From: Opitutia bacterium
GTDB taxonomy: Bacteria > Verrucomicrobiota > Verrucomicrobiia > Opitutales > T3Sed10-336
Reading direction: 5' to 3'
Assembly (NCBI GenBank): GCA_003558065.1
Contig: PWMU01000050.1
Location: forward strand, 11,656-75,655
DNA length: 64,000 nucleotides
Shown here: piece after piece, positions 1-64,000 of the stretch
Layout: each line of letters starts with the position of its first letter
How positions within the stretch are numbered: position 1 is the stretch's first letter
Notes under the pieces: model-generated
The model's database searches: none
The model's input: the letters and a program-made list of their open reading frames with translations, nothing else
What the model was told of the DNA's origin: nothing
Program-made: the position numbers and the translations under genes

Positions 1-680
1 CCCAGACCGTTGCCAAGTCCATCGAGGATCGCATCAGGCAGCACCTTCGGGCCTTCATGAAGAATGGCTGCGAGTAAGGCCGTGGTCAGTACCCCGGCGA
101 TTTCGGCGTTGGAGATACCGTCCTCGCTGGTGCCGACTTCGTTAAGTATAATCTCGGGAATGTGCAGATCCGTTCGGGTCGCGTCGCCCCCGATCGGGAA
201 GTAGCTTACGTTGACAGTAATATCCCGCAGCACAACTTCGTGGATGATGAATTTCCGGCGCGATTCCGGATCGCTTCGCTCCTGAAACGCCTTAATGTTA
301 TCGAGAATTGTACCGTAGTTGCTGGAGACGCCTTTGTGTTCCAGGTTTATCTCGATCCCTTCCAGTGTGATTCGCTCGACTTCGACGACCTTATGCAACA
401 GGTCGACGAAGGACAGTTCTCCCTTCCCTTCTTTAAGGCGCAGGAACCATGGAGTACTCTCGAACCCCTCCGGATTGGCGATATCCAGTTGATACAGGTC
501 CAATCTTCCGTCGATCAATTGGACACTGGTGTTGTCAAGGGTGGTGGTCACACCCAGCGAGTCGCCGACATGGGACTCGATCAGCCTCTCTGTTATGCCG
601 TCAATCGCGATCACGATAACAACGGCCATGACAACCAAAGCACCAATGACGGCGCCGATAATGAAGAGCAGCAATTTCAT
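1..680 (-). CDS. Membrane-anchored protein, N-terminal part (AsmA/DUF748-like?); 3' end runs off the window
   Basis: Absent from the ORF track because no stop lies inside the window. ATG at 680..678. I checked every in-frame triplet down to position 3 and found no stop (226 codons). Translation starts MKLLLFIIGAVIGALVVMAVVIVIAIDGITERLIESHVGDSLGV..., one N-terminal TM helix followed by a soluble domain. The opposite-strand track ORF 162..698 has an implausible composition. Confidence 0.6.
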   Translation of the reverse strand, partial: MKLLLFIIGAVIGALVVMAVVIVIAIDGITERLIESHVGDSLGVTTTLDNTSVQLIDGRLDLYQLDIANPEGFESTPWFLRLKEGKGELSFVDLLHKVVEVERITLEGIEINLEHKGVSSNYGTILDNIKAFQERSDPESRRKFIIHEVVLRDITVNVSYFPIGGDATRTDLHIPEIILNEVGTSEDGISNAEIAGVLTTALLAAILHEGPKVLPDAILDGLGNGL

Positions 681-994
681 GACAGGATTCTTTCCTGAAC
701 GGAGCGATCCAGTACCGATTCCGCAGAGAATCTTCAGTGCTTCCCGATCCGATCGTCACCCCGCTATTCTACTCCCGAACATCCTTTGGCGCTATGGGGT
801 ATTCTGCCACCTGTTTGAACGCCCAACCATACAGGCCCCGGGTTCAGCGCCTTTTCTTCCGCTCAGTTCCTATGCTTCACTCCGTAGCGACCCTGCGACT
901 CGCATGAGCCGGTCGAAGGCCACCGAAGATTCGCCCTTCACCCACTCCCCGGCTCCCCGACTCCTCCCCCACGCCACTCGTCCCTTGCCCCGGG

Positions 995-2557
995 TTATTC
1001 CCCGTCGATAGTAGTCACTTTGACCTCTTTGAACATGAACGGATTGTCGCTGAGCCGCAGGGGCTTGCCGCTGGCGGTGGTCACGTTCCTGAGGACGACT
1101 TCCTCGGTTCTGACATACGGGAACTCCTCCACGTAGGACGCGTCGGTGAAGTTGCGGTTGAAGTTGGCGAAGATGGCCGGGCCCTGGTAGTTTTCGGGAT
1201 GCCGCGAGTCGTCGATATGGAGCGTGTCGATCGTGATGCGTTCGGGCATGTAGCAGGTGTAGCCGAAATCGTGTTGCCCTGAATTGGACCCGCCGATCAG
1301 GCTGGCGCTGGCCGGTCTGCCGCGCGAGGGGACAAAGACGCAATCGCGGATGACGAGTTCCCCCTGCCATGTGCTGCCGTAGTCAGAGCGCAAATTGATG
1401 AGGCTCCTGCCGTAGACGGTGGTGTTCTCCAGGATGAAGGTGCCGCTGCCGATGGCATTTATGCCCTGGTGCCCCAGGGTCGAATTACGGATGGTGACAT
1501 TGGCCACACCCATGTGGGCGTCGAACCTGGAAAAGGTGCAATTGTCGAAGACCAGGTTCTTGCAGTAGTTTGAACCCATGATTCCCCAGTACGTGGTATC
1601 GTTGATATCGTTCGTCTGGCTGCAGTTCACGAAGGAGACGTTCAGGGCCCGGGTCAGGGAGAGCCCGTAGCTGCCCATGGAGACCGTGGTGCCCGCCGCG
1701 CCGATGGTTTGGTAGGTTTTGCGGCCGGTCAGGACGGTGTTGCGGACCGTCACGTAGGCGCAATTGCTGATGTTGAGGAACCCGGAATAGGGAGCGCCCT
1801 GTTCCCCTTCGCCGGTGATGCGGTGTTCCAGCCCGTCCACCTCGACATTGGACCGCTGGATCGCGATACCGCGGTTGTAGTAGGTGTATCTCGATTCGGC
1901 GCCGTTGGCGATGGTTGTGAAACGTCCCCCGGTGAGGGTCAGCGCCTCCTCGTCGATAGGGCGGGCGGTGATCTCCGTGACCTGGTCGAAATCCCAGATA
2001 ATCGGCGCATCCATATCCACATGGCCGTCTTTATCCACGATGAAGACGTCCGTTTGGCTGGCGCCCCTGTTGCGGTTCGCCCCAAACCGAATGTAACGCC
2101 TTACGTTGGAGTCGGTGACAGTGACCAGGCAGGGACCGGGCAGCGAAACGTCGATTTTTTCCTGGTTCTTCTTGAGCGACGTTACTCCTTCCAATTTGAA
2201 CGGTCGCCGCTTCGAACTCACCAGGAACACGTGGGCTCCGCGGCTTTCGACCTTGGTATCGTCGATCAGAAAGGCGGCCGTGCCGAAATCGGTGTCGGTC
2301 TGGATGACCGCCGTGCGGTTCCTGCCACTGATGTAGTAGGTGGCCCCGTCGTCGGCCCGTACGGGAAGGCCGTGTTCGTTCGCGAACTCATGGGCCTTGA
2401 CGATGGCATCGATGTCGTCGGCCTCGCCGTCACCCTTAGCTCCGAATTGACTGTAGCGGACGACGTCATCCGCGGGCAAATCGGTTTGTGCCGACAGGAC
2501 CGGTCCCCAAATGCCCATTGCGATAATTGTTATTGCCATGCAGAACCTGGTGAACAT
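995..2557 (-). CDS. Secreted right-handed beta-helix protein (pectate-lyase superfamily / GH28-like)
   Basis: Track ORF 995..2629. The internal ATG at 2557 gives a signal-peptide-like MFTRFCMAITIIAMGIWGPVLSAQ. The motif YSQFGAKGDGEADDIDAIVKAHEFA is the usual opening of Pectate_lyase_3-type beta-helix proteins (from memory). The body has repetitive N/V/T-rich turns. Confidence 0.6.
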   Translation of the reverse strand: MFTRFCMAITIIAMGIWGPVLSAQTDLPADDVVRYSQFGAKGDGEADDIDAIVKAHEFANEHGLPVRADDGATYYISGRNRTAVIQTDTDFGTAAFLIDDTKVESRGAHVFLVSSKRRPFKLEGVTSLKKNQEKIDVSLPGPCLVTVTDSNVRRYIRFGANRNRGASQTDVFIVDKDGHVDMDAPIIWDFDQVTEITARPIDEEALTLTGGRFTTIANGAESRYTYYNRGIAIQRSNVEVDGLEHRITGEGEQGAPYSGFLNISNCAYVTVRNTVLTGRKTYQTIGAAGTTVSMGSYGLSLTRALNVSFVNCSQTNDINDTTYWGIMGSNYCKNLVFDNCTFSRFDAHMGVANVTIRNSTLGHQGINAIGSGTFILENTTVYGRSLINLRSDYGSTWQGELVIRDCVFVPSRGRPASASLIGGSNSGQHDFGYTCYMPERITIDTLHIDDSRHPENYQGPAIFANFNRNFTDASYVEEFPYVRTEEVVLRNVTTASGKPLRLSDNPFMFKEVKVTTIDGE

Positions 2558-2920
2558 CACATCCCGGGATAAGAATTTGCTTTGGGGCGTCTCCGCGAGG
2601 GAAATAGCCGTCAGCGAGCTTGCCGACACCTGTCGGCCTTGCCGATTTCACGGAACGAGCAAGAGCTATCGGCGGATTGGGGTCAAGCGCCGAATTCGGC
2701 TCCCTGGGGCTGCGTCTCAAAGACCGTTGTTTCCCTCCGGTTCCGCTAACGGAGAACGGGGTTTCCATCCCGTTCGTTTCCCGGATGTGGACATCCGGGA
2801 GGCGTGGTCCCGAATTGGGCAAGGGACATCCATGGTTGCCCATCGGACAGGTTCCTAACGAAGTGATTACCGCGAATCCCTATGTCCGATCTCGCCCTTT
2901 CATTTCGCGTTGGGCGACTC

Positions 2921-3002
2921 TGGAGTGCGCGGACATGTCCTGCGCTTTGTCTGGGGTGACATGTCACCCCGATCCAAGGCGGCGTCATGTCGCCGCACTC
3001 CA
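2921..3002. repeat. REP-like palindromic element, copy A (terminal inverted repeats TGGAGTGCGCGGACATG ... CATGTCGCCGCACTCCA)
   Basis: Read directly: tggagtgcgcggacatgtcctgcgctttgtctggggtgacatgtcaccccgatccaaggcggcgtcatgtcgccgcactcca. It shares its termini and the internal CTGGGGTGA(C/G)ATGTC core with copy B at 4812..4868. Intergenic. Confidence 0.6.
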
Positions 3003-3171
3003 GATCTATTTCCCTTTTTCACCTTCCGTCAAACCTTCGTAAATCACAGCGAACTGCGACAGGACGGCTTCCAGGTTTCTTTCGGAGTAAGACCGAACTC
3101 TTCTACAGGAAGAGATCCCCCAAGGCAGGCATAAACAAGCACAAGAAAGACTTCTTTATAGTGCCTAGTCT

Positions 3172-3603
3172 TCAAAAGGTAAGTAATTTCACATCGTCCC
3201 GCATCATCAACGCAGCAACCTCGGGGGGCTGGGCAACATGGACTCCGTCCCATAAGTCTCCTGCTTCCAGGTCTCGCTGGGGAAGAAAAATAGCACAAAC
3301 CTCAACAGTTACGCCGTTGCCCTTTAAATTCTTCAGCAAATCCCGCGGGCTTCGGCCGGCCGGGTCAAAAGTTCGCGATTCCTTCCTATCCGTTGCCAGA
3401 TAACCGGCTTCACCGCAAAGGAGGATTGTCACCTCCGTACCCTGGTTGTGGGCCTGTGTCGTCAGAACCAGAGCCATCATTTGAGTTTCTTGAGATTCCG
3501 TTGAGAGGATGGTCAGCAGTTTCCCTGAAGCACCCGCCACGGACACCGAGGCAAAAAGCAAAAGGGTGACGAGAATCGACTTTCCAATATACCTGTTTTT
3601 CAT
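3172..3603 (-). CDS. Secreted DsrE/DsrF-like family protein
   Basis: 143 aa. Signal peptide MKNRYIGKSILVTLLLFASVSVAGA, then a small DsrE-like core (KLLTILST...MMALVLTTQAHNQGTEVTILLCGEAGYLA). Family call is from memory of the fold family. Confidence 0.5.
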   Translation of the reverse strand: MKNRYIGKSILVTLLLFASVSVAGASGKLLTILSTESQETQMMALVLTTQAHNQGTEVTILLCGEAGYLATDRKESRTFDPAGRSPRDLLKNLKGNGVTVEVCAIFLPQRDLEAGDLWDGVHVAQPPEVAALMMRDDVKLLTF

Positions 3604-3679
3604 GGGACATCACTAAGCTGAAAGGACAATTCCGTCAAATCTCGCGCAGCCTTAGATGTGGTTGAAATTCCGAGATCAC

Positions 3680-3757
3680 TCAAAGTAGGCCCGGATTCGC
3701 GAAAAGCTCCGGCGCCGAATCGTCGGCGTCGGAACGAATGGTGACAGAATAGCTCAA
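3680..3757 (-). pseudogene. Truncated RelE/ParE-type toxin remnant (25 codons)
   Basis: A TTG overlapping the antitoxin stop (cTTTGAgc) opens LSYSVTIRSDADDSAPELFANPGLL*. This resembles the usual MSYxVxIxPEAEADL start of ParE/RelE toxins but stops after 25 codons. Only about 150 nt remain before the next gene. Confidence 0.3.
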
Positions 3758-3955
3758 AGCATCTTCCGGATACGTTCCTGGACAACCTCCCAGGGTTCTC
3801 CTTCCTCCGGATTCTCCAGAAATGCCCGATAACGTTCGTCCAAAAGAGTCCTCTGTTCATTGGTAAGCGGAATCTCCTCCTGGACCTCCGCCAGATCATC
3901 CCACAGGTCGTTGACCAGAAGCAACTTTTCTGAAGCGGATTTCCTCTTTCAACAT
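3754..3955 (-). pseudogene. Addiction-module antitoxin (Unstab_antitox / TIGR02574-like), N-terminus disrupted by a 1-nt frameshift
   Basis: Hand translation of the minus strand gives ...SEKLLLVNDLWDDLAEVQEEIPLTNEQRTLLDERYRAFLENPEEGEPWEVVQERIRKML*, with the stop at 3756..3754. This matches the family pattern LxxxLWDSL...L(S/T)xEQxxxLDxRxxxxxxNPxxGxPWEEVxxRIR (memory). An ATG at 3955 (MLKEEIRF) is in another frame, and removing one A near 3931 would join the two. Alternatively a TTG start at 3924 gives 56 aa. The track ORF 3600..3899 is in a different frame. Confidence 0.45.
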
Positions 3956-4344
3956 TCCAAATCGGTAATCCGAAAACCCCTCTTCGGCAAGCTCAATAAT
4001 CGTCCACAAAGACCGGCGTCACCTGGAAATCTCTCCTCCAAATTCCACCTTGCCCTGTCATTAGTCACAGAAACCGGACCTCCCCTGGCTCCTTCCAATG
4101 ATGAAGCTGCATTCGGGTTCAGCAAACTCACTAAACTCGATCCCGCCGCCGTCCCGACCATAGGAAGACTCCACAGCAGGCCGCCCGGCGGTGACGACCA
4201 TATTTTACAAATAGACGTCTACATGTAAAAAGTCATTTCCTTAGAACCGCCTGAAACAAGATCGCACTTTCGTTTGCGCCTTTAGGCCCGCTCGATTCCT
4301 CAGCCCTCTCGCCCCTTTTCGAACTTCTCTCAGCTCAGGAAGCG

Positions 4345-4731
4345 GTGACGGAGATGGGGACGGAAAAAGGAATGACACATGCAGCAGACATGGAATTAAT
4401 CAGCTTGGCCGAGCTGGAAGAAATTCGTCGGATATGGATGCTTGAAAAACATGAAGTGGAGGATTCGCTCCCAGGGATCTACGAGCGCGCTACGAATGCA
4501 AGATATCCGGGCAAGGAGCTGGGCGAGCACTTGGCACTCGGTCGAGATGAAATGGAGCTTCTAAGGGAAGTATGCGGCGATGATCGCGTTCACTACGAAC
4601 TGACCCGTGAATCGCCGGATGTGGAGCGGCGTCACCGAATGATGTCACGTCGCCGGGGTCTCTTTGCGGCAATTGATGACGCCATAGGGCGAGGATTTTG
4701 CGAGCCTTCTCAAAGGTCCGGTCGAGGGTGA
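4345..4731 (+). pseudogene. Orphan 128-aa ORF resembling only the C-terminal tail of DndC-type (PAPS-reductase-like) DNA phosphorothioation proteins
   Basis: LISLAELEEIRRIWMLEKHEVEDSLPGIYERATNARYP...ELLREVCGDDRVHYELTRE..VERRHRMMSRRRGLFAAIDDAI resembles my memory of the DndC C-terminal region. There is no catalytic N-terminal domain upstream in any frame. The local region has lower GC and is poorly coding. Confidence 0.3.
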
Positions 4732-4733
4732 CT

Positions 4734-4778
4734 AGAAGTTGAAAGGTAAAGGTAAAAGTTGAAAGTGGAATGGGGAAG
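4734..4778. repeat. Purine-rich GAAAG-type repeat block (contains AAGTTGAAAGGT and AAAAGTTGAAAGTGGAA)
   Basis: agaagttgaaaggtaaaggtaaaagttgaaagtggaatggggaag. There are near-identical 12-20-mers at 5315..5354 and a 1-mismatch copy at 21289..21300. Confidence 0.55.
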
Positions 4779-4811
4779 TAACCGCTTTCGTTTGGCCGAC
4801 ATGTCGGCTTT

Positions 4812-4868
4812 TGGAGTGCGGCGGCCTGACGCCGCTTCCCCGCTGGGGTGAGATGTCGCCGCACTCCA
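4812..4868. repeat. REP-like palindromic element, copy B
   Basis: tggagtgcggcggcctgacgccgcttccccgctggggtgagatgtcgccgcactcca. The terminal inverted repeats are TGGAGTGCGGCG / CGCCGCACTCCA. It is preceded by the perfect palindrome gccgacatgtcggc (4795..4808). Confidence 0.6.
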
Positions 4869-4909
4869 GGGGTTTAGCCTCATGCCGACGGACTCCAGGG
4901 GCTGACCAC

Positions 4910-5314
4910 TCAGGGTAGGGTTGATAGCTGGCGAACAATCGGGATGTCGGCATCTGCCAGATCGAGTGTGATGAGTTCCTGTGGCGAAACCCAACGAATG
5001 GCTTCGTGTTCAATGGCACGCGGCACTCCGTCGTTGAGCCGTGCGGAGAAAGGCAGCAGGCGGATGCAGCTGGTGTTGTCGTGATGGACGACTTCGGTCA
5101 ACGGACCCATCACCGAAATAGCCACGCCCAGTTCCTCCCATATCTCCCGCCCAAGCGCCTCCGAGGGCTCCTCTCCGGGTTCCACTTTTCCTCCCGGGAA
5201 CTCCCATTTCCCGGCCAAGGCTTTCCCTTGCGGCCGCCTGGCAACCAGGTAGCGCCCGGATTGATCCGAGATCACAGCACAAACCACACGTAATTCTCCC
5301 TCGATCTCAGCCAT
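4910..5314 (-). CDS. mutT: NUDIX hydrolase, MutT-like
   Basis: Nudix box GGKVEPGEEPSEALGREIWEELGV. The ATG at 5314 (MAEIEGELRVVCAVI...) is preferred over track start 5473, whose extra 53 codons are P/R/S-rich and cover the repeat block. Confidence 0.75.
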   Translation of the reverse strand: MAEIEGELRVVCAVISDQSGRYLVARRPQGKALAGKWEFPGGKVEPGEEPSEALGREIWEELGVAISVMGPLTEVVHHDNTSCIRLLPFSARLNDGVPRAIEHEAIRWVSPQELITLDLADADIPIVRQLSTLP

Positions 5315-5354
5315 GTTTGAAAAGTTGAAAGGTGGAAGTGGAAAACTGGAATTG
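5315..5354. repeat. Purine-rich GAAAG-type repeat block, second copy, abutting the mutT start codon
   Basis: gtttgaaaagttgaaaggtggaagtggaaaactggaattg. It shares AAAAGTTGAAAGGTGGAA with 4755..4772. Confidence 0.55.
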
Positions 5355-5457
5355 CCGTAGGGGCGCGGGGTGAGGGGACCCCGGAGTCGAAGACCGGGTG
5401 AGCCGGTGGATGGGAGGTGGGGGATGGCGCGCTGATGCGGAGCAGAACGAGGGGGGA

Positions 5458-6927
5458 TTACCGGGAGATCCACGGCAGCGTGTCGAAGTGTTTCGAAAGA
5501 TCCTCCACCACCGACGGGTGGTCGTCGGGATCCCGGCGTTGTCCGTGCGGATCGTCCCTGAAATCAAACAGCTCGTACCCCAAGATCTGTTCGTCATCCC
5601 GGTGCATGATCAGCCGCCAATCGTCATTTCGCACGGATGTCTGGCCGTTGCGGAAAAAGGCGAAGGCCGGTTTGACGGAAGGTGTCTTCGGGTCTTTGAG
5701 GCAGGGGCGCAGGCTTACGCCGTGTAATGCCTCCGGCGTCGGAACTCCCGCCAGATCGGTCAGGGTCGGATAAAGGTCGACGGTTTCGATCACAGCGTCC
5801 GCGATTTCGCCCGGCTGTTCGATGCCCGGGTACCGGATCATGAGGGGGGCTTTGAGCGCGATGTCGTAAAGGGAATGCTTTCCCCAGATGCCGTGATGCC
5901 CGAGAGCGAAACCGTGATCGCTCCACACGACCACGATTGTATTGTCATCCAGACCTAGCTGTTCAACCTTCTCCAACACGCGTCCCACCTGGGCGTCGAC
6001 ATAAGACGTTGCCGCCGCATAAGCATGGCGGAGTTGCCGAGCGTACGCCGGGTCGTCATTCGGATGGTCCGGATGCCCCCCGTAATTGACGGACAATTCG
6101 TTGCTTGGATGCCAGCTCGACGGAGCGGCGTGCCGATCCGTATCGTGGGGCTCCGGAATCAGATCCGGATCATTCATCTCATAGTACTTTTTCGGAGCGG
6201 CAAACGGCAGATGGGGCTTGAAGAAGCCGACGGCAAAAAACCAGGATTGCTCGGAGCCGGCCAGTTCCTCGAGAACCTCGATGGCTTCCTCGGCCACCCA
6301 GCCATCAGGATAGGCATTGTCCGGGCCGTCGAACGCTTCCCAGGCGGGAGATCCGGATTCGAACGAATTCCCCCGGTCACGGGGCACCCCATTGGCATAC
6401 CCGTGCATCATATCCTCGGGTGTTGCCCACGGGCTGCCTTCGGGAACCCATGTCCGGTCCCAGGCTCCCGGAAGTTCCTCCGGCTCCGCGGCCCAGCCCT
6501 CGCCCGCCATTCCTCCGGGGTAATGGGTCACCTTGCCCAGCGCGAGCGTGGTGTAGCCGTGTTTTCGGAACCACGCCGGCAGGCTTTGGTTTCCCCAATC
6601 TTCGTGCGTGCGCAGCATCGCGGTATTCGGCAAATGCGCTTGTTCCGTTGGGCGCTTCCCCCTCAGAAGGGCGGCCCGGGAGGGGCCGCAGGAAGGCACC
6701 GCTACATAATGGTGGCTGAACAAACGCCCCGTCTCGGCAAATGCGTCAAGGTGCGGGGTTTTTACGTAATCGACTCCGAGCGTTCCGAGATCGTTGTTCA
6801 GGTCATCGATCGAAAGGAACAAAATATTCGGCCTCGCCTCCGCCGAAAACGGATAGGCCGCGACGCCCGCAAGGACGATAACGGGAAGGATCAAACGGAC
6901 CGGAGTAAAGAAGGGTAAGCGTTTCAT
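5458..6927 (-). CDS. Secreted formylglycine-dependent sulfatase
   Basis: Signal peptide MKRLPFFTPVRLILPVIVLAGVAAYPFSA. Sulfatase signature VPSCGPSRAALLRGKRP (C-x-P-x-R), LSIDDLNNDLG, and WSDHG later in the protein. Confidence 0.85.
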   Translation of the reverse strand: MKRLPFFTPVRLILPVIVLAGVAAYPFSAEARPNILFLSIDDLNNDLGTLGVDYVKTPHLDAFAETGRLFSHHYVAVPSCGPSRAALLRGKRPTEQAHLPNTAMLRTHEDWGNQSLPAWFRKHGYTTLALGKVTHYPGGMAGEGWAAEPEELPGAWDRTWVPEGSPWATPEDMMHGYANGVPRDRGNSFESGSPAWEAFDGPDNAYPDGWVAEEAIEVLEELAGSEQSWFFAVGFFKPHLPFAAPKKYYEMNDPDLIPEPHDTDRHAAPSSWHPSNELSVNYGGHPDHPNDDPAYARQLRHAYAAATSYVDAQVGRVLEKVEQLGLDDNTIVVVWSDHGFALGHHGIWGKHSLYDIALKAPLMIRYPGIEQPGEIADAVIETVDLYPTLTDLAGVPTPEALHGVSLRPCLKDPKTPSVKPAFAFFRNGQTSVRNDDWRLIMHRDDEQILGYELFDFRDDPHGQRRDPDDHPSVVEDLSKHFDTLPWISR

Positions 6928-7301
6928 GATGACAGTTCGGTTGTCGTTAGTGTGAAGGCCGGGGCACCCGCGAATCGCTGCTTCGGGTGTTCCATGTTCA
7001 GGGTAATTCCCCAGATTGCAAACGCGTTCTGGGAAAAGGTAAAAGGGGATGACCGGGATCGGGGAGGGGAGAGAAGGTCGGTGGGCGTCACGGTCTTTTC
7101 ATTTGCAAGCTTTGATCCGCTTTTTTTAACCAAAAATCTCGAATTTCAAATTTACGATCTGAAATGCTTTTTCATGCGGCCTTCAGAGGACAAATGAAAA
7201 AGCCGTGCGGTGGGCGTCTGTTTTGGCGCTTTATCGTTGCTATTTTCCGGATCCGGTACAAAATCGGCTCTGTCATAAACTTGGCAAGAAAGGAGTATCC
7301 C

Positions 7302-8672
7302 ATGTTGCGTTATCTGACTGTGTTTCTGCCGGCCTGGCTGGCAATGGCAGGGCTTCCGTGTGCGCAGGCCGGCGAAGTCCTTGTGCTCCACAACGTCAAC
7401 GTCGTCCCCATGGATGAGGAACGCGTGTTGACCGAGCGTACTGTCACGATCCGGGACGGGATGATCGTTGACATCCGGGCCGCCGATGAGGCGGACCCGC
7501 CCGATGATGCCGAGGTCATCGACGGTTCGGGGAAATACCTGATGCCCGGGCTGGCCGAGATGCACGCGCATGTGCCGGGCGGCGGGCAGCCCGAAGAGTA
7601 CCGTCACGACGTGCTTTTCCTTTACCTCGCCAATGGCGTCACTCTTATTCGCGGGATGCTCGGAGACCCGGTGCACCTCGAAATGCGCGAGCAACTGGCT
7701 GGCGGGGAGTTGCTCGGGCCGCGCCTGATTGCCGCCGACCCCGCCTTCAGCGGACGGATCGCGCCGACGCCGGAACGCGGCGCCGAACTGGCCCGGAAGC
7801 AGAAGGAAGCGGGTTATGATTTCATCAAGGTGGCCTCCGGTTCCCGCGAGGCGTTTGACGCTATGGTCGAGGCAGCGCGGGAGGTCGGCATTGAGTTTTC
7901 CGGCCATGTGCCGGCTGCCGTCGGCGTGCCGCGCGCGCTCGAAGCGAGATACGCCAGTATTGATCATTTGGATGCGTACATGCCGACCCTTGTGGATCCG
8001 GAGGAGACCGCGGACATCGAGGGCGGGTTCTTCGGCTTCCGCCTGGCGCCGTACGTCGAGAAGGAGCGGATTCGTGAAATGGCGCGGCGCACCCGCGAGG
8101 CGGGGGTCTGGAACGTGCCGACCGAGACGCTTATGCACGCGGTTCTGATCTGGGACCTTGATACGATCCGCGACGAACGGCCGGAATTCCGCTACATGCC
8201 GCCGGACATTGTGGACCGGTGGGTCGAGACGGTGCGAAATCGCCGGGAGGACCGCCTCTACGACCGGGAAGCGGCGGAAGCCTTTGTCCAGGTGCGCCTC
8301 GATCTGATCCGTGCGCTTCACGAAGAAGGCGCCGGTTTGCTGCTGGGGTCGGACGCCCCCCAATTTTTTAATGTGCCGGGGTTTTCCATACATCCGGAAA
8401 TGGAGTTGATGGAGCGGGCGGGGCTTTCGCGTTTCGAAGTTCTGAAAATGGGGACGGTGAATCCGGCGGTGTTTTTTCAGGAGGAGGACCGGTTCGGCAG
8501 GGTCGCGGAAGGCATGCGGGCGGACCTGATTCTGCTGGAAGCCAACCCGCTCGAGGACCTGGCGCACGTCCGGCAGGTCGCCGGTGTGATCCGGAGCGGC
8601 AAATGGCTCCCGCGCGAGGAAATCGACCGCCGCCTGGAGGCCATCGCGGAACGCCACGCCGGCGAGGAGTGA
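7302..8672 (+). CDS. Secreted metal-dependent amidohydrolase family protein
   Basis: AAGGAG at 7289..7294, then ATG 7302 (MLRYLTVFLPAWLAMAGLPCAQA signal). HxH metal motif in MPGLAEMHAHVPGG, and a LLLGSDAP motif. The track start 7164 is unlikely. The antisense 580-aa ORF was rejected. Confidence 0.75.
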   Translation: MLRYLTVFLPAWLAMAGLPCAQAGEVLVLHNVNVVPMDEERVLTERTVTIRDGMIVDIRAADEADPPDDAEVIDGSGKYLMPGLAEMHAHVPGGGQPEEYRHDVLFLYLANGVTLIRGMLGDPVHLEMREQLAGGELLGPRLIAADPAFSGRIAPTPERGAELARKQKEAGYDFIKVASGSREAFDAMVEAAREVGIEFSGHVPAAVGVPRALEARYASIDHLDAYMPTLVDPEETADIEGGFFGFRLAPYVEKERIREMARRTREAGVWNVPTETLMHAVLIWDLDTIRDERPEFRYMPPDIVDRWVETVRNRREDRLYDREAAEAFVQVRLDLIRALHEEGAGLLLGSDAPQFFNVPGFSIHPEMELMERAGLSRFEVLKMGTVNPAVFFQEEDRFGRVAEGMRADLILLEANPLEDLAHVRQVAGVIRSGKWLPREEIDRRLEAIAERHAGEE

Positions 8673-8817
8673 GCGAACGGAATGTGCCGGATCGCTTTGT
8701 CGCAGTTTCTGTGGGAGCGGCTTCATCCCGCGATCCAATGTGAACGAAGATACAGCTGGGACCCGGAGCATTTTTCGGCGACCGTCAGGCCCGGCTGTGC
8801 TTCGGCAGCCTGCTTGT

Positions 8818-10803
8818 TCAGGGCCCCTCGTTTGCGCTCTCGAATAAGGCCCCAATTTCGTCGCCGAAAAAGCGCAACTCGCCGCGTGCTGCATTCACGT
8901 AGCTGGAAATATTCATGTCTTCATGCTCGCGGCGGAAACCGATGAGCTCCTGCAGGGCGCCGCGGGCATCCGGATCTTCATCGATCAGACTGCGGATGAA
9001 CCTCACCGAGAGTTGGCCGTGTTCCAGGCCGACTTGCAGGAATTTCACCCGCCGGGAGAATTCAGGCGATGGATCGGCGTTTGCGGCGTCCATCGCGTCC
9101 TTGAGAATGGCCTCCGCCGGGGGAAAAACTTCCGGCGGGTATTGCCGCGGCGCATACCTTGGATTGAAACGGATGTCATGCCACAGCCCGTCCTCGCGCA
9201 ACTGGTGATTGTGGTCTTCCCAGTAATCGAAGTAGCGTTCGACGTGTTCCGCCGCCGGGCCGAAGGCCGAGAAGTATTCTTTGCGAATACTCTCGATTGT
9301 CTGATCCGGATTCACGAGCAGTCGCAAATACATGTAATGCTCCGGGCCCTTAACCGCCCATTGACCGCTCAGGTCGTCGTAATCAATTCCGATCATGCCG
9401 TGTTGATAGGCGAAGCGGACAAACTCGCCCCCCTGCCAGGTGTTCACATGGGGCAAGACGTAGCCGGTCTTGGTGTGATTCGGGCGATAGGCCATGGTGA
9501 TACCGGTCTCGGCCCAACCCAACCACTGTTTCCGCTGCCATTCCAGCCGTTCCTCGGTTGCGGGATACCAGACCATGAACCGGCTCCAGGGTGTGAATTC
9601 CCCGTAGAAATTCTCGTTCAGCTCAATGTCGGTCAACGGGTGGGGAAAATAGTTTACGTATAGAAACGTGGTGACCAGCACATCGGGATTGCGCTCCACC
9701 GCCATCTCGCGGATTTTTTTCCAGAAACGGGCGTAGCGGTCGCTGATGATGCGTCCATCCGCATCTTCCGGCTGCGGGCCATCCCATGACAGGCAATCCT
9801 GGCAGTGGCAGTACGCGGCGGTGTCCGCCTCTCCCAGACGCAGGATGTCACCACCGTCCCACGCCTCCTCGACGATGTAGCTGTGCAATTCCGAATTGCT
9901 CACACACATGGCGACATGCCTTGTCTGGAATTCACCGGCATCGGGCCGGGGTCCCCGTTCGCCGTCTTCCCGCAGCATGAACCATTGCGGGTGTTCCTCG
10001 CCATAACGCTGCCACCAACCGCCGAAATAATGCCCCACCTGCGGTTTTGGCTCGGAGTAGCCGAGGCGGTGACGTCGCAGAAACACGACGAGGTCACGTC
10101 CATAGTTGCGCAAGCCTTCCCGGGAAAAGGCGATGCGCTCCTTCTCCTGAGAGTAACGCATCTCATGATCGCGATCAATCCATCCCGGTTCACGCGAAGC
10201 GCCACGCCACCCGAGGGCGTCTTCCACCCTGTTCCAGCGAAAACGCCTGAACCTCAGCGCCGGATCCACCGTCTCATCGAGCTCGCCGATCGCCAGGTAA
10301 TCCGCGGAGGGAACGTAGGTACCGGTTTCCCCGGGCCATAGCCAACGGACCCCGAGATAACGTTCGAGTAACTCGTAAACCCCAAACAGGGTCCCGCTTG
10401 CGGAATTGCGTTCATCGAGTGGGTCGGCCTCCCGGTCCTCGTCACCGAATACAAAGACTTGGTCCCCCTCCCGCCTCAAAACAAAGGCATCGGGCCCGAG
10501 CTGCGAATGATCCAATCCGAGCGCGCGCGCGGAGGCGGTCAACCCGATGATTATTCGCGCGGAAGGTTCATCCGGAAATTCGGATTCGGCAACCACCGGC
10601 AAGGCAACCCCGGTAGCCAGTTTCACGTGGTGGATGAACTCTTCGGCGGCGTACAGGGCGGTCGGTGAAGGATTGTCCGCCAGGACAACCACTCCTCCGG
10701 GCTCGCCGTCATCGACAATGAAAATATCTCCGCCGAACAAGGCGGGGTTGAATAATCCGCACGAAGGCAGGAAAGCATAAACAATCAGCCGGATAAGTTT
10801 CAT
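8818..10803 (-). CDS. Secreted DUF4838-like protein (putative glycoside-hydrolase-related)
   Basis: ATG 10803 gives MKLIRLIVYAFLPSCGLF (signal). Length is about 660 aa. The cysteine cluster AYCHCQDCLSWD and the overall layout recall DUF4838 proteins (memory, moderate certainty). Confidence 0.5.
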   Translation of the reverse strand: MKLIRLIVYAFLPSCGLFNPALFGGDIFIVDDGEPGGVVVLADNPSPTALYAAEEFIHHVKLATGVALPVVAESEFPDEPSARIIIGLTASARALGLDHSQLGPDAFVLRREGDQVFVFGDEDREADPLDERNSASGTLFGVYELLERYLGVRWLWPGETGTYVPSADYLAIGELDETVDPALRFRRFRWNRVEDALGWRGASREPGWIDRDHEMRYSQEKERIAFSREGLRNYGRDLVVFLRRHRLGYSEPKPQVGHYFGGWWQRYGEEHPQWFMLREDGERGPRPDAGEFQTRHVAMCVSNSELHSYIVEEAWDGGDILRLGEADTAAYCHCQDCLSWDGPQPEDADGRIISDRYARFWKKIREMAVERNPDVLVTTFLYVNYFPHPLTDIELNENFYGEFTPWSRFMVWYPATEERLEWQRKQWLGWAETGITMAYRPNHTKTGYVLPHVNTWQGGEFVRFAYQHGMIGIDYDDLSGQWAVKGPEHYMYLRLLVNPDQTIESIRKEYFSAFGPAAEHVERYFDYWEDHNHQLREDGLWHDIRFNPRYAPRQYPPEVFPPAEAILKDAMDAANADPSPEFSRRVKFLQVGLEHGQLSVRFIRSLIDEDPDARGALQELIGFRREHEDMNISSYVNAARGELRFFGDEIGALFESANEGP

Positions 10804-11086
10804 GATTGGTGTGGCTTGGGAATCCTCTGAGAGTAAGCCCATTAAGAATTCGTGATAGGGCCGGTTGCCGGTCTCTGTTGGCGGAACGCGGTTACAACGT
10901 TAGTTTGCCTTCCGGTTGCGGCGGGACAAGGCAAATAGCACTATTGAAAACGCATCAAGGCTACAGCGTGCCGGTGAAGGAAAGCAGGGCCCGCACCGTT
11001 CTCGTAACGGGCGCCACCGGTTATATCGGCGGCCGGCGGGCAGCGCCGGATAATCGGGTCGACCGGACGAAACAAAGCTACTACGA

Positions 11087-11764
11087 TTGTTTTACATGGG
11101 AACCTGGGAATTTTTTGTCTCCGCGTTGATATTTCTCTTCGTGATCGTCGACCCGGTCTCCACGGTACCGATTTTCCTCGGGATGACACCTGACAACTCA
11201 CGCGCCGAGCGGGAACGAATGGTGGCGGTTGCCTGTATTGTCACAGCGGGCATCCTTCTTTTTTTCGCCGCGGCGGGACTCCTGATTTTTTCCTACCTGG
11301 GAATCACTCTCCACGCGCTTCAAGTCGCGGGGGGAATCCTGCTCTTTGTGATCGCGCTCGATATGTTGATGGCCCGGGAGGCAAAGGGCAAATTGTCTTC
11401 CGGCGAAGAGGCGGCGGGGCGTACGAAGGATGACGTCGCAGTCACTCCCCTGGCCATTCCGTTGCTCGCAGGACCGGGCGCGATTTCGGCAGTCGTCATT
11501 CTGCAGGGACAGGCGGAAGGTTTGGAGCAGACCGGACTTTTGTATCTAGCTCTTGTCCTGGTACTGGCAGCAACCTTTGTTATCCTGCGCCTCGCCTGCG
11601 GGGGCGCCACCCTCATCCATCCGCTTGTCATGCAGGTTGTCCGTCGTACCAGCGGACTGGTTCTTGCCGCCATATCCATCCAGTTCATTCTCGACGGCCT
11701 GAGGGAGTCCAGGGTTTTCGTTGAGCCTCTTATGGAGATGCTGCGCGCTGCCGGGGCGCCTTGA
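11087..11764 (+). CDS. MarC family (UPF0056) integral membrane protein
   Basis: FLFVIVDPVSTVPIFLGMT and LAIPLLAGPGAIS motifs, with six hydrophobic segments. The start could be ATG 11096. Confidence 0.8.
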   Translation: MFYMGTWEFFVSALIFLFVIVDPVSTVPIFLGMTPDNSRAERERMVAVACIVTAGILLFFAAAGLLIFSYLGITLHALQVAGGILLFVIALDMLMAREAKGKLSSGEEAAGRTKDDVAVTPLAIPLLAGPGAISAVVILQGQAEGLEQTGLLYLALVLVLAATFVILRLACGGATLIHPLVMQVVRRTSGLVLAAISIQFILDGLRESRVFVEPLMEMLRAAGAP

Positions 11765-11807
11765 CCCTTGGTGAAACCACAATCGCGGGGGCCGGTGGGG
11801 GCGTTCG

Positions 11808-12044
11808 GTGACCTGGTTCCGGATGCCCGGAAGCGAAACAGGGAGCGGGGCGGTTGGCGCAACGGGAGTGGGGTATGTCGGCTTCAGTTTCGAGTCGGGG
11901 GAGGGGACCCGTTACGGGTGGCTGCGTATCGAATCCCGGGAGGCTGTTGTCCCGAACACCTATCTTCACTCCAGAGATACCCTCTTTCTGCCTGGCATCA
12001 AATCCACAGGCAACAACATCGGGGGTATCCCCGATCCATCTTGA
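11808..12044 (+). CDS. Small orphan ORF with a YVGFSF..G..YGWLRI motif (possibly a gene fragment)
   Basis: 78 aa. GVGYVGFSFESGEGTRYGWLRIE resembles a motif common in secreted or PEP-CTERM-type proteins of PVC bacteria (memory). No signal peptide or anchor is present. Confidence 0.2.
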   Translation: MTWFRMPGSETGSGAVGATGVGYVGFSFESGEGTRYGWLRIESREAVVPNTYLHSRDTLFLPGIKSTGNNIGGIPDPS

Positions 12045-12201
12045 CGAACTGCTCAGACATGCCGCCCCCATCATTGCCTGCCGTCCGGACGACAGCCAGG
12101 GCATTGCGATCCGACGGTTGCGTCAGACGTCAGGTTCGTTAGTTTGGGGTCAGGCGAACGGTACTGAAGCAATTTCCATCCGGCAGAGGTAACAGCATTA
12201 G

Positions 12202-15200
12202 ATGAATCGGTTTTTTTATTATTTCATTCGGGTGCTCGCAGCGGGCGCGGGCATTCTGGCGGTGGCGATCGCCGTGCTCTTTATTCCCGGAGTCCAGAAG
12301 TCGTTAATGACGTGGGTGCTCTCCGGTCCGGAGACCGAGGTGTCCATCGATGAGGTTCGCCTGCGACCCGGGTCCGCGGTGATCCGGGGGTTTGATATGG
12401 CGACGCCGGAGGCGAGGGTTCAATTCGCGGACCTCGACTCCCGCTTCCGGCCGGCCGCGTTCATTTTCCGCGGGACCGTGGACGTGGAGTCGTTGACTCT
12501 CGCGGGATTGACCATCGAAACGGAAGAGGCGGAAGAACCTGAGGAAATCGATTTTTGGGAGGTTTTCGATGGGATCCTCAAACAGCCTCCGGTGGATTTT
12601 CGTGTGGCGACGGCCGAAATCGACGGCGTTTTCCGGTCCCCCGGCGCGCCCGCCGTCGAATTCGTTCTGCAGGGACGGGATCTGAATTCACGGAGCGATA
12701 CCGGCCGGATCGAGATCCGGTTGGCTACGGACGATGAGATGCTTCCCGGTGAGGGTTTATGGTTTGCGGAGATCGAAGTCCGTCCGGAATTCGATGGAGA
12801 GGGGCTCTTCCGCCATCTTTGCGCCGACCTGACCGTGGGCGAATCCGCGGCGGGGGATCCGTTCTTGGTTTCGGAGCTTTGTGCTTCGCGCAGCGACGAT
12901 GGAGAAGAATACCGGATTGAAGTGCGTTCGCCGAAAGGTGCGGAGCCGGACCGTGCGTTGCTGACCGGGAACGCCGAATGGTTGCGGGGGGCGCGGGAGG
13001 CGAGCGGGGCGATCGACCTGGACGTCAGTCGCGCCCGCCCGCCGCTTGACGGTTTCGATGACAGGATTCCGGAATTCCGGCTTCATGGGCGGACCGAATT
13101 CGCCGTTTCCCCGGAAGGCGACCTCCGCTTGGCCAGCGAGACAGGCGCCAGACTTTTCGAGTTGGCCGCTCGGTTGGGGATACCCGAGGAATTCGATGAA
13201 CTGACGGTCGATTCTTCGGTCGATCTTGTCGTTTCTCCCACCCGCCTCTCGGTCAACGCCCTGAATATTGGCGTATCCGGAGGAAACAACACGGATCTCG
13301 CCCGGGTGCATGCCCCTTCCTCTCTCGATATCGGGTTTGGAGACGAGTCGTGGAGTTTGGCCGACAGCAGCGACCCGCTCCTGGTGATCGCTATTCCCGG
13401 TATTCCTGCGGAGTTGGTGGATGTCTTTGTTGAGGATTACCGGTTTACTGCGGCTCCGGTTACGGCGGAGTTCGCGCTGTATGCGAGGGACGGACGATTT
13501 GAAATGGATACCCGGCGGCCGCTGAACGTGAGCCGTCTTTCCCTGGCCGGCCCCGAGGGAATCCTTCTGGAGCGGACCGACATCAACTTGAGTCCGTCCG
13601 GATTCCTTTCAGCATCGGAATTCGGGATACACCTGGCCGCGGACGCGTCCGCGCCGCAATTGAATTCCCTCGCACTGGAAATTCAATCATCGGGCGCCTT
13701 TCCGCTTGCCGAGACGACCTCAACGATACAGCTGCAGGCCGGCGGGCTCCCGGTTGAAGGGCCGTTTTCGGAGGTTGTGATGAACGGGACCTTTCATACC
13801 GGGCACGAGAATGGGAGTCCTCTTCCGAGTCGTGTCCGCTTTGAAGGCGATGCCGAAGGCACCGCGCGCCCGAGCGCTCCGGCGGAGCTTCCCGGCCGCG
13901 TGGCCTGGGATGGCGAACTCGCACGGAATTCCGGAAGCGTGCCTTATGAACTGAACGTGTTTCTTCCCGAGAACAATGACACAGGGGGTTCTCCAGCCGT
14001 TTCGGTCGTCGGAACGGTCGATCCCGACTGGCGGCAAACCGAAGGCCGAGTTCGTTGGGGCCTTCCGGATTGGTGGACTCAGGCGCTGGCTGACCGGCAT
14101 GAGGGCGTGCAGGCTCTTCACCTGGCCGGGGAACTTGACTATGGCGGCGCGCTTTCTCCCGCGGATTTCCGGGTGACCGGTTCCGGAGGACTGCACGTGG
14201 ATACCGGTGAACGCGCCCTGCCGGGAGAAGGGAGGTTTTCCTTGAGCGCTGACGCGGGTTTTCGCCTTGGCGATACGGTTGTTCTGGAGTCGTTCGATGC
14301 GGCGGTATCTCCGGAAGGCGGTGAAGCTCTTGTGCGTGCCGGACTTCGCCGGGCGATTGCCTTCGGCGAGGAGGGGACGGTTTTCGACCAACTGCCCCAG
14401 GGGGAGCTGTTGGAGATTGATTTCGGTGAACTTCGGCTGGAGGAGTGGATTCCGGAGGCGCAGCGCGGTGAGTTCACGGGCGGCGAGGTACGGGGCGGTT
14501 TCAAGCTGTATCGGGAAAATAATGACCTTCATTTTCGCCCCAAAGAAGGCGCGGTGGAACTTGCCGGGGTGCGTCTCGGACGATTTAACGGAGGGGAGAA
14601 TCCGGTCTTGAGTATGGTATTCGCCCCCCGCGCCGTCCTCAATGAGTCGGGGTTGAGCTTTGGAGTGGATGATTGGGTTCTTTATGCAGACCAGGTGGCG
14701 CTTCTGGAGGCCGCGTTGTCCGGTACCCTGGCGCTGAACGGAATCGATGAGAACGCGGCGCCGGTGGTCGGCACGTTAGATTTGAACGGCGACCTGGCGT
14801 CGGTTGAAAGCCTGTTGGGCGAAGGCTATTTTCCTCGTTTGGCGGCAGGTGTTTTTGAGCTGCAGTCGGAATTTGAATACATGCCGGAGGACGGGCGTAC
14901 CGTTGTCGAGGGGCATTTCCTGGTTCCGGAATTGCGGGGACGCGATCCGGATGCGGTCTTTTCCATCGAATCGGATTTTTCCGGGCAATCCGTCGATTCC
15001 TCGACCGAGGTTCGGTTGATTGCAGGGATCGAAAGAAGCGGATCCCTGCAGGATCTCGATATTGCCGTGGAGGCTCTGCCGAACGGATCCGGGACGTTGC
15101 CTTCGGTGACCGTTCGTGCGGTCAGCGACTTCCTGGATCTTGTCGAGCTCCAGGCACTGGCCGGGATCTTCGAAGGCGAACCCGCTCCTGACGAGCCGCC

Positions 15201-16194
15201 TCCCGAAGCGCCAGCCCCCCTGAGCGAACTGCTTCCGGTGGCACTTGATGCCGAGCTTAACGTTTCAAGGATGCGGGTTATGCCGGATTTCGATCTTTCT
15301 TCCGTCAGCGTCCAATTGGATGGCGGCGACGAAAGGATCCGGTTGCGGGAAATGCGCGCCCGTTTGCCGGAGGAGGCTGAGATCGATTTGACGGGAACGC
15401 TTGCGATTAACGAAGGCATCCTGTCGCTTGTCTCGTCGGGTTCCGGGAGGGCGATACGGATCGAGCAACTCCTGCGGAAAACCCAGGGTATTGCCGAGCC
15501 CGACATCGAGGGCAGCCTGGCATTCGATTACGACGTGTCCGCGCGCGGCGCCCGGCCGGAGGAATTGGTGCGTTACCTGGAGGGGGCCTTCAATCTGACC
15601 GCATCGGAGGGCCGTATCCGGTTGACCATTCCGGATGGAAGGATGGATCGCCTTCGCAGGATTCTCAATATGCAGGAGGGCGCCATCGGCTCCGCGGTGG
15701 CCCGGCTCGCCGGCGCGCCTCCAGGCGTTCAAGCCCTGGCCGACAGCATTAGCCTGCTCACCAACATTCCCTACGAATCTCTCGATGTCGCCCTGGTCAT
15801 GACCGAGGAAGGGCGGACCCTCGAGGTCGACCGGCTGGAGTTTGTCGGGCCGTACCTCTATGCGGACGGAAGCGGCCGGCTGGAGGATGTCGATCTTGAT
15901 GCCCTGGACGACACCCGGCTCAACCTCGAGGTCAACCTGGGAACACGACGTGCCTTGCGCGAGCAGTTCGAAATCCTGGACCTGCTTTCGCCGAACCGAA
16001 ATCACCTGGGCTACCAGATGCTGCGGCAGCGACCGGTTTCGGTTACCGGAACGCTCGGGGATCCCGATCTGCGCGATGTATGGAACCTCCTGATCCAGGC
16101 CGGCACCGGCGCGGCGACCGCACGGGAATCGCCCGGGCGGGAGGAACGTTCGCCCTCGCCGTTCGACGCTATTCGCGACGTGCTGGGATTGTAG
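12202..16194 (+). CDS. Giant (1330 aa) N-terminally anchored AsmA/TamB-like protein
   Basis: N-terminal TM helix FIRVLAAGAGILAVAIAVLFIPG. The body is long, acidic and repeat-poor. The C-terminal RPVSVTGTLGDPDL is like the end of AsmA-family proteins (memory). It is the only long ORF in this stretch with a sensible composition. Confidence 0.55.
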   Translation: MNRFFYYFIRVLAAGAGILAVAIAVLFIPGVQKSLMTWVLSGPETEVSIDEVRLRPGSAVIRGFDMATPEARVQFADLDSRFRPAAFIFRGTVDVESLTLAGLTIETEEAEEPEEIDFWEVFDGILKQPPVDFRVATAEIDGVFRSPGAPAVEFVLQGRDLNSRSDTGRIEIRLATDDEMLPGEGLWFAEIEVRPEFDGEGLFRHLCADLTVGESAAGDPFLVSELCASRSDDGEEYRIEVRSPKGAEPDRALLTGNAEWLRGAREASGAIDLDVSRARPPLDGFDDRIPEFRLHGRTEFAVSPEGDLRLASETGARLFELAARLGIPEEFDELTVDSSVDLVVSPTRLSVNALNIGVSGGNNTDLARVHAPSSLDIGFGDESWSLADSSDPLLVIAIPGIPAELVDVFVEDYRFTAAPVTAEFALYARDGRFEMDTRRPLNVSRLSLAGPEGILLERTDINLSPSGFLSASEFGIHLAADASAPQLNSLALEIQSSGAFPLAETTSTIQLQAGGLPVEGPFSEVVMNGTFHTGHENGSPLPSRVRFEGDAEGTARPSAPAELPGRVAWDGELARNSGSVPYELNVFLPENNDTGGSPAVSVVGTVDPDWRQTEGRVRWGLPDWWTQALADRHEGVQALHLAGELDYGGALSPADFRVTGSGGLHVDTGERALPGEGRFSLSADAGFRLGDTVVLESFDAAVSPEGGEALVRAGLRRAIAFGEEGTVFDQLPQGELLEIDFGELRLEEWIPEAQRGEFTGGEVRGGFKLYRENNDLHFRPKEGAVELAGVRLGRFNGGENPVLSMVFAPRAVLNESGLSFGVDDWVLYADQVALLEAALSGTLALNGIDENAAPVVGTLDLNGDLASVESLLGEGYFPRLAAGVFELQSEFEYMPEDGRTVVEGHFLVPELRGRDPDAVFSIESDFSGQSVDSSTEVRLIAGIERSGSLQDLDIAVEALPNGSGTLPSVTVRAVSDFLDLVELQALAGIFEGEPAPDEPPPEAPAPLSELLPVALDAELNVSRMRVMPDFDLSSVSVQLDGGDERIRLREMRARLPEEAEIDLTGTLAINEGILSLVSSGSGRAIRIEQLLRKTQGIAEPDIEGSLAFDYDVSARGARPEELVRYLEGAFNLTASEGRIRLTIPDGRMDRLRRILNMQEGAIGSAVARLAGAPPGVQALADSISLLTNIPYESLDVALVMTEEGRTLEVDRLEFVGPYLYADGSGRLEDVDLDALDDTRLNLEVNLGTRRALREQFEILDLLSPNRNHLGYQMLRQRPVSVTGTLGDPDLRDVWNLLIQAGTGAATARESPGREERSPSPFDAIRDVLGL

Positions 16195-16457
16195 GGCAGA
16201 CCGGGATCTAGCCGACTGTCGAACTTAGGCTACCGCCCAAGCCGGACAGACTCCTGGCCGGGGCGCCCTGATCCCGGCGCCGGGTTCGCGGGATCGGGGT
16301 TGACTCCCCGGACGCCCCCAGACCCTCGGCGAGACGAACCTCAATGAGATTCCCGCACCGCCGGAGTTTCCGAGCCGGGGGACGCGCGGGGGATCTGCCG
16401 GGCGTATGACAGGAAAGGGCGGGTAGTCAGCGGCGGCGTACCCGGCGGGTTCGGGGT

Positions 16458-17456
16458 TTAGAACAGGGCGTTGGCGGTGATGCCGACCGCGGTGATGGGT
16501 CCCTGATCGCCCAGGCCGTCGATGGTCCGTTCGGCTTTCTGCAGGAGTGCCTGCAGGTCTTTGTAGAGGGTATCGTCGGCCAGCAGCATGCCGAGGGTTC
16601 CCTCGCCCGCCGCCAGTTGATCGGATACTTGTCCCAGGTTGCGCGCGATCTTGCGAATTTCCTCGGCCGTCGAGTCGTCGTAGAGGAGCATGCCGATCGT
16701 TCCCTCGCCGCTTTTGACCTGGTCGACGATCTCGCGCAAGTCTTTCACCAGGAGCGTGGCTTCGTCGGTGGTCCCCTCGATGCTTTTCCCGATATTCATG
16801 AGGGACTCGTACGCTTCGTCGTCGTGGATCAGTCTGCCGAGGGTGCCTTCGCCCCGGGTGAGGGCGTCGGATACTTCCCGGAGATTGCTCAGGGTTTCCC
16901 GCAGGTTTTCCCGGTTTTCGGTCACCATGTGGTTCAGGTTGCGGACCAGCCCGTCTTGTTCGTCGTCACCGGTGAGCTCGTTTACTGCCCGGCTCATGTC
17001 CTCAAGGAAATCCTCCACCCGCCCGGTCATCTCTCCGATCTGGGCAAAGGCTTCGTTGAAATCCGGTGTCGAGCGGGTGGGGATTGTGGAATTCGGTTCC
17101 AGATTGGTTTCGCTTTGGCCGACCTGGATCGAAAGGAAATTATTACCCAAAAGCCCGGCCATGGCCACCGTTGCGACCGAATCCTCCGGGATTTCCACCT
17201 CCGGATTGATGGTCAAAAGGGCTTCTCCCCGGCCCCGCACCAGTTCGGTCCGGGTGACAGTGCCAATCTTGACTCCCGCCATGCGGACCTCGTCTCCCAC
17301 TTTGAGCTGCTTCAGGTCATCAAATTGAGCGGCGAGCGGATAGCCTTCTTCGCGGAAAAAGGTGCCGTCACCCAACGACTGGTAAACGATCCAGATGAGG
17401 ACGACGCCAAGCAGAAAGAAAAGCCCGACGCGGGCGGTGTTCAAGGTGTGGCTCAT
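16458..17456 (-). CDS. mlaD: MlaD/MCE-domain lipid-transport protein
   Basis: TM anchor VGLFFLLGVVLIWIVY. MCE core LKVGDEVRMAGVKIGTVT. Three C-terminal GEGT(L/I)G(R/M)L(I/L)xDD repeats. Confidence 0.8.
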   Translation of the reverse strand: MSHTLNTARVGLFFLLGVVLIWIVYQSLGDGTFFREEGYPLAAQFDDLKQLKVGDEVRMAGVKIGTVTRTELVRGRGEALLTINPEVEIPEDSVATVAMAGLLGNNFLSIQVGQSETNLEPNSTIPTRSTPDFNEAFAQIGEMTGRVEDFLEDMSRAVNELTGDDEQDGLVRNLNHMVTENRENLRETLSNLREVSDALTRGEGTLGRLIHDDEAYESLMNIGKSIEGTTDEATLLVKDLREIVDQVKSGEGTIGMLLYDDSTAEEIRKIARNLGQVSDQLAAGEGTLGMLLADDTLYKDLQALLQKAERTIDGLGDQGPITAVGITANALF

Positions 17457-17461
17457 TGCGG

Positions 17462-18247
17462 TTAGTCTTTTCTTTTGAATCGGGGATTCTTGATATCGAT
17501 AACGGGATTGAGGAAATCCTTCACTTTCGGGTTGTCGGACTTTTTGATGTTTTCACGGGTGTCCACTTCGAGCAGATCACCGTGCATCAGAATGGCCACC
17601 CGGTCGGCGATCGTCAAGGCGAGGTCCCGGTCATGCGAGACCACCAGGCTGGTGACACCGAACTCTTCCCGCAGATCGGCGATGATTTCACTGATGGTGG
17701 CGCCCATGGTCGGGTCGAGCTCGGAGGTCGGCTCGTCGTAGAGAATCAATTCCGGCTCCATGACCAGGGCTCGGGCGATCGCGACGCGTTTTCGCATACC
17801 GCCGCTCAGCTGAGACGGGAATTTTTCGGCGGCGTCTTCGAGCGAAAGGGTTTCGAGGGCTTTCATCACTTTGTCCCTGAGGGCTTTTTTGTCATAGAGC
17901 CGGTGCTCGCGCGGGTAGAGCGCGAGATTATCGAAGACGCTCATCGAATTAAACAGGGCGCCCGCCTGGAAAACCAGCGCCATGTGCAGTTGGCTGCGGG
18001 TTTTGGGTTCGGCAATATCCATTCCGTCAATCACGATCCGGCCGTTGGTCGGGATCTCCAGTCCGGCAACGTGCTTGAGCAGCACGCTTTTGCCGGAACC
18101 GCTGGGGCACATGATGACAAAAATCTCGCCCGGTTCGACCTCAAGGGAAACGTGACGGAGGACCTCGACCGAATCGTAGCTCTTGCTGAAATCCTCGATT
18201 TTCAGTCCGATCGATGTTCGTTTTTGTTCTTTTGTGTCAGACGTCAT
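17462..18247 (-). CDS. mlaF: ABC transporter ATP-binding protein, MlaF-like
   Basis: True start ATG 18247 (MTSDTKEQK...). Walker A CPSGSGKS, signature LSGGMRKR, Walker B LILYDEPTSELD. The 490-aa track ORF is an R/P-rich upstream extension overlapping mlaE. Confidence 0.85.
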   Translation of the reverse strand: MTSDTKEQKRTSIGLKIEDFSKSYDSVEVLRHVSLEVEPGEIFVIMCPSGSGKSVLLKHVAGLEIPTNGRIVIDGMDIAEPKTRSQLHMALVFQAGALFNSMSVFDNLALYPREHRLYDKKALRDKVMKALETLSLEDAAEKFPSQLSGGMRKRVAIARALVMEPELILYDEPTSELDPTMGATISEIIADLREEFGVTSLVVSHDRDLALTIADRVAILMHGDLLEVDTRENIKKSDNPKVKDFLNPVIDIKNPRFKRKD

Positions 18248-18267
18248 AACCGTGATGGGGAAGTGAA

Positions 18268-19026
18268 TCAAAACTTCAGCAGCACACTGGTGACGAAGTA
18301 GTCGAGAAGGAGGATGAGGATCAGCGAGATTACGACCGCACGGGTCACCGAGCTTCCGATCTCCCGCGGGCCGCCTACGGTTTGCAGACCGACGTTGCAG
18401 CAAACCAGGATGGTGACGAAGCCGAAAATCTCGGCTTTGATCAAACCGTCGAGAATATCGCGGAAAGTGACGAAGTTCTTGATTCCCTGGAAGTAGATGC
18501 GGGTATCGAGCTGAATGAAGTCGACATTTTGCGCGACAACGGCGCCCCCGATCCAGCCGATGAGGTTGGCGATGATGGTGAGTATCGGCATCATGATCAG
18601 TATCGCAATCAGGCGAGGCATCACCAGGATGCGCTCCGGAGGAATGTTCATGGTCACCAGCGCGTCCACCTCCTGGTAAACCTTCATGGTGGCGAGTTCC
18701 GCTGAGATCGCCGAGCCGACACGTCCCGCCACGAGAATCGCGGTCATCACCGGAGCGAGCTCCCGGGCCAGCGAGAGGCCGACCAGGGAGCCGATGAAGT
18801 CCTGGGCGGCGACCGGGGCGAGGCTGTAGCCGGCCTGAAGCGCGAGCACGCCGCCGATAAAGAAACTCAGGATGGCGACGATGGGAAGAGTGGTGTAGCC
18901 GATCAGGTAGCATTGCTCGACCAAACGGTACCATTGTCGCGGGAGACAGGGGAGATAGGAGAAGGCGCGAAGGGCGAGTATGATCGTGCTGCCAAAGTCC
19001 TCCAGGATTTTATTGATCTGTTTCAT
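18268..19026 (-). CDS. mlaE: ABC transporter permease, MlaE-like
   Basis: 252 aa and polytopic. LARELAPVMTAILVAGRVGSAISAELATMKVYQEVDAL is the conserved MlaE core. Confidence 0.85.
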   Translation of the reverse strand: MKQINKILEDFGSTIILALRAFSYLPCLPRQWYRLVEQCYLIGYTTLPIVAILSFFIGGVLALQAGYSLAPVAAQDFIGSLVGLSLARELAPVMTAILVAGRVGSAISAELATMKVYQEVDALVTMNIPPERILVMPRLIAILIMMPILTIIANLIGWIGGAVVAQNVDFIQLDTRIYFQGIKNFVTFRDILDGLIKAEIFGFVTILVCCNVGLQTVGGPREIGSSVTRAVVISLILILLLDYFVTSVLLKF

Positions 19027-20519
19027 TCCGGGTCCGTTTCGTCGTCGTGATCATCGTCATCCTCATCATCGTCACCGAAAAAATTCATCCATAATAGTCT
19101 CAGGCCCTCCTCCTGATGGTAGCCGAGCAGCCCTTTCAACAGCTCGGCGCCCCGGTTCTCGTCCTCCTTTTCGACCGTGAGCAGAGGGCCGAGGTTGAGG
19201 CGGTAATCATCCGCCCGTCTTTGCCAGGTCAGCAACTTAAAAAGTAAAGAGTGGCGGGAACGTTCCTCGGTTTCGTCGATGTCCCTTTGATAGAGAGCGA
19301 ACAGCGGGCTGTAATTGTGCCGGACGACCCGGTTGTGCTGGAAGAAGACCTCCAGCGGGCTTATAACCTGGGTTTGCCGCCTCCCGGCGCCGTCGTCCCA
19401 ATGGCTGACAATCGGCCAAAGATGCTGTCTGCGTGCGGGTTTCGCATCCGGACGGGCGGGATCGGACTGGCGAAGGGACCAGTAGAGAAAGTAGAGGAAC
19501 TGGGTTCTATCCTCAATCAGGCCGCGATTGGCCGTTTTCTCGTTGCGGTAAAACGGCCACAGGATCCATTGCCGATCGCGGTGGCGCCGGATCGACCGGG
19601 TGTAGAACGGCGCGATACGATTGGTGTACTGGTTCTCGCCCCGCCGCTGGACCACCAGCGGCCAGAAGTAACGGAGCTCGCTGTATTCGGGATCGGTGCT
19701 GTGGGTGTAGCCGAAGAACGGCCAGACAAAAGTCTGGCTCTCCGCGGTCTCCGAACGGGACCGGGTGTAGAAGGGGAGGATGCCGAACGCTTCAAAGGGC
19801 TCGTCTTTCCACAGTTCGCGCCGGACGCTGTAGCTGAAGGGCCAGAGGATGTAGCGACGATCGAACTCGTCTTCAACCCACCGCCGGCCGTAAAAGGGCC
19901 AGAATTCAAACCCGCCGGCGTCCTCGCCCCGGTAGGTCTTGATGAAAGGCCAGGGAGCCAGAGTCAGAATCCGTTCGTTCCTTTCCACCCGTATGTAAAG
20001 AGGAAAGAGGATCCAGCGGAACCGGTCCTGGCCGAACAGGGGCTGGACGTCGCCGTATAACGGCATAATGCCGAATGAAGCATCCCTGGGGCGCGGGCCC
20101 CGGCCGTAAAAAAACAGGGGGGAGAGGCGCAGATTGACGACCGAGTCTTCTCCGCCGGCCTCGCTGGATCGTTGAGTCCGATTGTAGTGGAGGAGCGTGA
20201 GAACGTCCCAGGAGTGGCCCGCGTGGCGGCGCCGGTAATTGAAAAGGGGGTAGAGAACATGGAAATCCCCGCGGTCATACTGGTCGTCGAAAGCGATGTA
20301 GAACGGGCGAACGCCGCTGATCCGTTCGTCGTTGGCTTCGCGGGAAAATATGAGGGGGCCGGCCGCCTGCCAGTGGTCGAAGCCTTCGTCCACCTCCTGC
20401 TGTTCGCCTACAAAGGCAGGCCAGAGATTTTTCTCCGGAATCAGTCCTCCAAGGGCGGACGTGGACATGAGCCAAATCACGAAAACGGACAGGACATTTT
20501 GAAGCCGGAGACGCTGCAT
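19023..20519 (-). CDS. Secreted WPF-repeat protein of unknown function, first gene of the mla operon
   Basis: ATG 20519 gives MQRLRLQNVLSVFVIWLMSTSALGG (signal). There are about 15 repeats of hydrophobic-(W/L/S)-P-(F/L)-(F/Y), for example ILWPFSY, FVWPFFG, YFWPLVV, ILWPFYR. Acidic tail FFGDDDEDDDDHDDETDPE. 4-nt overlap with mlaE. Confidence 0.6.
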   Translation of the reverse strand: MQRLRLQNVLSVFVIWLMSTSALGGLIPEKNLWPAFVGEQQEVDEGFDHWQAAGPLIFSREANDERISGVRPFYIAFDDQYDRGDFHVLYPLFNYRRRHAGHSWDVLTLLHYNRTQRSSEAGGEDSVVNLRLSPLFFYGRGPRPRDASFGIMPLYGDVQPLFGQDRFRWILFPLYIRVERNERILTLAPWPFIKTYRGEDAGGFEFWPFYGRRWVEDEFDRRYILWPFSYSVRRELWKDEPFEAFGILPFYTRSRSETAESQTFVWPFFGYTHSTDPEYSELRYFWPLVVQRRGENQYTNRIAPFYTRSIRRHRDRQWILWPFYRNEKTANRGLIEDRTQFLYFLYWSLRQSDPARPDAKPARRQHLWPIVSHWDDGAGRRQTQVISPLEVFFQHNRVVRHNYSPLFALYQRDIDETEERSRHSLLFKLLTWQRRADDYRLNLGPLLTVEKEDENRGAELLKGLLGYHQEEGLRLLWMNFFGDDDEDDDDHDDETDPE

Positions 20520-20714
20520 GGATTGCTGAAGCAATGACAGGATTGCATTGACCCGAGTCAAGCAAACGGAAAAGTTGGGATGATTGCGAAAAAAGGGGGC
20601 TTTGGCCAGCCATTTTAACGGGTGTAAGCGGCTGGCGCTCAAAAGCCGGCCGCGGGAAACTCGGGAGGAAAAACGCGCCGAATGCCTCGTTCGCCTCATC
20701 GGATCCAGAAGAAC

Positions 20715-21284
20715 ATGCGAATTACCGGAGGCCAGGCGCGCGGAATCGCTCTGAAGTCGCCCAGGGGGCGGGCTGTCAGGCCGGCCACCGATCGGATGAG
20801 GGAGGCGGTGTTTTCCAGTCTCGCGGACCGGGTGGCGGGGCGGCGTTTTCTCGACCTGTTTGCGGGGACCGGCGCTTACGGGCTCGAAGCCCTGAGCCGG
20901 GGTGCTGCCGGCGGTGTCTTCGTCGAGCGCAGCCGTCCGGCCGTTGCCGCGCTGAGGGAGAACCTCGACGCCGTCCGGCGCAGCATGGGCCCGGGCGGCG
21001 CTGACTTGCCGGTCCGGGTGTACTGCCGGGATGTTCTGTCGTGGTGTCCCGCAGAGGAGGAACGCGCCGATCTCGTGTTTGCCGACCCTCCGTACAGCGA
21101 GATGGAGAAGTGCCTGTCCGGATTGGCCGGGCGGCTGGACAAGTTTCTTCTGTCGGACAGCGAGCCCCTGCTGGTTCTTGAAAGCCCCGGCGGAACCCCG
21201 GCAACCCTGCCCGGTTGGCGTTGCGTCAAAACACTCGGCAAAGGGACAGGTCAGCCGACTTGCGGGTTGTGGGTTCGGGGGTGA
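20715..21284 (+). CDS. rsmD: 16S rRNA (guanine-N2)-methyltransferase RsmD
   Basis: MRITGGQARG...RPATDRMREAVFSSL...FLDLFAGTGAYGLEALSRGA...VFADPPY. ATG 20715 is preferred over track start 20682. Confidence 0.8.
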   Translation: MRITGGQARGIALKSPRGRAVRPATDRMREAVFSSLADRVAGRRFLDLFAGTGAYGLEALSRGAAGGVFVERSRPAVAALRENLDAVRRSMGPGGADLPVRVYCRDVLSWCPAEEERADLVFADPPYSEMEKCLSGLAGRLDKFLLSDSEPLLVLESPGGTPATLPGWRCVKTLGKGTGQPTCGLWVRG

Positions 21285-21285
21285 G

Positions 21286-21320
21286 GAGAAAGTTCAAAGG
21301 ATCAATGTTTGAAGTGAGCG
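21286..21320. repeat. Third copy of the AAAGTT(G/C)AAAGG purine-rich motif, with a TTCAAA/TTTGAA inverted repeat
   Basis: gagaaagttcaaaggatcaatgtttgaagtgagcg, between the convergent rsmD and nadC genes. Confidence 0.4.
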
Positions 21321-21359
21321 GTGGTGTGGCAATTCACCGCAACCGGACGCACGCCATGC

Positions 21360-22286
21360 CTACTCTTCCCAATCCAGACCGATGTCCCTCCAGGTGCTCT
21401 GGTGAGTGAGGGCGCCGCAGGAAATGAAATCGAGGCCGAGTTGTCCCAGCTCAGGAAGGTTGTCGAGGTGAATGCCGCCGCTGGCTTCGGTGGCGCATTT
21501 TCCGCCGATCTCGGAAACGGAGGCCTTCAACTGAGCCGCATTGAAATTGTCCAGCAGGATCACGTCGGCGCCGGCTTCAATCGCAAACGGGATCTGTTCG
21601 GGACGATCCACCTCGATTTCCACGACCAGGTCCGGACGCTCGCCCGCGATTTTGCGAATCCGTTCCATCAACGCCGCGCCCCCGGCCGCGAGGTGATTGT
21701 CCTTGATCATCATCCGGTCGAAAAGTCCGATCCGGTGATTCCAGCCGCCGCCGCAGGCGACGGCGTATTTTTCAAGGACGCGAAACGCGGGGGTGGTCTT
21801 GCGGGTGTCGAGAAGGCGGGTTTTTGAATCGCCGAGGTCCTCGACGTGGCGGCGCGTGTGGGTAGCGATGCCGGAAAGGTGCTGGAGGAAGTTCAAAAGG
21901 ACCCGTTCCGCGGTAAGAAGGGTGGCGAGGTCGCCGCGAAGGACGGCGATTTCCCCGCCGGGATCGACGAGCTGTCCGTCCGTCACGCGCGTTTCGATGT
22001 CCGGCGGGTTGTGCGGATTGTAGGCCTTCAAGACGAGCGGAACGAGTGGGATTCCGCAGACCCGCAACGCCTCGCGCGCGACGAGGCGGGCCCGCCCGCT
22101 TTTCCCCGGAATCAGCGTTTCCGTGGTTACGTCGCCGGCTTTCGCCGGTCCCGCAGCCAGTCCGGCGCCGCCCAGGTCCTCGTCCCGCGCCAGCCCGATG
22201 AGGCGTTCCAGATGCCCCTCGTCGAGGTCGCTCCAGCGAAGTCTGCCGCAAAGCGGTTTATCGGATCCTGCTGCGTCGGCGGGCAT
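21360..22286 (-). CDS. nadC: Nicotinate-nucleotide diphosphorylase (carboxylating), NadC
   Basis: LLTAERVLLNFLQHLSGIAT...LDTRKTTPAFRVLEKYAVACGGGWNHRIGLFD..MIKDNH. Confidence 0.85.
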   Translation of the reverse strand: MPADAAGSDKPLCGRLRWSDLDEGHLERLIGLARDEDLGGAGLAAGPAKAGDVTTETLIPGKSGRARLVAREALRVCGIPLVPLVLKAYNPHNPPDIETRVTDGQLVDPGGEIAVLRGDLATLLTAERVLLNFLQHLSGIATHTRRHVEDLGDSKTRLLDTRKTTPAFRVLEKYAVACGGGWNHRIGLFDRMMIKDNHLAAGGAALMERIRKIAGERPDLVVEIEVDRPEQIPFAIEAGADVILLDNFNAAQLKASVSEIGGKCATEASGGIHLDNLPELGQLGLDFISCGALTHQSTWRDIGLDWEE

Positions 22287-22500
22287 GGTTTATGAGAGAG
22301 AATCTGCGGAAATTGTCCCAGCCGTCACCTGATTGGGAGTGTGACGAGGATCTTGAAGGCAGAGTCGGTTAACGTCATTAAAATATTATATCCGTTTTCA
22401 ACCACTTGGATTTGATTCGGAAAATAAAAGAGAAGAAACAGATTCACGATTAGAGAACTCTTTTTCCTTCCTGCTCCGCGTGCTTCTCCACGATCGACTG

Positions 22501-23622
22501 CTAGCCGTCACTGTCCGCCTCCCCTTCGGCGGCGATCAATTCGTCCACCCACTTCCTGTGCGGGCCGGAGAGGGTGATGCCGTTCAGGCGGTCCAGGGGG
22601 ATCCATTCCAGGCCGGAGCCGGCGGATAACGGCACCTTCCTTCCGCGAGGCGGGGAGTAACGGTGGATCGTTTCTGTGATCCGGTAGCGGGTGATGCTTC
22701 GTTTCCTCCTGAGGAGGATCGGGCCGAGGCTTTCGGTGTCGCCGGCCTCCAGGCCGAGGAGCTGCGCGTCCGGCAATTCGTACAGGTCGGCGAGACGCCG
22801 GGCGGTGCCGGAAGCGCGGTGCAGCAGGAGCGAATTGTCGCGGCGGCACCAGAGTCGGGGAACTTCCACCCGGGTTACTTTTTTTGCCGCGAGTACCGGG
22901 TGTTTTTCGGGGTCGCCCCCTTGTCCGGCCCGGCAAAACCGGAGCAGCGGGCACGTTGTGCACAGCGGTTTCGTCCGGAAACAGACCGTGGCTCCCAACT
23001 CCATCATGGCCTGGTTGTGGTCGCCGGGACGGGCGGGGTCGAGAAGCGCGGCCGCCGTCGCCGTATAAGCCCGCGCGGCCGCACCGCCATCCCGGAACTC
23101 CGTATCGTCGGAATGAATACGGGAGAGTATGCGGACCACGTTGCCGTCGACGCACGCGGCGCGGGCGCCGAACGCGATGCTTGTTACCGCCGCCGCGGTG
23201 TAGGGGCCCACGCCGGGCAGCTCGCGCCAGGCCTCTGGGGTTTCCGGCATCGACTTCCTCCCGGAGAGCTTCTCGGCCAGCCGGCGCAGGTTGCGTGCCC
23301 GGTTGTAATAACCGAGACCCTCCCAGTGCTTGAGCACGTCACTTTCCCGGGCGTTCGCCAAAGTCTCGAAATCCGGAAACCGCTTCATCCATCGCTCGAA
23401 GTAAGGCAGCACTGTGCTCACCTGGGTCTGCTGCAGCATGAACTCGGAAACCACGGTCCGGTACAGCGACGGCTCCTCCCGCCACGGGAACGCCCGCCGG
23501 TGTCGAGGGTACCACGACAGCAGAGAGCGGCGGAAATTTTTAACCTGTGTTTCCGTGAACTCGATGACTGCCAGCAAGGAGGATGGTTCCAGTTCTGGCA
23601 AGGCGTTATGGCGCTCTGGCAT
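22501..23622 (-). CDS. mutY: A/G-specific adenine DNA glycosylase MutY
   Basis: FPWREEPSLYRTVVSEFMLQQTQV. HhH-GPD region. 4Fe-4S cysteines CFRTKPLCTTCPLLRFC. C-terminal NUDIX-like domain. Confidence 0.85.
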   Translation of the reverse strand: MPERHNALPELEPSSLLAVIEFTETQVKNFRRSLLSWYPRHRRAFPWREEPSLYRTVVSEFMLQQTQVSTVLPYFERWMKRFPDFETLANARESDVLKHWEGLGYYNRARNLRRLAEKLSGRKSMPETPEAWRELPGVGPYTAAAVTSIAFGARAACVDGNVVRILSRIHSDDTEFRDGGAAARAYTATAAALLDPARPGDHNQAMMELGATVCFRTKPLCTTCPLLRFCRAGQGGDPEKHPVLAAKKVTRVEVPRLWCRRDNSLLLHRASGTARRLADLYELPDAQLLGLEAGDTESLGPILLRRKRSITRYRITETIHRYSPPRGRKVPLSAGSGLEWIPLDRLNGITLSGPHRKWVDELIAAEGEADSDG

Positions 23623-23666
23623 TTTCTCATGGCAATTGCGGAACGGAGCATTAGAGTCAGACCATT

Positions 23667-25289
23667 ATGAACGTACCTGACAGAACAACCCGCTCCGGCA
23701 CGTGCCGCCGGTTGAATGAAGTTCCATCTTTACCCTTGCGGGGTCGCCGTTCCGGATTCAAAGGAGGGGCGGGGCTCAGCGGGGGGCTTGTCCTTTTAGC
23801 GGTGGTCGCGGGGATGTTTTTCATGTCCGGCCCGGGTGCCGCGGACGCGGCGGACGAATCCTCCGCCAGCCGGAGCCTCGTGATCATTGTCGACGGACTG
23901 CGGCCGGACTACGTGACTCCGGAAATCATGCCGAACGTGCACGCCATGGGCGAGCGTGGTGTGGTCGGTGAACAGTCGTTCGCGGTGTTCCCGTCGTTTA
24001 CCCGGCCCAACCGGGTTTCCATTCCGACCGGGAGTTATCCTCGCACCCACGGACTGGTTCACAATCACCTTTACCACCCGGACCTGGAGGATCCGGTTCA
24101 CACCAGCCGTCCGGCCCAGATGGCGGAGCTGGAGGCCGTTTCGGGAACGCCGATGGTGACGGCCGAAACGCTCGGCGAGATGCTCGACGAACACGGCGAC
24201 CGGTTGCTGGCGCTGGGGAATTCGTGCTGGTTGATGAATCACCTGAAGAAAGGAAAAGGGTACTGGGAGCCGGGCGGCCGTTTCAGTTCGGAGGCGGCGA
24301 AAGCTGAGGTGACCGCGGCGATCGGCGATCCGCCGAGCGGCGGGCGCGGTCCGGCCCGAACCGAGTGGGAGGCCGACAGTTACCTTTACGATTCGCTGGG
24401 CGACGATCCGGCGGAAGTGGTTTTGATGTGGATGGGTGAACCGGATGCCGCCGGTCATGCCCACGGCGTCGGAGCCCCCAAAACCCTGGAGGCGCTCGCG
24501 AGTGTGGATAGGCACATTGGTCGCATTCTGGACAAACACGAGGAGCACGGCCTGACCGACGAGGTCAACATCTTCATCACCAGCGACCACGGGTTCACCC
24601 AGAACGAGGGCACGCTGAGTTTCGGCGCCCTCATGGCCGAGGCGGACCTCGGCGATCACGCTCACCGGCAGTCCAACATGATCTGGATAAAGAGCGGGGA
24701 ATACGATCACTTTCAGCGCATGGTCGAAGTACTGCAACGCGACCGGCAGGTGGGCAACGTGTACACCCGGCCGAAGAACGAGGGCGACGTTCACGGAAAA
24801 GTCCCCGGAACATTGTCGACCGATCTGATCCAATGGACCCACGAGCGAAGCAGCGACATCATTTTCACGCCGGCCTGGAGTGACGACGTGAACGAATACG
24901 GCTGGCACGGGGTCACCACCCGTCGCGGTACGGCCACGCACGGTTCGGACAGTCCCTTCGACATGCACATTCCGCTGATTGCCTTTGGCCCCGACATCAA
25001 GGAAGGCGTACGCAGTCGTGTGCCGACCGGCAATGTGGACTTCGTCCCGACGATCCTGCACCTCCGCGGTCTCGACGTTCCGGACGGTCTTGACGGCCGA
25101 GTCATGCACGAGATCCTGCGCGGCGGACCCGATCCGGATGAAATTGAATACACCCGCGAAATTCATCGCGACTCGGTGTTTTACGACGACGGATTTGGTT
25201 ATGAGGCGGCCATGGAAACCTTTACGGTCGACGGCACCATTTACCTGCGCGGCGCCCAGACCCGTCGCACGGGCCGCAGTTCCGAGTGA
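23667..25289 (+). CDS. Secreted alkaline-phosphatase-superfamily enzyme (type I phosphodiesterase / nucleotide pyrophosphatase family)
   Basis: VIIVDGLRPDYV...FPSFTRPNRVSIPTGSYPRTHGLVHN, GEPDAAGHAHG, ITSDHG. The antisense 583-aa ORF was rejected. Confidence 0.75.
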   Translation: MNVPDRTTRSGTCRRLNEVPSLPLRGRRSGFKGGAGLSGGLVLLAVVAGMFFMSGPGAADAADESSASRSLVIIVDGLRPDYVTPEIMPNVHAMGERGVVGEQSFAVFPSFTRPNRVSIPTGSYPRTHGLVHNHLYHPDLEDPVHTSRPAQMAELEAVSGTPMVTAETLGEMLDEHGDRLLALGNSCWLMNHLKKGKGYWEPGGRFSSEAAKAEVTAAIGDPPSGGRGPARTEWEADSYLYDSLGDDPAEVVLMWMGEPDAAGHAHGVGAPKTLEALASVDRHIGRILDKHEEHGLTDEVNIFITSDHGFTQNEGTLSFGALMAEADLGDHAHRQSNMIWIKSGEYDHFQRMVEVLQRDRQVGNVYTRPKNEGDVHGKVPGTLSTDLIQWTHERSSDIIFTPAWSDDVNEYGWHGVTTRRGTATHGSDSPFDMHIPLIAFGPDIKEGVRSRVPTGNVDFVPTILHLRGLDVPDGLDGRVMHEILRGGPDPDEIEYTREIHRDSVFYDDGFGYEAAMETFTVDGTIYLRGAQTRRTGRSSE

Positions 25290-25404
25290 GGTCGCGTTGC
25301 CTCCCCTTGCGGGCGGTTGGCACTCGGTTGTGCCGAAATGTTGCGCGTTCTGCGGAGAGAAACACGGTCCCAGGGCCTGATCCCATTCCGACACCCGGAA
25401 CGAA

Positions 25405-26421
25405 GTGACTCCAGGCTTGTCATTCACCTTTCCCCTTGGAAGGTTGGGAGGCATGAAGGCATTGACTTTATATGCGAAGCTCGCCGGTTGCGCGGATGAC
25501 CGGATGCGGGATTTTCCGTCTGCCGGTTTTCGTGAATGTTCGCGCAATAAAGGCGGCGAACTTTCGGCCGGGTCGTTCTTGAGGAGTTGTCAGGTAATTG
25601 CAGCCTGCTCGGTGACGTTGTTTTATATCGACATTCCGGTCCTGGGAGCGGAAGAGGTGCCGGAAGCTGATGGCGCGACGGGTATCAAGGAGGATTTTTC
25701 TCGTGGTTGGGACCACTGGCATTGGGAGGAACCCCCGGGAGCGACCATCGAATTGGACGACGGCGCTCTCTTTATCGATACGCGCGAAGGCCAGCATCGG
25801 CCCGGCGGGCTGGAAGGGCTGAACCTGTGGCATCCGACGCCGCTCGCGGACGACTGGGTGATGGAATGGGATATCGAACCCGTGGCGCCGAAGCCGGAAG
25901 GCGAGGAACCGGGCAATCTGCTGTTTATGTTCAATTACCGGTATGAGGACGAGCAACGGGATATCATCAACGACGGTGATGAGCGTACCGGCCACTATAC
26001 CTGGTTGCACCACAGGGAGGCGGCGGTCGAGCGGCATAAGGAGCTCACCGGAACCGAGCCGGTTGCGATGCGCGGCCATACTATCACTTACTACCGGATC
26101 AATCCGAGAGAGGAGTCGCCCTACCGAATCATCGTGCGGAAAAATCCGGGTTTCCACTTGATGGACGAACGTTCCCAGACAGTCGACGATGTCTGGAATC
26201 ACCGTCACACGGTGCGCATCGTGAAGCGCGGTGACACGTACCGCTTTTATCAGGGCGACCGGGAGGAACCTGAAGTCGAGTATGAGGACAGCAGCGAGTA
26301 CGGCGGCCTGGCGAGGGAAGGCTATTTCGGCATCCGCGTGTGGGAGGCGGCGGTGAAGGTCCACGGTGTCGCCATTCGTCCGCTTGAGAATGAGGACGGT
26401 GGGGAGCCCCTGACAAAGTGA
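25405..26421 (+). CDS. Hypothetical protein, concanavalin-like (DUF1961-like?) domain; start uncertain
   Basis: Composition is consistent with coding. [44 protein letters not shown] and [19 protein letters not shown] recall DUF1961 lectin/glucanase-fold proteins (low certainty). A TTG or ATG start further in is possible. Confidence 0.45.
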
Positions 26422-26518
26422 ATCTTTTCCCGCCCGGCGAAGCCGGTGTCGCCGGGTCGGGCTGGACCCAACTTTGGCGTTGCCGGGCTGGGCATGTGCG
26501 GTCATCATTCGCTCCCTT

Positions 26519-27928
26519 ATGGCCAACGAGCAACAGGCGACCTGGGGCGGGCGGTTCTCGGAGGAACCGGCGGAATTGATGCTGAAGTTCAGCGAATCGG
26601 TTTCCTTCGATGCGCGCCTGGCGCTCTACGATTTGCGCGTAAATCGGGCGCATTCCGCGATGCTCTGCCGGATGGGGATTTTGAGCGCGGCGGAGCGGGA
26701 CGCGATTCATGCCGGGCTTGACCGGTTGGAGGAGCGCATCGGCGAGGGGGATGTGACGTGGGACATCCGTTACGAGGACGTCCACATGAACCTGGAGCAG
26801 GTGCTCACCCGCGAGGTTCCCGAGGCGGCCAAGCTGCACACCGCCCGCAGCCGGAACGATCAGATCGCGACCGATATGCGCCTCTATTTCAAGGACGCCT
26901 GCCGGGAGATCGGCGAAAAACTGACCGGGCTGCTCGGTGTGATCGTCGAACTGGCGGAGCGGGAGCGCGAAGTGCTTGTGCCGGGGTACACGCATCTGCA
27001 GCGGGCCCAGCCGGTTTCGGTGGCGCATCATTTTCTGGCCTACGCCGAGATGTTCGAGCGCGACCGGCGACGTTTCGCGGCGGTGGCCGACGCGGCCAAC
27101 GCCTGTCCGCTTGGTTCCGGCGCCCTGGCGGGATCGACCCTGCCGCTCGACCGTGAGTTCGTGGCGGAGCAACTGGGCTTTGTCGATGCCGACGGAAAGG
27201 CTCGGTTGACCCGCAACAGTATGGACGCGATAAGCGACCGCGACCTGTTTCTCGACTTCGCCCAGGCCTGCGCGGTGTGCGGTGTGCATTTCTCGCGGGT
27301 GGCCGAGGACATGATCCTCTGGAGCAGCGCGGAGTTCGGGTTTGTCGATTTGCCGGACGCGTTTTGCACCGGTTCGAGTCTCATGCCGCAGAAGAAGAAT
27401 CCCGATGCCATGGAATTGCTGCGCGGCAAGGCGGGGCGGTTGCAGGGGAACGTGCAGGCGCTCTTCACCATGGTCAAAGGCCTGCCGCTGACCTACAACC
27501 GGGATCTCCAGGAGGACAAGCCGCCGGTGTTCGACAGTGGCGACCAGACCGCGCTGTGCCTGGAAGTGTTGGCGCGGACCCTGGCCGGGACGAAAGTCCG
27601 CGCGGCTGCTTGCCGGAAGGCGGTGTCCGATCCGCTCCTGCTGGTGACCGACGTCGTCGATTACCTCGTATTGAAAAAGGTGCCGTTTCGCGAAGCGCAC
27701 CACCTGGCGGGCAAGCTGGTGCGCCTGTCGGAGGAGGAGAACGTTCCGGTTAACCAGCTGCCGTTCAAAAAAGTGCAAGTCCTGCACGAAGCCTTTGAAG
27801 AGGATTGGACCGACGTATTCGATCTGGAACGGGCCATGCAAAAGCGTGCCGCAGTCGGAATGCCGGGCACGAAGCCGGTGGGCGACGAGATCGAGCGATG
27901 GAAAGCGCGGCTTGGGATCGCGGGATAA
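26519..27928 (+). CDS. argH: Argininosuccinate lyase
   Basis: [15 protein letters not shown]..., [35 protein letters not shown] 26519. The antisense 613-aa ORF was rejected. Confidence 0.9.
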
Positions 27929-28081
27929 ACCCGCTCCCGCGGGACAGGGCTCAAACCGCGGCTGCGGCAATCCGAAAGCTGCCGGCTTGACCGGGACCGC
28001 GGGAAATCCAATCGTGTTGGCTTTCGAAACCGGCCCGGGCGAATCCCGGGAGCGGTAGACGGGAGGGAATCAACAGGCATC

Positions 28082-29491
28082 ATGAGTGAAACCGAACAGA
28101 ATGAAGGGGCGAGTGCGGACGGCGGTTCGGGCGCGCCTTCATTGCGTTCCTTCCGCGCCGGACTGGCCTTTTCGTTCTTTAACGCGATGACCTGGCAAGT
28201 GGCCCTCGGAACGCCGCTGGTGCTCCTGGCGGAGCAGCTGGGGGCGACGGCGTTTCAGGTCGGGTTGCTGTACTCGTTTGTTTTCCTGATGACCCCGGTC
28301 CAGGTGCTTTCCACCGCGCTGCTGCCCCGCTTCGGGTTCAAGCGCGTGATGCTGGCCGGGTGGGGGGTTCGCAGCCTGTTCCTCGTTCCTCCGATCCTGC
28401 TGGCCCTGACCGACCTCGACGATCCCCAGCCCTGGAAGATCCGGGTACTGCTTTTGTCGATGTTTCTCTTTTGCCTGCTCCGGGCGGTGGGGAACGCCGC
28501 GTTTGTGCCGTGGCTTTATTCCATTCTGCCGGAGAAAGCCCGTGGCCGTTATTTCGCCAACGACCAGATTTTTGCCGGTATCGCCGGTCTGGGTACGCTG
28601 CTGACGGCTTCCCTCCTGTTCTTCTATCTATCCGAGGCGTCCGCCTTTTTCTGGCAGTTTTCGCTCGCCCTGCTCGGCGCGCTGCTCTGCTGGGTGGCCC
28701 TCAGCCGCCTGGCAGACGGTCCCCGGCCGCGGACCATCGGCCTCGCCCGCATCTTCCGCGATACCCCGGGATTTTGTTTCTCCCCCGGCCGGTTTCGGCA
28801 ATTTCTCTGGTTGAGCGTGGTCTTCGCGCTCTGCTCGGCCCCGATCCCGCCGTTCTGCGCGTACTACCTGAAGTCCATGACGCCGCTCGATCCGGCGCAG
28901 ATTATTCTGTTCACCATGGCCCAGTTCGCAGGGGCTATCGTATGCGCGCTGTTAATACGCGGAATCGTCGACCGTTTCGGGGCGCGCCCGTTCCTGCGGC
29001 TGGCGGTTTGTTTCTACATAACGGTGGCCGCGGTCTGGCTCGTCTACCTGCAGGTGGACGGCGGCTGGATCTGGGGACTGGTCCTGACCTACTTCATTCT
29101 CGGTCTCGGCGCGGCCTGCTGGGTCAACGGCAGCCTGAACTTCCTGCCCACTATGATGACCGAAGAAGACCGGCCGCTCATGGTCTCGATTTTCGGGGCC
29201 GTGACCGCCTTCGTTGCCGGCCTCTCACCGATTGTTTGGGGGTTCTTTCTCAAGGAAACCGACCAGGGGGTCGGCATGAATATTGCCGGCTTCAAGGCTT
29301 TCTTTGTTTTTGTGATCGTGATACAGCTCTTTCTTTTTTTCCGCCTCTCCCGCCTGCGCCAGGAAGGCGTTGAGGAAGGCCTCCTGTTTCTCGGCAGCGG
29401 CGCTTCCCTCCGCCCGACCCGCGCCTTTTCATTTCTCATCAATCTCGTGCTGCCCTCCGATGAAAAGCAGGAAGACCGGGAGGGGAAATGA
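28082..29491 (+). CDS. MFS transporter
   Basis: 469 aa with about 12 hydrophobic segments. Typical loop motif LLPRFGFKRVMLAG. Confidence 0.7.
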   Translation: MSETEQNEGASADGGSGAPSLRSFRAGLAFSFFNAMTWQVALGTPLVLLAEQLGATAFQVGLLYSFVFLMTPVQVLSTALLPRFGFKRVMLAGWGVRSLFLVPPILLALTDLDDPQPWKIRVLLLSMFLFCLLRAVGNAAFVPWLYSILPEKARGRYFANDQIFAGIAGLGTLLTASLLFFYLSEASAFFWQFSLALLGALLCWVALSRLADGPRPRTIGLARIFRDTPGFCFSPGRFRQFLWLSVVFALCSAPIPPFCAYYLKSMTPLDPAQIILFTMAQFAGAIVCALLIRGIVDRFGARPFLRLAVCFYITVAAVWLVYLQVDGGWIWGLVLTYFILGLGAACWVNGSLNFLPTMMTEEDRPLMVSIFGAVTAFVAGLSPIVWGFFLKETDQGVGMNIAGFKAFFVFVIVIQLFLFFRLSRLRQEGVEEGLLFLGSGASLRPTRAFSFLINLVLPSDEKQEDREGK

Positions 29492-29670
29492 GAGGCTCAA
29501 GCCGCCTTGTGGCTCGGGATGGGGCGCAGGTAAAGGGATTCGTGAAAGCGCCCGGCAGAAAAATCCATAAAGAATAGCCCGGGCCGGGAGTCGGTCAGCT
29601 TCTAGGTATTTCCATAGCGAAAATTGAAGTTGTCCGCTGAAGAATGCTTCGCAACACTCAATCGCACGTC

Positions 29671-31284
29671 ATGAATCCGAAAAAAACATTTGCTCTCGCA
29701 GTCGGTTTGGCGCTGTTCCTGTTGCCGTTATTCCTGGATTTCGAGGGGTTGTCGTTGATGGGGCATATCACGCTGGGCATTTTTCTGCTGGCGGCGGTTT
29801 TCTGGATTCTGGAGCCGATCCCGATTTATGCGACCTCCCTGCTGGTGATTTTTTTGCAGATCGTTTTCCTGAGCGTCCAGGGGCCGCTGTACCAGTTGAG
29901 CGAGGTTCCTTCGGCGACGCCTTTACCGGTGGAAGGGGAGGTTTGGGAGATTCCGGCGGCGGCCTTGCAGGAAGAGGATGCCGTTCTGGTACTGGAGAAC
30001 GGGAAACAGGCGGGAGTGGTGCCAGTGACCGTAACGGGTTCGAACGCCGAAACGGTCACGGTTCGATCGGATGAGCTGTCGACGGAAAGCCGTTTGGTAA
30101 TAGATGGCGATCACTGGCTGCTGGATTTCGAGGTTCCGAGTTATACCGTTTATCTCAACGCCCTTGCCAATCCGATTATCATTCTGTTCCTGGGGGGGTT
30201 CGTTCTGGCGGGTGCCGCCGTCAAATACCAGCTCGACCGCAATCTCACCCGGGTAATCCTGCGACCCTTCGGCACGAAGCCGGCGCGCGTGACGATGGGT
30301 TTGATGCTGGTGACCGCGACGTTGTCGGCATTCATGAGCAATACCGCGACGACGGCCATGATGATGACCGTGATCATTCCAATCGTGGCCCAGCTCGATC
30401 CCGACGACCGGTACCGGATCGGGGTTGCGCTTGCCATACCTTTCGCCGCCAACGTGGGCGGCATCGCCACCCCGATCGGCACCCCTCCCAATGCGATCGC
30501 CATCGGCGCCTTGCAGGCGCACGGCATTCAGATCGCCTTCGGCACCTGGATGATGCTCGCGGTTCCGTTGGTGGTGGTCATTCTGTTCTTTGTCTGGTGG
30601 CTCCTGCTGCGGGTGTATCCGGCTAAAGGAGAGCGCATTGTTTTGGACCTGAGCGGCCGGTTCAACGTCTCGGGAAAGGCGATAACGCTTTACTTCGTCT
30701 TTGGACTGACGGTGCTGCTTTGGGTGAGCGAAGCCTGGCACGGGCTGTCCAGCAGCGTGGTGGCTTTCTTTCCGATCGTGGCATTGACGGCGTTCCGGGT
30801 GGTCGAAATCGACGAGATACGCAACCTGCCCTGGGAGGTGCTCTGGTTGATGGCCGGCGGGATTGCGCTGGGAGTCGCGATGCAGGATACCGGTTTGGCG
30901 GAGTGGCTGATCGGACTGATCCGCTGGGATTTGATGGGGGCCTTTGTGGTCATCTGTGTTTTCGGGTTTGTTGCAGCCGGCTTGTCGAACTTTATCTCCA
31001 ACACCGTGGCGGCGAGCCTGCTGGTGCCCCTGGCTATTTCCCTCGGAGTGAGCGGAATGCTGGCGGATGCGGCTTCGCTGGAGATCAACGCCATTATCAT
31101 TGCCGTGGGTGCCAGCCTCGGAATGGCGCTGCCGATTTCCACTCCGCCCAACGCGATCGCCATGAGCACCGGCATGTTGCGTACTCCGGATATGGCCAGA
31201 ATGGGAGTGATTATCGCGCTTGTCGGGTTGCCCGTGGCGTTCGTGCTGGCGAAATTCCTGTGGCCGCTTTTGGTGGGCAATTGA
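29671..31284 (+). CDS. DASS/SLC13-type anion:sodium symporter family permease
   Basis: The duplicated SNT/SNxxxA and PxGTPPN hairpin motifs are present (FMSNTATTAMMMTVIIPI, ATPIGTPPNAIA, ISNTVAASLLVPL, PISTPPNAIA). ATG 29671 is preferred (MNPKKTFALAVGLALFLLPL). Confidence 0.75.
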   Translation: MNPKKTFALAVGLALFLLPLFLDFEGLSLMGHITLGIFLLAAVFWILEPIPIYATSLLVIFLQIVFLSVQGPLYQLSEVPSATPLPVEGEVWEIPAAALQEEDAVLVLENGKQAGVVPVTVTGSNAETVTVRSDELSTESRLVIDGDHWLLDFEVPSYTVYLNALANPIIILFLGGFVLAGAAVKYQLDRNLTRVILRPFGTKPARVTMGLMLVTATLSAFMSNTATTAMMMTVIIPIVAQLDPDDRYRIGVALAIPFAANVGGIATPIGTPPNAIAIGALQAHGIQIAFGTWMMLAVPLVVVILFFVWWLLLRVYPAKGERIVLDLSGRFNVSGKAITLYFVFGLTVLLWVSEAWHGLSSSVVAFFPIVALTAFRVVEIDEIRNLPWEVLWLMAGGIALGVAMQDTGLAEWLIGLIRWDLMGAFVVICVFGFVAAGLSNFISNTVAASLLVPLAISLGVSGMLADAASLEINAIIIAVGASLGMALPISTPPNAIAMSTGMLRTPDMARMGVIIALVGLPVAFVLAKFLWPLLVGN

Positions 31285-31359
31285 TTTGACGGGAGTGTTG
31301 CCGGCCCCCTGTCCGGGAGAAACCTGAGTACTGAGTTTTTTATGCCGAATCGAACCTGA

Positions 31360-31881
31360 ATGTCCTCAATCCGTGCCGATATGGAAAAAATCTACATACT
31401 TTGCGTCGATGACGAACCAGACGTTCTTCGTGCCGTAGCCCGGGATCTGGCGCTTCTTGAGGAGGCGTTCCCGGTCGAAACCGCGGCGTCCGCCGACGAA
31501 GCGAAAGCGCTGATCGGCCGAATCCAGGAGAGCCGGGACGAGCTTGGCCTGATTTTCTGCGATCACGTGATGCCCGGACAGAATGGGGTCGACCTCTTGA
31601 TCGAACTCCGCGGGCGTTTGGACCTCGATTTGATGCGCCGGGTATTGTTTACCGGGCAGGCGGGTCACGAGGATACCGTGGACGCGATCAACCGGGCCGG
31701 CATAACCCATTATGTGGCCAAGCCCTGGGAGCGCGAGGAACTCCTGCAGGTTGCCCGCGACGAATTGACCAGCTATATTATTGCGAGCGGCCGGGATCCG
31801 CTTCCCTATATGCGGTACCTCGACCAGGAACGGCTTGCTGAACATGTGCACCGGCGAAACAGAACAGACACAGGGCAGTGA
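31360..31881 (+). CDS. Response regulator, receiver domain only
   Basis: ILCVDDEPDVLRAV...FCDHVMPGQNGVDLL...YVAKPW. No DNA-binding output domain. The start may be ATG 31381. Confidence 0.75.
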   Translation: MSSIRADMEKIYILCVDDEPDVLRAVARDLALLEEAFPVETAASADEAKALIGRIQESRDELGLIFCDHVMPGQNGVDLLIELRGRLDLDLMRRVLFTGQAGHEDTVDAINRAGITHYVAKPWEREELLQVARDELTSYIIASGRDPLPYMRYLDQERLAEHVHRRNRTDTGQ

Positions 31882-33352
31882 TTCCCGGGGGCACTCGCGG
31901 GCCCGTTCCGGTTCGCGTGAGAAGCCCGCTGTCGTTGCCGAAGTGCGGCGTCTGGCCGAGGCTTCACCCGAGCTTTCGGGGTTGATTCAAACCTTTGAGG
32001 CCGGCCGGCCCCTCCTTAGGGAAGGGGAGTACCGCGACGAAGTTTTCTGTCTGCTCGAAGGGGCGGTAACCCTTTACAAAAAGGCGCCCACAGGCGGACG
32101 TATTGCGGTCGACAGTATTCGCCCGGGAGATTTGGTCGGACTGCTTTCCTACTGCACCGGCAACCCGAATTTTGTGGACGCGGTGGTGGAGTCCCCGGTA
32201 ACCGCCCTCACCCTGAGTTTTGAAAGATTCGGGTCATTGGCGGAGTCGGCGCCGGAGCTTTACGAACGCCTGCAAACCCTGATCCGTGACAACCTGACCG
32301 AACGTTACCGGCGGATGGTGGTTTTGCATCTCAAGCTCGCCACCCTCAATGCCACCCTGGAGAAGGAACGCGACGAGCTCCGGCGAACGGTTCTCGAACT
32401 GGAGCGAACCCGCAGTCGATTGGTCCAACAGGAGAAAATGGCGGTGCTCGGGAGTCTTGTGGCCGGCCTCGCCCACGAAATCAACAATCCGGCCTCCGCC
32501 GTGCTTCGTTCGGTGGAATACCTGCGTGAGGCGTTTGAGGATGTTTTGAAGCAGATTCCCGGGGAAGTGGAACAGGGTACAGCCAGGCGGTTCTGGGAGT
32601 CCGGGATGCGTGCCCAATTGCCTGATACGGTGACGCAACGCTCCCGGCTGGAGACGCTGGCCCGGGAGCACCCGAAACTTCCGCGGCCCCTGCTTCGCCG
32701 ATTGGCCGCCGTCCCGCCGGAGGTGCTCGATCTTGAATCGGGAATCGAGACCGAAAACGTAGCTCGCCTGCTTTCCGTTTTCGAGGCGGGACTCAACCTG
32801 CAGATTATCCAGGTGTCCTCTGAACGGATACGGAACCTGGTGGTCCATCTCAAGAAGTACGCGCGTCCGGGCACCCAGGGGCGGCAGAGAATCGATTTGA
32901 GGGACGGGATCCGGGAAACCCTGCTCATTCTGAGGGCGGCTCTGAAGCGATTCGAGGTGGAGCTGGATCTCCCGGAGATTCCCGGAGTTTACGCGGATCC
33001 CGGCCGCTTGAACCAGGTCTGGACCAATTTGATTTACAATGCATGCGAGGCCATGGGCGAGTCGGGACGTTTGCGCATTGCCTGTGGCCGGGCCGGTCCC
33101 TGCCGAGTCTTTGTCGATGTGCGGGATAGCGGGCCCGGCGTGAATGAGGAGATCAAGGAGAAGATATTCCAGCCGAACTATACCACCAAGGAGCAGGTGA
33201 ATCACTTCGGCCTCGGTCTCGGTCTGAGTATATCCAAGGATATCGTTTCGGATTGCAACGGAGAACTGACGGTCCGCAACGCTCCCGAAGGAGGCGCGAT
33301 CTTCCGGGTGGAACTGCCCGCGGCGGAAGGCGGGGGCGGGGAGGAGACGTGA
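31844..33352 (+). CDS. Soluble sensor histidine kinase with an N-terminal cyclic-nucleotide-binding-like domain
   Basis: cNMP-binding-like segment LREGEYRDEVFCLLEGAVTLYKK...GDLVGLLSY. Coiled coil. H-box LAHEINNPASAV. N/G boxes NLIYNACEAM, DSGPGV, GLGLGLSISKDIV. No TM segments. The start is uncertain (ATG 31844 overlaps the regulator by 38 nt). Confidence 0.75.
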   Translation: MCTGETEQTQGSDSRGHSRARSGSREKPAVVAEVRRLAEASPELSGLIQTFEAGRPLLREGEYRDEVFCLLEGAVTLYKKAPTGGRIAVDSIRPGDLVGLLSYCTGNPNFVDAVVESPVTALTLSFERFGSLAESAPELYERLQTLIRDNLTERYRRMVVLHLKLATLNATLEKERDELRRTVLELERTRSRLVQQEKMAVLGSLVAGLAHEINNPASAVLRSVEYLREAFEDVLKQIPGEVEQGTARRFWESGMRAQLPDTVTQRSRLETLAREHPKLPRPLLRRLAAVPPEVLDLESGIETENVARLLSVFEAGLNLQIIQVSSERIRNLVVHLKKYARPGTQGRQRIDLRDGIRETLLILRAALKRFEVELDLPEIPGVYADPGRLNQVWTNLIYNACEAMGESGRLRIACGRAGPCRVFVDVRDSGPGVNEEIKEKIFQPNYTTKEQVNHFGLGLGLSISKDIVSDCNGELTVRNAPEGGAIFRVELPAAEGGGGEET

Positions 33353-33387
33353 TGCGGCCGTCATTCCCGACACGAGATCCCGGCCTT

Positions 33388-33427
33388 CGTCCCGCCCGCT
33401 GACGGGTTCGGGGCGGGGCGTCGTTTG
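33388..33427 (+). terminator. Candidate intrinsic terminator after the kinase gene
   Basis: 10-bp GC stem cgtcccgccc / gggcggggcg (one G-U pair), a 13-nt loop, then tcgtttgcc. The U-tract is weak. Confidence 0.3.
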
Positions 33428-33719
33428 CCGAGCGCAACGGTTTGGCCGGAACGTGATTTCTTCCCGTGAAAAACCTTGATTATCCCGGGAGTTCCGCTTT
33501 CTGTCGGTGGGAGTTTGAACCGTTCTTGACGCATGAGCGATTCCTCCCTGGGGCGAAAGAAGGAACCGCACGGGACGAAGGTTGCCGTCTCAGCCGCGCC
33601 GTGTCTTTTTTCCCTGATCCGGGAACTCTCTCCCGAAGTCTGAAACCTGAGATCCTAAAATGGATGCACCTGAGCGCAGGTGGCGGAGCGAACTGTTCCG
33701 CCCGACAACATAAAGAACT

Positions 33720-35345
33720 ATGACCGTGGTCCGATATTCAAAAACTGAACCTGTCGATATCCTGATTGTCGGCGGTGGCACGGGGGGCTGTGCCGCCGCG
33801 CGCGCCGCCGCGAGCCTCGGTTTCCGGGTCGTACTTACCGAGGAGAGCGATTGGCTCGGCGGTCAGATGACGTCCCAGGCGGTGCCGCCCGATGAGCATC
33901 GCTGGATCGAGCGGTTCGGCTGCACACGAAGCTATCGCTCCTACCGGGACAGGGTTCGGGCCTATTACAAGGCGAATTATCCGCTCTCCGCGGAGGGCCT
34001 CCGGCAGCCGTACCTGAACCCGGGCGGAGGACGGGTTTCGGGACTGTGTCATGAACCCCGGGTCGCCCTGGCCGTTATAGAGGACATGCTTGCGCCGTGG
34101 ATAACGGCCGGCTGTTTGACCGTGTTGCTGCGACACAAACCGGTGGCCGTTGACCGCGAAGGAGCCCGGGTAAAGGGGGTGACCCTCCGCTGCCTGGAAT
34201 CCGGTCGCGAGGAAACCCTGGAAGCCGACTACGTGCTCGACGCCACCGAACTCGGGGATTTGTTGCCGCTGGCATCGATTGATTATGTGACGGGTGCCGA
34301 ATCCCGCGAGGAAACCGGCGAGCTCCACGCGGTGGACGGCCCGGCCCAGCCGGAAAACGTTCAGGCGATTACCTGGTGTTTCCCGATGGCCTACGATCCG
34401 GACTGTCCGCCGGAGAGCGACCGGTACCGGATCGAAAAGCCCGCACAGTACGACCGGTGGCGCGATTACGTTCCCGAGCTGAAACCCGCGTGGAGCGGCC
34501 CCATGCTCAGCTGGGCCTACACGCATCCGATCACGCTCAAAGCGATCACCCGGGTGCTTCTGCCGGAGGAAGAGGACGGCGAGCGTCAGTCGATCCTGCC
34601 CTACCGGCAGATCGTCAGGAAAGAGCATTTCGCGTACCCGTTTCCGGTTCACGATGTGACCCTCGTCAACTGGCCCCAGAATGATTATCTCGAGGGCAAC
34701 ATCATCGACAAGGATGAGCGGACGGTCGCCCGTTGCCTGGAGGAAGCCCGGCAGCTCTCGCTGAGTTTTTTCTACTGGCTGCAGAATGAGGCGCCGACGG
34801 CCGATGGAGAAGGGACGGGGTACGCGGGCCTGCATCTGCGGCCCGACCTGGTCGGCACGGCGGACGGACTTGCCAAGTACCCGTATATCCGGGAGGCCCG
34901 ACGAATCAAGTCGGTCTTTACGGTAACCGAGAACCATGTCGGCGCCGAGGCGCGTGACGGGAAACCCGCGGAGCCCTTTTTCGACAGCGTCGGGGTCGGC
35001 TGCTACCGTATTGACCTGCACCCGAGCACGGGAAAGGACAACTACGTCGACATCTCATCACTGCCCTTTCGCATTCCTCTCGGCGCCCTGCTTCCGCGGG
35101 AAGTCGACAACCTGCTTCCGGCCGCCAAGAACATCGGTACCACTCACATTTCCAACGGCTGCTACCGGTTGCACCCGGTCGAATGGAACATCGGCGAGTC
35201 CGCGGGATTTCTGGCCGCCTTTGCGTTGTCGCGCAATGTTGCGCCGCGGCAGGTGCGCGAGAGAAATGAGCTGTTGGAGGCGTTTCAGGCATTGCTCCGC
35301 GAACAGGGCGTGGAGCTCTCCTGGCCCGAAACCCACGCGGTGTGA
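33720..35345 (+). CDS. FAD-dependent oxidoreductase (FAD_oxidored family)
   Basis: DILIVGGGTGGCAAARAAASLGFRVVLTEESDWLGGQMTSQAVPPDE dinucleotide-binding start. 541 aa. Confidence 0.75.
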   Translation: MTVVRYSKTEPVDILIVGGGTGGCAAARAAASLGFRVVLTEESDWLGGQMTSQAVPPDEHRWIERFGCTRSYRSYRDRVRAYYKANYPLSAEGLRQPYLNPGGGRVSGLCHEPRVALAVIEDMLAPWITAGCLTVLLRHKPVAVDREGARVKGVTLRCLESGREETLEADYVLDATELGDLLPLASIDYVTGAESREETGELHAVDGPAQPENVQAITWCFPMAYDPDCPPESDRYRIEKPAQYDRWRDYVPELKPAWSGPMLSWAYTHPITLKAITRVLLPEEEDGERQSILPYRQIVRKEHFAYPFPVHDVTLVNWPQNDYLEGNIIDKDERTVARCLEEARQLSLSFFYWLQNEAPTADGEGTGYAGLHLRPDLVGTADGLAKYPYIREARRIKSVFTVTENHVGAEARDGKPAEPFFDSVGVGCYRIDLHPSTGKDNYVDISSLPFRIPLGALLPREVDNLLPAAKNIGTTHISNGCYRLHPVEWNIGESAGFLAAFALSRNVAPRQVRERNELLEAFQALLREQGVELSWPETHAV

Positions 35346-35463
35346 CCTGTCAACTTCTTCGGCAACCGGCTTTCCTCGGGAATTTATCGGTCCGGGGGAC
35401 GGTTCCTGCAAGAAAGTACAGTGCGGGCGTTTCCGGAAAAATTAATACCAGTTACAAGTTATC

Positions 35464-36420
35464 ATGAGTACTCTCAAAGCAGGAATTATCGGATGCGGGG
35501 GCATCGCGGGCCATCATCTGGAGGGTTTCCGGAAGGCCGGCGTAGCGGTAGCCGCCGTGGCGGATGTTAACGAGCCGGCGGCCAGCGCCTTCGCCAAAAC
35601 GATTCCCGGGGCGGATGTCTTCTCGAGCGTCCGGGAGCTCATCGACCAAGGCGGTGTCCAGGTCGTCAGCGTGTGCTCGCCGCCGGCCTCGCATGAGGAC
35701 GCGGTCGTCTACGGGTTGCAACAGGGGGTTCACGTGCTTTGTGAGAAGCCGCTGGCGACGACGGTGGAATCGGCCCGACGCATGGAGGAGGCGGCGGCGG
35801 GAACGGGCGCCTTGCTCATGCCGGGATTTCGTCACCGGTTTCTCCCGGCCGTCCTGCGAATGCGGGAGTTGGTTTCCGAGATTGGCCCGCCTGTCTGGTT
35901 CCACAATACTTTTTGCGGGCCGGCGTTCGAGATGAAGGAGAAATGGCATTCGAAACGAGAGATTTCCGGCGGCGGCGTTCTCACCGATACCAGTTCTCAT
36001 TCTATCGATCTATTCCGGTTTGTGGCCGGCGAAATTGTCGAGCAGCACGCGGTCGTACACCGTCACTTCGACGGCACGGACACCGAGGACGCGGGCATCC
36101 TGACGGTCAAAGCCGAGAACGGAACACTGGGAATGTTTTCGGCCGCGTGGGTGGCGGGTGTCGGCACGGCCGGGATCGAGGTCATGGGGCGGAACGGGAG
36201 CCTGGCCTACGACTACACCCAGCCGGCTCTTCTGCGCGTGCGGCGCAAAGGCGAAGACAAGGTGGAGGCTATCGCGGTCGAACCCAGCGCCGGGTTTATT
36301 GAAGAGGTAGCGCACCTGATCGGCGCAATTGAGGGAAAATGGGAGCTTTCCTGCACGGCGAAAGACGGAAGGCGTGCCGTGGAAGTGCTGGCCGGTGTTT
36401 ACGGGGAGGCCGGTCGATGA
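35464..36420 (+). CDS. Gfo/Idh/MocA family oxidoreductase
   Basis: LKAGIIGCGGIAGHHL Rossmann start, and the EKPLA motif (VLCEKPLATT). Confidence 0.8.
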   Translation: MSTLKAGIIGCGGIAGHHLEGFRKAGVAVAAVADVNEPAASAFAKTIPGADVFSSVRELIDQGGVQVVSVCSPPASHEDAVVYGLQQGVHVLCEKPLATTVESARRMEEAAAGTGALLMPGFRHRFLPAVLRMRELVSEIGPPVWFHNTFCGPAFEMKEKWHSKREISGGGVLTDTSSHSIDLFRFVAGEIVEQHAVVHRHFDGTDTEDAGILTVKAENGTLGMFSAAWVAGVGTAGIEVMGRNGSLAYDYTQPALLRVRRKGEDKVEAIAVEPSAGFIEEVAHLIGAIEGKWELSCTAKDGRRAVEVLAGVYGEAGR

Positions 36421-36451
36421 AAACGACAGGGTTTGTCGATTATCACGTCTA

Positions 36452-36481
36452 GGAGTCTGTCGGGCTTCGCCGACGGCTGCC
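36452..36481. repeat. Short hairpin repeat GGAGTNTGTCGGGCTTCGCCGAC(A)GGCTGC, copy 1
   Basis: ggagtctgtcgggcttcgccgacggctgcc. It is nearly identical to 55831..55861. Inner stem GTCGG/CCGAC around GCTTCG. Confidence 0.55.
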
Positions 36482-36561
36482 AGGGGGCGATGCTTCAGCG
36501 GCCGAACCGGCCCGTCTGATGAACTTGCCTTCTGCGCCGGGGAGCGCTATACCCACCCACT

Positions 36562-37641
36562 ATGGCTGGAAAAATCAAAATACTGGTGGTCGGGTGCGGC
36601 CAAATGGGCACCTCGCATGCGCGGGCGTATCATAATATGGACGGTTGTGAAATCGTCGGCGTGGTCAGCCGCGGGCCGGAAAGCCGCGGGCGGCTGGCCG
36701 GCGAACTGGGGGGGGCGACGGAGTATGACGACTTCAGGAAGGCCCTTGAGGCCACAAAGCCCGACGCTGTCTGTATCAGCACGTATCCGGAGACCCATGT
36801 AGATTTCGCCGTTGCGTCAATGGAGGCCGGAGCCCACGTATTTCTCGAAAAACCCATCGCCGAGGACAACGAGGGAGCGGAACGGGTTGTGGCGGCCGCG
36901 CGCAAACACAACAAGAAAGCCGTGATCGGTTACATCCTTCGCCACCACCCGGCCTGGACCCGGTTTATCGAAACCGCCCGCACCCTGGGCAAGCCGCTGG
37001 TTATGAGGATGAACCTCAACCAGCAGAGCAGCGGCGACAAGTGGAGGGGTCACAAGAACCTGATGAATTCGCTCTCTCCCATCGTCGATTGCGGGGTTCA
37101 TTACGTCGACGTAATGTGCCAGATGACAGGCGCCCGCCCGATTCGGGTTCAGGCGATCGGAGCCCGTCTAAGCGATGAACTCAAACCGGGGATGTATAAC
37201 TACGGGAACCTTCAGGTCGTGTTCGACGACGGTTCCGTCGGGTGGTACGAGGCCGGTTGGGGGCCGATGATCAGCGAGGAGGCGTTTTTCGTCAAAGATG
37301 TCGTCGGGCCCAGGGGGTGCGCCAGCATCGCGGACCGGAAGAAAGAGCGCGGCGAGGGCTCGTCGGCGGATATCGAAAGCCACACCGCGACCCATTCCAT
37401 CAGAATCCACCACGCGGACCTCGACGCCGACGGCAACTTTGCCAAACAGGATGAATGGGTTGATACCACGGGCGAGCCGGATCATGACGAACTGTGCCGT
37501 CGCGAACAGGAGTACTTTGTCAAGGCTATCCGTGAAGACATCGACCTGACCGAACATCTGACGGCCGCCGTTGACAGTCTCCGTATCGTGTTGGCGGCGG
37601 ATCAATCGATCCGCGAGGGCAAGGTGATTTCGCTGGAGTAA
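36562..37641 (+). CDS. Gfo/Idh/MocA family oxidoreductase
   Basis: KILVVGCGQMGTSHARAY, and VFLEKPIA. Confidence 0.8.
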   Translation: MAGKIKILVVGCGQMGTSHARAYHNMDGCEIVGVVSRGPESRGRLAGELGGATEYDDFRKALEATKPDAVCISTYPETHVDFAVASMEAGAHVFLEKPIAEDNEGAERVVAAARKHNKKAVIGYILRHHPAWTRFIETARTLGKPLVMRMNLNQQSSGDKWRGHKNLMNSLSPIVDCGVHYVDVMCQMTGARPIRVQAIGARLSDELKPGMYNYGNLQVVFDDGSVGWYEAGWGPMISEEAFFVKDVVGPRGCASIADRKKERGEGSSADIESHTATHSIRIHHADLDADGNFAKQDEWVDTTGEPDHDELCRREQEYFVKAIREDIDLTEHLTAAVDSLRIVLAADQSIREGKVISLE

Positions 37642-37651
37642 GGGGAAGGCG

Positions 37652-38497
37652 TCATATAGGCACCACGTCCTCTTCTTTGTCCGGCACTCTCAGGGTTGCG
37701 GTGTTTTCCTCGTCATTACGCACGTAGGTGATAGCCACTTCCGTTCCGGGGCGAAGCTCCCCTGTCAGGTTGAGTAATTCGGCGGGGGTGCGGACGGGTG
37801 TTTCGCCAACCTTGACGATCAGATCGCCGGCCTGAATTCCTTTTTCAGCGGCGACTCCTGTAACATCGGATACGAGGATGCCGTCCCGGTCGCCGAGATT
37901 GAATTGTTCCCTCCGTTCCTCGGAGGGATAAACCGCGGTCATCCCGAGAACCCGAACCACCTGCTCGGATTCTTCGGGAGGCACAAATTGAAAGTCACGG
38001 GCCTCATCAATGACCTTTCCGGCCAGCCGAATGGGCGTGTCCAGGCGCAAGGCCAGCGCGAGGGCGTCACTCGGGCGGCTGTCGATTTTCATGATCTCGC
38101 CCTCTTCGCCACGCTTCAGGTGAATGGCGCCGTAGTAAGTGCCTTCGCGGATATCGTAGACGGCGATCTGTTCGATTTCATTGCCGCCGGCGCGCATCAG
38201 AGCGGCCATGAGGTCGTGGGTCATTGGGCGTGGGGGCTCGATCCCATGAAGGGCTCTTGCAATAGCCTGGGCCTCGCTGATCCCGATCCAGATCGGGACG
38301 ACCCTCCCCGATTCGATGGCCCGCACGAGAACCACCGGCGCCCCGGTAATCTGGTCCATGCCGACGGTCGAAATTTCAGCGGCGTAAAGCTCTTCGGGGT
38401 CAAAGTCGTTTTGGTTGGCGGGAGCGTCTCGTAACAGGGCGTAGAGCAGGAGAATGCTGGCCAAGCCAAGCAGGGCGGCTGGTCGGTAGCGTTTCAT
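37652..38497 (-). CDS. Bifunctional-nuclease (DUF151) domain protein with a C-terminal PDZ domain
   Basis: ATG 38497 (MKRYRPAALLGLASILLLYALL anchor). PVVLVRAIESGRVVPIWIGISEAQAIARAL...RPMTHDL...IDSRPSDALALALR matches the DUF151/BFN family. PDZ-like GILVSDVTGVAAEKGIQAGDLIVKVG. Confidence 0.7.
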   Translation of the reverse strand: MKRYRPAALLGLASILLLYALLRDAPANQNDFDPEELYAAEISTVGMDQITGAPVVLVRAIESGRVVPIWIGISEAQAIARALHGIEPPRPMTHDLMAALMRAGGNEIEQIAVYDIREGTYYGAIHLKRGEEGEIMKIDSRPSDALALALRLDTPIRLAGKVIDEARDFQFVPPEESEQVVRVLGMTAVYPSEERREQFNLGDRDGILVSDVTGVAAEKGIQAGDLIVKVGETPVRTPAELLNLTGELRPGTEVAITYVRNDEENTATLRVPDKEEDVVPI

Positions 38498-38686
38498 GCG
38501 GGCATCATCCCTCAAAACACGGCGAATGGCAAGAAGAGGAAGCAGTTTTCCGGGCGGGAAGAGGGTAGCCTGTTGCGGGGGGCTTTCGAACGGCGGGGAA
38601 TGCCGCTGACCGGGCTCTCCTTTCGAGTTGGAAAAACGTCTCCGGGCATTGCCGGAATGGCCGGTTTGTATTCCCTTCATTGTTGA

Positions 38687-39148
38687 ATGAACCTCGAACA
38701 CAAGGAACGACTGTTTTCATCGGAATTGAATCATAGGGCATTGGCTTACGCCCTGCTCAGGATCACCCTGGGAGTGGTTTTTTTCTTTTACGGGTTCAAC
38801 AAACTCCAGGGCGGTCCTGGTAATTTCGCGACCGGCCTTCAGGAGCGCTTTGCCGAGCAGCTTCCCGGGCTTCTGGTGGCGCCGTTCGCCTGGGTTCTGC
38901 CGTTTATCGAAGTGACGGTGGGATTATTGCTCATTGTCGGCCTTTTCACTCCGGGCGCGCTGCTGGTTTCCGGGGTGCTGATGATCGCCCTGGTTTTCGG
39001 CGCCGTCATGGAGCCGAGTCCGCCTACCGTGGCCAACAACCTCCTTTTCGCCGTCATCGTGTTTCTCCTGCTGTTCCTTCTGGAGTACAATCGCTATTCG
39101 CTCGATCGTTGGAAAGAAATGCGGAGCGGGCGAAAGGTTGGATTTTAG
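38687..39148 (+). CDS. DoxX family membrane protein
   Basis: ALLRITLGVVFFFYGFNKL, with four TM segments. Confidence 0.75.
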   Translation: MNLEHKERLFSSELNHRALAYALLRITLGVVFFFYGFNKLQGGPGNFATGLQERFAEQLPGLLVAPFAWVLPFIEVTVGLLLIVGLFTPGALLVSGVLMIALVFGAVMEPSPPTVANNLLFAVIVFLLLFLLEYNRYSLDRWKEMRSGRKVGF

Positions 39149-39455
39149 ATTGTCCCGTTCGGATTTTGAATGGATGCTTGCGTAGAGCGTGGGCGGGAGT
39201 GACTCGCTTTCACTCAAGTGCCGGGAACCTGTGGCTGGGGGTAACCCCGTTCGGGCACCCCGGTATTGCGGTGGAATCCTGAAAATATCCTTATTCCTCA
39301 TGGATTCGACCCTCGTCGACGCGGTGCCCGGTGGCATTGCAGAAAAAGAGTCCATATGGGACGAAATGTCTCTATTATGAGACAAAACTCACCTTGCCGC
39401 TCCGCCCTGTGAAATGTAAGCTATTGCTAGAAAAGGCTTTAATCCCGAATTCAGC

Positions 39456-39471
39456 TGGCATGCGATATGCA
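39456..39471 (+). promoter_or_regulatory. Candidate sigma54 (-24/-12) promoter upstream of hsp20
   Basis: TGGCATgcgatATGCA versus the consensus TGGCAC-N5-TTGCA. The invariant GG and GC are at the correct 10-nt spacing. It lies 69 nt upstream of ATG 39540. Confidence 0.35.
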
Positions 39472-39539
39472 GGAGTTATTTTGTAACGAAATGACTCATT
39501 AACGCGAATTTCCCAGCTTCAATGAAAGGAGGTGTTAGT

Positions 39540-40019
39540 ATGAGACTCATTGAAAGAAAGGCACCCAACACGTTGTTTACTCATCGGGATCCGTTCTTCG
39601 ACACTGCTTGGCCCCGTCTGAGCGATTGGAGCCACAGTTTTGACCGCCTGTTCGACTTCGCTTTTGACGACGACTTCTTCGGTTATCGTCCGGAGCGGGC
39701 GGCGGCGACGCGTCCGGCGACCGATCTCCACGAAGACGGGGACAACTATTACGTCCGCATCGACCTTCCCGGCATGGAGAAGGAAGCCATCAATGTCGAA
39801 CTGGAACGGGGCATCTTGACGGTCAGCGGTTCGCGCAAAGGGTTTGCCGATGACGGCACCGAAGAACAATCCTTCGAAGTGCGCCGGAGCATCCGGATCC
39901 CCGAAGCGATCGCCGAAGACGGCGTCAAGGCATCCTATACCGATGGGGTTTTGATGGTTACCTTGCCGAAACGGGAAGAAGCCCGGGCTCGCAAGGTGAT
40001 GATTGAAGAAGGTAAATGA
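39540..40019 (+). CDS. Hsp20/alpha-crystallin small heat-shock protein
   Basis: AAGGAGG at 39526..39532, then ATG 39540. DLHEDGDNYYVRIDLPGMEKEAINVELERGILTVSG...ASYTDGVLMVTLPK. Confidence 0.85.
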   Translation: MRLIERKAPNTLFTHRDPFFDTAWPRLSDWSHSFDRLFDFAFDDDFFGYRPERAAATRPATDLHEDGDNYYVRIDLPGMEKEAINVELERGILTVSGSRKGFADDGTEEQSFEVRRSIRIPEAIAEDGVKASYTDGVLMVTLPKREEARARKVMIEEGK

Positions 40020-40051
40020 AAAATTCCGGCGAAGGAAAGGAGGGATGTGTC

Positions 40052-40456
40052 ATGACCTTTCAGAATACTTTGGTTCCGAAAAGAGATCAGGAGCTGGCTC
40101 GCGGGGGTGATGGCGGCCGGCAGGATACCCGGTTTGCCGTAACGCCGGCTTACGAGATCAAGGAGTCGGACGCTGCTTTCGGCCTCGAGGTTTTCCTCCC
40201 GGGAGTGGCCAAGGACGACCTTGATTTGTCGGTGGAAGGGCGTGAGCTGACATTGTCGGCGAGCCGCGCCTGGCGGAAGCCGGAAAGCTGGAATACCATC
40301 TGGTCGGAGATGGGCCCGTCGGTTTACCGCCTGCACCTGATGCTTCCGGAAGGGCTGCAAGGTGACAACGTCCATGCCGAACTCAAAAACGGCGTGCTTC
40401 GCCTGACCCTGCCGAAGAGCGAATCCGCCCAGCGAAAGAAAATCAAAATCGAATGA
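40052..40456 (+). CDS. Second, divergent Hsp20-family protein
   Basis: AGGAGG 8 nt upstream of ATG 40052. AFGLEVFLPGVAKDDLDLSVEGRELTLSA...VHAELKNGVLRLTLPK. The alternative start at 40016 (ATGA overlap) is not excluded. Confidence 0.75.
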   Translation: MTFQNTLVPKRDQELARGGDGGRQDTRFAVTPAYEIKESDAAFGLEVFLPGVAKDDLDLSVEGRELTLSASRAWRKPESWNTIWSEMGPSVYRLHLMLPEGLQGDNVHAELKNGVLRLTLPKSESAQRKKIKIE

Positions 40457-40496
40457 TTGGTTAGGGAACAGCCCGGCACGTCAGGCGCCGGGCGCG

Positions 40497-40530
40497 AAGC
40501 CGGAGTCGCGTGGCTCCGGCTTTCTTTTAT
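40497..40530 (+). terminator. Rho-independent terminator of the hsp20 pair
   Basis: aagccggag-tcgcgtgg-ctccggctt is a 9-bp stem with an 8-nt loop, followed by tcttttat. Confidence 0.65.
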
Positions 40531-40558
40531 AGGGGGGATTGACGGCTGCGCCGACGGT

Positions 40559-41581
40559 TCAGAAATCAAACTCGTCGATATTGTCCTTATCGAAGATCAA
40601 TGGCGGCCCTGCGATGGTGACGGCGTCCCCGCGCATTTCGAACTCGCCGAATTCCTCGGTCGAGAAAAGGGAACCCTCTGTCGCCTCGAGATTCCCCAGC
40701 GCGAGTTGAACGCCCTTGTAGCCGGAAACATAGCCCACCCGGTAGGGACTCCAGAGGGCGAAGGCCTCGACCGTGCCGTTTTCGACAAAGCGGCGCATTT
40801 GATTGGGGAGCCCGAGGCCGGTTACCTGTACTTCCGGCGCCCGTCCGGCATTCTCCACGGCCCGCGCGGCTGCGTCGATGCCCACGGTCGTCGGGGCGAT
40901 GATTCCCCGCAGGTCGCCGTAGCGGGTGAGCAGGGCTTCCGCCTCGCGCAGACTTTTTTCCGGTTCGTCGTCTCCGTAAACAATGGTCACCAGTTCCATG
41001 TTCTCGTACTTGGGATCTTCCTCCAAAACCTTCTTCATGCCTTCGATCCAGTAATTCTGGTCCGGGGCGTCGGTGGTCGCACTGAGGATCGCAAACTTGC
41101 CCTCGTAATCGATGAGTGATCCGAGCAGTTCAATCTGGCTTTTCCCGGTCAGTTCGAAATCCATCGGCAAAATCGCCCCGTCGCGGTACTCCTCGCTGCC
41201 GGTGATGTCCGAGTTCACCGAAAGCACCTTGATGCCCCGGTCACTTGCCTGCCTGAAAACGCGGTTAAGGGCGTCCGTACTGTTGGGGGATATTGTGATC
41301 ACGTGGACGCCCCGCTGAATCTGTTCGCGCACGTACGGAATCTGTGAGGTCGCGTCCGGCGTGGAGGGGGCGGTGGTCGTGAATTCAAAACCCAACTCCT
41401 CGCTGGCCTGGCGGAAACCCGCGTGGATCGCGTCGAAATACGGGTTTCCCACGTTTTTCGCGATATAGACGATGCGGACGTCCTCCGCCGATTCCGGCGG
41501 CTCAACCTGGCCGAGTTCGCCGCAGGCAGCGAACAAGAGAGTTGCGATGAGAATGACGGAAGCAGTTATTCGTTTCAGCAT
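40559..41581 (-). CDS. Sugar ABC transporter substrate-binding lipoprotein (RbsB/LsrB/RhaS-like)
   Basis: ATG 41581 gives MLKRITASVILIATLLFAACGE (lipobox LFAAC). IVYIAKNVGNPYFDAIHAGF...GIKVLSVNSD is the periplasmic-binding-protein type I pattern. Confidence 0.8.
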   Translation of the reverse strand: MLKRITASVILIATLLFAACGELGQVEPPESAEDVRIVYIAKNVGNPYFDAIHAGFRQASEELGFEFTTTAPSTPDATSQIPYVREQIQRGVHVITISPNSTDALNRVFRQASDRGIKVLSVNSDITGSEEYRDGAILPMDFELTGKSQIELLGSLIDYEGKFAILSATTDAPDQNYWIEGMKKVLEEDPKYENMELVTIVYGDDEPEKSLREAEALLTRYGDLRGIIAPTTVGIDAAARAVENAGRAPEVQVTGLGLPNQMRRFVENGTVEAFALWSPYRVGYVSGYKGVQLALGNLEATEGSLFSTEEFGEFEMRGDAVTIAGPPLIFDKDNIDEFDF

Positions 41582-41699
41582 GGGGAACGGTGAGGGTGAT
41601 GATGGTGGGTGATTCATTCTACCACTAACCTATCGCAACGCGTCTGGCAAGATTTTCACCGGTCGTTTTCCGCCTCTCCGGCACTCGAAGGTTTCGCGC

Positions 41700-42080
41700 T
41701 CAGAGCCGCGGGCGCATCTTCTCGTAGACCTGTTCCGACATCCCGAGGTTCCCCGCCACGCCGTAGCGGATGCGGATGTTGTGGCGGTCGTTGCCCAGGT
41801 TCTTGAGCTTGATGAGCACCAGGTTGTCGCCCGGACCCCGGTAGCGGAGGCTGGCTTCGTGTCCGGTACGCTTCTTATCAGTTTGTGTGTGATCCATCTC
41901 GTTCATCGCCCGGTCGGCGGCCCCGATGAGCCGGTCCATTTCGGAGTAAACCTGGACGTCGTAATTGCCGAATCGATACTGCGCGGTGTCGGTGGCTCCG
42001 GATTCGACCGGGACGGTGGTGCAGCCGGCGGCGAAGGCCGCTGAAAGGACCGCTGCGACAAGAATCAGGCTCGTTTTCAT
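41700..42080 (-). CDS. Small lipoprotein of unknown function
   Basis: MKTSLILVAAVLSAAFAAGCTTV (lipobox). 126 aa. Confidence 0.6.
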   Translation of the reverse strand: MKTSLILVAAVLSAAFAAGCTTVPVESGATDTAQYRFGNYDVQVYSEMDRLIGAADRAMNEMDHTQTDKKRTGHEASLRYRGPGDNLVLIKLKNLGNDRHNIRIRYGVAGNLGMSEQVYEKMRPRL

Positions 42081-42262
42081 ACAAATGAAGGATACCCACC
42101 GTCGGGCTTATGACAACCCTTTTGGAATTGACAGGATCGGGGTGGCGAAAGCACGGTTTCCAGGTTATCCTGCGAATTGAAGCGATCGCCGGGCGTAACG
42201 AATGATCGAACCCGGGCGCCGCACTTTTTTCCGGATGAGCGGAACGGGTCATCCTGTGTTTT

Positions 42263-44890
42263 ATGATGATGCGTGAAAAGAGCGTCGGTCCCAGTGTGTC
42301 CACCGGGGTTCAGGGGCTGGACCAGATCTTGGATGGACTTCGTATCGGCGACAACGTGGTCTGGAGAGTGGAGGCTATCGAGGATTACCGCCGCTTTGTC
42401 GACCCCTTCGTCGCCTCGGCGCTGGCCCATGAGCGCGCCATTGTTTATTTGCGTTTCGGTCGCCACGCGCCCCTCGTTCAACCCGGGCCCAATGTTCGAA
42501 TCGCGAATGTCGACGCGCTCCGCGGTTTCGAATTGTTCACCCGAAACGTTTATCAGTTGATCGCCGATTACGGGAAGGGCGCTTTCTACGTCTGTGATTG
42601 CCTCTCGGATTTGCTCCACGCCTGGGCCACCGATCACATGGTGGGCAATTTTTTCCGCGTCGTGTGTCCGTACCTGTATGAATTGGAAACAGTCGCCTAC
42701 TTCGCTCTCCATCCCCGCAACCACTCTCACATCACCCTGTCGCGTATCCGCGAGACCACCCAGGTTCTGATCGATGTTCACCGGGCGGGGAACGAGGAGC
42801 AGGTTCAGCCGGTGAAGGTCTGGAAACGGCATTCTCCCACCATGTTCCTTCCCCACCGGAGGCGGGGTGAGGAGTTCCAGCCGGTGGTGGACAGCAGCGA
42901 TGCCACCCGTTTGCAGGCGTCATTGGAGGCTGCCCACCGTCAGTACAGCCAGCATCGCCTGCTGGATTATTGGGACCGTTTGTTTCTGACGGCCTCCCAG
43001 GCCGTTGCCGACAACGTGGACGCGCAGAAACAGTCGGAAGTGCGCGACACGATCCTGCACGTCCTGATCAGCCGCGACGAGCGTTTGCTGGGGCTCGCGC
43101 GCCGCTACTTCGGTTTGGAGGAACTGCTGGCCGTGCGCCGGCGCATGATCGGCAGCGGCTATATCGGGGGCAAAGCGATCGGTATGCTGCTGGCCCGCCG
43201 GATCCTGATGTGTGAGGATTCCGGGATCTGGCAGCGGCACCTGGAGCCGCATGATTCCTACTACCTGGGTTCCGATGTCTACTATTCGTACCTGGTTCAC
43301 AACGGTTGGTGGCCGCGGGTCATGCGCCAGCGCACTGATGCGGGTTATTTCAGCGAGGCGCGCACCCTGCGTGAAGCGATGCTGCACGGAGAAATTCCCG
43401 CCGAAGTACGGCCGGAACTGGAGCGCATGCTGGATCATTTCGGGCAGTATCCCATCCTGGTGCGTTCGAGCAGCCTGTTGGAGGACGGCTTTGGCAACGC
43501 CTTCGCCGGCAAGTACGAGAGTGTGTTCTGCGTTAACCAGGGAAGCCCGGAGCAGCGTCTGGATCAGCTCGAAACCGCCATTCGCCGGGTTTATGCGTCG
43601 ACGATGAGCGAGGACGCCCTGGTCTATCGCCGGCAGCGCGGTCTCGCCAGCCGGGAAGAGCCGATGGCCTTGCTGCTTCAGCGGGTGAACGGTCGTTATC
43701 ACGGTCGCTATTACCTGCCGGATGCCGCGGGGGTCGGGGTCTCTCAAAACACCTTTGTCTGGAGCCGGGATATGGATCCCGCGGCGGGAATGCTGCGGCT
43801 GGTCATGGGGCTCGGAACGCGGGCGGTGGATCGCATCGAAGGGGATCATGCCTGTGTGATCGCGCTGGACCTGCCGCATAAGCGTCCGTTTCGCAGCCGG
43901 GACGAAGCATATCGATTCTCCCAGCACCAGGTGGATGTGCTGGATATCGACGATAACCGGCTGGAGTCCGTTCCGGTGAGCACTCTGGTCGCAGCGTCGC
44001 CGGAGCTGCCGATGGAGCAGTTGGGGGAACTCGACCGTGAGGCCACCGAGCGCTCACGGACCCTCGGCAGGAGCGCGCCGGTCTGGCGATTAACGTTCGC
44101 CGGTATACTTCGGCGGAAAAGCTTTGTTTCACTCGCCCGGGCCATGCTGAAGACCCTCGAGACCGCCTATGCGCATCCGGTGGATATCGAGTTTACGGTT
44201 CACCTGGGCGATGAGGGCGAGCCCTCGTTCAACCTTGTCCAATGCCGTCCCCTGGCCCTCCTCGGTCCGGGCCGGCACGTGGCGTTGCCGGACCGTGTTT
44301 CTCCGCGGCAGCTGTTCTTTGCAACCAGGGGTCATTTCATGGGAGGCAGCATGGATCTGCCGGTTGCCCGCGTGATCCGTGTGGACGGAGCCCGTTACAA
44401 TGAGCTGAGCATCGCCCGGAAATACGCCGTCGCCCGGGTCGTGGGGCACCTCAACCGGACGGCGGCCTGCCGGGAGACGTCCCCGACCGTGCTGATCGGG
44501 CCCGGGCGCTGGGGAACCGGCAGCCCGGAGCTAGGAGTGCCCGCGCGGTTCGCTGATATCAGTAACGTGTCCGTACTGGTCGAGGTTGCCGAGATGGGGA
44601 CGGGCATGGTGCCGGAGCTCTCCTTTGGCACCCATTTTTTCCAGGATCTGGTCGAGTCGGGGATCGCCTACGTAGCCTTGTTTCCCGACGACCCGGATAC
44701 AGACTACCGCCTTGATTGGCTGACGGAGGTGGAAACGCGACGGATTGCAGGCGTCGAAGGTGAAGGGACGGACGATCCCGAGGTTGTCGCAACGGTCGCC
44801 CTGTACGAGGTTGCTCCCCTTGGATTGCGCGTCGTTGCCGATGCGCTCGAACAGCGGTTGGTCTGCTGGCAGCCCGGGAAAGGGGAGTGA
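42263..44890 (+). CDS. PEP/pyruvate-binding (PPDK_N ATP-grasp) domain protein with a degenerate KaiC/RecA-like N-terminal domain
   Basis: N-terminus STGVQGLDQILDGLRIGDNVVWRV lacks a P-loop. The centre, GGKAIGMLLARRIL...LVRSSSLLEDGFGNAFAGKYESVF...VDIEFTVHL...FNLVQCRPL, is the PPDK_N family pattern. An extra roughly 200 aa of unknown fold follows at the C-terminus. Confidence 0.7.
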   Translation: MMMREKSVGPSVSTGVQGLDQILDGLRIGDNVVWRVEAIEDYRRFVDPFVASALAHERAIVYLRFGRHAPLVQPGPNVRIANVDALRGFELFTRNVYQLIADYGKGAFYVCDCLSDLLHAWATDHMVGNFFRVVCPYLYELETVAYFALHPRNHSHITLSRIRETTQVLIDVHRAGNEEQVQPVKVWKRHSPTMFLPHRRRGEEFQPVVDSSDATRLQASLEAAHRQYSQHRLLDYWDRLFLTASQAVADNVDAQKQSEVRDTILHVLISRDERLLGLARRYFGLEELLAVRRRMIGSGYIGGKAIGMLLARRILMCEDSGIWQRHLEPHDSYYLGSDVYYSYLVHNGWWPRVMRQRTDAGYFSEARTLREAMLHGEIPAEVRPELERMLDHFGQYPILVRSSSLLEDGFGNAFAGKYESVFCVNQGSPEQRLDQLETAIRRVYASTMSEDALVYRRQRGLASREEPMALLLQRVNGRYHGRYYLPDAAGVGVSQNTFVWSRDMDPAAGMLRLVMGLGTRAVDRIEGDHACVIALDLPHKRPFRSRDEAYRFSQHQVDVLDIDDNRLESVPVSTLVAASPELPMEQLGELDREATERSRTLGRSAPVWRLTFAGILRRKSFVSLARAMLKTLETAYAHPVDIEFTVHLGDEGEPSFNLVQCRPLALLGPGRHVALPDRVSPRQLFFATRGHFMGGSMDLPVARVIRVDGARYNELSIARKYAVARVVGHLNRTAACRETSPTVLIGPGRWGTGSPELGVPARFADISNVSVLVEVAEMGTGMVPELSFGTHFFQDLVESGIAYVALFPDDPDTDYRLDWLTEVETRRIAGVEGEGTDDPEVVATVALYEVAPLGLRVVADALEQRLVCWQPGKGE

Positions 44891-44914
44891 GACGGCCCGG
44901 AACAGAGCCCGGTA

Positions 44915-46225
<1,311 letters not shown>

Positions 46226-46442
46226 TTAGATGGGTTGAAGTTTCTCGTCGAGCCGGGCTGTCATAGTCGGATAGCTTCTTGGTTGGCGGACATCGCGAGC
46301 CTGGATGCCTCGCCAAGTTGAAGTAGGGAAAGTGTCACGAGCGCTCGGCCTTAAGTCAACGGCCATCGATAGCTTGCCGGCGGATTTCCCCGGCAGCCCG
46401 GACGCCGAAAGTTTCTCCGGAGAGGAACTCGAGTGTCTTCGA

Positions 46443-47435
46443 TCACTGCTTTCTCAATTTCTCCATCACATTTCCCAGCGCGACGGCGGCGAGGAGAAGG
46501 ATCCCGATAACAACGAGCTGATTTTCGGAAGGAATGTTGGCCACGCCCATGCCGGAGCGGAGGAAGCCGATGATGAACAGGGCGATGACCACCCCGAAGA
46601 GGGCTCCGCGACCGCCGTAGATGTGGACGCCGCCCAGGACGACGGTCGTGACGACGGCGAGTTCGTGGCCTATGGCCAGGTCGTACCGGGCAACGCCGAG
46701 GCGCGAGACCATCAGCAGAGCGCCCACGCCCATCATGAGACCGGACAGGGCGAAAACGGCAAGTTTTACGCGATCGACGGGGATCCCCGCGTAGCGGGCG
46801 GCGGCTTCGTTGGCGCCGACGGCGTAAACGTACCGGCCGAGGACGGTCTTGTGCAGGAGCAGTCCCAAAACGAGGGCGAGCAGGAGAAAAATAATCAACG
46901 GAAGCGGAACCAGGCCGCCGGCCTTGATGAAATCCGCACCCACGAACCATTCCGGGAATCCGGAAAGGGAGTGGTCGCCCAGGAAAATCTGCGCCACGCC
47001 GCGGTAAAGCGCCAGGGTGCCGAGGGTGACGGCCAGCGAGGGCAGGCCGAGCTTCGCTACCAGCAACCCGTTGAAGAGGCCGAGGAGCGTCCCGAAGGCG
47101 AGCGCGAGCACGATCACCAGTTCCATCGGCAGTCCGAGCTGCACATGGAGCATCGCGGTAACGACCGCGACCAGCGCCAGACCCGAAGCGACCGACAGGT
47201 CGATGTTGCCGCTGATGATGACAAACGTCATGGCCAGCGCCAGGATGCCGATCTCGATGTACAGCGAAGTCGAGTCGAAGATGAAGTAAAGGTCGAGGAA
47301 ATAGGGGGAAAGCAGTGAGCTCACCCCGAAGGCGACTCCCAGGATAAGCAGCGTCAGGCTTTCCGGCCTCCGGCCGATCCATTTGGCGAGACTTCGCCAT
47401 CTTTCATTCCCGGGCGGTGGTTTCAGGTCGTTCAT
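46443..47435 (-). CDS. Sugar ABC transporter permease (RbsC/AraH family)
   Basis: 330 aa and polytopic. VIISGNIDLSVAS and LGDHSLSG-type motifs of the monosaccharide ABC permease family. Confidence 0.8.
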   Translation of the reverse strand: MNDLKPPPGNERWRSLAKWIGRRPESLTLLILGVAFGVSSLLSPYFLDLYFIFDSTSLYIEIGILALAMTFVIISGNIDLSVASGLALVAVVTAMLHVQLGLPMELVIVLALAFGTLLGLFNGLLVAKLGLPSLAVTLGTLALYRGVAQIFLGDHSLSGFPEWFVGADFIKAGGLVPLPLIIFLLLALVLGLLLHKTVLGRYVYAVGANEAAARYAGIPVDRVKLAVFALSGLMMGVGALLMVSRLGVARYDLAIGHELAVVTTVVLGGVHIYGGRGALFGVVIALFIIGFLRSGMGVANIPSENQLVVIGILLLAAVALGNVMEKLRKQ

Positions 47436-47474
47436 GGGAAAAGAAAAGCGGGGGCAGGTGGCGGAGCCGCTCCG

Positions 47475-48536
47475 TCACGTCATCGTTGCTCCTTCCTTGT
47501 GTTTGCGCAACCTGCGATGGAGGATTGCGTCCAGGGAAACCGCCAGGAGAATGGTCAACCCGTACAGGGCGGTCTGCCAGGAGGCGGAGATTCCGAGCAC
47601 GGCGAGGGCGATATGGATGACCCCGATCAGGAGGCAGCCCAGGAGGGTTCCCTGCACGGTTCCGGATCCTCCGAAAACGTTAGCGCCGCCGATGATGGCG
47701 GCGGAGATCACGATCAATTCGAAATTGACCCCCGTGTTGCCGGGGTTCACGTACCCGAACCGCGAGGCGTACAGGATGCCGGCCAGCCCTGCGGCCGCGC
47801 CGCAGAGGGTGAAGACCAGGAATACGTTGAACTTGACCGGAATGCCCCGGAGCGCCGCGGCTTCCGGGTTGCTGCCGATCGCGTAGATCTCGCGGCCGGT
47901 TTCGGTGTACCGGAGAAGCAGGTACGTGAGCAGGACAACGGCCACCGCGAGGAGAATAATCCAGGGGATGCCGAATACAGGAGAAGTGCGGGACAGGGCG
48001 ATCAATTCCACCGGCAGGTCGCCTCCGCTGACCTGGCTTCCCCCGCTCACGATAAACACCAGGCCGCGGTAGATGCTCATTGTGGCCAGGGTGACGATGA
48101 TCGCCGGGATGCCGGCCCACGCGACCAGCACGCCGTTGATCGCCCCGAGGACGGTCCCGATCAGAACCGCCAGGATCGCCGCCGCCCAGATAGGAAAATC
48201 CGGGTGATGCACGAACAGGTACCCGACAATGATGGCGCTGAGGGCGAGGGAGGAACCGACCGACAGGTCGATGTTCCGGCTGACGATGACCATCATCTGT
48301 CCCATTGCCACGATCGTGATCAGGGGAATGTAGAGGAGGATGTTGCGGAGATTGGAGGGATCGAGAAAGCGCGGGTCGATCAGTGTCGCGACTCCCACGA
48401 TCAGGAGCACAAACACGGCGATGCCCAGTTCACGGAAACGCAGCACGGTGGCGGCAACAAAACGGCCGCCGCCGCCTGGCTGGCGGCTGGCAAGCGGCTC
48501 CGGGGCCGTGGAGGTTCTTCTTGAATCCGGGGTCAC
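47475..48536 (-). CDS. Sugar ABC transporter permease (RbsC/AraH family)
   Basis: 353 aa. MVIVSRNIDLSVGS. 4-nt overlap with the ATPase gene. Confidence 0.8.
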   Translation of the reverse strand: MTPDSRRTSTAPEPLASRQPGGGGRFVAATVLRFRELGIAVFVLLIVGVATLIDPRFLDPSNLRNILLYIPLITIVAMGQMMVIVSRNIDLSVGSSLALSAIIVGYLFVHHPDFPIWAAAILAVLIGTVLGAINGVLVAWAGIPAIIVTLATMSIYRGLVFIVSGGSQVSGGDLPVELIALSRTSPVFGIPWIILLAVAVVLLTYLLLRYTETGREIYAIGSNPEAAALRGIPVKFNVFLVFTLCGAAAGLAGILYASRFGYVNPGNTGVNFELIVISAAIIGGANVFGGSGTVQGTLLGCLLIGVIHIALAVLGISASWQTALYGLTILLAVSLDAILHRRLRKHKEGATMT

Positions 48537-50110
48537 GGGTTGTCGCCGGCGTGTCGGGGTTCGGAGGATTCAGGCGGGGCGCCGGCCGGCGCCCCGGTTG
48601 GCGTTTGTCCGGTCGCCGCCCCCATGACCTTTTCCGCCGTGGCCTCGTCGTGCGTGAAATGACCCGTCAGCCGGCCTTCGCGCATCACCAGGATCCGATC
48701 GCTCAAAGCGAGGATCTCCGGCAGGTCGGACGAGATCAGGAGAATCCCTTTACCCTGCCGGCAGAGTTCTCCCATCAGGCGGTGGACCTCCTGTTTGGCG
48801 CCGACGTCGATTCCCCGCGTCGGTTCGTCGAGGATGAGGATTTCCGGCTCGGTGAGCAGCCATTTGGACAGGACGACCTTTTGCTGGTTTCCTCCCGAGA
48901 GTTCCCGGGTCGGCTGGTCAACGGCACGCAGCTCGATGTCGAGCCGGTCCCGGTAGGTCTCGGCGAGCTCGCGCTCCTTTCCGGGCCTCACCCGGCCCCA
49001 GGGGAAGAGGCGTCGCAGCGCAGCCAGGGTCGTGTTCTGTGTCACCTGGAAAGGCAACACCAGCCCGTGATGCTGCCGGTCCTCCGGCACGCAGGCCAAA
49101 CCCAGACGGATCGCTTCGGCCGGCGTGCGGAGGGCGACGTTCTTTTCCCGTACCCGGATGTTTCCCGTATCGGCAGGACGGATACCAAAAAGCGCATTCG
49201 CCACGTCGGTGCGTCCGGCGCCGACCAACCCGGCCACGCCGACGATTTCCCCGGCCCGGACCTCCAGTGAGATTCCGGCGAAGCGCCCGGTCAGTGACAG
49301 GTTTTGGACCTGAAGCAACGGTTTCCCGGGTTCGGCCCGGGGCCGTGCGAAGAATTTCTCCAGCGGCCGCCCGACCATCATGCCGATAACTTCGTCCGGC
49401 GAGGTGCCTTCCCTGTCCCGGGTCGCTACGAGCTGTCCGTCGCGCAGGATGGTAATCCGGTCGGAAATCTCAAAGACTTCCTCCAGGCGATGGCTGATGA
49501 ATGCAATCGCGGTTCCGCTCCGGCGGAGTTGGCCGACGATGCGGAACAGTTCCCGGGTTTCGTCCGGGGTCAGGGAGGCCGTGGGCTCGTCCATGAGCAG
49601 GACGCGGGCGTTCTGGGAGAGGGCGCCGGCCATTTCCACCATCTGCTGGTCCGCAGTGGAGAGCCCGAACATGCGGGAACGGGGATTCAGTTTGACGCCG
49701 AGGGAATCCAGCAGCCGGCGGGCTTCGCGGTAGCGGCTTTTCCAGTCGATCGGCCGCAGCCGCGACCGCCAGGTGGAGTTGTGGCCGAGGAAAATGTTCT
49801 CGGTCACATCGAGGTCGGGGAAGGTGAGCGGCTCCTGGTGGATCAGGGCGATACCAAGCTCCCGGGCGGCCTGCGGGCTTGGGATGGAGGCAGGGGTTCC
49901 GTCGAGCAGGACCTCTCCCTTTTCCGGCTGGTGAACGCCGCCCAGGATTTTAAGCAAGGTGGATTTCCCGGCTCCGTTCTCTCCGAGTAATGAATGGACC
50001 TCGCCGGTGTTTAACTCGAATTTGACCTCGTCCAGCACACGAACGATCCCGAATGACTTGCAGATACCCCGGGCCCGGAGCAGCGGTGGTTCGGATTTGG
50101 AGGCGGACAT
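48533..50110 (-). CDS. Sugar ABC transporter ATP-binding protein with two nucleotide-binding domains (RbsA/MglA type)
   Basis: [19 protein letters not shown]. The second half has [28 protein letters not shown]. Confidence 0.9.
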
Positions 50111-50304
50111 GAGGCAACCAGGAGAAAAGAATCTTCCCCTTTCCTCAAGCGCAATTGTGGAGCCTTATCATCCGGCACGGCTCCGTGACCGGGCCGAAGA
50201 GGTTTTTTCTTTTGCATCGGCAGGGGGGCCGGGCTAACTTGGCATAAAGTGAAGAAACCCGATTCCGCGGGTTTCTGTGAAACGTAAAACCAAGAGGCAG
50301 AACA

Positions 50305-50736
50305 ATGCAGGAAGTGAAAGAAGGCGACACGGTCAAGGTGCACTACAAGGGAACGCTTGAGGACGGCGCTGTATTCGACGAGTCCAAGGACCGCGGTCCC
50401 CTTGAGTTCAAGGTGGGGGAGCGGAAGGTGATTCCCGGTTTCGAAGACGCGGTGGTCGGAATGAAGGAAGGCGAAACCAAGAAGGAAACGATTCCCAGCG
50501 AGAAGGCCTACGGTCCCCGCCGGGACGAGATGCTTTTGGAGGTGCCCCGCGAGCGGCTTCCGGAAGGAATGGAACCGGAGGTCGGCCAGCAATTACAGGT
50601 AACCACCAACGACGGTCAGCCCGTTCCGGTCCGGATTGCGAAGATTGAAGAGGAGAATGTTGTCCTCGACGCCAACCATCCCCTGGCCGGGAAGGATCTC
50701 GTTTTTGAGATGACTTTGGTGGAGATCGCCTCGTAG
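50305..50736 (+). CDS. slyD: FKBP-type peptidyl-prolyl isomerase, SlyD-like
   Basis: VKVHYKGTLEDGAVFDES...LEFKVGERKVIPGFEDAVVGMKEGE, plus an insert-in-flap region and DANHPLAGKDLVFEMTLVEI. Confidence 0.85.
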   Translation: MQEVKEGDTVKVHYKGTLEDGAVFDESKDRGPLEFKVGERKVIPGFEDAVVGMKEGETKKETIPSEKAYGPRRDEMLLEVPRERLPEGMEPEVGQQLQVTTNDGQPVPVRIAKIEEENVVLDANHPLAGKDLVFEMTLVEIAS

Positions 50737-50764
50737 GCCGGGTCTTTTCTTTTTGGGCGGGGGG

Positions 50765-51904
50765 TCAGCGTTTCGCTTCCTCCCGCTCAATAATATCCCA
50801 GGATTTTTCGATATAGAAACGGTAGTTCGCCAGCGGGGTTCCGTTCGGGATGCGGTGGTCGATGCCGAGTATGCAGCCGCCGGTGCGAACCATGGGCGGG
50901 ATCTTGTACTCCAGTTCCGCCGTGATGGCGGCTTGGTCCTTTCGCAGGACGTGCTTGTCGATGCCGCCCTGGAAGGCCAGGCGGGAGCCGTACTGTTCGC
51001 GGAGCTTCACAATGTCGTTGCCCCCGACGGGCTCCACGGGGCCCATCACGTTGAGGCCGGCCTCCAGAAAGCTTGGGATCAGTTTAGTCATGTCGCCGTC
51101 GGAGTCCTGGTAGAAGAGGCGGACCCCCCGGGCGCTCACGAGATCCCAGAGCCGGCGGTAATAGGGCACGATGTAGGCGTCCACCTGCTTCGGGCCGATC
51201 AGGGGACCGTTCTTTCCGGCCATGTCCTCGTGGATGTTGAGCTGGTCCACTGCAACTCGTGAAGTGACTCGGTCGAGGGTCCGGTGAGCGACGTCGCCGA
51301 TCGTTTCCAGCATCTCCCCGATCAGATCGGGCTGGGTGTAGAAGCTGATGCAGAGCTGTTCCTCGCCCATAAGCTGGCGAAGCTCGTCGAATCCGCCCGG
51401 AATCTTCGCCACAACGACCTTGCCCTCCTCGCGGGCGCGTTGGGCCGCAGCCTCCCAGCCTTCTTCGAATCGCTCTTCGGAAAAGGCATAGTGTTCCTTT
51501 ACCGCAAGCCAGGTGTCGCGGTCCTTGACCGGGTGATCCATCGGCAGCGGAAGGGTGGAGGCCTTCTTGGACAGCTTCATCTTCCGCCCCATTTTGTCGA
51601 GGGCGATGACGTAGTCCGCGGTTTCCTCAAGGATGGTGGTTTCCGGCCCCCCGATCCAGCCGGTGTGGACCGGGACCGAGGCCAGGATCGGGCTGCGGAA
51701 ACGAAACGCGGAAAAGTCCAGTTCCTCGGGGGTTGCGCCCTGTTGCGCCCATTCCTCCCGAAGGCCGGCAAGGGGGCCGAAGACTTCGGTAAAGAGCGTC
51801 CGCTGATTCCGGCGGAAGGTCATGTAATCGAGGTACTCCTCGCGCCGCACTCCCATGGTGCGTTTGATGGCCAGGGCGGCATGGGTTTCGCGAATGTCGT
51901 TCAT
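50765..51904 (-). CDS. Uroporphyrinogen-decarboxylase-family methyltransferase (MtaA/CmuA-like)
   Basis: 379 aa. The C-terminal GGCILGIDHRIPNGTP resembles the URO-D family GHGI motif. 4-nt overlap with the upstream activase gene. It is the last gene of the corrinoid operon. Confidence 0.6.
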   Translation of the reverse strand: MNDIRETHAALAIKRTMGVRREEYLDYMTFRRNQRTLFTEVFGPLAGLREEWAQQGATPEELDFSAFRFRSPILASVPVHTGWIGGPETTILEETADYVIALDKMGRKMKLSKKASTLPLPMDHPVKDRDTWLAVKEHYAFSEERFEEGWEAAAQRAREEGKVVVAKIPGGFDELRQLMGEEQLCISFYTQPDLIGEMLETIGDVAHRTLDRVTSRVAVDQLNIHEDMAGKNGPLIGPKQVDAYIVPYYRRLWDLVSARGVRLFYQDSDGDMTKLIPSFLEAGLNVMGPVEPVGGNDIVKLREQYGSRLAFQGGIDKHVLRKDQAAITAELEYKIPPMVRTGGCILGIDHRIPNGTPLANYRFYIEKSWDIIEREEAKR

Positions 51905-53466
51905 AGTTTTTCTGCTTTCTCGGGGGGTGATGCCCGCGAGGTTGCCGGTTTGCCCGGGAAGGTCATTTCTTCAACGAAAGTGTCCTGGAATCCCGGGTCC
52001 TGGCTGAGGGAGACGTGGACCACGCGTTTGCGAAGCGATTCGCAGGCCGATTCCGGATTTTCGGCGAAAAGGGAGATCTTGGCTCCCAGGAGAGCCGTGT
52101 TTCCCGAGGGGCGAAGCGCCTTGTCCGGGAAAGGCAGCAGCCCGATACGCAGGGCGCTGTCGAGACGAAGATAGTTGCCGAAGGCGCCCGCCATGAAGAC
52201 GTCGGTCAGGTTACGGGGGCGGATGTCGTTGGCGCGCATCAGGATCTTTGCCCCGGCCGCGATGGCGCCTTTGGCGAGCTGCAACTCGCGAATATCGCAC
52301 TGGTGGAGTTGCACGGGCGAAGAGAGAACCCAATTCTTTCCGCCGTGGGCGAAGCGGCCGTTGGGCAGAATCATGCCGAGATCGAGCCCCGCCGCCACCG
52401 CGTCCACCAGCCCGCTGCCGCAGATGCCGCGCGGGTCGACATCCCCGATCACACGGCAGCGCCAGGACTTCGCGCAGGGAACAACCTCCGCAATCGCGCC
52501 GGTGGACGCCCGCATTCCCATGGTGATGCGGGCCCCCTCGAAGGCGGGTCCCGCCGCTGTGGAGGCGCACACCATGCGGGAGCGATTGCCCACCACGACT
52601 TCGCCGTTTGTGCCGAGATCGAGAAAGACACCGGGCTTTTCGCGCCGGTCGAAACCCACCGCCAGCAGCCCCGCAAGGATGTCGCTGCCGACGAATCCTC
52701 CTATACACGGGAGAAAAACGACCGGGCAGCCGGCGGGGAGGCCGTTCCATCCCAGCCTTCCGGCGTCGAATCGCAGGGTGCCGGTGGCCTGCGTCTCGAA
52801 GGGGTAGCGCGAGAGCGGTTCCGTGTTGAGGCCGCCGAACAGGTGATGCATGGCGGTGTTTCCAACAAGGATCATCCGGTTGACGCGTTCCGCCTTTTCG
52901 GGGCCGGCTGCGGCAAGCAGATCCCTGACGAGTTCCGCAAGCTGTTTTCGGATGAGATTGGTGAGCGTGGTTCGGCCCTCAAATGTCATTGAGAATTCGA
53001 TACGACTCATAAGATCCGCGCCGAATCTGGCCTGGCGGTTGAGACCGCTTCGAACCGCGAGTACGTTGCCGTTTTCGAGGTCGACCAATTGGGCCACGAG
53101 GGTGGTGGTGCCGACATCGACCGCGATGCCGCATCCCGGGCGGGGAGAAAAAATGAAGTCGGTGTTGTCTCCCAGGACGGCGGCTTCCCATTGAGCCAGC
53201 TCGAGGGTCAGGTCGCTCTCGGCCCGGTGCCGGCAGGAGAGGCGCCAGCCGGCATTGACCCGGGAGTCGCCCAGGAGCCGGCGCTCCCCGGGGAACGCCG
53301 GCAGCCGTCCCTCCAGGACCCGGACACGGCAGCCTTTGCAGCGTCCCCGTCCGCCGCAGGGAAACTCGACGCCCTCCGCAAAAAGGGCATTGGCAAGCGG
53401 CGTGCCGGCGGGAACCGGAATGGTCTTGTCCAGTGGACGGAGCCGAATCAGAACGGAATTCTCCAT
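51901..53466 (-). CDS. Corrinoid reductive-activation enzyme (2Fe-2S ferredoxin domain + ASKHA/DUF4445 ATPase; RamA/RACE-like)
   Basis: ATG 53466 gives MENSVLIRLRPLDKTIPVPAGTPLANALFAEGVEFPCGGRGRCKGCRV (plant-type ferredoxin). GIAVDVGTTT...DLGTNGE are actin-fold phosphate motifs. Confidence 0.7.
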   Translation of the reverse strand: MENSVLIRLRPLDKTIPVPAGTPLANALFAEGVEFPCGGRGRCKGCRVRVLEGRLPAFPGERRLLGDSRVNAGWRLSCRHRAESDLTLELAQWEAAVLGDNTDFIFSPRPGCGIAVDVGTTTLVAQLVDLENGNVLAVRSGLNRQARFGADLMSRIEFSMTFEGRTTLTNLIRKQLAELVRDLLAAAGPEKAERVNRMILVGNTAMHHLFGGLNTEPLSRYPFETQATGTLRFDAGRLGWNGLPAGCPVVFLPCIGGFVGSDILAGLLAVGFDRREKPGVFLDLGTNGEVVVGNRSRMVCASTAAGPAFEGARITMGMRASTGAIAEVVPCAKSWRCRVIGDVDPRGICGSGLVDAVAAGLDLGMILPNGRFAHGGKNWVLSSPVQLHQCDIRELQLAKGAIAAGAKILMRANDIRPRNLTDVFMAGAFGNYLRLDSALRIGLLPFPDKALRPSGNTALLGAKISLFAENPESACESLRKRVVHVSLSQDPGFQDTFVEEMTFPGKPATSRASPPEKAEKL

Positions 53467-53492
53467 AGGGCTTAAGCTGCGGGACTCCTTTC

Positions 53493-54869
53493 TCAGGTGA
53501 GGCCGTATTCTTCCGGTAGATACGCGTTCGCGGGTATTTCTCCGGCCATGGCTTCGCGCATTTCGGCTTCGGTTTCGGGCAACTCGGTGACGGCGGATTC
53601 CATGCGTCCCAGCCACCGGGCCTCCCGGGGGGTCAGGTTCAGTGCCGCTTTCCGGTGCGCCCGGTCAAGGATCCGCCAGCCCGCACGGGCCGCGCGGATC
53701 GTTCGTTCGTAGGTTGTGGCTCCCGTCAGGATCTCCTCCGAAATTTCCAGGACGATGTCGGGCCGCAGCACGTAGGCCTGCGGGTCGAGAGAAGCATCGG
53801 ACGAGGCCAGCCAATCGCGCAGCGAGCGCGCGGCCTCCGGGGAGTCGTCCAAGGCGGCGTTGGCCAGCCGGCAATCATAGGCGAGCTGTTCCATGGATAC
53901 CACCGGTGCGTAACCGCTGAGCAGCCGAACATTGGCTACGGATTCGTTCGACCAGCAGTCGCAGACAGCTTGCGCGATGTTGCCGAGCGGGCTGGAGTGC
54001 GCGCAGGCGGACGAGCGGCCTTCCATCGAAATGGGAACCCCGGCGATGGCCTTCAGGAAGGGGCCTTCGTAGGCGCAGTCCTTGCTCGGCCCGCGGGCCC
54101 CCGTTTCAAAGGCGACCAGGCTTCGGGGAACGGAAATCACCCGTACCAATGCGGCGAATACCTTCGGGATCATCCCTTTCCACGCGAGCGTCATGGCCGT
54201 ATTGGCAAAGCCGCACGCCGTGTCCCCTGAAGGCACGACGTCCGTATTCCGGCAGCTCCGGACGATCTGTTCCCAGAGAAAGCCCATGTCGCGCGCGCCG
54301 AGAACCCCCAGGGCGAAAACGACGCGGCGGAGGTCCGCATTGACCAGGGCGTCATCACAGACCTCCTTGCCGCCCGTCGATTCAATGGCCAGAAGATCGG
54401 CGCCCGCCCGCCCGGCGCCGTCGAAGAAACGCACCATTTGCTCCCAGTGCTCGCCCCGGCGCATGAGCGGCGGCCGCCGGAATTCACGGGTGTCGTTGGG
54501 AGTGACCCGCAACGCCGTGGCGAGGCCGTGCCGATCGCTGAAGGCGGCGCAGTTCTCGGCGAGGATCCGGGTGATTTCCAGCCCCCATTCCGGAGTCTGC
54601 GTCATCGGCGGAAGCGTTTCGAACTCGACCACCACCGCGGGAACTTCCAGTTCGACCGCGTGGCGCAAAACGCCCCGGACCATCTCCTCGTACTGCCGCC
54701 GGATTTCATCCCAGTTGCGCCGGGTGACCTCGATTCCGGGCAGAGTGAAGTTGATTTCCGGAATCATGCGCCCCCCGCCGATTTCCACGCCTCGGCCGCA
54801 GGTGACCGGATGCGGTGCCCGTCCGAAGAGGAACGCGTCCAGCGATTCGACTGCCGGCTTGGTATTCAT
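53493..54869 (-). CDS. mtaB: Methanol:corrinoid methyltransferase MtaB-family protein
   Basis: It is colinear with my memory of Methanosarcina MtaB: IPEINF, IESTGGKEV, SGDTACGFANTAM, ISVPRSLVAFETGARGPSKDCAYE, MEGRSSACAHS, CDCWSNESV, LAYDCRLAN, DPQAYVL. ATG 54869. Confidence 0.75.
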   Translation of the reverse strand: MNTKPAVESLDAFLFGRAPHPVTCGRGVEIGGGRMIPEINFTLPGIEVTRRNWDEIRRQYEEMVRGVLRHAVELEVPAVVVEFETLPPMTQTPEWGLEITRILAENCAAFSDRHGLATALRVTPNDTREFRRPPLMRRGEHWEQMVRFFDGAGRAGADLLAIESTGGKEVCDDALVNADLRRVVFALGVLGARDMGFLWEQIVRSCRNTDVVPSGDTACGFANTAMTLAWKGMIPKVFAALVRVISVPRSLVAFETGARGPSKDCAYEGPFLKAIAGVPISMEGRSSACAHSSPLGNIAQAVCDCWSNESVANVRLLSGYAPVVSMEQLAYDCRLANAALDDSPEAARSLRDWLASSDASLDPQAYVLRPDIVLEISEEILTGATTYERTIRAARAGWRILDRAHRKAALNLTPREARWLGRMESAVTELPETEAEMREAMAGEIPANAYLPEEYGLT

Positions 54870-54891
54870 TGACCCGGGTGCGGGCGGATCG

Positions 54892-55527
54892 CTACGAGGC
54901 GACCAGTTTCCGGGCGATGCCGACCGCCGTGGCGGCACTGTCTCCGTAGGAATCGGCGCCGATTTCTTCGGCGTATTCGCGGGTGATCGGCGCGCCGCCG
55001 ATCATAATCTTCACGTTGCCGCGCACACCGGCTTCGTTGAGGGCCTCGATGGTGTTCTTCATTGACGGCATCGTCGTGGTCAGGAGAGCGGACATCGCCA
55101 CGATATCCGCCGATTCGTCCCGAATGGCTTCGATGAATTTCTCCGCTGAGACGTCGACACCGAGGTCGATGACTTCGAATCCCCCGCCTTCAAGCATGGC
55201 CGCGACCAGGTTCTTGCCGATGTCGTGAAGGTCGCCCTTGACGGTTCCGAGTACGACGCGTCCCTTCGGTTTTACCCCGGACGCCGTTAACAGGGGCCGG
55301 ATCTTCCCCAGGGCGCCCTTCATGGCGCGTGCGGCGATGAGCAACTCGGGCACGAAGAAATCGTTGGCTTCAAAGCGGCGCCCAACCTCGTCCATCGCCG
55401 GGATCATGTAGTCGTTAACCAGTGTTTGCGGATCCGTGCCCGCAGCCAGGGCTTCGTCCGTGACCGACCGGGCGGTATCGGCGTCGCCGTTCAGGACGGC
55501 GTCGTAAAGTTTGGTCCATTCGCTCAT
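54892..55527 (-). CDS. mtaC: Corrinoid (B12-binding) protein, MtaC/MtbC-like
   Basis: AAGGAG then ATG 55527. B12-binding-2 cap domain, then GTVKGDLHDIGKNLV (DxHxxG), ...MSALLTTTM..., GGAP. Confidence 0.85.
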   Translation of the reverse strand: MSEWTKLYDAVLNGDADTARSVTDEALAAGTDPQTLVNDYMIPAMDEVGRRFEANDFFVPELLIAARAMKGALGKIRPLLTASGVKPKGRVVLGTVKGDLHDIGKNLVAAMLEGGGFEVIDLGVDVSAEKFIEAIRDESADIVAMSALLTTTMPSMKNTIEALNEAGVRGNVKIMIGGAPITREYAEEIGADSYGDSAATAVGIARKLVAS

Positions 55528-55830
55528 TGAGTTATCTCCTTTTTCTCCAGTGGTGGACGCGGGACGTGACAGGACTCCAACTCTACCGGGTCCGGCGCCG
55601 GGGGTCTGCGCGAGGATTGTCAACGAAAGCGCAGATGTTGTCCGGCGTGCCGGTAGCTCTGAAATATACTTCCCTGCATCAAGTTTTCGGATTCTCCTGC
55701 CGCCCGTCTTCTAATTCATTCCCCTCTTGAGAGGGGGGACCAGCCGCAAGGCTGGTGGGGCGTGTCCGTTGCGCCGGCGATACCCATCGTTCCATCGATC
55801 TACTCGCTATATTCGAGTACCAGTCGTTCC

Positions 55831-55861
55831 GGGAGTTTGTCGGGCTTCGCCGACAGGCTGC
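55831..55861. repeat. Short hairpin repeat, copy 2, abutting the stop codon of the HTTM gene
   Basis: gggagtttgtcgggcttcgccgacaggctgc. Stem CTGTCGG/CCGACAG with a GCTTCG loop. Confidence 0.55.
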
Positions 55862-56862
55862 TAGTGATCCGGCAGAGCGGCGGATTCGGGTTGGTTTTCC
55901 CGGGGAGGGCCGGTCTGCGGAATTCCTGTTTCGGCGTAGAGGGTTGAGGAGAACGAGGTCCAGTCCTGTTTGAAGGCGAAGCTTCGCTGCAGGCCCAGGT
56001 AGGCATTTGATTGGTCGACCACGCCGGAACGATCAGATTGGTCGAGCACACCGAAATGATCATTGATGTTGGCCGCGAGCATCAGGCAGAGGGCGAAACC
56101 GGCAAAGACGTGGCGGCAACGTTCGGCGCGTATGAAGGCGCGTGTGGGGAGTTCGTGGGATGGCGGGGGAGCGTAAAGGATTTCCGGGGCGATTCTTGAG
56201 TTGATGCGGAGTTTTCGTTCCCGTATCCGTTTCCTAATGTCGCTCACCTGCTTCCAGAACCGGGGCGGCAGGAGGGCGGCCAGCCCGGCCAGAACCGCCG
56301 CCGGCAGGAGACCGGGCTGAAAATTCAGGGCCTGGCCCGCCTGATACAGGGCGAAGGAAAAGAGGAGCAGGAACAGCTGGATCGAGAGTCCCGCGGTTGC
56401 GGGCGAGCAGTAAAGACTGCTGTCGTCCCGGGTGCGCACGCGCAGACGCAGGTCGAGCGACCAGCGTGCGCCCAGGGGGAGGAGCCATCCCCAAAACAGG
56501 AGAAGGAGCAAAAGCCGGTCCCCGGCGGTCAGGACCAGCCCGTTCTGCCAATTGAGGGAAACGAGAAGAATCCAGGAAACAAAGGCTGCCGTCCGGGTTC
56601 GCCAGCCGAAAATCAACAGTACGGCGAAAACCGCGGCCAGCCCCATCAGCGTCGTGCCGAGGAATCCGGAATCGTTCAGAATCGACAGTTGAAAATGCCA
56701 CGGCGAAACGGTCTGGACGGTTCCATCAATCACCGTACCCCTGTTGACAACCCGAAGCCCGCTCAGGCGAGCCAGCAGATCAGCCAGAAGAACGGTTCCC
56801 AGCAGAACACGAAAAAGGGCGAGGGATCTGAGATCCAGGCCGAAGACAGGGCGCAGGTTCAT
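55861..56862 (-). CDS. HTTM-domain (vitamin-K-carboxylase-like / SdpB-like) integral membrane protein
   Basis: LDLRSLALFRVLLGTVLLADLL opening typical of HTTM domains, with multiple TM segments. Confidence 0.55.
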   Translation of the reverse strand: MNLRPVFGLDLRSLALFRVLLGTVLLADLLARLSGLRVVNRGTVIDGTVQTVSPWHFQLSILNDSGFLGTTLMGLAAVFAVLLIFGWRTRTAAFVSWILLVSLNWQNGLVLTAGDRLLLLLLFWGWLLPLGARWSLDLRLRVRTRDDSSLYCSPATAGLSIQLFLLLFSFALYQAGQALNFQPGLLPAAVLAGLAALLPPRFWKQVSDIRKRIRERKLRINSRIAPEILYAPPPSHELPTRAFIRAERCRHVFAGFALCLMLAANINDHFGVLDQSDRSGVVDQSNAYLGLQRSFAFKQDWTSFSSTLYAETGIPQTGPPRENQPESAALPDH

Positions 56863-57108
56863 CCGGAGGCCGTTGGTTGGTGTTGGTGTGACGCCGCGCG
56901 GGGGAAGACAGCGTCGTGAGCCTCAAATATACCGAATAACAGGTGCTGAAGCCAAGCTTTGTTCGTATGCAAGTCGTTGATTTATAGTTTTTTTACTAAA
57001 ATCGCTTCCCTGCGGAAGCGCGTCCCCGTCAGCCTGCCGCCCTGACGGATCTGAACCGCTGCGCGGGGCGGGCCGAGGCGGCAACCCGGGGGTTTCGATT
57101 AAGACCAT

Positions 57109-58842
57109 TTGCAGGAATGGGGGGAACGGATTATTTTAGAAGCCGTGAGTGGACGACGACAGGAGAGAAACCGGGAGCCCGATAACCGACGCCGCGAGGA
57201 GGGGCCCGCCGACGCGCCGTTGAATCCCGAGGCGCGGCTCGAGCGGATGTCGGCGTTGCAGTTGATCGACCTGGTTTCCGGGCAGATGCGGGGGGCGGAA
57301 GCGGCGCCGCACCGGCCCTTGCGTCACCTCCGCTATCGCGTGCAGGAGCTCGAGGAGATTCGCGAACAGGCACAGGGTGCTTTGGCGGAGCTGAACGAGG
57401 CGGTGGAAAAGTTGCGCGCTCCGGCGTTGAGGCTGGGGACCTTGCTGCGGCGGATCGGCAGGGACCGGGCATTGATCTGCGTCGGCGGGGGTGAGTATGT
57501 CTGCAACCTTGACCCGTCGCTTCCCGAGGCGGTGCTGGAGAGCGGGATGCGGGTGCTCCTCAACGAAGCCTACGCGGTGACCGATTCCTTCGGCCTCGAC
57601 AAGAGCGGGCCGGTGGTCCGGTTGACCGAGGCGCTGTCCGACGGGCGCCTTCGGGTTGGCCAGGAGGCCGGAATATCGGATTCGGTGGTCATTCTCTCGG
57701 ACGCGTTGCGGAAGGAGACCTTGAAACCCGGCATGGAGTTGCGTCTCGACGCCAATCAGCGCGTGGCGGTCGAAATCGTCGCGCCGGCCCGAAAGTTCGA
57801 CCGGTCGCTGTCGACGGTCGAGCCGATTCTCTGGAGTGATATCGGGGGGCAGGATTCGGCGGTTCAGGCGATCCGCGATTCGATCGAGATGCCGATTCTG
57901 CACGCAAGCCTTTTCGAGCGTTTCGAGCACCCGGTACCCAAGGGCTTCCTGTTGTATGGACCGCCGGGATGCGGGAAAACCTTGTTGGGCAAGGCCACGG
58001 CTCATAACCTGCGCCGCCAGATCGAGGCCGAAACCGGCGAGGACCGGCCTGAATATTTCCTCAGCGTCAAGGGCCCCGAGATTCTCAACATGTGGGTCGG
58101 CGAATCGGAACGGCAGGTTCGCGAACTGTTTGGCCAGTGCCGGGAGAAGGCCGAAGAGGGGCACTTGGCGTTTCTCTTCATTGACGAGGCCGAGTCGGTT
58201 CTCGGCACCCGTCACGGGGGTCGCGTCGGGAACGCGATCATTTCGACGCTGGTACCGATGTTCTGTGCGGAGATGGACGGGATGGAAGCGTTGCGCAATG
58301 TCGTGGTGATCCTGGCGTCCAACCGGGCCGACCTCATCGACCCCGCCATCCTCCGTCCCGGCCGGATCGATCGCAAGATTCGCGTCCGTCGCCCGAACCG
58401 CGAGGCGGGCAGGGAAATTTACAGCATTTACCTGAACGAACGGCTTCCCGTGGCGGAAGAGCGCGACCGTCTAATCGAGGCGGTGACCGAAGCCCATTTT
58501 GCGGAGAGCGAGGAAAACCGCTTCCTCGAGGTCGGCTACCGAAGCGGACGCAAGGAATACCTTCACCGCGGCGATCTTGCAAGCGGCGCGATAATCGCCG
58601 CCATCGTGGAGCGGGCCAAGGAGCTGGCGATCAAGCGGAGCGTGCTTACCGGCTCGGAGTCGGGGATTACACGCGAGGATTTGCTGACCGCTTTCGAGCA
58701 CGAGTACCGCGAGAACGAACTTTTCCCCCCGACCGATATTACGGAGGACTGGCTCAAACTCACCGATTTCGATCCGGAGAACGTCGTGCGATTGACCCCT
58801 TACCGCCAGCGTAGCGACAGGGAACGGCAGACCTCGATATGA
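57109..58842 (+). CDS. mpa: Proteasome-associated AAA ATPase (Mpa/ARC homologue)
   Basis: Walker A LLYGPPGCGKTLLGKA, Walker B AFLFIDEAESV, ILRPGRIDRKIRV. N-terminal heptad segment LRYRVQELEEIREQAQGALAELNEAVEKLRAP, then an OB-like region, colinear with my memory of M. tuberculosis Mpa. The track start is TTG 57109. GTG 57145 or ATG 57247 are equally possible. Confidence 0.85.
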   Translation: MQEWGERIILEAVSGRRQERNREPDNRRREEGPADAPLNPEARLERMSALQLIDLVSGQMRGAEAAPHRPLRHLRYRVQELEEIREQAQGALAELNEAVEKLRAPALRLGTLLRRIGRDRALICVGGGEYVCNLDPSLPEAVLESGMRVLLNEAYAVTDSFGLDKSGPVVRLTEALSDGRLRVGQEAGISDSVVILSDALRKETLKPGMELRLDANQRVAVEIVAPARKFDRSLSTVEPILWSDIGGQDSAVQAIRDSIEMPILHASLFERFEHPVPKGFLLYGPPGCGKTLLGKATAHNLRRQIEAETGEDRPEYFLSVKGPEILNMWVGESERQVRELFGQCREKAEEGHLAFLFIDEAESVLGTRHGGRVGNAIISTLVPMFCAEMDGMEALRNVVVILASNRADLIDPAILRPGRIDRKIRVRRPNREAGREIYSIYLNERLPVAEERDRLIEAVTEAHFAESEENRFLEVGYRSGRKEYLHRGDLASGAIIAAIVERAKELAIKRSVLTGSESGITREDLLTAFEHEYRENELFPPTDITEDWLKLTDFDPENVVRLTPYRQRSDRERQTSI

Positions 58843-58912
58843 ACGCTTACAGTTTCGGGACGATTCTCACGGGTCGCCCGACAGAAGCTGGAGGCACGCT
58901 GATGGAGAAAAA

Positions 58913-60448
58913 GTGGAGATACAATTCGGTATAGAAACGGAGTACGGAATCAGCCGGCAGCAGGAGCAACCGATCGACGTGGTGGCCGAGTCCATCGCGC
59001 TGGTCCGGAGCGCCGTTTCGCCGGGCGTGCGCATGTGCTGGGACTACTCAAAGGAGGACCCGCATCTCGATATGCGCGGGTTCCGGGTCCAGGAATTGCG
59101 GCAGGACACCGACGAAACCTTTTATTCGGCCGAGGACGTACGGCGCCAGCTGACTTTCCGCGAGATCAAAAGCGACTTGGTGCTCTCGAACGGAGCCCGT
59201 TTCTACAACGATCATGCCCACCCGGAGTACTGCACCCCGGAATGCACCACGCCGCTTGAGATCCTCCAGCAGGAAGTGGTGGGTGAGCGCATACTGACGG
59301 GATGTGCCCTTGCCCTGCAGGAAAAGACCGGAGTGCCGGTTTTGCTTTATAAAAACAACACCGACTTTTTCGGGCACAGTTACGGCTGCCACGAGAATTA
59401 TTTGATCCCGAGAACCCTCCCTTGGGCGAAGCTCTCCGAGAATATTCTGGCATTCCTGGTTACCCGGCAGCTCTATTGCGGAGCGGGAAAATACGCATGG
59501 GAGGAAGAGGACCGGTTTCTCAAGGGAAGATTCCAGATTTCCCAGAGAAGCGATTTTTTCACAGTGCTCCAAAGTGTGGATACGATGCAGCGGCGGCCGC
59601 TGATCAATACGCGGGACGAACCCCACGCGGACGCCGGACGGTTTCGGCGTTTTCATGTTATCCTGGGCGACTCCAACCTCTCTCCGTACGCGGCCTACTT
59701 GAAGATTGGAGTGACCGCGCTGGTTCTGCAGGCTCTGTGCCGCGCCGGACCGGGAGCGCGGGTGCCGCGACTGGACAAACCGATCGATGCGGTGAAAGCG
59801 ATCTCTCGCGACACCGCTTTCCGCTGGGAGATCAACCGGGAGGACGGCCGCCCGACAAACGCGATCGAGGTCCAACGGAGTTACCTGATGCTGGTCCGCC
59901 GTTACCTGTTTGAGAGTGACGGCGAGGAATGGCGGCGCGTTACCGATGCCTGGGAGGAGATTCTGAATGATCTTGATGCCGATCCGCTGTCCACCGCGGA
60001 TCGCCTGGACTGGAGCGCCAAGTACCGGCTCATCGAGGACTTTCGCGACCGGGAAGGCGTCGAGTTGGACGATCCCTGGGTGCGGAGCCTCGACCTTGCC
60101 TACCACCGTCTGGATCCGGACGAGGGCCTTTACCTCAACCTGATGGACCAGGGGGCGTTTCGGCTGCCTTATTCCGCCGCAGAGATCTATGAAAAGGGGC
60201 TGGAGCCGCCGGCGAGCACCCGTGCGGCGGTACGGGGGCTTTGCGTGAAGAAGTTCGGCCCCCGGATTTATGAAACGCAGTGGGAGCACCTGGGGTTCCA
60301 GGGTGAAACCACCGGCCGCTTCATTCTCGATCTGCGCGACCTGTTTGCTCCGGGGGATATCGCGAAAGCGATTCGGTTTATTGAGGGCACCGAACGGGTC
60401 GACGATTTGAGAGCGCTTCCGTTTGCAAAAGAGCGAAATCGCGGTTAA
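58913..60448 (+). CDS. dop: Dop-like Pup-ligase-family enzyme (deamidase/depupylase homologue)
   Basis: GTG start, VEIQFGIETEYG. The insertion RMCWDYSKEDPHLDMRGFRV matches the Dop-specific loop (Mtb Dop RTRWDYEVESPLRDARGF, from memory). HAHPEYCTPEC, YKNNTD..GHSYGCHENY, FQISQRSDF, INTRDEPHAD. Confidence 0.85.
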   Translation: MEIQFGIETEYGISRQQEQPIDVVAESIALVRSAVSPGVRMCWDYSKEDPHLDMRGFRVQELRQDTDETFYSAEDVRRQLTFREIKSDLVLSNGARFYNDHAHPEYCTPECTTPLEILQQEVVGERILTGCALALQEKTGVPVLLYKNNTDFFGHSYGCHENYLIPRTLPWAKLSENILAFLVTRQLYCGAGKYAWEEEDRFLKGRFQISQRSDFFTVLQSVDTMQRRPLINTRDEPHADAGRFRRFHVILGDSNLSPYAAYLKIGVTALVLQALCRAGPGARVPRLDKPIDAVKAISRDTAFRWEINREDGRPTNAIEVQRSYLMLVRRYLFESDGEEWRRVTDAWEEILNDLDADPLSTADRLDWSAKYRLIEDFRDREGVELDDPWVRSLDLAYHRLDPDEGLYLNLMDQGAFRLPYSAAEIYEKGLEPPASTRAAVRGLCVKKFGPRIYETQWEHLGFQGETTGRFILDLRDLFAPGDIAKAIRFIEGTERVDDLRALPFAKERNRG

Positions 60449-60457
60449 ATTTTCTTT

Positions 60458-60637
60458 ATGGCTGATCCAACCAGACGAGTAAAACCAACCGCCCCCTCGC
60501 CGGGCGGGGGAGGAGACGACGGAGGCGGTCCTTCTTCCCCGAAAGTCAACAAGCCAAAAACGGAGGAGCTTCTCAAGAAGATGCGCAAGGTCGATCCTGA
60601 CCAGTCCCGCCGCTACCGGCAACGGACCGGGGAGTGA
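60458..60637 (+). CDS. ubact: Pup-like small protein modifier, UBact type (59 aa)
   Basis: Not in the ORF track (<60 aa). ATG 60458 lies 9 nt after the dop stop, and the TGA is at 60635..60637. MADPTRRVKPTAPSPGGGGDDGGGPSSPKVNKPKTEELLKKMRKVDPDQSRRYRQRTGE has a Gly/Pro-rich disordered N-terminal half, a basic helical C-terminal half and a terminal Gly-Glu. It occupies the exact pup position between dop and prcB. Confidence 0.8.
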   Translation: MADPTRRVKPTAPSPGGGGDDGGGPSSPKVNKPKTEELLKKMRKVDPDQSRRYRQRTGE

Positions 60638-60830
60638 CCGGCAGGTGATCCCGCCGCTTTCCCGCCTTGCGTTTTGCTCCCCTAACGGGGATGTTGCCCG
60701 TTGCGGGTCTGCGGGTGCGGGTTTCAGACGCCGGAATCCTTATTCTCTCCCACACCTGCGAAACCCGGCCCTCAACCCTTGCCCGTCCTCGACACCCTGA
60801 AACCAGAAACCTGACGCCCGCGCATCCGCC

Positions 60831-61592
60831 ATGAACGGAGACTTCCTCTCCCTCCTCTCATCGAATCCGTTTTCCGGCCTTACGGTCGGCGAAAACTGTC
60901 CCCAGTTGCTCGAGGCGACCACGGTGTTCGCCTTCCATTTTTCCGAGGGCGTGGTCATGGCGGGCGACCATCGCGCGACCGCTGGGAACGTGGTGTTTTC
61001 CGATCGAACGGAGAAGATAATCGAGCTGGACAATCAGTCTCTGATCGCCATCGCGGGATCGCCGGCGGTGGCTTTCGAGATGGCACGAACGCTGCAAACG
61101 ACTTTCGAGTTCTACCGGCGAAGCCAACTGCAGGTACTCAGCCTCCCGGCCAAAGTCCGGGCGTTGTCGCGTCTCCTCCGCGACAACCTCCCGGGAACGC
61201 TCCAGGGGGTGGGCGCGGTTGCGCCGCTCTTTGCGGGGAGGGAGCCGGACGGCGATTCACCGCCGGGCATTTACTACTACGATCCGCTGGGCGCGCAGTT
61301 CGAGGCCGCCGGTTACGCGGCTTCCGGGTCCGGGTCCGGCAGTATTCGCAGCGTTCTTCACTACTTGACCCAATGGGGGAATCCGCGACCGGAGAAAAGG
61401 GATCGCGGCGAGGCGATCAACCTGGCCAACCGGCTCCTGCTGACCGCCGCCCAGTTCGATACCGCCACCGGCGGGGTCGATCCGTCCCGGCAGGTTTTCG
61501 CCACCATCCGGCTCCTCACCGCCGACGGCATTCATACGGTGACCGAGAAAGAGCAGGCGGCGGCCTGGAAGAAGGGAGGGGCCAATGATTGA
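60831..61592 (+). CDS. prcB: Proteasome beta subunit (PrcB) with a 29-aa propeptide
   Basis: ...QLLEA|TTVFAFHFSEGVVMAGDHRATAGNVVFSDRTEKII. Numbering from the first Thr (codon at 60918..60920) gives Thr1, Asp17 and Lys33, the canonical Ntn-hydrolase triad. SGSGS is present further on. Confidence 0.85.
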   Translation: MNGDFLSLLSSNPFSGLTVGENCPQLLEATTVFAFHFSEGVVMAGDHRATAGNVVFSDRTEKIIELDNQSLIAIAGSPAVAFEMARTLQTTFEFYRRSQLQVLSLPAKVRALSRLLRDNLPGTLQGVGAVAPLFAGREPDGDSPPGIYYYDPLGAQFEAAGYAASGSGSGSIRSVLHYLTQWGNPRPEKRDRGEAINLANRLLLTAAQFDTATGGVDPSRQVFATIRLLTADGIHTVTEKEQAAAWKKGGAND

Positions 61593-62310
61593 AGAACCGT
61601 ACCGGTGGCTCGAAGCGGTGGCCAACCGTCGCGAGTACATCCAGGACCAGCTCAGCGGTGCCACGCCGGTATTCGCCGTTTCCCGTCCCGAAGGGGTTTT
61701 CCTGCTCGGTGCGGGCCCCGGACGGTCGAAAGTGTTCGAGATCTACAACCGTCACGGCATGGCCGCCCTCGGCAATCCGGTCGATATCGAGAAGCTGCGC
61801 CAGGCAGTCATTGAAACCGCTCACCTCGAGGGGTTTAACCGGTCGGCGGACGATGTGACCCTGCGGCGCCTGGTCGGGTTTTCCATAAGTAATTCCCTCA
61901 AGAGCGCGTTCGAACAGATCGTCGCCGCGCCGCTCATTGTCGAGGCCCTCTTTGCCGAATGCGGGGCGACCCGCGAGGAGGACCTTCTCGTGCGGGTCCG
62001 CTTCGACGGGAGGCCGGAATACGCGACGGACGGTGTCTGCCTCGCATTTCCCGACCGTGATCGCGAGCGCGCCGCCGGCGAGTGGTTGCGGGGCCGATTG
62101 AGCGACTCGGACGGCCTCGGCCGGGTACGCGGGCTTTGCCTCACGGCCTGGTCGGCCCTGGTGGACGGCAAGGAGGATTTCGAAGCATTGAAGGTTCAGG
62201 AACCCCTTCCTTCCTCGCTCGCGAAACACGGCCTGGAAAGTGCCCTGATCGACCGGGCGAGCCCGGGGCCGGCCCAGTACCGGTCGCTTGCCGAAGGGGA
62301 GTTTCAGTAG
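61585..62310 (+). CDS. prcA: Proteasome alpha subunit (PrcA)
   Basis: 8-nt overlap with prcB. 241 aa with no N-terminal Thr. PVFAVSRPEGVFLLG...KVFEIYNRHGMAALGNPVDIEKLRQ is consistent with bacterial alpha subunits. The call rests mostly on position and weak similarity. Confidence 0.7.
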   Translation: MIEEPYRWLEAVANRREYIQDQLSGATPVFAVSRPEGVFLLGAGPGRSKVFEIYNRHGMAALGNPVDIEKLRQAVIETAHLEGFNRSADDVTLRRLVGFSISNSLKSAFEQIVAAPLIVEALFAECGATREEDLLVRVRFDGRPEYATDGVCLAFPDRDRERAAGEWLRGRLSDSDGLGRVRGLCLTAWSALVDGKEDFEALKVQEPLPSSLAKHGLESALIDRASPGPAQYRSLAEGEFQ

Positions 62311-62362
62311 GGCGTCCCGGGCTTGCGAGGCAGGTCCGGGCGCGCATAATCCGGGAGCGGGC

Positions 62363-63772
62363 ATGAATCACGGAAACGGCAATGGAAAGCGGGTGATCGG
62401 CCTGGAAACCGAATACGGTTGTCTTGCCGACCGCGACCTCGACCTGAGTCAGGTTTTGACCGAGGTTCGGAACTGGGTGTTCGAAGGCGGGCGCTTCGGG
62501 ATGATCGACCTGTATGAGCGCGAATGGGATGAGCCGGCGGGAAACGGGGGGTTTCTGTTCAACGGCGGGAGGCTCTACATCGACATGGGCCACATCGAGT
62601 ACTGCACGCCCGAATGTCTGAACGCCCGCGACGCCGTGCGTTACGACCGGGCGGGGGACCGGTTGCTGCAGACGGCAGTCCGGGCGCTGGGCTACGAAGG
62701 GCGGGTATTCTTCATTCGGAACAACATCGATCATCACACCGGCGCTACCTTCGGGTGCCATGAGAACTTCTCGATGGACCGTCTGGCTCCTTTCAGTGAA
62801 GCCAATATTCTTTCACTGCTCGCGTTCCTGACGCTCCGCCTCCTGTACACGGGAGCGGGTCGCGTGGGGGCCGCGGGGGGGCGTTTTTCGGTCGGTTGGC
62901 CCGACCAGGAGCCCGTCTTCGAGGGATTTCAATTGAGCCAGCGGGCGGATTATGTGCAGAACGATTTCTACGAGTGGGTGCAGCACAACCGTGCCATCGT
63001 CAATACGCGGGACGAGCCGCTTGCGGACCCTCTTGCTTACAGACGCCTTCACCTGCTTCACGGCGATACGAATGTCTTTCCGGCTACCACTTTCCTTAAG
63101 CTCGGGACGACCAGGCTGGTTCTTGACCTTCTCGAAGCCGATGCGCTTCCGCCGGTGGTCCTGCAGGATGCGGTGAGCGCTTTGCGCCGGATTTCGCGCC
63201 AGACCGATCCTCCCTGGCGGGTGCGTGACAGCCGTGGGCGGGAACGGGATGTGATTGATCTTCTGGACCGTTACCGGCGCGCGGCCGCCAGGTGCTTTTC
63301 CGGGCGCAATGAGGAAACGGATACGCTTCTGGAATTATGGGGGGACACCCTTGAGGGCCTCGCCCGCGGTGATGCCGGGGAGCTTGCCGGCCGAATCGAC
63401 TGGGTCGGCAAGCGCGAGCTGCTCGATGCTTTTCGCCGCGAGCAGGGGCTGGGTTGGAACGATCCCTGGATGCAGTCCCAGGATCTTGAGTTTCATCACA
63501 TTGATCCCCAGCGCGGACTCGGCTGCGCGTTGGCGGATTGCGACGGATTTTGGGCGACCGGTTGTATTGAAAATGCCATGACAGAGCCGCCCGAGGGATC
63601 AAGGGCCGGGGCCCGGAGCCGTCTGATGCGGGAAATTGAAAAGTCCGGCGGCCGTTATCACCTCGACTGGGACAGGGTCAATTTCCCGGGCGGCCGGACC
63701 TTTTGCATGAAGGATCCCTTCGAGACCCGCGCCGATCACCAGGAGACGTCCGGGTCGACGTCCTTTTCGTAG
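62363..63772 (+). CDS. pafA: PafA-like modifier ligase (Pup-ligase family)
   Basis: KRVIGLETEYG. No Dop-type loop. FLFNGGRLYIDMGHIEYCTPEC, GATFGCHENF, FQLSQRADY, VNTRDEPLAD. The C-terminal FCMKDPF is like Mtb PafA LCKDPF (memory). ATG 62363 is preferred over track start 62288, which overlaps prcA. Confidence 0.85.
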   Translation: MNHGNGNGKRVIGLETEYGCLADRDLDLSQVLTEVRNWVFEGGRFGMIDLYEREWDEPAGNGGFLFNGGRLYIDMGHIEYCTPECLNARDAVRYDRAGDRLLQTAVRALGYEGRVFFIRNNIDHHTGATFGCHENFSMDRLAPFSEANILSLLAFLTLRLLYTGAGRVGAAGGRFSVGWPDQEPVFEGFQLSQRADYVQNDFYEWVQHNRAIVNTRDEPLADPLAYRRLHLLHGDTNVFPATTFLKLGTTRLVLDLLEADALPPVVLQDAVSALRRISRQTDPPWRVRDSRGRERDVIDLLDRYRRAAARCFSGRNEETDTLLELWGDTLEGLARGDAGELAGRIDWVGKRELLDAFRREQGLGWNDPWMQSQDLEFHHIDPQRGLGCALADCDGFWATGCIENAMTEPPEGSRAGARSRLMREIEKSGGRYHLDWDRVNFPGGRTFCMKDPFETRADHQETSGSTSFS

Positions 63773-64000
63773 TCGATTCCCGGCATCCCGAAGCCGAAGA
63801 GCTGGTGGAAGTCGCTCTTGTAGCCTTCGATGTCGGTCACTGTGCGAATGTTTTCGGTCGTGACCTGGTCCCAGAGCGCCGCGACTTCTTTTTGAACATC
63901 CCCGCGCATCTCGAGATCGTCGAGCCGGACGCGGCCCCGGTCGTCAAAGTTGAGCGCGCGATGATTGTACATTTGCGTGGCGAGCAGACGGTGCATCTGC
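63736..64000 (-). CDS. fabV: Enoyl-ACP/CoA reductase FabV, C-terminal part (5' end beyond the window)
   Basis: ...RLDDLEMRGDVQKEVAALWDQVTTENIRTVTDIEGYKSDFHQLFGFGMPGIDYEKDVDPDVSW* matches the FabV/TER C-terminus (memory). The frame is open to the window edge. It converges on pafA with a 37-nt overlap. Confidence 0.7.
   Translation of the reverse strand, partial: QMHRLLATQMYNHRALNFDDRGRVRLDDLEMRGDVQKEVAALWDQVTTENIRTVTDIEGYKSDFHQLFGFGMPGIDYEKDVDPDVSW

What the first reader, a model, noticed from the sequence alone, without database searches (positions are those of the whole stretch)
50765..55527. Methanol-type corrinoid methyltransferase operon (MtaC, MtaB, RamA-like activase, MtaA-like) in a polysaccharide degrader
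Four tightly packed minus-strand genes make up the operon:
- a B12-binding protein with DxHxxG (GDLHDIGKN)
- a protein colinear with methanogen/acetogen MtaB, including the motifs I remember around the zinc ligands (IESTGGKE, GDTAC, SKDCAYE, CDCWSNES)
- a 2Fe-2S plus ASKHA reductive activase
- a URO-D-family methyltransferase

Two of the genes overlap by 4 nt (51901..51904).

This is the toolkit for anaerobic, cobalamin-dependent methyl transfer from methanol or a methoxylated substrate. It is best known from methanogens and acetogens, not from sulfatase-rich PVC-type heterotrophs.

One hypothesis is that methanol released from methyl-esterified or O-methylated polysaccharides is captured here. 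The pectate-lyase-fold and DUF4838-like enzymes in this window would fit that idea. The final methyl acceptor (THF, or a CoM-like thiol) is not evident.
Basis: partly seen in the sequence, partly recalled or inferred. Interest (0 to 1): 0.65.

Follow-up and report, generated by a model that had tools for sequence, protein, structure and literature searches.

The report
Bacterial methanol-corrinoid methyltransferase operon, odd partner
A sugar-eating PVC-type bacterium from soda-lake sediment carries a real vitamin-B12-dependent operon for taking the methyl group off methanol, but the fourth gene is not the expected MtaA, so where the methyl group goes is unknown.

Summary
The four minus-strand genes are real and lie exactly where stated. 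Three are solid: a B12-binding corrinoid protein (MtaC type), a full-length MtaB with all three zinc ligands, and a bacterial RACo-type reductive activase.

The fourth gene is only a distant URO-D-superfamily protein. It scores 21.6 bits against the MtaA model (cutoff 400). At the positions of MtaA's His/Cys/Cys zinc ligands it has Asp/Asp/His. Its orthologues elsewhere are almost always stand-alone. It is still kept in the same four-gene order in three lineages, and its sister clade sits inside mtaCB clusters of other phyla.

The operon is not exotic. This MtaB clade has thousands of database members in Verrucomicrobiota, Planctomycetota, Kiritimatiellales, Armatimonadota, Acidobacteriota, Sumerlaeota and Chloroflexota. 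An MtaB in Verrucomicrobia was noted in 2008.

Acetogen-type Bacillota loci pair MtaB with a pterin-binding (folate) methyltransferase. Non-Bacillota loci pair it instead with URO-D paralogues or a stand-alone homocysteine S-methyltransferase.

Most likely this is a methanol-capturing corrinoid module with an unconventional downstream partner, not acetogen- or methanogen-style methylotrophy. Verdict: a new variant of a known kind, of moderate interest.

The parts
54892..55527 (-). Corrinoid (B12-binding) protein, MtaC type, 211 aa. It carries the DxHxxG (GDLHDIGKN), SxL (MSALL) and GG (MIGGAP) motifs.
   Evidence: PF02607 85.9 bits and PF02310 111.7 bits. The best NCBIfam models are the MtgC / methyltransferase-cognate-corrinoid types, all below their equivalog cutoffs. 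The motifs are read from the translation.
53493..54869 (-). MtaB, the methanol:corrinoid methyltransferase (MT I), 458 aa.
   Evidence: PF12176 518.2 bits, full length. E 1.5e-83 to M. barkeri MtaB 2I2X_A. The zinc ligands E/C/C are conserved in all 83 aligned sequences. 101 of 111 columns invariant in methanogen plus acetogen-type MtaBs are retained. About 52% identical to Neomoorella MtaB and 35.7% to M. barkeri MtaB.
51901..53466 (-). RACo/AcsV-type ATP-dependent reductive activase of corrinoid proteins: an N-terminal 2Fe-2S ferredoxin domain, a middle domain and an ASKHA domain. 521 aa.
   Evidence: PF00111 32.5, PF17651 152.7 and PF14574 220.4 bits. NCBIfam AcsV 299 bits (cutoff 800) and archaeal RamA TIGR04270 135 bits (cutoff 500). 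The cysteine pattern CGGRGRCKGC...C is visible.
50765..51904 (-). Divergent URO-D-superfamily TIM-barrel protein of the 'DxDG' clade, 379 aa. It is translationally coupled to the activase gene. It is a candidate corrinoid-dependent methyltransferase with an unknown substrate or acceptor, and it is not MtaA.
   Evidence: PF01208 46 bits. MtaA_Meth 21.6 bits. AlphaFold model pLDDT 93.4. Foldseek gives URO-D and MtaA 4AY7 a near-tie at E about 1e-10, TM 0.58-0.65, 14-16% identity. D267/D269/E291/D349-H350 occupy the zinc-ligand positions. The four-gene order is conserved in L011 and in L171/L172.
51901..51904 (-). ATGA stop/start overlap between the activase gene and the URO-D-like gene.
   Evidence: The sequence AAAACTATGAACGAC read on the minus strand.

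Best explanation
The operon encodes a working bacterial methanol-activating corrinoid module.

1. MtaB uses its Glu/Cys/Cys zinc site to polarise methanol and hands the methyl group to Co(I) of the MtaC-type corrinoid protein.
2. The RACo-type activase uses a 2Fe-2S cluster and ATP to re-reduce inactive Co(II) to Co(I).
3. The fourth gene belongs to a distinct URO-D-superfamily branch that has replaced the MtaA-type zinc ligands (Asp-x-Asp...His instead of His-x-Cys...Cys). It is most likely the operon's second methyltransferase, taking the methyl group from CH3-Co(III)-MtaC to an acceptor that is neither shown nor predictable. Folate, homocysteine or another small molecule are the candidates.

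Physiologically this is methyl-group capture or salvage by a saccharolytic PVC heterotroph. It is not acetogen- or methanogen-type energy metabolism.

Shown here: family membership, catalytic residues, gene order and its conservation. Inferred: methanol as the substrate, the role of the fourth protein, and the physiological sink.
For: MtaB, MtaC and RACo:
- Strong family matches.
- Zinc ligands conserved in all 83 aligned MtaB sequences.
- 101 of 111 reference-invariant MtaB columns retained.
- About 52% identity to Neomoorella MtaB. The Moorella thermoacetica mtaA1B1C1 cluster is induced about 2^9-fold on methanol (PMC13391211). That the Neomoorella protein is its orthologue is my inference.
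- MtaC is adjacent to MtaB in 53 of 82 homologous loci.

Fourth gene, tied to the module in this lineage:
- ATGA overlap with the activase gene.
- Identical MtaC-MtaB-RACo-URO-D order in three lineages, at MtaB identity 100, 78 and 72%. L171 has different flanking genes.

Fourth gene, its wider clade:
- Its sister clade (26-32% identical, same D-x-D-G / E / D-H residues) sits directly inside MtaC-MtaB-(URO-D)-RACo clusters of Hinthialibacteria, Chthonomonadales and MAG LL3.bin17.
- The fold is the URO-D/MtaA barrel. This superfamily contains known corrinoid methyltransferases of both directions (PMC10418091).

Not acetogen-like:
- No pterin-binding MT II lies in the operon. Neomoorella MtaA is PF00809, and pterin-binding neighbours occur only in 8 Bacillota loci.
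- The window's MtaB falls in a PVC/Armatimonadota/Acidobacteriota clade, apart from the Bacillota clade.
Against: - No biochemistry exists for any member of this MtaB clade or of the URO-D-like clade.
- Orthologues of the URO-D-like protein (at least 509 bits) are almost never next to corrinoid genes. In 37 metagenome loci of at least 8 kb, MtaC was nearby in 1, MtaB in 0 and RACo in 0. Guilt by association therefore holds only in this lineage and for the sister clade.
- The carboxylate-rich site is unlike any characterised corrinoid methyltransferase.
- MtaB scores below NCBI's equivalog cutoff (384 vs 720).
- Cobalamin supply and the genome's C1 pathways could not be checked.
- The promoter and terminator scans were at chance level, so the transcription unit is inferred from spacing alone.
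Confidence: 0.55

Rival explanations
1. This is a canonical MtaABC methylotrophy system. The URO-D protein is a true MtaA (MT II) that passes methyl to folate or a CoM-like thiol. It feeds catabolic C1 oxidation or acetogenesis from pectin-derived methanol.
For: - The four functions MT I, corrinoid protein, activase and a URO-D-fold protein are all present.
- The sulfate reducer D. kuznetsovii uses MtaB, MtaC and two MtaA proteins for methanol (PMC5770442).
- Methanol from pectin is a recognised anoxic substrate (PMC8048578).
Against: - MtaA model score is 21.6 bits against a cutoff of 400.
- The His/Cys/Cys zinc triad is replaced by Asp/Asp/His, while true H/C/C paralogues exist next to MtaB in other phyla.
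- Acetogen MT II is a 270-aa pterin-binding protein, which is absent here.
- No Wood-Ljungdahl, folate-C1 or pectin methylesterase gene was found in 64 kb.
Confidence: 0.12
2. The URO-D-like protein is a second substrate-specific MT I, for example for an O-methylated sugar, uronic acid or aromatic ether released from polysaccharides. It loads the same MtaC as MtaB does. The methyl-accepting MT II is encoded elsewhere in the genome.
For: - The URO-D superfamily includes the aryl O-demethylases OdmB/VdmB and CmuA-type MT I enzymes (PMC10418091).
- One corrinoid protein and one MT II can be shared by several MT I enzymes (PMC13391211).
- Related clusters hold up to three URO-D paralogues plus a separate homocysteine methyltransferase that could fill the MT II role.
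- Orthologues lie in arrays of URO-D paralogues beside beta-helix (pectate-lyase-like), sulfatase and GH2 genes.
- The acidic active site (HED, DSD, E, DKH, DH) would suit binding of hydroxyl-rich substrates.
Against: - No such enzyme has been characterised.
- Most orthologues have no corrinoid protein within 10 kb.
- No substrate can be inferred from sequence.
Confidence: 0.2
3. The module is anabolic. Methanol methyl groups go via CH3-MtaC to homocysteine, a folate-independent, methanol-driven methionine synthesis. The step is catalysed either by the URO-D-like protein or by a methyltransferase encoded elsewhere.
For: - Stand-alone PF02574 homocysteine S-methyltransferases (213-258 bits) are embedded in mtaCB clusters of 11 non-Bacillota loci, including a PVC MAG (L026) whose isolate name (CSSed11_284R1) points to the same soda-lake sampling series.
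- Corrinoid-protein-fed 'core' methionine synthases are established (PMC7857596, PMC7005905).
- Ruegeria pomeroyi couples glycine-betaine demethylation to methionine synthesis through one corrinoid protein in an aerobe (PMC12478193).
- The URO-D fold is related to MetE.
Against: - No PF02574 gene lies in this operon or window.
- The URO-D-like protein lacks the Cys-rich zinc site that all known homocysteine- or thiol-methylating enzymes use.
- The link was not found described in the searched literature.
Confidence: 0.15
4. The URO-D-like gene is a functionally unrelated passenger, and/or this MtaB clade acts on a substrate other than methanol.
For: - Orthologues of the fourth gene are overwhelmingly stand-alone.
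- MtaB is below NCBI's equivalog cutoff and only 35.7% identical to the structurally characterised enzyme.
- MtaB occurs as an orphan gene in several relatives.
Against: - The four-gene order is conserved at 72-100% MtaB identity, with changed flanks in L171, and the two genes overlap as ATGA.
- The sister URO-D clade recurs inside mtaCB clusters.
- MtaB keeps its zinc ligands and 101 of 111 reference-invariant columns.
- All characterised MtaB enzymes use methanol, with ethanol only at trace level (PMC12450230, listed).
Confidence: 0.1

Closest known systems
Acetogen methanol methyltransferase system MtaA/MtaB/MtaC (Moorella thermoacetica, Acetobacterium woodii, Eubacterium callanderi)
   Same: MtaB is about 50-53% identical, with the same zinc ligands. 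An MtaC-type corrinoid protein sits directly upstream. A bacterial RACo/OdmC-type activating enzyme is needed.
   Different: Acetogen MT II is a roughly 270-aa pterin-binding protein (PF00809) that methylates tetrahydrofolate. This operon has none and carries a URO-D-fold protein instead. The window's MtaB lies in a separate clade of heterotroph phyla.
Methanosarcina MtaABC (MtaB-MtaC complex 2I2X; MtaA 4AY7) with RamA
   Same: Same MtaB fold family and the same Glu/Cys/Cys zinc site. MtaC has His-on B12 binding. The partner has a URO-D-type barrel fold.
   Different: MtaB is only 35.7% identical. The fourth protein is 14-15% identical to MtaA and lacks its His/Cys/Cys zinc site. The activase is the bacterial 2Fe-2S RACo type, not archaeal RamA. 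Coenzyme M is not expected in such bacteria (my knowledge).
Type 1 mlp gene clusters (Kountz & Balskus 2023, PMC10418091)
   Same: [quoted passage not shown] They lack a folate methyltransferase, so the acceptor is unknown.
   Different: Mlps are about 30% identical to MtaA/MtbA and sit within the coenzyme M methyltransferase (MtaA/MtbA/MtsA) branch of the superfamily. They come mostly from obligately anaerobic Firmicutes and have no MtaB. Here the URO-D protein is far more divergent, its zinc ligands are replaced, and MtaB is present.
Corrinoid-protein-dependent methionine synthesis (core MetE/Mes families, PMC7857596; MtgBCD of Ruegeria pomeroyi, PMC12478193)
   Same: A substrate:corrinoid methyltransferase plus a corrinoid protein feeds a non-folate methyl acceptor step in ordinary heterotrophs. 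Related mtaCB clusters carry a stand-alone homocysteine methyltransferase.
   Different: No homocysteine-binding (PF02574 or MetE-type) protein lies in this operon. The donor here would be methanol, a combination I did not find described.
Desulfotomaculum (Desulfofundulus) kuznetsovii methanol methyltransferase operon (PMC5770442)
   Same: A non-acetogenic, non-methanogenic bacterium that uses MtaB, MtaC and URO-D-type MtaA proteins for methanol.
   Different: Its MtaB groups with methanogen MtaB in that paper's tree. Its operon includes B12-synthesis genes. The organism oxidises the methyl group with sulfate as electron acceptor.

Membership tests
MtaB (PF12176, methanol:corrinoid methyltransferase) | Full-length match to the family profile above the curated cutoff. 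| tested here: met
   518.2 bits against a cutoff of 25, covering profile positions 5-460 of 460.
MtaB (PF12176, methanol:corrinoid methyltransferase) | Zinc ligands Glu164, Cys220 and Cys269 (M. barkeri numbering; ligand identities from my memory of the 2I2X paper). | tested here: met
   All three align to E/C/C in the window protein and in all 83 aligned sequences.
MtaB (PF12176, methanol:corrinoid methyltransferase) | NCBIfam equivalog-level score (MtaB_Meth NF040651). | tested here: not met
   384.3 bits against a cutoff of 720. The model name suggests it is tuned to methanogen sequences, and bacterial MtaBs are only about 36% identical to M. barkeri MtaB.
MtaB (PF12176, methanol:corrinoid methyltransferase) | Adjacent cognate corrinoid protein. 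| tested here: met
   The MtaC-type gene lies 22 nt upstream. The same pairing occurs in 53 of 82 homologous loci.
MtaB (PF12176, methanol:corrinoid methyltransferase) | Methanol-dependent methylation of Co(I) corrinoid. | not testable with these tools
   Needs an enzyme assay.
MtaC-type corrinoid protein (PF02607 + PF02310) | B12-binding cap and Rossmann domains with the DxHxxG, SxL and GG motifs. | tested here: met
   85.9 and 111.7 bits. GDLHDIGKN, MSALL and MIGGAP are in the translation.
MtaC-type corrinoid protein (PF02607 + PF02310) | Equivalog-level assignment to methanol-specific MtaC. | tested here: not met
   MtaC_Meth 135.5 bits against 420. The best model is MtgC_2 at 217 bits against 370. 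Specificity cannot be read from the sequence.
RACo/AcsV bacterial reductive activase of corrinoid enzymes | The architecture 2Fe-2S ferredoxin domain + RACo middle domain + ASKHA C-terminal domain. | tested here: met
   PF00111, PF17651 and PF14574 all score above their cutoffs, in that order along the protein.
Archaeal RamA (TIGR04270) | Score above the subfamily cutoff. | tested here: not met
   135.2 bits against 500. The protein works like RamA but belongs to the bacterial RACo type.
MtaA / methylcobamide:CoM methyltransferase (URO-D superfamily coenzyme M methyltransferase branch) | Family-model score (NF040654 MtaA_Meth; PRK06252). | tested here: not met
   21.6 bits against 400, and 31.5 bits against 244. 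No phmmer or profile match to MtaA in the PDB.
MtaA / methylcobamide:CoM methyltransferase (URO-D superfamily coenzyme M methyltransferase branch) | His-x-Cys ... Cys zinc site that activates the thiol acceptor (ligand pattern from my knowledge, checked against paralogues in the alignment). | tested here: not met
   The aligned positions are D267, D269 and H350. MtaB-linked paralogues in Kiritimatiellales, Terriglobia and Bacteroidales show H, C and C at those positions.
MtaA / methylcobamide:CoM methyltransferase (URO-D superfamily coenzyme M methyltransferase branch) | URO-D-type (beta/alpha)8 barrel fold. | tested here: met
   AF2 model pLDDT 93.4. Foldseek hit 4AY7_A at E 7e-11 with TM 0.58/0.65, but URO-D itself scores equally well.
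Uroporphyrinogen decarboxylase (HemE) | Pfam PF01208 match and the conserved C-terminal His (human H339). | tested here: inconclusive
   46 bits, above the 23.9 cutoff. H350 aligns with the URO-D His. Identity to solved URO-Ds is only 11-17%, and the gene sits in a corrinoid methyltransferase operon, not a haem operon.
Pterin-binding methyl-corrinoid:tetrahydrofolate methyltransferase (acetogen MtaA, PF00809) | Presence of a PF00809 gene in or near the operon. | tested here: not met
   None among the ORFs of the window that were scanned. It is present next to MtaB in 8 Bacillota loci.

The most novel reading that the evidence does not exclude
Across many non-acetogenic heterotrophic phyla (PVC, Armatimonadota, Acidobacteriota, Chloroflexota, Ignavibacteria), MtaB/MtaC form a folate-independent methyl-capture system. 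It passes methanol-derived methyl groups to homocysteine, giving methanol-driven methionine synthesis, or to other acceptors. The 'DxDG' URO-D proteins, including the one here, would be a new class of corrinoid-dependent methyltransferases that work without the His/Cys zinc site. They might also demethylate O-methylated sugars released from polysaccharides.
Probability: 0.2. Interest if true: 0.75.

Novelty: new variant of a known kind. Interest (0 to 1): 0.45.

Why it matters
Methanol is a major product of pectin and algal polysaccharide decay. Its anaerobic consumption is usually credited only to methanogens, acetogens and a few sulfate reducers.

If the thousands of MtaB genes in saccharolytic PVC, Armatimonadota, Acidobacteriota and Chloroflexota genomes are active, primary polysaccharide degraders may keep part of the methanol methyl pool for themselves. 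That would change methanol budgets and mtaB-based inferences of methylotrophic methanogenesis or acetogenesis in metagenomes.

The operon also gives a defined four-protein set in which to test what an uncharacterised URO-D clade with altered zinc-ligand positions does.

Tried and rejected
- Sequence searches of the URO-D-like protein against solved structures found nothing useful. Single-sequence phmmer gave no hit. The profile search gave only URO-D at E 0.003.
- I looked for conserved neighbours of the URO-D-like orthologues in 80 metagenome loci. Nothing recurrent emerged beyond other URO-D paralogues.
- The Rfam scan of the whole window found no family at all, so no cobalamin riboswitch and no tRNA.
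- The promoter and terminator scan of 50200-57200 was at chance level.
- I tried to name the organism from cluster members of eleven window proteins. None carries a name. The taxon is therefore inferred only from the closest labelled relative.
- Literature searches for MtaB in PVC, Acidobacteria or Armatimonadetes, and for corrinoid demethylation of methylated sugars, returned nothing specific. The exception was the 2008 remark on Opitutaceae TAV2.
- I rejected the idea that conserved C344 is the third zinc ligand. It aligns with Tyr or Phe in most paralogues, and the true third-ligand position is 350.

Full report
**Observation**

The region 50765-55527 holds four tightly packed minus-strand genes, exactly as described.

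| Gene | Coordinates | Length |
|---|---|---|
| Corrinoid protein (MtaC type) | 54892-55527 | 211 aa |
| MtaB | 53493-54869 | 458 aa |
| Reductive activase (RACo type) | 51901-53466 | 521 aa |
| URO-D-family protein | 50765-51904 | 379 aa |

- The gaps between genes are 22 and 26 nt. The last two genes overlap as ATGA at 51901-51904.
- The window is a sibling assembly of NCBI contig SLSS01000036.1 (GCA_007130315.1). It differs by 32 mismatches in 20,508 bp, and the public contig has the same gene calls.
- The closest labelled relative is 'Verrucomicrobia bacterium T3Sed10_319'. The next-closest hits include MAGs whose isolate names begin with 'CSSed'. From memory, these isolate names belong to Siberian soda-lake sediment metagenome series.
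- The surrounding genes are those of an ordinary heterotroph: a sugar-type ABC transporter, glutamate dehydrogenase, a Pup/UBact-proteasome cluster, one sulfatase and a DUF4838 protein.
- No Rfam family, and so no B12 riboswitch, was found in the window.

**The three well-supported parts**

*MtaB*
- It matches PF12176 end to end at 518 bits, and M. barkeri MtaB (2I2X) at E 1.5e-83.
- The Glu/Cys/Cys zinc ligands are conserved in the window protein and in all 83 aligned sequences.
- 101 of 111 columns that are invariant among M. barkeri plus acetogen-type MtaBs are retained.
- Identity is 35.7% to M. barkeri, about 52% to Neomoorella, about 50% to Acetobacterium and 77% to the nearest relative.

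*Corrinoid protein*
- It has both B12-binding domains and the DxHxxG/SxL/GG motifs.

*Activase*
- It has the bacterial RACo/AcsV architecture (2Fe-2S + middle + ASKHA domains). It is not the archaeal RamA type.

All three score below NCBI's narrow equivalog cutoffs. For MtaB this probably reflects a model tuned to methanogen sequences. For the corrinoid protein it means substrate specificity cannot be read from the sequence.

**The fourth gene is not MtaA**

- It reaches only 46 bits on PF01208 and 21.6 bits on MtaA_Meth, whose cutoff is 400.
- It has no sequence match to solved MtaA.
- A confident AlphaFold model (pLDDT 93.4) is a URO-D-type barrel. It matches URO-D and MtaA 4AY7 equally well: E about 1e-10, TM 0.58-0.65, 14-16% identity. 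MetE follows further behind.
- I aligned it with URO-D paralogues collected from related loci. The H-S-C-G zinc motif of the MtaA-type paralogues falls on D-S-D-G (D267, D269) in this protein.
- The third-ligand position is Cys in H/C/C-type paralogues next to MtaB in Kiritimatiellales, Terriglobia and Bacteroidales. Here it is H350, preceded by D349. E291 is retained.
- The protein belongs to a large clade of 3,181 database hits. Members are 60-67% identical across Verrucomicrobia, Armatimonadota, Planctomycetes, Chloroflexi and Sumerlaeota. They are named only 'hypothetical' or 'URO-D family'.

**Is the fourth gene part of the system?**

Against:
- In 37 metagenome loci of at least 8 kb that carry an orthologue (509-587 bits), an MtaC gene is nearby in 1, MtaB in 0 and RACo in 0.
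- These orthologues have no conserved neighbours except other URO-D paralogues (also 18-20).

For:
- The exact order MtaC-MtaB-RACo-URO-D recurs in L011 (MtaB 78% identical) and in L171/L172 (72% identical). L171 has different flanking genes.
- In the window the gene is translationally coupled to the activase gene.
- Its sister clade is 26-32% identical and shares the same WED/HED, DxDG, E, K and DH residues. That clade lies directly inside mtaC-mtaB-(URO-D)-RACo clusters of Hinthialibacteria, Chthonomonadales and MAG LL3.bin17.

I conclude that it is probably a corrinoid-dependent methyltransferase. Neither its direction (MT II or a second MT I) nor its substrate is shown.

**How common is this?**

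Very common.
- It finds at least 569 loci in species-representative genomes, and that list was also capped.
- The best hits come from Verrucomicrobiota, Sumerlaeota, Hinthialibacteria, Armatimonadota, Planctomycetota, Acidobacteriota and Kiritimatiellales.
- Chloroflexota, Bacteroidota, Ignavibacteria and Bacillota, including acetogens, score somewhat lower.
- In a neighbour-joining tree rooted on M. barkeri, the window groups with the PVC/Armatimonadota/Acidobacteriota sequences, apart from the Bacillota clade.
- Databases already name these proteins 'methanol--corrinoid methyltransferase'.
- A 2008 genome paper noted an MtaB homologue in Opitutaceae TAV2 (PMC2474590).
- A 2024 MAG survey simply counted mtaB in 1.6% of MAGs (PMC11264602).
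- I found no study of what these heterotrophs do with the enzyme.

**A pattern in the neighbours**

I clustered the same-strand neighbours of MtaB across the 80 genome loci.

| Neighbour of MtaB | Loci | Where |
|---|---|---|
| Pterin-binding MT II (PF00809), the acetogen MtaA of about 270 aa (consistent with PMC13391211) | 8 | Bacillota only |
| Stand-alone homocysteine S-methyltransferase (PF02574, about 290 aa) | 11 | Non-Bacillota only: Chthonomonadales, Terriglobia, Pontiellaceae, a 'PVC group' MAG (CSSed11_284R1), Anaerolineae, Ignavibacteria |

- The PF02574 genes often occur together with DUF1638, CobW-type GTPase, URO-D and RACo genes.
- This suggests that outside the acetogens the methyl group leaves the corrinoid protein for a non-folate acceptor. 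In some lineages that acceptor would be homocysteine.
- There are precedents for corrinoid-protein-fed methionine synthesis (PMC7857596, PMC7005905) and for a dual glycine-betaine/methionine system in aerobes (PMC12478193).
- The window's own operon has no PF02574 gene, so this remains a lead for the family, not a finding for this locus.

**Verdict**

MtaB, MtaC and the activase are right. 'MtaA-like' is not: a defining feature was tested and not met. The implied rarity is overstated.
- The best model is a methanol-activating corrinoid module with an unconventional URO-D-superfamily partner, serving methyl capture in a saccharolytic PVC bacterium (confidence 0.55).
- The main rivals are: a second MT I for O-methylated substrates (0.2); anabolic methanol-to-methionine transfer (0.15); canonical catabolic MtaABC (0.12); and a passenger gene or a non-methanol substrate (0.1).
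- The genome-wide questions (cobalamin supply, Wood-Ljungdahl and folate genes, pectin methylesterase) could not be addressed with one contig.
- Novelty: a new variant of a known kind. Interest: moderate.

Noticed in passing
Related loci L014, L015, L022, L025, L026, L030, L037, L043, L060, L081, L085 (for example L025:11836-12732, L026:9476-10360): A stand-alone homocysteine S-methyltransferase of about 290 aa (PF02574, 213-258 bits) is embedded in mtaC-mtaB clusters of non-Bacillota phyla. Pterin-binding MT II genes occur only in Bacillota loci. This hints at methanol-driven, folate-independent methionine synthesis, which I did not find described in the searched literature.
   Followed up: partly
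window 57109-63772 (+), small ORF 60458-60637: A Pup/UBact-proteasome cluster: an Mpa/ARC-type AAA ATPase, two Pup-ligase-family genes (Dop/PafA-like) and proteasome subunits. A 59-aa ORF ends in ...YRQRTGE, a Pup/UBact-like C-terminal tag.
   Followed up: partly
window 55861-56862 (-): A 333-aa predicted membrane protein with no Pfam match lies 333 nt upstream of the operon on the same strand. Whether it belongs to the operon is unknown. It is present in the sibling contigs.
   Followed up: no
L002/L003/L013 (Hinthialibacteria OLB16), about 7150-15800: A larger cluster with the order MtaC-MtaB-URO-D-URO-D-DUF1638-MT-A70-URO-D-RACo. It pairs three URO-D paralogues and an MT-A70 methyltransferase with a single corrinoid protein.
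   Followed up: partly
L025, L028, L033, L034, L039 and many Bacillota loci, directly downstream of MtaB: A CobW/HypB/UreG-type GTPase (PF02492) is a frequent immediate neighbour of MtaB, in 18 loci. It could be a metallochaperone for the MtaB zinc site or for the corrinoid. It is absent from the window operon.
   Followed up: no
L007 (5.37-Mb contig), L104, L118, L101: Orthologues of the URO-D-like protein sit in arrays of three to five URO-D paralogues. In L007 the array lies beside beta-helix (pectate-lyase-like) and sulfatase genes, and in L010 a GH2 gene lies nearby. This family has expanded strongly in saccharolytic bacteria and has no known function.
   Followed up: partly
window 12202-16194 (+), 7152-8894 (-), 995-2629 (-), 19023-20699 (-), 26129-27970 (-): Several long ORFs (544-1330 aa) have no Pfam match at E <= 0.001.
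   Followed up: no
whole window: There is no Rfam hit at gathering threshold in 64 kb, so no tRNA and no riboswitch. Many long antisense ORFs overlap real genes, as expected at about 60% G+C; they are artefacts.
   Followed up: yes
L171 6520-9288: In the third lineage that carries the same four-gene operon, the downstream gene is a 2-oxoglutarate dehydrogenase E1 (SucA-type). This suggests the operon also occurs in organisms with an oxidative TCA cycle, meaning not strict fermenters.
   Followed up: no

Follow-up and report, generated by a model that had tools for sequence, protein, structure and literature searches.

Six neighbouring genes in a 64,000-nt stretch of contig PWMU01000050.1 (hereafter the window), from an Opitutia bacterium, raise the question of whether a Gram-negative bacterium carries an intact equivalent of the actinobacterial Pup-proteasome system, and of how such a locus relates to systems already described. 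We consider it quite probable that these genes form an intact UBact-proteasome system, the diderm counterpart of the actinobacterial Pup-proteasome system, located in a verrucomicrobial chromosome that probably belongs to the Opitutales. Its type is already known and database-curated, and is neither rare nor new. The arrangement has been described in Verrucomicrobia, as a case of sporadic Pup systems outside the actinobacteria (Iyer, Burroughs and Aravind, 2008; PMC2588565), and was named UBact in a purely computational report (Lehmann, Udasin, Livneh and Ciechanover, 2017; BBRC 483:946). An earlier sequence-only reading of the window had given this naming correctly. It had also stated that no biochemical characterization was known, in keeping with the literature searched, in which no biochemical, genetic, or proteomic work on any UBact system was found.

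Locus Organization and Host

The locus consists of six co-directional ORFs on the + strand, spanning 57109-63772 (Table 1). In order, the ORFs are separated by 70 nt, 9 nt, 193 nt, an 8-nt overlap, and 52 nt, and both the genes and these gaps are exactly as the sequence-only reading gave them. The start of the ATPase gene is uncertain, lying at TTG 57109 or at GTG 57145, the latter being used by public gene calls (565 aa). The ORF of the second ligase-family enzyme is open from TTG 62288, upstream of ATG 62363. The spacer between the UBact gene and prcB may be a transcription-unit boundary or an attenuator. It contains a weak terminator-like hairpin (60719-60739), but with 10 such sites against 8.6 expected from shuffled sequence, they show no enrichment. 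In the relatives L085 and L086 the spacer sequence is not preserved, and Rfam gives no match to it.

Table 1. Features of the UBact-proteasome locus (positions within the window).
Feature	Position	Strand	Remarks
Mpa/ARC-like proteasomal AAA ATPase	57109-58842	+	577 aa, TTG start
Dop-like amidase, Pup-ligase family	58913-60448	+	511 aa; putative UBact deconjugase/deamidase
UBact modifier	60458-60637	+	59 aa
UBact-prcB spacer	60638-60830	+	193 nt
20S beta subunit (PrcB-like)	60831-61592	+	253 aa
20S alpha subunit (PrcA-like), divergent	61585-62310	+	241 aa; 8-nt overlap with prcB
Second Pup-ligase-family enzyme, putative UBact ligase ("PafA-like")	62363-63772	+	469 aa, ATG

The nearest named homologues come from Opitutales, Opitutaceae, and Verrucomicrobia MAGs; the contig is verrucomicrobial, not actinobacterial, and the host order is probably Opitutales. 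MlaD, MlaE, and a sulfatase are encoded in the window, bearing out the Gram-negative-type surroundings noted earlier, and the Mla genes indicate a diderm organism. A decaying relic, an artefact of assembly or binning, or actinobacterial contamination is a very improbable explanation of the locus. The window does derive from a metagenome-assembled genome, and gene calls in the public assemblies of the source organism omit the UBact ORF, but this reading is contradicted by several observations besides the verrucomicrobial homologues and the Mla genes. All six ORFs are intact with their catalytic residues kept, purifying selection acts on the small ORF (see below), the window has an even G+C of about 0.6, and four independent assemblies contain the identical locus. 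Both the arrangement and a downstream gene for a FabV-type enoyl reductase are also shared by two relatives (84-86% identity).

The UBact Modifier

The small ORF, previously read as a UBact-type modifier with the C-terminus ...TGE, encodes a protein that exceeds both curated cut-offs, scoring 79.8 bits with the Pfam profile PF20513 (cut-off 27.8) and 82.5 bits with the NCBIfam profile NF033388 (cut-off 35). Its homologues are named "ubiquitin-like protein UBact" by NCBI. The protein carries a net charge of +6 and has a Gly-rich N-terminal half followed by a conserved C-terminal half, EELLKKMRKVDPDQSRRYRQRTGE, which ends in RQRTGE and, with Glu in last position, appears ligation-ready. Across 31 other loci, drawn from at least seven phyla, the C-terminus LLKRMRKVDP.Q..RYRQR[TS]G[EQ] is conserved. 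Endings in both E and Q are found among UBact sequences, a mixture implying that the system includes a deamidase; UBact of the nearest sampled verrucomicrobial loci ends in Gln, as opposed to Glu here. Synonymous and non-synonymous codon differences stand at 14:2 and 18:3 against two relatives, and the ORF is under purifying selection; related loci keep it. Given this synonymous excess and the recurrence of the gene order in other UBact loci, the ORF pattern is not due to chance. Profile comparison of UBact with Pup gives no statistical support for homology (hhalign P = 0.017, probability 2.7%).

The Two Pup-Ligase-Family Enzymes

The assignment of the first enzyme as Dop-like holds. It matches Pup_ligase (PF03136) at 479 bits, scores higher with the Dop model TIGR03688 (416.7 bits) than with the PafA model TIGR03686 (327.4 bits), and is matched over its full length, Dop-loop included, by the Dop structures 4b0r/5lrt (340 bits). 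The conserved Dop-loop reads WDYSKEDPHLDMRGF..., and its motif, W-D-[YF]..E.P..D.RGF, is missing from the second paralogue. The GhExE motif (G6, E8, E10) and the catalytic Asp100 are present. Three of the seven Dop-diagnostic columns are kept and none is of PafA type, and the protein shares a clade with the Dop-like proteins of other UBact loci (NJ bootstrap 97).

The second enzyme had been called a PafA-like ligase, a description of which the family assignment stands (PF03136, 367.7 bits; GhExE at G13, E15, and E17; catalytic Asp74). Its only full-length alignment is to PafA 4b0t (residues 10-455); the alignment to Dop starts at residue 57. Its scores of 281.5 bits with TIGR03688 and 269.3 bits with TIGR03686 are both under the cut-offs, it retains only one of the seven PafA-diagnostic columns, and it has neither the PafA-specific alpha-loop residues nor the PafA-specific insertion beside the catalytic Asp, where its spacing is Dop-like and Pro replaces the Ala of PafA. 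The enzyme forms a clade of its own (NJ bootstrap 100). The name "PafA-like" rests on the missing Dop-loop, tree and profile comparisons give no clear orthology to PafA, and the role of ligase is putative. Neither paralogue has lost catalytic residues: apart from two conservative changes, both keep the 55 columns conserved across the family, GhExE and the catalytic Asp included.

These features bear on whether the division of labour could differ from that of the Pup system, with the Dop-loop enzyme acting as the ligase or as a bifunctional enzyme and the second enzyme taking another role. The second enzyme's slight preference for the Dop model, its surroundings at the catalytic Asp, and its single PafA-diagnostic column would all fit such an arrangement. 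In addition, distance quartets group the paralogues by system, not by function, in 65-78% of samples, and few changes turn Dop into a ligase (Hecht et al.). However, profile-profile scores for the grouping of the paralogues amount to a tie (1844 versus 1830) and give no support for regrouping, while the first enzyme keeps the Dop-loop motif and Dop-diagnostic columns with none of PafA type. The second enzyme has no Dop-loop, and removing this loop favours ligase activity (Hecht et al.); UBact variants ending in Gln need one deamidase and one ligase. Such a different division of labour is improbable, and the Dop-like enzyme is taken below as the putative deconjugase and the second enzyme as the putative ligase.

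The 20S Proteasome and the Mpa-like ATPase

The beta subunit matches Proteasome (PF00227) at 82.8 bits and TIGR03690 at 146 bits, and the nearest solved structures, PrcB of Rhodococcus and M. tuberculosis, align from mature residue 1. Autocleavage is predicted at A29|T30 within LLEA|TT, which would remove a propeptide of 29 aa (60831-60917) and expose Thr1 (codon 60918-60920). Numbering from Thr30 places Asp17 and Lys33, and the triad, whose canonical spacing had been pointed out earlier, is invariant across 56 aligned PrcB sequences. The earlier reading also singled out cleavage after Ala instead of the usual Gly; LLEA|TT is indeed present, but Ala at -1 is ordinary, occurring in 17 of the 56 bacterial PrcB sampled, actinobacterial ones among them.

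The alpha subunit has no match in Pfam and stays under the cut-off of TIGR03691 (55.4 bits), yet its identification as a 20S alpha subunit is upheld by sequence and predicted fold. It is matched to M. tuberculosis PrcA over residues 10-143 (phmmer E 1.7e-7), and the best Foldseek matches of its AlphaFold2 model (pLDDT 79, pTM 0.82) come exclusively from PrcA of M. tuberculosis or Rhodococcus (TM 0.65-0.77). On this sequence and model evidence, the divergent alpha subunit is PrcA-like. Its pocket lysine, invariant in the alpha subunits compared, is kept (K49, equivalent to M. tuberculosis K52), and Gly25 stands at the position of M. tuberculosis Arg26.

Profile searches confirm the Mpa/ARC-type ATPase proposed earlier from GPPGCGKT and FIDEAES, both of which are found: PF17758, PF16450, and PF00004 cover the AAA module and both proteasomal-ATPase OB domains. 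An N-terminal coiled-coil region precedes the two OB domains, and a C-terminal beta-hairpin region follows the AAA module. Among solved structures, M. tuberculosis Mpa (7ljf/7px9) comes closest, with 328 bits over residues 62-550. The score with TIGR03689 is 426 bits (cut-off 504.75), and all five enzyme and proteasome products fall under the cut-offs that NCBIfam sets for the actinobacterial equivalogs. The ATPase ends in ...RERQTSI and lacks GQYL; tails of UBact-linked ATPases are hydrophobic and usually end in [IV][IV], in place of which the Opitutia ATPase has S-I.

Proposed Mechanism

By homology to the Pup system at every step, the locus would operate as follows. UBact, which is small, basic, and probably disordered, ends in Glu here and so would not need deamidation before ligation. 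Using ATP, the enzyme without the Dop-loop would phosphorylate the gamma-carboxylate of this terminal Glu and then attach the modifier to a substrate lysine at its epsilon-amine. The Dop-like enzyme would hydrolyze the isopeptide bond and, in relatives with Gln-ending UBact, would deamidate the modifier as well. The N-terminal coiled coils of the hexameric Mpa-like ATPase would capture UBact, and the tagged protein would be threaded via the OB ring and the AAA pore into the 20S particle of alpha and beta subunits, in which autocleavage after Ala29 would have exposed Thr1. In mycobacteria, GQYL of Mpa is needed for 20S activation, and Arg26 of the alpha subunit binds the GQYL tyrosine. As the ATPase lacks GQYL and the alpha subunit has no equivalent of Arg26, the mycobacterial mode of ATPase-20S coupling cannot simply be assumed here. 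Docking on the alpha ring probably involves the conserved pocket lysine, for which a docking role has been described (PMC9599533), and the C-terminal carboxylate in place of the GQYL tyrosine contact.

The same missing contacts would fit a UBact conjugation that is real but mainly non-degradative, serving as a regulatory or protective tag, with the 20S particle largely independent. Pupylation in actinobacteria without proteasome genes offers a parallel, Pup-PafA neighbourhoods without proteasome genes exist in some lineages (PMC2588565), and UBact systems can be partial, as in Chthoniobacterales, where ATPase and Dop-like genes have no proteasome genes nearby, and in Chloroflexota, whose loci hold two ligase-family genes and a modifier but lack proteasome genes. 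Against this, the modifier gene is flanked directly by the Dop-like gene and prcB, in one co-directional cluster with the ATPase gene, here and in most sampled UBact loci, and no other genomic feature points as strongly to functional coupling as this arrangement. The alpha pocket lysine and the hydrophobic ATPase tail are also both conserved. A mainly non-degradative role is unlikely, if less so than a different division of labour between the ligase-family enzymes, and degradation of UBact-tagged proteins is the preferred reading.

Comparison with Known Systems and Distribution

Relative to the archaeal PAN-20S and SAMP system, the likeness lies in a coiled-coil/OB AAA ATPase feeding a Thr1 20S particle and in a small protein tag on lysines. 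SAMPs have a beta-grasp, ubiquitin fold and E1-like activation, whereas UBact is short and would be ligated by an enzyme of the glutamine-synthetase fold. The HbYX docking tail of PAN is missing from the ATPase here.

The M. tuberculosis Pup-proteasome system (Mpa/ARC, Dop, Pup, PrcB, PrcA, PafA) shares the order and protein families of the locus. Common to both are GhExE and the catalytic Asp in the two ligase-family enzymes, the Dop-loop in the Dop homologue, the beta Thr1/Asp17/Lys33, the coiled coil, double OB, and AAA of the ATPase, the equivalent of alpha pocket Lys52, and a modifier ending in G[EQ]. Three differences are family-wide: the UBact-type ATPase tail is [IV][IV] or x-I instead of GQYL and the UBact-type alpha subunit is without Arg26; UBact is basic (about +5) and not detectably similar by profile comparison to the strongly acidic Pup (about -13); and the ligase has no clear orthology to actinobacterial PafA. 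The UBact-locus ligase differs from PafA in its alpha-loop, its insertion, and its separate clade, and the alpha subunit here is too divergent for Pfam.

Nothing of substance separates the locus from other UBact-proteasome loci of Gram-negative phyla (PF20513; NF033388). Gene set, order, and the RYRQRTG[EQ] C-terminus are the same, and Verrucomicrobia were already a known host phylum of the arrangement; lineage-specific are the Glu terminus, the non-conserved spacer before prcB, and the S-I tail. Most of the 31 other UBact-bearing GTDB loci, from at least seven phyla, have this gene order; ATPase-Dop-UBact-PrcB-PrcA-ligase is found in Verrucomicrobia, Nitrospira, Nitrospinaceae, Poribacteria, Armatimonadota, and Bipolaricaulia. 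One Gemmatimonadaceae contig stops inside prcB. The Dop-like protein is represented in the protein database by at least 8000 clusters at 90% identity.

Gene Content and Distribution of the UBact Locus

The complete UBact-type tagging and proteasome locus that a sequence-only reading had described at 57109-63772 is confirmed as an observation, and the interpretation placed on it is supported. All six open reading frames (ORFs) claimed on the forward strand were found, with the claimed spacing of 70 nt, 9 nt, 193 nt, an 8-nt overlap and 52 nt, and their translations contain the motifs listed for them: GPPGCGKT, FIDEAES, LLEA↓TT with Asp17 and Lys33, and the RQRTGE end.

Genes of the UBact locus and of the methyltransferase cluster that adjoins it
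Feature	Position	Strand	Remarks
Mpa-like ATPase ORF	57109-58842	+	start uncertain; public gene calls use GTG 57145, giving 565 aa
Dop-like enzyme ORF	58913-60448	+	
UBact ORF	60458-60637	+	59 aa
20S beta subunit ORF	60831-61592	+	
20S alpha subunit ORF	61585-62310	+	
Second ligase-family ORF	62363-63772	+	open from 62288; ATG 62363 is the start in public gene calls and in the sequence-only reading
URO-D/MtaA-like methyltransferase	50765-51904	-	
RACo-type reductive activator	51901-53616	-	
MtaB homologue	53493-54938	-	PF12176, 518 bits
B12-binding corrinoid protein	54892-55623	-	

A profile of the Dop-like protein was used to take 80 loci from GTDB species genomes, which were then annotated with the six window proteins. 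The UBact ORF is carried by 31 of these 80 loci, most of which have the order ATPase-Dop-UBact-PrcB-PrcA-ligase, and they span Verrucomicrobia, Nitrospira, Nitrospinaceae, Poribacteria, Armatimonadota, Bipolaricaulia, and Gemmatimonadaceae. As in the window, the UBact ORF of related loci sits beside Dop/PafA homologues, an Mpa-like ATPase, and prcBA. In two close relatives, whose Dop-like proteins are 84-86% identical to that of the window, the locus arrangement is unchanged. Outside the coding regions, an Rfam scan of the whole window returned no family at gathering score, and the 193-nt spacer between UBact and prcB contains no conserved element, the spacers of the close relatives failing to align. 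A terminator-like hairpin in this spacer was rejected as a signal, as such hairpins are no more frequent than expected from shuffled sequence.

The possibility that the locus reflects contamination or an actinobacterial contig is rejected. The G+C content is even across the window (~0.6), the window sequence is identical to contigs in three NCBI MAG assemblies and one ENA assembly (source MAGs GCA_007129275.1, GCA_007119975.1, and GCA_007130315.1), and the Dop-like, alpha, and UBact proteins have their closest named relatives in Opitutales, Opitutaceae, and other Verrucomicrobia MAGs, at ~60-63% identity in the case of the Dop-like and alpha proteins. Other window genes encode MlaD, MlaE, an ABC ATPase, a sulfatase, and a second sulfatase-like enzyme, which fits a diderm, polysaccharide-degrading verrucomicrobium. 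The contig is not actinobacterial. The sequence-only reading had named an actinobacterial contig, loss of catalytic residues, and absence of the small ORF from relatives as grounds for abandoning it, and none of these was encountered.

Lehmann et al. reportedly named the modifier UBact in 2017 (BBRC). Curated UBact models exist in Pfam and NCBIfam, NCBI labels homologues 'ubiquitin-like protein UBact [Verrucomicrobia bacterium]', and in the protein database the Dop-like protein accounts for at least 8000 clusters when grouped at 90% identity. In verrucomicrobia, nitrospirae, and other lineages, Iyer, Burroughs and Aravind (2008; PMC2588565) described a conserved neighbourhood that combines proteasome genes and two PafA paralogues with Pup-like proteins terminating in G[EQ]. 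Given these descriptions, the curated models, and the number of Dop-like clusters, the locus is an ordinary member of a known and widespread system and is not new.

The UBact Modifier

The 59-aa modifier passes the cut-offs of both UBact models (PF20513, 79.8 bits against 27.8; NF033388, 82.5 bits against 35), and UBact was the sole family reported in a Pfam scan of the protein at E ≤ 0.01, in which Pup did not appear. Its C-terminus, ...RYRQRTGE, fits the family ending R[TS]G[EQ], a motif common to 31 other loci, and the longer stretch LLKRMRKVDP.Q..RYRQR[TS]G[EQ] is nearly invariant among the 31 UBact loci. Codon differences between the window UBact ORF and those of the two relatives are 14 synonymous to 2 non-synonymous and 18 to 3, and this synonymous excess indicates a real gene under purifying selection. 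The exact 59-aa sequence had no match in a collection of 15 billion proteins. In all six public assemblies of the organism and two close relatives (the window and fetched loci L081-L087), the UBact ORF is uncalled, despite being conserved and under purifying selection in each of them. Recovery of this missed gene completes a tagging-and-degradation locus in a verrucomicrobium.

The TGE ending of the window modifier is of the Pup-type C-terminal form G-[EQ], the form suited to ligation through the gamma-carboxylate, and UBact is predicted, by analogy, to attach to substrate lysines via its C-terminal Glu. Since both Glu and Gln endings occur among the UBact loci, the system needs a deamidase besides the ligase. 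The two modifiers differ in charge, UBact being basic (mean ~+4.6 across the final 58 residues, with the window protein at +6) and Pup strongly acidic (~-13.5). Compensation of this charge by the ATPase coiled coil was considered and dropped, since the 50 residues before the OB domain show no difference (mean net charge -0.5 versus -1.2). Homology between UBact and Pup was likewise sought by profile-profile comparison, using Pup sequences from the Pup-type loci, and was not significant (P = 0.017, probability 2.7%) despite a collinear alignment of the C-termini.

The Dop-Like Enzyme and Its Paralogue

The Dop-like enzyme matches Pup_ligase with 479 bits and fits the Dop model (416.7 bits) better than that of PafA (327.4 bits). 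TIGR03688 is its best family, though the score lies below the equivalog cut-off of 492.3. It aligns over its full length with Acidothermus Dop (4b0r), including the Dop-loop of ~40 residues with the motif WDY..EDP..D.RGF, and G6, E8, E10, and D100 are kept. The second ligase-family enzyme (Pup_ligase, 367.7 bits) is ambiguous between the Dop and PafA models (281.5 versus 269.3 bits) and falls below the TIGR03686 (PafA) equivalog cut-off (269.3 against 551.3 bits). Both paralogues retain their catalytic residues: in an alignment of 112 Dop/PafA-family proteins with 55 columns at least 95% conserved, GhExE and the catalytic Asp among them, both carry the consensus at every such column save for two conservative changes (V for A, S for T).

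The description of the last gene as PafA-like stands in part. In its favour, the second ligase-family enzyme aligns end-to-end with PafA (4b0t) and with Dop from residue 57 only, and it keeps the carboxylate-amine ligase core with no Dop-loop, ~45 residues separating GLETEYG from NGGRLY. Against it, none of the PafA-specific alpha-loop residues (H.WEG.SSA..RS), which Hecht et al. (2020) report as uniquely conserved in PafA, is present, the window enzyme having ADYVQNDFYEWVQHNRA instead; the one-residue insertion that follows the catalytic Asp in PafA (DVGSH) is also absent, the window enzyme having D-MGH; and only one of the seven PafA-diagnostic columns is common to the UBact ligase clade. 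Judged from these alignments, the label describes architecture only.

Neighbor-joining (NJ) analysis resolves four well-supported Dop/PafA clades, namely UBact-linked Dop (bootstrap 97), Pup-linked Dop (95), Pup-linked PafA (100), and UBact-linked ligase (100). Their branching order bears on the origin of the UBact ligase, which may have diverged independently of actinobacterial PafA, even by a separate duplication from a Dop-like ancestor. NJ splits the clades by system with a bootstrap of 73, and the same grouping appears in 65-78% of distance-quartet samples; distance methods are prone to artefact from the long UBact-ligase branch. Profile-profile score sums are tied (1844 by function and 1830 by system), and the rooted maximum-likelihood tree of Hecht et al. 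contains separate Dop and PafA clusters for Actinobacteria and Nitrospirae. Given the tied profile scores, the long-branch weakness of the distances, and this rooted tree, a single ancient duplication behind the Dop/PafA paralogues is considered more likely.

The 20S Proteasome and Its ATPase

The beta subunit belongs to the Ntn-hydrolase fold family. It exceeds the PF00227 cut-off (82.8 bits against 22.4) and falls under that of TIGR03690 (146 against 191.9 bits), and its nearest solved relatives are PrcB of Rhodococcus and M. tuberculosis. Thr30 of the window protein corresponds to mature residue 1 and is preceded by a propeptide. The catalytic triad Thr1, Asp17, and Lys33, which had been read from the sequence, is present and invariant across 56 PrcB sequences including that of the window. 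In contrast, the Ala at propeptide position -1, which the sequence-only reading set against a usual Gly, is not an unusual feature: Ala occupies this position in 17 of the 56 sequences, among them 11 of the 31 linked to UBact and 6 of the 25 linked to Pup, with Arthrobacter and Nonomuraea in the Pup-linked group. In the close relative represented by L086/L087 (7105-7737), the public prcB call is only 210 aa long, and alignment puts a window-like ATGAACGG start further upstream. As the called protein would begin downstream of Thr1, within the mature beta subunit, its start site is probably mis-annotated.

The alpha subunit has no Pfam match, scores 55.4 bits against a TIGR03691 cut-off of 139, and aligns with M. 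tuberculosis PrcA over residues 10-143 only in phmmer. An AlphaFold2 model built from 25 homologues reached a pLDDT of 79 and a pTM of 0.82, and its top Foldseek matches are bacterial PrcA chains only, over ~230 columns with TM scores of 0.65-0.77. Since no other fold appears among these matches, the product is, as judged by its predicted structure, a divergent 20S alpha subunit.

The ATPase matches PF17758, PF16450, and PF00004, which correspond to both proteasomal-ATPase OB domains and the AAA domain, and it also contains a coiled coil. It is closest to Mpa, its best PDB match being M. tuberculosis Mpa (328 bits over residues 62-550, which span the coiled coil through the C-terminal beta-hairpin region), while its TIGR03689 score of 426 bits is under the cut-off of 504.75. 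Mpa needs a C-terminal GQYL for opening of the 20S gate (PMC8142254). In the M. tuberculosis alpha pocket that receives it, Lys52 and Arg26 are both essential, and Arg26 hydrogen-bonds the penultimate tyrosine of GQYL (PMC9599533). Nearly all sampled Pup-linked ATPases end in GQYL or a close Tyr/Phe-containing variant, whereas the window ATPase ends in ...RERQTSI (58822-58842) and lacks GQYL. All sampled UBact-linked ATPases end in a hydrophobic pair, [IV][IV] or x-I, which is S-I in the window.

The alpha pocket varies along with this tail. K49 of the window alpha subunit aligns with M. tuberculosis K52, and this Lys is invariant in 45 of 45 alpha subunits. The Arg26 equivalent, however, is Arg in 18 of 24 Pup-type alpha subunits and in none of the 21 UBact-type ones, the window having Gly25 (codon 61657-61659). 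Across the family, therefore, UBact-linked ATPases without the GQYL tyrosine occur with alpha subunits without its arginine partner. This joint loss suggests that docking of the ATPase on the 20S particle may occur through the C-terminal carboxylate and hydrophobic contacts only.

Relation to the Pup System

A Pup-like cycle is the best-supported reading of the locus, with each biochemical step assigned by homology. The enzyme without a Dop-loop would ligate the terminal Glu of UBact to substrate lysines in an ATP-dependent manner, and the Dop-like enzyme would remove the tag. The Mpa-like ATPase would recognise and unfold the tagged protein, which the 20S particle would then degrade. The gene content, architecture, conserved catalytic residues, synteny, and selection are established here. 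No experimental work on UBact was found in the literature searched, from which subscription journals are mostly absent, and to that extent the statement in the sequence-only reading that no biochemical characterisation is known is borne out.

An alternative is that UBact systems are a mechanistically distinct sister of the Pup system and not a relabelled copy of it. This alternative draws on the tyrosine-free tail that accompanies the loss of Arg, the inverted charge of the modifier, and a possibly separate origin of the ligase, and we regard it as rather unlikely; if true, it would hold for the UBact family as a whole and would not be peculiar to the window. The family-wide differences from the mycobacterial system (no GQYL, no Arg26 equivalent, a basic modifier, and an atypical ligase) offer starting points for experimental work and do not set the window apart. 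UBact systems have a very wide distribution among environmental Gram-negative phyla, and a cultivable carrier could reveal whether proteasomal degradation directed by a tag extends beyond Actinobacteria.

Variant Loci and Mixed System Types

Several fetched loci from Chthoniobacterales, Udaeobacter, and Limisphaerales (L005-L012, L014, L022, L028, L039, L053) contain a Dop-like gene, mostly beside an Mpa-like ATPase gene, but within 7 kb of it neither UBact, prcB, or prcA nor another gene of the ligase family. The Dop-like proteins of these loci group within the UBact-linked Dop clade, and the lineages may have a reduced system or one whose genes are scattered over the genome. In two Chloroflexota loci (L043, 8416-8733; L044, 8509-8733), the Dop-like gene is followed by a third kind of small ORF, unlike both UBact and Pup, with the terminus ...DDLDEEIKRIIREVPDPTPQPGGE. 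The next gene is of the ligase family, that of L043 grouping with the UBact-type ligases, and no proteasome genes were found within 7 kb of either locus.

Both system types also occur within single phyla. Poribacteria include UBact-type (L013, L024, L027) and Pup-type loci (L041, L045, L046, L049, L054), as do Nitrospira and relatives (UBact-type L015-L029; Pup-type L048, L050, L061). The Pup-type loci of these groups encode an acidic modifier and an ATPase with a Tyr/Phe-containing tail such as GGTYL or GHYL. This mixture points to repeated horizontal transfer or replacement.

Genomic Surroundings

Immediately upstream of the UBact locus, on the opposite strand, is a methanol:corrinoid methyltransferase cluster, and in the close relative represented by L085 the MtaB and corrinoid protein genes likewise adjoin the locus. 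The verrucomicrobium may thus use methanol or methyl compounds anaerobically. The divergently transcribed gene at 55861-56862 (-) encodes a 333-aa hydrophobic protein with no Pfam match. Its L085 counterpart has a faint HTTM-domain match, and type II secretion E and F genes take its place in L086; the protein is probably not part of the UBact system. Elsewhere in the window, four large ORFs of 544-1330 aa, at 12202-16194 (+), 995-2629 (-), 7152-8894 (-), and 19023-20699 (-), have no Pfam match at E ≤ 1e-4, and the one of 1330 aa may be the AsmA-like protein mentioned in the sequence-only reading.

Follow-up and report, generated by a model that had tools for sequence, protein, structure and literature searches.

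Gene organization of the locus

The 64-kb window (the whole stretch of DNA that was analyzed) comes from an uncultured Verrucomicrobia bacterium (MAG); the region lies on contig SKVV01000027.1 of GCA_007129275.1. Six genes on its forward strand make up the locus considered here:

57109-58842, + strand: ATPase, a proteasomal AAA+ protein, Mpa/ARC homologue
58913-60448, + strand: paralogue 1 (P1), 511 aa, PF03136; Dop homologue and predicted UBact de-conjugase
60458-60637, + strand: UBact, 59 aa, matched by NF033388 and PF20513
60831-61592, + strand: PrcB, 20S proteasome beta subunit; TIGR03690 146 bits (below the 191.9-bit cutoff), PF00227
61585-62310, + strand: PrcA, divergent 20S proteasome alpha subunit; TIGR03691 55 bits (cutoff 139), without a Pfam match
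62363-63772, + strand: paralogue 2 (P2), 469 aa, PF03136; divergent UBact-lineage enzyme on the PafA side and predicted UBact ligase

The order ATPase-Dop-UBact-PrcB-PrcA-PafA is kept in ~35 related genome loci, and the position of PrcA directly after PrcB is kept in all related loci. Because the six genes are a conserved cluster, the arrangement of the open reading frames is not a chance pattern. The gene identities follow directly from profile matches and position. The ATPase carries the Pfam domains Prot_ATP_ID_OB_N, Prot_ATP_ID_OB_C, and AAA and scores 426 bits with TIGR03689 (pup_AAA), below the 505-bit equivalog cutoff; PrcB has a propeptide and the Thr1 motif LLEA|TTVFAF. P1 and P2 are the only members of the Pup-ligase family in the window. 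In the public gene calls, the ATPase starts 36 nt further downstream (565 aa).

The locus is an unexceptional example of the known cluster for UBact (Pup-like) tagging and the proteasome. The name UBact was reportedly coined by Lehmann et al. in 2017. The UBact-proteasome gene neighborhood was first noted by Iyer, Burroughs & Aravind in 2008, who already reported, for verrucomicrobia and nitrospirae, a G[EQ] terminus together with a neighboring pair of PafA paralogues (PMC2588565).

The modifier is UBact

The ORF at 60458-60637 (+ strand) translates to MADPTRRVKPTAPSPGGGGDDGGGPSSPKVNKPKTEELLKKMRKVDPDQSRRYRQRTGE and ends in R-T-G-E, with the final codons GGG GAG TGA. The first-pass annotation had described a modifier ending in Glu with a Dop paralogue next to it, and both points are borne out: GAG precedes the stop codon, and P1 (58913-60448, PF03136) adjoins the ORF, which lies between the Dop homologue and prcB. 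The C-terminus, RRYRQRTGE, fits the RYRQRTG[EQ] motif of ~55-60 aa proteins.

The modifier is not, however, an actinobacterial Pup, the tag with which that annotation had compared it. NF033388 scores 82.5 bits (cutoff 35) and PF20513 79.8 bits (cutoff 27.8), both identifying the protein as UBact. A Pfam scan at E up to 10 returned UBact as the sole match and none to the Pup family, and the NCBIfam Pup model (TIGR03687) gave no match at E up to 0.01. We identify the modifier as UBact and not as canonical Pup; membership of the Pup family is not detectable. The terminus reads T-G-E, not the Pup-type G-G-[QE], and agrees with the less strict G[EQ] signature that Iyer et al. (2008) described. The C-terminal half of the protein is basic, whereas that of actinobacterial Pup is acidic. 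The UBact ORF is absent from the public gene calls.

Paralogue 1 is of the Dop type

P1 scores 416.7 bits with the Dop model (TIGR03688) versus 327 with the PafA model. The Dop score is below the equivalog cutoff (492.3 bits), but Dop is still the top-scoring model. In the PDB, P1 is matched best by Acidothermus Dop (4b0r, 1e-100), and 21/21 P1-type proteins get a better score from the Dop HMM than from the PafA HMM. The first-pass annotation had assigned a Dop-type loop to this paralogue, and alignment with the Acidothermus Dop loop confirms it:

59024-59176, + strand: Dop-loop of P1, approximately residues 38-88 (~51 residues), from alignment to 4b0r and a multiple alignment

We defined the Dop-loop as a segment of 40-65 residues ahead of strand beta2 that contains a conserved Trp (AcDop W47); P1 has such a segment. 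Within the loop, W43-DYSKEDPHLDMRG-F57 (nt 59039-59083) aligns with Acidothermus Dop W47-DFEEENPLRDARGF, and W43 and Y45 are the equivalents of AcDop W47 and F49, residues whose roles are taken from PMC8599861.

The catalytic-loop motif of P1, YNDHAHPEYCTPE, has the Dop-type signature D-H-A-H-P-E-Y-S-T-P without the PafA insertion, and its D-H is present in 35/35 P1-type relatives. P1 is also Dop-type at most of the discriminating positions of Hecht et al. (2020), including S27, V31, and the F208 and P103 equivalents. By its loops and profiles, the assignment of P1 as a Dop-type protein holds.

Paralogue 2 lies on the PafA side but is divergent

P2 starts at ATG 62363 and is identical to the public protein (P0001); it does not start at TTG 62288, as the span in the first-pass annotation implied. 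Profile comparisons lean toward PafA by a modest margin. P2 scores 269 bits over its full length with the PafA model (TIGR03686; cutoff 551.3) and 281 bits with the Dop model, the latter match being partial. Broader custom profiles gave 358 bits for PafA versus 299 for Dop, hhalign gave 811 over 449 columns versus 746 over 362 columns, and 22/22 P2-type proteins fit the PafA HMM better than the Dop HMM (mean 387 versus 332 bits).

Conservation of catalytic residues is seen directly in both paralogues, which keep the GhExE motif, the catalytic Asp, and the R90, Y92, H155, and R227 equivalents; in P2, the conserved residues are E15, E17, R70, Y72, D74, H133, and R216. Elsewhere P2 is a mosaic. 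It is PafA-type at the F41, F54, and D439 equivalents, and over the 22 discriminating positions published by Hecht et al. (2020) it is PafA-like at ~3-5, Dop-like at ~2-3, and unique at the rest. The catalytic loop reads I-D-M-G-H-I-E-Y-C-T-P versus L-D-V-G-S-H-P-E-Y-A-T-A in PafA: the Ser insertion after the catalytic Asp is missing (DMGH versus DVGSH), the hydrophobic-Gly pair is PafA-like, and Pro stands at the A74 position, as in Dop. P2 has DEPLAD where PafA has DEPHAD. Two further regions set P2 apart:

62519-62536, + strand: Dop-loop stub R53-E-W-D-E-P58 of P2, at the site where the Dop-loop starts (R46-W47-D...P54), from alignments
62948-62992, + strand: alpha-loop region of P2, D196-R210, DYVQNDFYEWVQHNR, unlike the Dop and PafA consensus

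The first-pass annotation had P2 lacking the Dop-loop and having a PafA-like C-terminus, and each statement is partly right. Some 40 residues of the loop are indeed missing, but the REWDEP stub is conserved, with R53, W55, D56, and E57 invariant and P58 at >=90% in 39 homologues; the region measures 27 residues in P2 versus 62 in P1 and 16 in CgPafA. The tail has a DPF motif at a position conserved in PafA, but [DE]-P is found there in most Dop representatives as well. The alpha-loop reads Y-V-Q-N-D-F-Y-E-W-V-Q-H-N versus the helical H-x-W-E-G-x-S-S-A-T-T-R-S in PafA, with V-Q replacing the Thr-Thr pair that is conserved in Dop and PafA, and is strictly conserved within the P2 relatives. No helix is seen there in the AF2 model, where pLDDT is only ~60. 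Overall, the model fits Dop and PafA structures equally well (TM 0.82 versus 0.80).

A Dop/PafA split, on which the first-pass annotation had staked its reading, survives. The unrooted neighbor-joining (NJ) tree recovers (Dop+P1)|(PafA+P2) in 90/100 bootstraps, and both paralogues fall in one clade in only 3/100. The annotation's assignment of one paralogue to each family is upheld for P1 as Dop and, by profiles and tree, for P2 as belonging to the PafA side, but P2 matches PafA at few of the 22 positions. P2 is, on these alignments, a divergent relative on the PafA side and not a canonical PafA; because the tree is an unrooted NJ tree, strict PafA orthology is not proven.

Given this divergence, one may ask whether P2-type enzymes in UBact loci constitute a functional class of their own, the third in the Pup-ligase family, which may catalyze something other than simple unidirectional ligation of the PafA type: for example, a mixed ligase/hydrolase reaction, a different handling of substrates, or another mode of engaging the basic tail of UBact. 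Monophyletic at 100/100, the P2 clade is about equidistant from both families (Kimura 1.49 to PafA versus 1.42 to Dop), most of the 22 positions are unique, the stub retains its invariant Trp, and the catalytic loop, alpha-loop, and stub are conserved while matching neither Dop nor PafA. An engineered intermediate gave Hecht et al. a mixed Dop-PafA reaction. If P2-type enzymes were such a class, the Dop/PafA division of labor could not simply be transferred to UBact systems. We nevertheless consider this improbable, since a UBact of either type (E or Q) requires a ligase, and the locus and window contain no family member besides P1 and P2. In addition, P2 occupies the pafA position after prcA, the profiles put all 22 P2-type proteins on the PafA side, and the core residues for ATP-dependent phosphorylation are present. 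For P2 we infer a ligase role.

Glu and Gln termini interchange among UBact loci

Of the 120 nearest UBact clusters, 10 terminate in RTGE and 110 in RTGQ, with no other terminus; in 80 genome loci at species level, E is found in 38 and Q in 42. The PrcB tree implies a minimum of 10 switches between Q and E, and each of them takes a single base change (GAA/GAG versus CAA/CAG). A Dop-like gene is kept in 27/27 E-type loci with an intact upstream region, the 27 being those for which that region was available. As these counts show, the Glu terminus is not special but a common and labile state. The tension implied in the first-pass annotation, a Glu-ready modifier "yet" a retained Dop, is absent, because loci pass freely between E and Q termini and retain Dop with either.

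The alternative offered there was that both enzymes have diverged to new roles. In Glu-type lineages this could mean, for example, that the Dop homologue lost its amidase function, deamidation being superfluous there, or gained another activity. The sub-cutoff Dop score of P1 (417 versus 492 bits) would fit such a change, as would some alpha-loop substitutions relative to actinobacterial Dop (T218 to M, G214 to S). These differences, however, are common to all P1-type proteins, from E- and Q-type loci alike. In a comparison of 8 E-type and 7 Q-type loci from Verrucomicrobia (15 in all), neither P1 nor P2 has a conserved position that differs consistently between the two types; only 4 columns in P1 and 6 in P2 separate E from Q, all of them highly variable. 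The catalytic residues and the Trp and aromatic residues of the Dop-loop are intact in P1, and at least 10 switches occurred without loss of Dop. We therefore regard new roles as very unlikely. A Gln codon turned into the terminal Glu (CAG to GAG) by an assembly or sequencing artefact is extremely improbable: although a single base separates the states and Q is the majority among the nearest clusters, the RYRQRTGE end is identical in the ENA and NCBI assemblies and in two Logan runs, four independent assemblies of one organism (L001-L004), the closest species-level relative (L005) shares RTGE, and the E state recurs in 38/80 species.

A Dop-type enzyme may be kept for de-conjugation

No biochemical reports on UBact conjugation or de-conjugation were found in the literature searched, and we therefore infer all enzyme activities at the locus by extrapolation from actinobacterial Pup enzymes (~30-40% identity). 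By analogy with Pup, the ATPase would recognize the tag and feed substrates into the 20S core, and the Dop-type P1 would hydrolyze the isopeptide bond. This hydrolysis would make tagging reversible and rescue UBact from co-degradation. Since UBact is made with Glu, the deamidation step of the Q-type relatives would be skipped, and the Dop-type enzyme may be kept here for de-conjugation. Dop acting as a de-conjugase is the best reading of this locus, and we consider it likely that the locus is a full UBact-proteasome cluster, from the ATPase and Dop homologue through UBact, PrcB, and PrcA to the PafA-side homologue, with P1 kept for that purpose.

A Glu-ended tag beside a retained Dop-type enzyme is a common arrangement with an explanation already published. 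The depupylase activity of Dop explains the retention of dop in Pup-Glu species such as Corynebacterium glutamicum (PMC3511204); depupylation has been suggested as Dop's main function in such species, and Dop also promotes Pup recycling (PMC12288473). Reviews give this as the reason for Pup: dop is kept in Pup-Glu species because Dop is a depupylase and recycles Pup. The de-conjugase activity predicted in the first-pass annotation is this textbook explanation and not a new inference.

The C. glutamicum-type system (PupE, PafA, and Dop) shares its logic with this locus: a Glu-ready tag, a PafA-side ligase, and a Dop with a Dop-loop as the predicted de-conjugase and recycler. In contrast to C. 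glutamicum, which is not known to carry 20S genes, this locus has them. The Pup-Gln system of Mycobacterium tuberculosis and M. smegmatis has the same enzyme families and proteasome coupling, with a bifunctional Dop that is both deamidase and depupylase. The Q-type UBact relatives (110/120 clusters) presumably work in the same way, and in them P1-type enzymes are predicted to be deamidases as well as de-conjugases. Here, deamidation would not be needed, and the modifier family and ligase clade differ from the mycobacterial ones. With respect to the actinobacterial system generally, none of the five homologues (ATPase, PrcA, PrcB, Dop, and PafA) reaches its actinobacterial equivalog cutoff, and P2 lies in a clade separate and divergent from PafA, without several PafA-specific residues. 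The closest likeness is to the UBact-proteasome system of Gram-negative phyla, with the same models, gene order, near-invariant RYRQRTG[EQ] terminus, and Verrucomicrobia as a host phylum. We find no substantive difference from other UBact systems; the locus belongs to the E-ended minority of its nearest relatives (10/120).

A UBact-proteasome gene cluster

The modifier, two Pup-ligase-family enzymes (PF03136; P1 and P2) and the proteasome genes lie together at 57109-63772 on the plus strand, as six genes that all point in the same direction:

57109-58842, +, AAA+ ATPase (TIGR03689 pup_AAA, 426 bits; proteasomal OB and AAA Pfam domains)
58913-60448, +, P1, 511 aa, Pup-ligase family
60458-60637, +, UBact ORF, 59 aa
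60831-61592, +, proteasome beta subunit (PrcB; Thr1 at LLEA/TTVFAF)
61585-62310, +, divergent proteasome alpha subunit
62363-63772, +, P2, 469 aa (ATG at 62363, the start of the identical public protein P0001)

The P2 ORF has an alternative readable start, a TTG at 62288, and no Pup-ligase-family members besides P1 and P2 were found within the 64-kb window.

The first-pass annotation had set the modifier against actinobacterial Pup and called it ligation-ready on account of its terminal Glu. The terminus is confirmed: 60458-60637 ends CGG ACC GGG GAG TGA (R-T-G-E-stop), as it does in four independent assemblies. The modifier is not Pup, though, but UBact: it clears the thresholds of NF033388 (NCBIfam; 82.5 bits against a cutoff of 35) and PF20513 (Pfam; 79.8 bits), and gives no Pup-family match even at E=10. 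The name UBact is said to originate with Lehmann et al. in 2017. The C-terminal half is basic and nearly invariant among relatives (KKMRKVDPDQ[AS][RK]RYRQRTG[EQ]), which are encoded in at least 545 GTDB species. The hosts belong mainly to Verrucomicrobiota and Poribacteria, and the 80 that we kept also include a few MAGs with the labels Latescibacterota and Limnocylindria. Iyer et al. (2008; PMC2588565) had described genes for Pup-like proteins ending in G[EQ], beside two PafA paralogues, in verrucomicrobia and nitrospirae. Public gene calls leave a Dop-PrcB gap in place of UBact (8096-8275 in L001 and L002, two assemblies of the same organism), the UBact sequence of the window has no identical entry in a 15-billion-protein collection, and UBact is probably under-annotated in MAGs.

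A terminal Glu and a retained Dop are routine

Neither the Glu terminus nor the Dop homologue next to it sets this locus apart. Among the 120 nearest 90%-identity UBact clusters, 110 end in RTGQ and 10 in RTGE, and the 80 species-level genome loci divide into 38 with Glu (E-type) and 42 with Gln (Q-type), an E share that may lean slightly high because these loci were ranked by likeness to an E-type query. The Q codons (CAA/CAG) and E codons (GAA/GAG) are one base apart, and at least 10 Q/E changes are required by Fitch parsimony on a neighbor-joining (NJ) tree of the adjacent PrcB. A Glu terminus in UBact systems is thus routine and evolutionarily labile.

The co-occurrence of a Glu tag with a Dop paralogue had been singled out as odd. 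A full-length Dop-like gene precedes UBact in 27/27 E-type loci for which the upstream region was available, and both paralogues are present in 26 of them; the E-type loci that have no Dop-like gene are truncated contigs or Chthoniobacterales loci. For Pup-Glu species, retention of dop has been explained by the depupylase activity of Dop (Barandun et al.; PMC3511204), and a 2025 review notes that many species encode Pup-Glu, which suggests that Dop's main role there is depupylation, with Dop also promoting Pup recycling (PMC12288473). Given these published explanations, the prediction that the Dop-like enzyme serves only as a de-conjugase is the textbook account. This reading of a Dop kept beside a Glu-ending tag is established knowledge in the Pup field and extends as a matter of routine to UBact. 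The combination matters little, being published and explained in many Pup systems and equally routine in UBact systems.

The other possibility raised for the Glu-ending tag was that the two enzymes had diverged to new roles. A comparison of 15 verrucomicrobial loci (8 E-type, 7 Q-type) revealed no conserved P1 or P2 column that splits E-type from Q-type; disjoint residue sets occurred only in hypervariable columns, 4 in P1 and 6 in P2. There is thus no sign in these alignments of neofunctionalisation tied to the terminal residue.

The cluster is arranged differently in some lineages. In Chthoniobacterales loci, whether E-type or Q-type, UBact-PrcB-PrcA is separated from the enzymes. In Chthoniobacterales/Udaeobacter loci (L013, L027, L029, L038, L044, L053, L056, L058, L065, L070, L072, L082 and others) only these three genes are adjacent, and the 10 kb to each side contain neither an ATPase gene nor a Dop-like or PafA-like one. 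Either this order has a split cluster or it lacks the enzymes. In nine Poribacteria loci (L010, L012, L014, L016, L025, L033, L034, L036, L045) other genes are inserted in the cluster, and 0.8-3.4 kb separates prcA from the PafA-like gene downstream.

P1 is a Dop homologue and P2 falls on the PafA side

The first-pass assignment of P1 to Dop and P2 to PafA is essentially right, judging by alignments, trees and profiles. We rebuilt the sequences of Acidothermus Dop (AcDop) and C. glutamicum PafA (CgPafA) from PDB alignments, checked them by residue counts and a 100% match to the public protein P0245, aligned them with 35 P1-type and 38 P2-type proteins from genome loci, and read off the 22 positions that Table 1 of Hecht et al. 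2020 gives as discriminating. Most of these are Dop-type in P1, including S27, V31, F208, V211, the D at position 216 and the R at position 220, and its catalytic loop (N-D-H-A-H-P-E-Y-C-T-P) carries no insertion. The Dop-loop noted earlier in P1 is genuine: W43-DYSKEDPHLDMRG-F57 aligns by HMMER to AcDop W47-DFEEENPLRDARGF (4b0r, E=1e-100). P1 has Trp and Tyr at the positions equivalent to W47 and F49, the key Dop-loop residues (Cui et al., 2021; PMC8599861).

P2 is a mosaic. Its F41, F54 and D439 equivalents are PafA-type, as is the hydrophobic-Gly pair that follows its catalytic Asp, and it is Dop-type in having no Ser insertion (D-M-G-H vs D-V-G-S-H) and a Pro at the A74 position. Its alpha-loop, Y-V-Q-N-D-F-Y-E-W-V-Q-H-N, is unique, with V/I-Q in place of the Thr-Thr pair conserved in Dop and PafA alpha-loops, and P2 has DEPLAD in place of DEPHAD. 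Both paralogues keep the GhExE glutamates and the R90, Y92, D94, H155, R227 and W453 equivalents. P2 had been said to lack the Dop-loop, and about 40 residues are indeed missing, but a stub, R53-E-W-D-E-P58 (62519-62536), is kept where the Dop loop starts (R46-W47-D...P54). Among 39 homologues R53, W55, D56 and E57 never vary and P58 hardly does, and the stub looks like what is left of a Dop-loop after partial deletion, with its key Trp retained. The C-terminus called PafA-like does share a DPF motif with PafA, but [DE]-P also occurs at that place in most Dop representatives, so that it is only weakly diagnostic.

For the trees, CgPafA was searched against 50%-identity representatives, giving 1367 family representatives at E<=1e-30; 114 near-full-length proteins from the top 150 were classed by catalytic-loop motif and loop length. 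Unrooted NJ trees, computed from Kimura distances over 444 columns of 153 aligned sequences, grouped Dop with P1 and PafA with P2 in 90/100 bootstraps. A duplication within the UBact lineage, which would place both paralogues in one clade apart from Dop and PafA, appeared in only 3/100 and was rejected. This is the topology that the first-pass annotation had named as refuting its assignment, and the refutation fails. The P2 clade was monophyletic in 100/100 and is about equidistant from Dop (1.42), PafA (1.49) and P1 (1.37). The nearest outgroups for rooting share ~13% identity. Actinobacterial and Nitrospirae Dop and PafA sequences formed two well-supported clusters in Hecht et al. 2020, with the root placed on planctomycete homologues that are present in single copy and can be aligned in part with the Dop-loop.

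Profiles agree with this split. When the Dop-type and the PafA-type representatives were each made into an HMM, the Dop HMM scored higher for 21/21 P1-type proteins (mean 498 vs 435 bits) and the PafA HMM for 22/22 P2-type proteins (mean 387 vs 332 bits; 358 vs 299 for P2 of the window). Profile-profile scores from hhalign were 1100 for P1-Dop vs 886 for P1-PafA, and 811 for P2-PafA vs 746 for P2-Dop.

Three other measures were set aside for classing P2. NCBIfam equivalog scores are ambiguous (281 bits from a partial match to the Dop model vs 269 bits from a full-length match to the PafA model). An AF2 model of P2, at pLDDT 84.7, fits the structures of Dop (TM 0.82) and PafA (TM 0.80) equally, and with the decisive alpha-loop at pLDDT ~60 it is non-discriminating. 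The CgPafA search returned a single P2-type representative in its top 150, at 238 bits amid Dop-type hits, so raw likeness to actinobacterial PafA fails to separate P2 from Dop. A 'Pup--protein ligase' attributed to Staphylococcus chromogenes (P0278) is 63% identical to CgPafA and most likely reflects Corynebacterium contamination of that assembly.

A predicted tagging cycle and the P2-type clade

By analogy with pupylation, P2 would use ATP to phosphorylate UBact's last residue, Glu, at its gamma-carboxylate and transfer the tag to substrate lysines, the ATPase would engage the tag and feed the 20S core, and P1 would hydrolyse the isopeptide bond, so that tagging could be undone and UBact would escape co-degradation. 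In Q-type relatives, deamidation of the tag, also by P1, would come first. No experimental work on UBact conjugation was found in the literature searched, so these activities are predicted ones, and that of the divergent P2 as a ligase most of all.

ATPase C-termini from ~30 UBact loci end in [ST][SPG][VI][IV] (58753-58842 in the window; TSI here, PVI in Poribacteria). The docking tail of mycobacterial Mpa, GQYL, has an aromatic penultimate residue, and given this difference docking to the 20S core may not follow the Mpa mode.

The one point that merits follow-up is the P2-type clade, which is distinct and, by its residues, intermediate between the two signatures that Hecht et al. 2020 defined for Dop and PafA; nature may thus have supplied, in this clade, a test of the hydrolase-to-ligase pathway that they proposed. 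UBact loci also supply many natural pairs, one member Q-type and the other E-type, whose Dop homologues are near-identical, and these could be used to ask whether deamidation and de-conjugation are separable.

Host and neighboring genes

Contig SKVV01000027.1 (GCA_007129275.1) is 100% identical to the window at the protein level. The closest species-level GTDB relative is 'Verrucomicrobia bacterium T3Sed10_319', and farther relatives are labelled Opitutales or Verrucomicrobiae. The 3´ end of P2 (63772) overlaps by 37 nt that of a convergent gene for a FabV-type enoyl-ACP reductase (63736-63996, minus strand; Eno-Rase Pfam domains in L001), and a terminator-like hairpin (63745-63762) sits within the overlap. 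Just upstream of the proteasome cluster lies a methanol:corrinoid methyltransferase set (51901-55623, minus strand), made up of a RACo-type corrinoid activase (Fer2/Raco_middle/RACo_C_ter), MtaB and a B12-binding corrinoid protein, and its presence suggests that the metabolism of this Verrucomicrobia MAG is methylotrophic.

Follow-up and report, generated by a model that had tools for sequence, protein, structure and literature searches.

The window analysed here (64,000 nucleotides of contig PWMU01000050.1, from an Opitutia bacterium) contains, at positions 60458-60637 of the forward strand, an open reading frame that very probably codes for UBact. UBact is a small protein tag, disordered over much of its length, which would be the non-actinobacterial counterpart of Pup and would act in a homologous tagging route. 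We give this reading a probability of roughly 0.85. The frame opens with an ATG at 60458, its TGA stop ends at 60637, and the product is a peptide of 59 amino acids, MADPTRRVKPTAPSPGGGGDDGGGPSSPKVNKPKTEELLKKMRKVDPDQSRRYRQRTGE; when re-derived from the window, both the frame of 59 codons and its translation were identical to those of the original prediction. The proper annotation of the feature is 'ubiquitin-like protein UBact'. As the operon shows, this verrucomicrobial genome carries a complete set of genes for Pup-like tagging and for the proteasome, with a tag whose glutamate terminus would be ready for ligation.

Genes of this kind are already known. Iyer et al. (2008; PMC2588565) described Pup orthologs that terminate in G[EQ] and are encoded, in verrucomicrobia and nitrospirae, beside proteasome genes and PafA paralogs, and set out the chemistry, in which the terminal Glu is activated and ligated to substrate lysines. 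The frame in the window is a routine member of this family, known since 2008 and named in 2017, for which both Pfam and NCBIfam hold models. The name UBact is said to come from the 2017 work of Lehmann, Udasin, Livneh and Ciechanover (BBRC 483:946-950).

Membership of the UBact family

Both family profiles recognised the window peptide far above their cut-offs, Pfam PF20513 with 79.8 bits (cut-off 27.8; profile positions 3-43 of 43) and NCBIfam NF033388 with 82.5 bits (cut-off 35; profile positions 2-54 of 54). Among 5.8 billion protein clusters we found 139 UBact homologs, all of them (139/139) with PF20513 and several bearing the NCBI name 'ubiquitin-like protein UBact'; the best match among the protein clusters is 81% identical to the window peptide. 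When genomes were scanned, one for each GTDB species, at least 542 stretches were found to encode a relative. The closest genomic relative lies in a Verrucomicrobia MAG (PXDC01000378.1, positions 5001-5177 of the locus, hereafter L001), with 95% peptide identity by tblastn. Neither this peptide nor that of the window is present among about 15 billion proteins, and therefore such frames are still often left uncalled; in the lineage of the window, gene callers seem to overlook UBact frames systematically. We also looked for a second copy of UBact in the window and found none.

In the alignment of 25 homologs, the segment K44-G58 (KVDP.Q..RYRQRTG) varies only at positions 48, 50 and 51, G17-G19 do not vary at all, and the last residue is always E or Q. 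In the window the C-terminus reads RRYRQRTGE and is followed by TGA. We fetched 81 related loci, and in all of them (81/81) the frame is intact and ends in RYRQRTG[E/Q] immediately before the stop, with E in 41 and Q in 40; the frame or the C-terminal G-E/Q has been lost at 0 of these 81 loci.

The window peptide shares with the family a length of about 58 amino acids, a Gly-rich N-terminal half, the nearly invariant C-terminal half (EELLK.MRKVDPDQ..RYRQRTG[E/Q]) and the site directly 5' of prcB, in an operon with the proteasome ATPase and two genes of the Pup-ligase family. The family occurs outside Actinobacteria, in Gram-negative phyla, and the host is likewise verrucomicrobial here, an assignment based on the nearest relatives, as no rRNA gene was found in the window. 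Compared with the family consensus, the peptide starts with MADP instead of MPD and has N31 in place of E, K34 in place of N and S50 in place of A; compared with L001, it has one additional Gly codon. In nothing of substance does it differ from the family. The identity originally proposed, a UBact-type modifier encoded between a Dop-type gene and prcB, is thus supported by the profile matches, the homologs, the terminus, the operon and the 81 loci, together with the selection data and the structural model given below.

In composition, the N-terminal half is of low complexity and rich in Gly (GGGGDDGGG at residues 16-24), and the C-terminal half contains 10 K/R and 5 D/E, as strongly basic as had been predicted; the pI of the whole peptide is 10.2 (4.05 for Pup of Mycobacterium tuberculosis). 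An AlphaFold2 model computed with the family alignment, of only moderate confidence (mean pLDDT 66.6), leaves residues 1-34 without secondary structure and places two short helices at residues 35-44 and 47-57 (pLDDT 70-78), in agreement with the disordered N-terminal half and the helical C-terminal half anticipated from the sequence. The shape so predicted fits the 'bihelical unit plus extended tail' proposed for Pup-like tags (PMC2588565).

The proteasome operon and its enzymes

UBact lies within a row of six co-directional genes on the forward strand, in the order ATPase, Dop-type, UBact, prcB, prcA and PafA-type. The first (57109-58842) encodes a proteasome-associated AAA+ ATPase of the Mpa/ARC type, with an N-terminal coiled coil, two OB domains and an AAA module (Pfam Prot_ATP_ID_OB_N, Prot_ATP_ID_OB_C and AAA). 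It scores 426 bits with TIGR03689 pup_AAA (actinobacterial equivalog cut-off 504.75), and its residues 74-215 align to residues 66-207 of Mpa (3m9b/3m9d). Since the family alignment sets in near residue 72, the start codon of this gene is in doubt.

The two members of the Pup-ligase family were told apart by alignment to proteins of known structure. The protein encoded at 58913-60448 (+) matches PF03136 with 479 bits and is of the Dop type, since TIGR03688 (Dop) gives 416.7 bits against 327.4 for the PafA model, and its alignment with Acidothermus Dop 4b0r (340.6 bits; PafA 212) spans the full length. This alignment covers a Dop-loop segment of about 40 residues (residues 40-80 of the window protein), and PafA structures align to the protein only from residue 79. 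It has the motifs GIETEYG, YNDHAHPE(Y), GCHENY and NTRDEPHAD, the catalytic Asp being in YNDHAHPE. These features point to a predicted de-conjugase, which would also be a deamidase where the tag ends in Gln. The last gene of the row (62288-63772, +) encodes a protein that matches PF03136 with 367.4 bits and whose assignment to the PafA type comes from structure alignment, given that the NCBIfam scores do not discriminate (Dop 281 bits, PafA 269): residues 35-480 align to residues 11-461 of Corynebacterium glutamicum PafA 4b0t with no insertion of the size of the Dop loop, Dop structures align only from residue 82, and the aspartate of its LYIDMG motif corresponds to the YLDVG position of PafA (L-Y-x-D-x-G). 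It is the predicted UBact-protein ligase. Its most upstream start is a TTG at 62288, which overlaps prcA by 23 nt, and an in-frame ATG at 62363 gives MNHGNGNGKRVIGLETEYG. The latter is probably the true start, because homology to PafA begins only at residue 34.

The 20S core would be formed by the products of prcB (60831-61592, +; beta subunit, TIGR03690 146 bits, PF00227 82.8 bits), in which a propeptide precedes the active-site threonine of TTV (...LEATTVFAF), and of prcA (61585-62310, +; alpha subunit), which overlaps the end of prcB by 8 nt. The score of prcA with TIGR03691 (55.4 bits, E 5.7e-15) is below the actinobacterial cut-off, and the gene is syntenic in related loci. All five enzyme and proteasome proteins in fact score below the actinobacterial equivalog cut-offs of NCBIfam, as expected for a gene set from outside that phylum. 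The operon proteins other than UBact are 78-91% identical to those of L001.

The arrangement is widely shared. In 79 of the 81 loci prcB follows UBact directly, and the full order ATPase-Dop-UBact-prcB-prcA-PafA is common to other Verrucomicrobiota, to Poribacteria and to a MAG of Latescibacterota. In the loci of Chthoniobacterales and Udaeobacter, UBact-prcB-prcA stand alone within the 10 kb fetched, and no ATPase or Pup-ligase-family gene was found within 5 kb on either side in L011, L029-L033, L036, L042-L048, L052-L059 and others. The ligase genes that go with these Chthoniobacterales and Udaeobacter loci must be elsewhere in the genome or absent.

We asked whether the terminal residue follows the presence of an adjacent dop gene. 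Where dop adjoins, the tag ends in E in 29 loci and in Q in 10, and where it is not adjacent the counts are 10 E and 25 Q. Both residues occur within single orders, and E is found in 21 of 21 Poribacteria; no strict rule emerges, and lineage confounds the association, which we do not retain.

Two observations concern the C-terminus of the ATPase. A 'YRQRS' sequence in its tail was considered as a mimic of the UBact terminus and discarded as a coincidence, being found only in the window and its closest relative (1/33 loci). Separately, UBact-linked ATPases (window positions 58800-58842; L001-L072) end in a short basic tail whose last two residues are a small one and then V or I (...QTSI, ...SPVI, ...GVV). 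The C-terminus of mycobacterial Mpa carries a motif of the GQYL type. Going by these endings, docking of the UBact-linked ATPases onto the 20S core may differ from that of Mpa.

Relationship between UBact and Pup

Pup of Actinobacteria is reportedly the subject of work by Pearce et al. in 2008. Apart from the resemblances it listed, the original prediction held the window peptide to be unrelated in sequence to Pup, and this is correct at the level of HMMER and BLASTP but goes too far at the level of profile-profile comparison. The Pfam Pup model (PF05639) gave no match to UBact even at E <= 10, and BLASTP against M. tuberculosis Pup, whose sequence we checked against PDB 7px9_G, gave no alignment. 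The sole PDB match named 'Pup' (E 7.7) was set aside, as it aligns to an affinity-tag segment. With hhalign, the UBact alignment paired residues 34-59 with residues 35-64 of M. tuberculosis Pup (P = 4.6e-4, at a probability of only 33%), and a profile of 183 UBact sequences against one of 100 Pup sequences gave 44 co-linear columns (P = 7e-4, at a probability of only 26%), which pair UBact 16-59 with Pup 9-64, from the Gly/acidic block through the last residue. This match scored 21.4, and 200 Pup profiles with shuffled columns all scored lower (mean 8.9, sd 1.9, maximum 16.4), a null that may be too lenient because shuffling of columns breaks up low-complexity runs.

Several features recur in both proteins. 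Like UBact, Pup (PF05639, Actinobacteria) has about 60 amino acids, is intrinsically disordered, begins with a Gly run followed by acidic residues, has a C-terminal segment of two helices and a terminal G-[E/Q], and is encoded between dop and prcB; homologs of Dop, PafA, Mpa and PrcAB are all present here. The poly-Gly/acidic N-terminal block, a helix start of the form T-[ED]-[ED]-L-L and a terminal R-x-Y-x-Q-[RK]-x-G-[EQ] are common to the two. The differences are in charge and at the very end: the C-terminal half of Pup is acidic (2 K/R, 12 D/E) whereas that of UBact is basic (10 K/R, 5 D/E), and Pup ends in GGQ or GGE whereas the window peptide ends in TGE.

On this comparison we favour the view that UBact is a remote, charge-inverted relative of Pup, it being possible that convergence under a shared enzyme groove, or low-complexity effects, account for the likeness. 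A stronger form of this view takes UBact to be no modifier in its own right but a divergent, charge-inverted Pup ortholog, gained along with the entire set of Pup-proteasome genes; it would work by the same mechanism, and the difference would be one of classification alone. We consider this form to have close to, but not quite, an even chance. Among the Pup orthologs recovered by Iyer et al. (2008; PMC2588565) were such proteins, which share the G[EQ] terminus and were predicted to have a bihelical core, the co-linear profile match exceeds the best of its shuffled controls, the Gly/acidic block, the helix start and the terminal motif are held in common, and Dop and PafA have clear homologs in the cognate enzymes. 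Against this must be set the silence of PF05639 and of BLASTP, the low hhalign probabilities (26-33%), a shuffling null that may be too lenient, the possibility that a shared enzyme groove has imposed the likeness, and the fact that Pfam and NCBIfam hold the two families apart.

One may go further and suppose that UBact, together with its enzymes, constitutes a tagging system of inverted charge which shares its ancestor with Pup and is now functionally orthogonal to it, the ligase groove and the coiled coil of the ATPase having co-evolved with the basic tag so as to reject Pup, and the Dop-type enzyme being purely an eraser in this lineage with its terminal Glu. We put this forward tentatively, as a conjecture for which the odds are rather unfavourable. 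If it were true, the operon would provide a ready-made second pair of ligase and tag, of use for instance in orthogonal proximity tagging, and a system in which to study the co-evolution of a disordered tag with its readers.

Proposed tagging route

Returning to UBact as a tag that works in the manner of Pup, we infer each biochemical step of the route from the homology of the enzymes to those of the Pup system. Pup itself is ligated through the side-chain carboxylate of its terminal residue. By analogy, the groove of the PafA-type enzyme (62288-63772) would bind the two-helix segment of UBact, residues 35-57, and the enzyme would use ATP to phosphorylate Glu59, the terminal residue, on its side-chain carboxylate and would then join the tag, by an isopeptide bond, to the epsilon-amino group of a lysine in the substrate. 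The Mpa-like ATPase (57109-58842) would use its N-terminal coiled coil to capture the tag, thread the disordered N-terminal half of UBact and feed the tagged substrate into the PrcAB 20S core, and the Dop-type enzyme (58913-60448) would act as a de-conjugase that removes the tag. Since UBact of the window ends in Glu and not in Gln, prior deamidation would be unnecessary, and for this reason the Dop-type enzyme is expected to serve here as de-conjugase or eraser.

Some details of the Pup system may not carry over. The pI of the tag is 10.2 against 4.05 for Pup, and therefore the binding modes of Pup may not transfer directly; the helical region of UBact is shorter than that of Pup, which would leave less surface for binding to the coiled coil; and the penultimate motif is TG where Pup has GG. 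We examined whether the coiled coil of the ATPase has changed its charge to complement the basic tag. Its 30 residues include 5 basic and 7 acidic ones (net -2), against 6 basic and 5 acidic in Mpa (net +1), but this shift from +1 to -2 is modest and too weak to be taken as complementarity.

A different function for the peptide is conceivable, namely that of a non-covalent cofactor of the proteasome (an adaptor of the ATPase, a regulator of the gate or an assembly factor) which is never ligated. That it stays tightly linked to prcB and prcA even in genomes that have no neighbouring ligase gene, those of Chthoniobacterales and Udaeobacter among them, would be in keeping with such a role, and no experiment in which UBact is conjugated to any protein was found in the searchable literature, where we encountered only citations and reviews. 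However, an E or Q stands just before the stop in 81 of 81 loci, as one would expect of a tag that is ligated through a terminal Glu, with Gln requiring deamidation, and two enzymes of the Pup-ligase family with their catalytic motifs co-occur with it. Moreover, the loci without ligase genes span only 10 kb, so that these genes may lie elsewhere in those genomes. We regard a cofactor that is never ligated as improbable.

Selection on the frame and its start region

The UBact frame is a real gene under clear purifying selection. Over the last 32 codons, comparison of the window with L001 gave a pS of 0.50 and a pN of 0, and the mean pN/pS over all pairs was 0.21, so that the dN/dS-type analysis supports the frame as first proposed. 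The entropy at codon positions 1, 2 and 3 was 0.54, 0.23 and 1.44. Nucleotide identity between the window and L001 is 89% within the frame, with a single in-frame indel of 3 nt (the Gly codon mentioned above), drops to 49% directly after the UBact stop and recovers at the start of prcB. That the frame is a chance opening in a GC-rich intergenic region, giving no protein, can be dismissed: although it has only 59 codons, has no Shine-Dalgarno sequence and yields a peptide which, like that of L001, is missing from about 15 billion proteins, the comparative data refute this, as both curated profile cut-offs are exceeded, variability falls mostly on third codon positions with a pN of 0 for a pS of 0.50, the sole indel against L001 keeps the frame, conservation collapses after the stop, and 81 of 81 loci, from several phyla, retain the frame.

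The Dop-type frame ends at 60448 and a spacer of 9 nt separates it from the UBact ATG, which is preceded by TTTTCTTT. The spacer contains no GGAGG-like motif, so that its length and its want of a Shine-Dalgarno sequence are as described in the original prediction. The position of the start is conserved with the homologs (MADP in the window, MPDP in these). From the missing Shine-Dalgarno sequence, translational coupling to dop had been proposed, and this argument does not hold. Cores resembling a Shine-Dalgarno sequence (4-mers) precede 6 of the 38 long open reading frames in the window, which is the background rate (0.20), and for this reason the missing motif is not evidence for coupling; its absence is a genome-wide trait. 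Verrucomicrobial UBact genes with no gene upstream, for example that of L081, also have no Shine-Dalgarno sequence, and the UBact loci of Poribacteria and Latescibacterota have clear AGGAG motifs. Nor is the spacing of 9 nt conserved: L001 has 13 nt upstream of UBact, other Verrucomicrobiota have tens of nt, and Poribacteria have about 200 nt. Re-initiation across the 9 nt between dop and UBact is possible.

Downstream, UBact is separated from prcB by 193 nt (60638-60830), a gap which we considered as a potential site for a regulatory element and which turned out to be an ordinary spacer with no functional element detected. An Rfam search of the whole window gave no match, the folding of the spacer is unexceptional (z-score -0.85; 41 of 200 shuffles fold as well), and terminator-like sites number 8 where 8.2 are expected by chance. 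The identity of the spacer to L001 is the 49% given above, and its length is within the range of the family.

Genes upstream of the operon

Further genes lie on the opposite strand just upstream of the proteasome operon. Nearest to it, at 55861-56862 (-), an open reading frame of 333 amino acids encodes an apparent multi-pass membrane protein with no match in Pfam at E <= 0.001. On its other side, at 53493-55623 (-), there is a homolog of MtaB, the B subunit of methanol-cobalamin methyltransferase (PF12176, 518 bits, full length), together with an overlapping gene for an MtaC-like corrinoid protein that has B12-binding_2 and B12-binding domains. Genes of the MtaB/MtaC type serve methanol:corrinoid methyl transfer in methanogens and acetogens.
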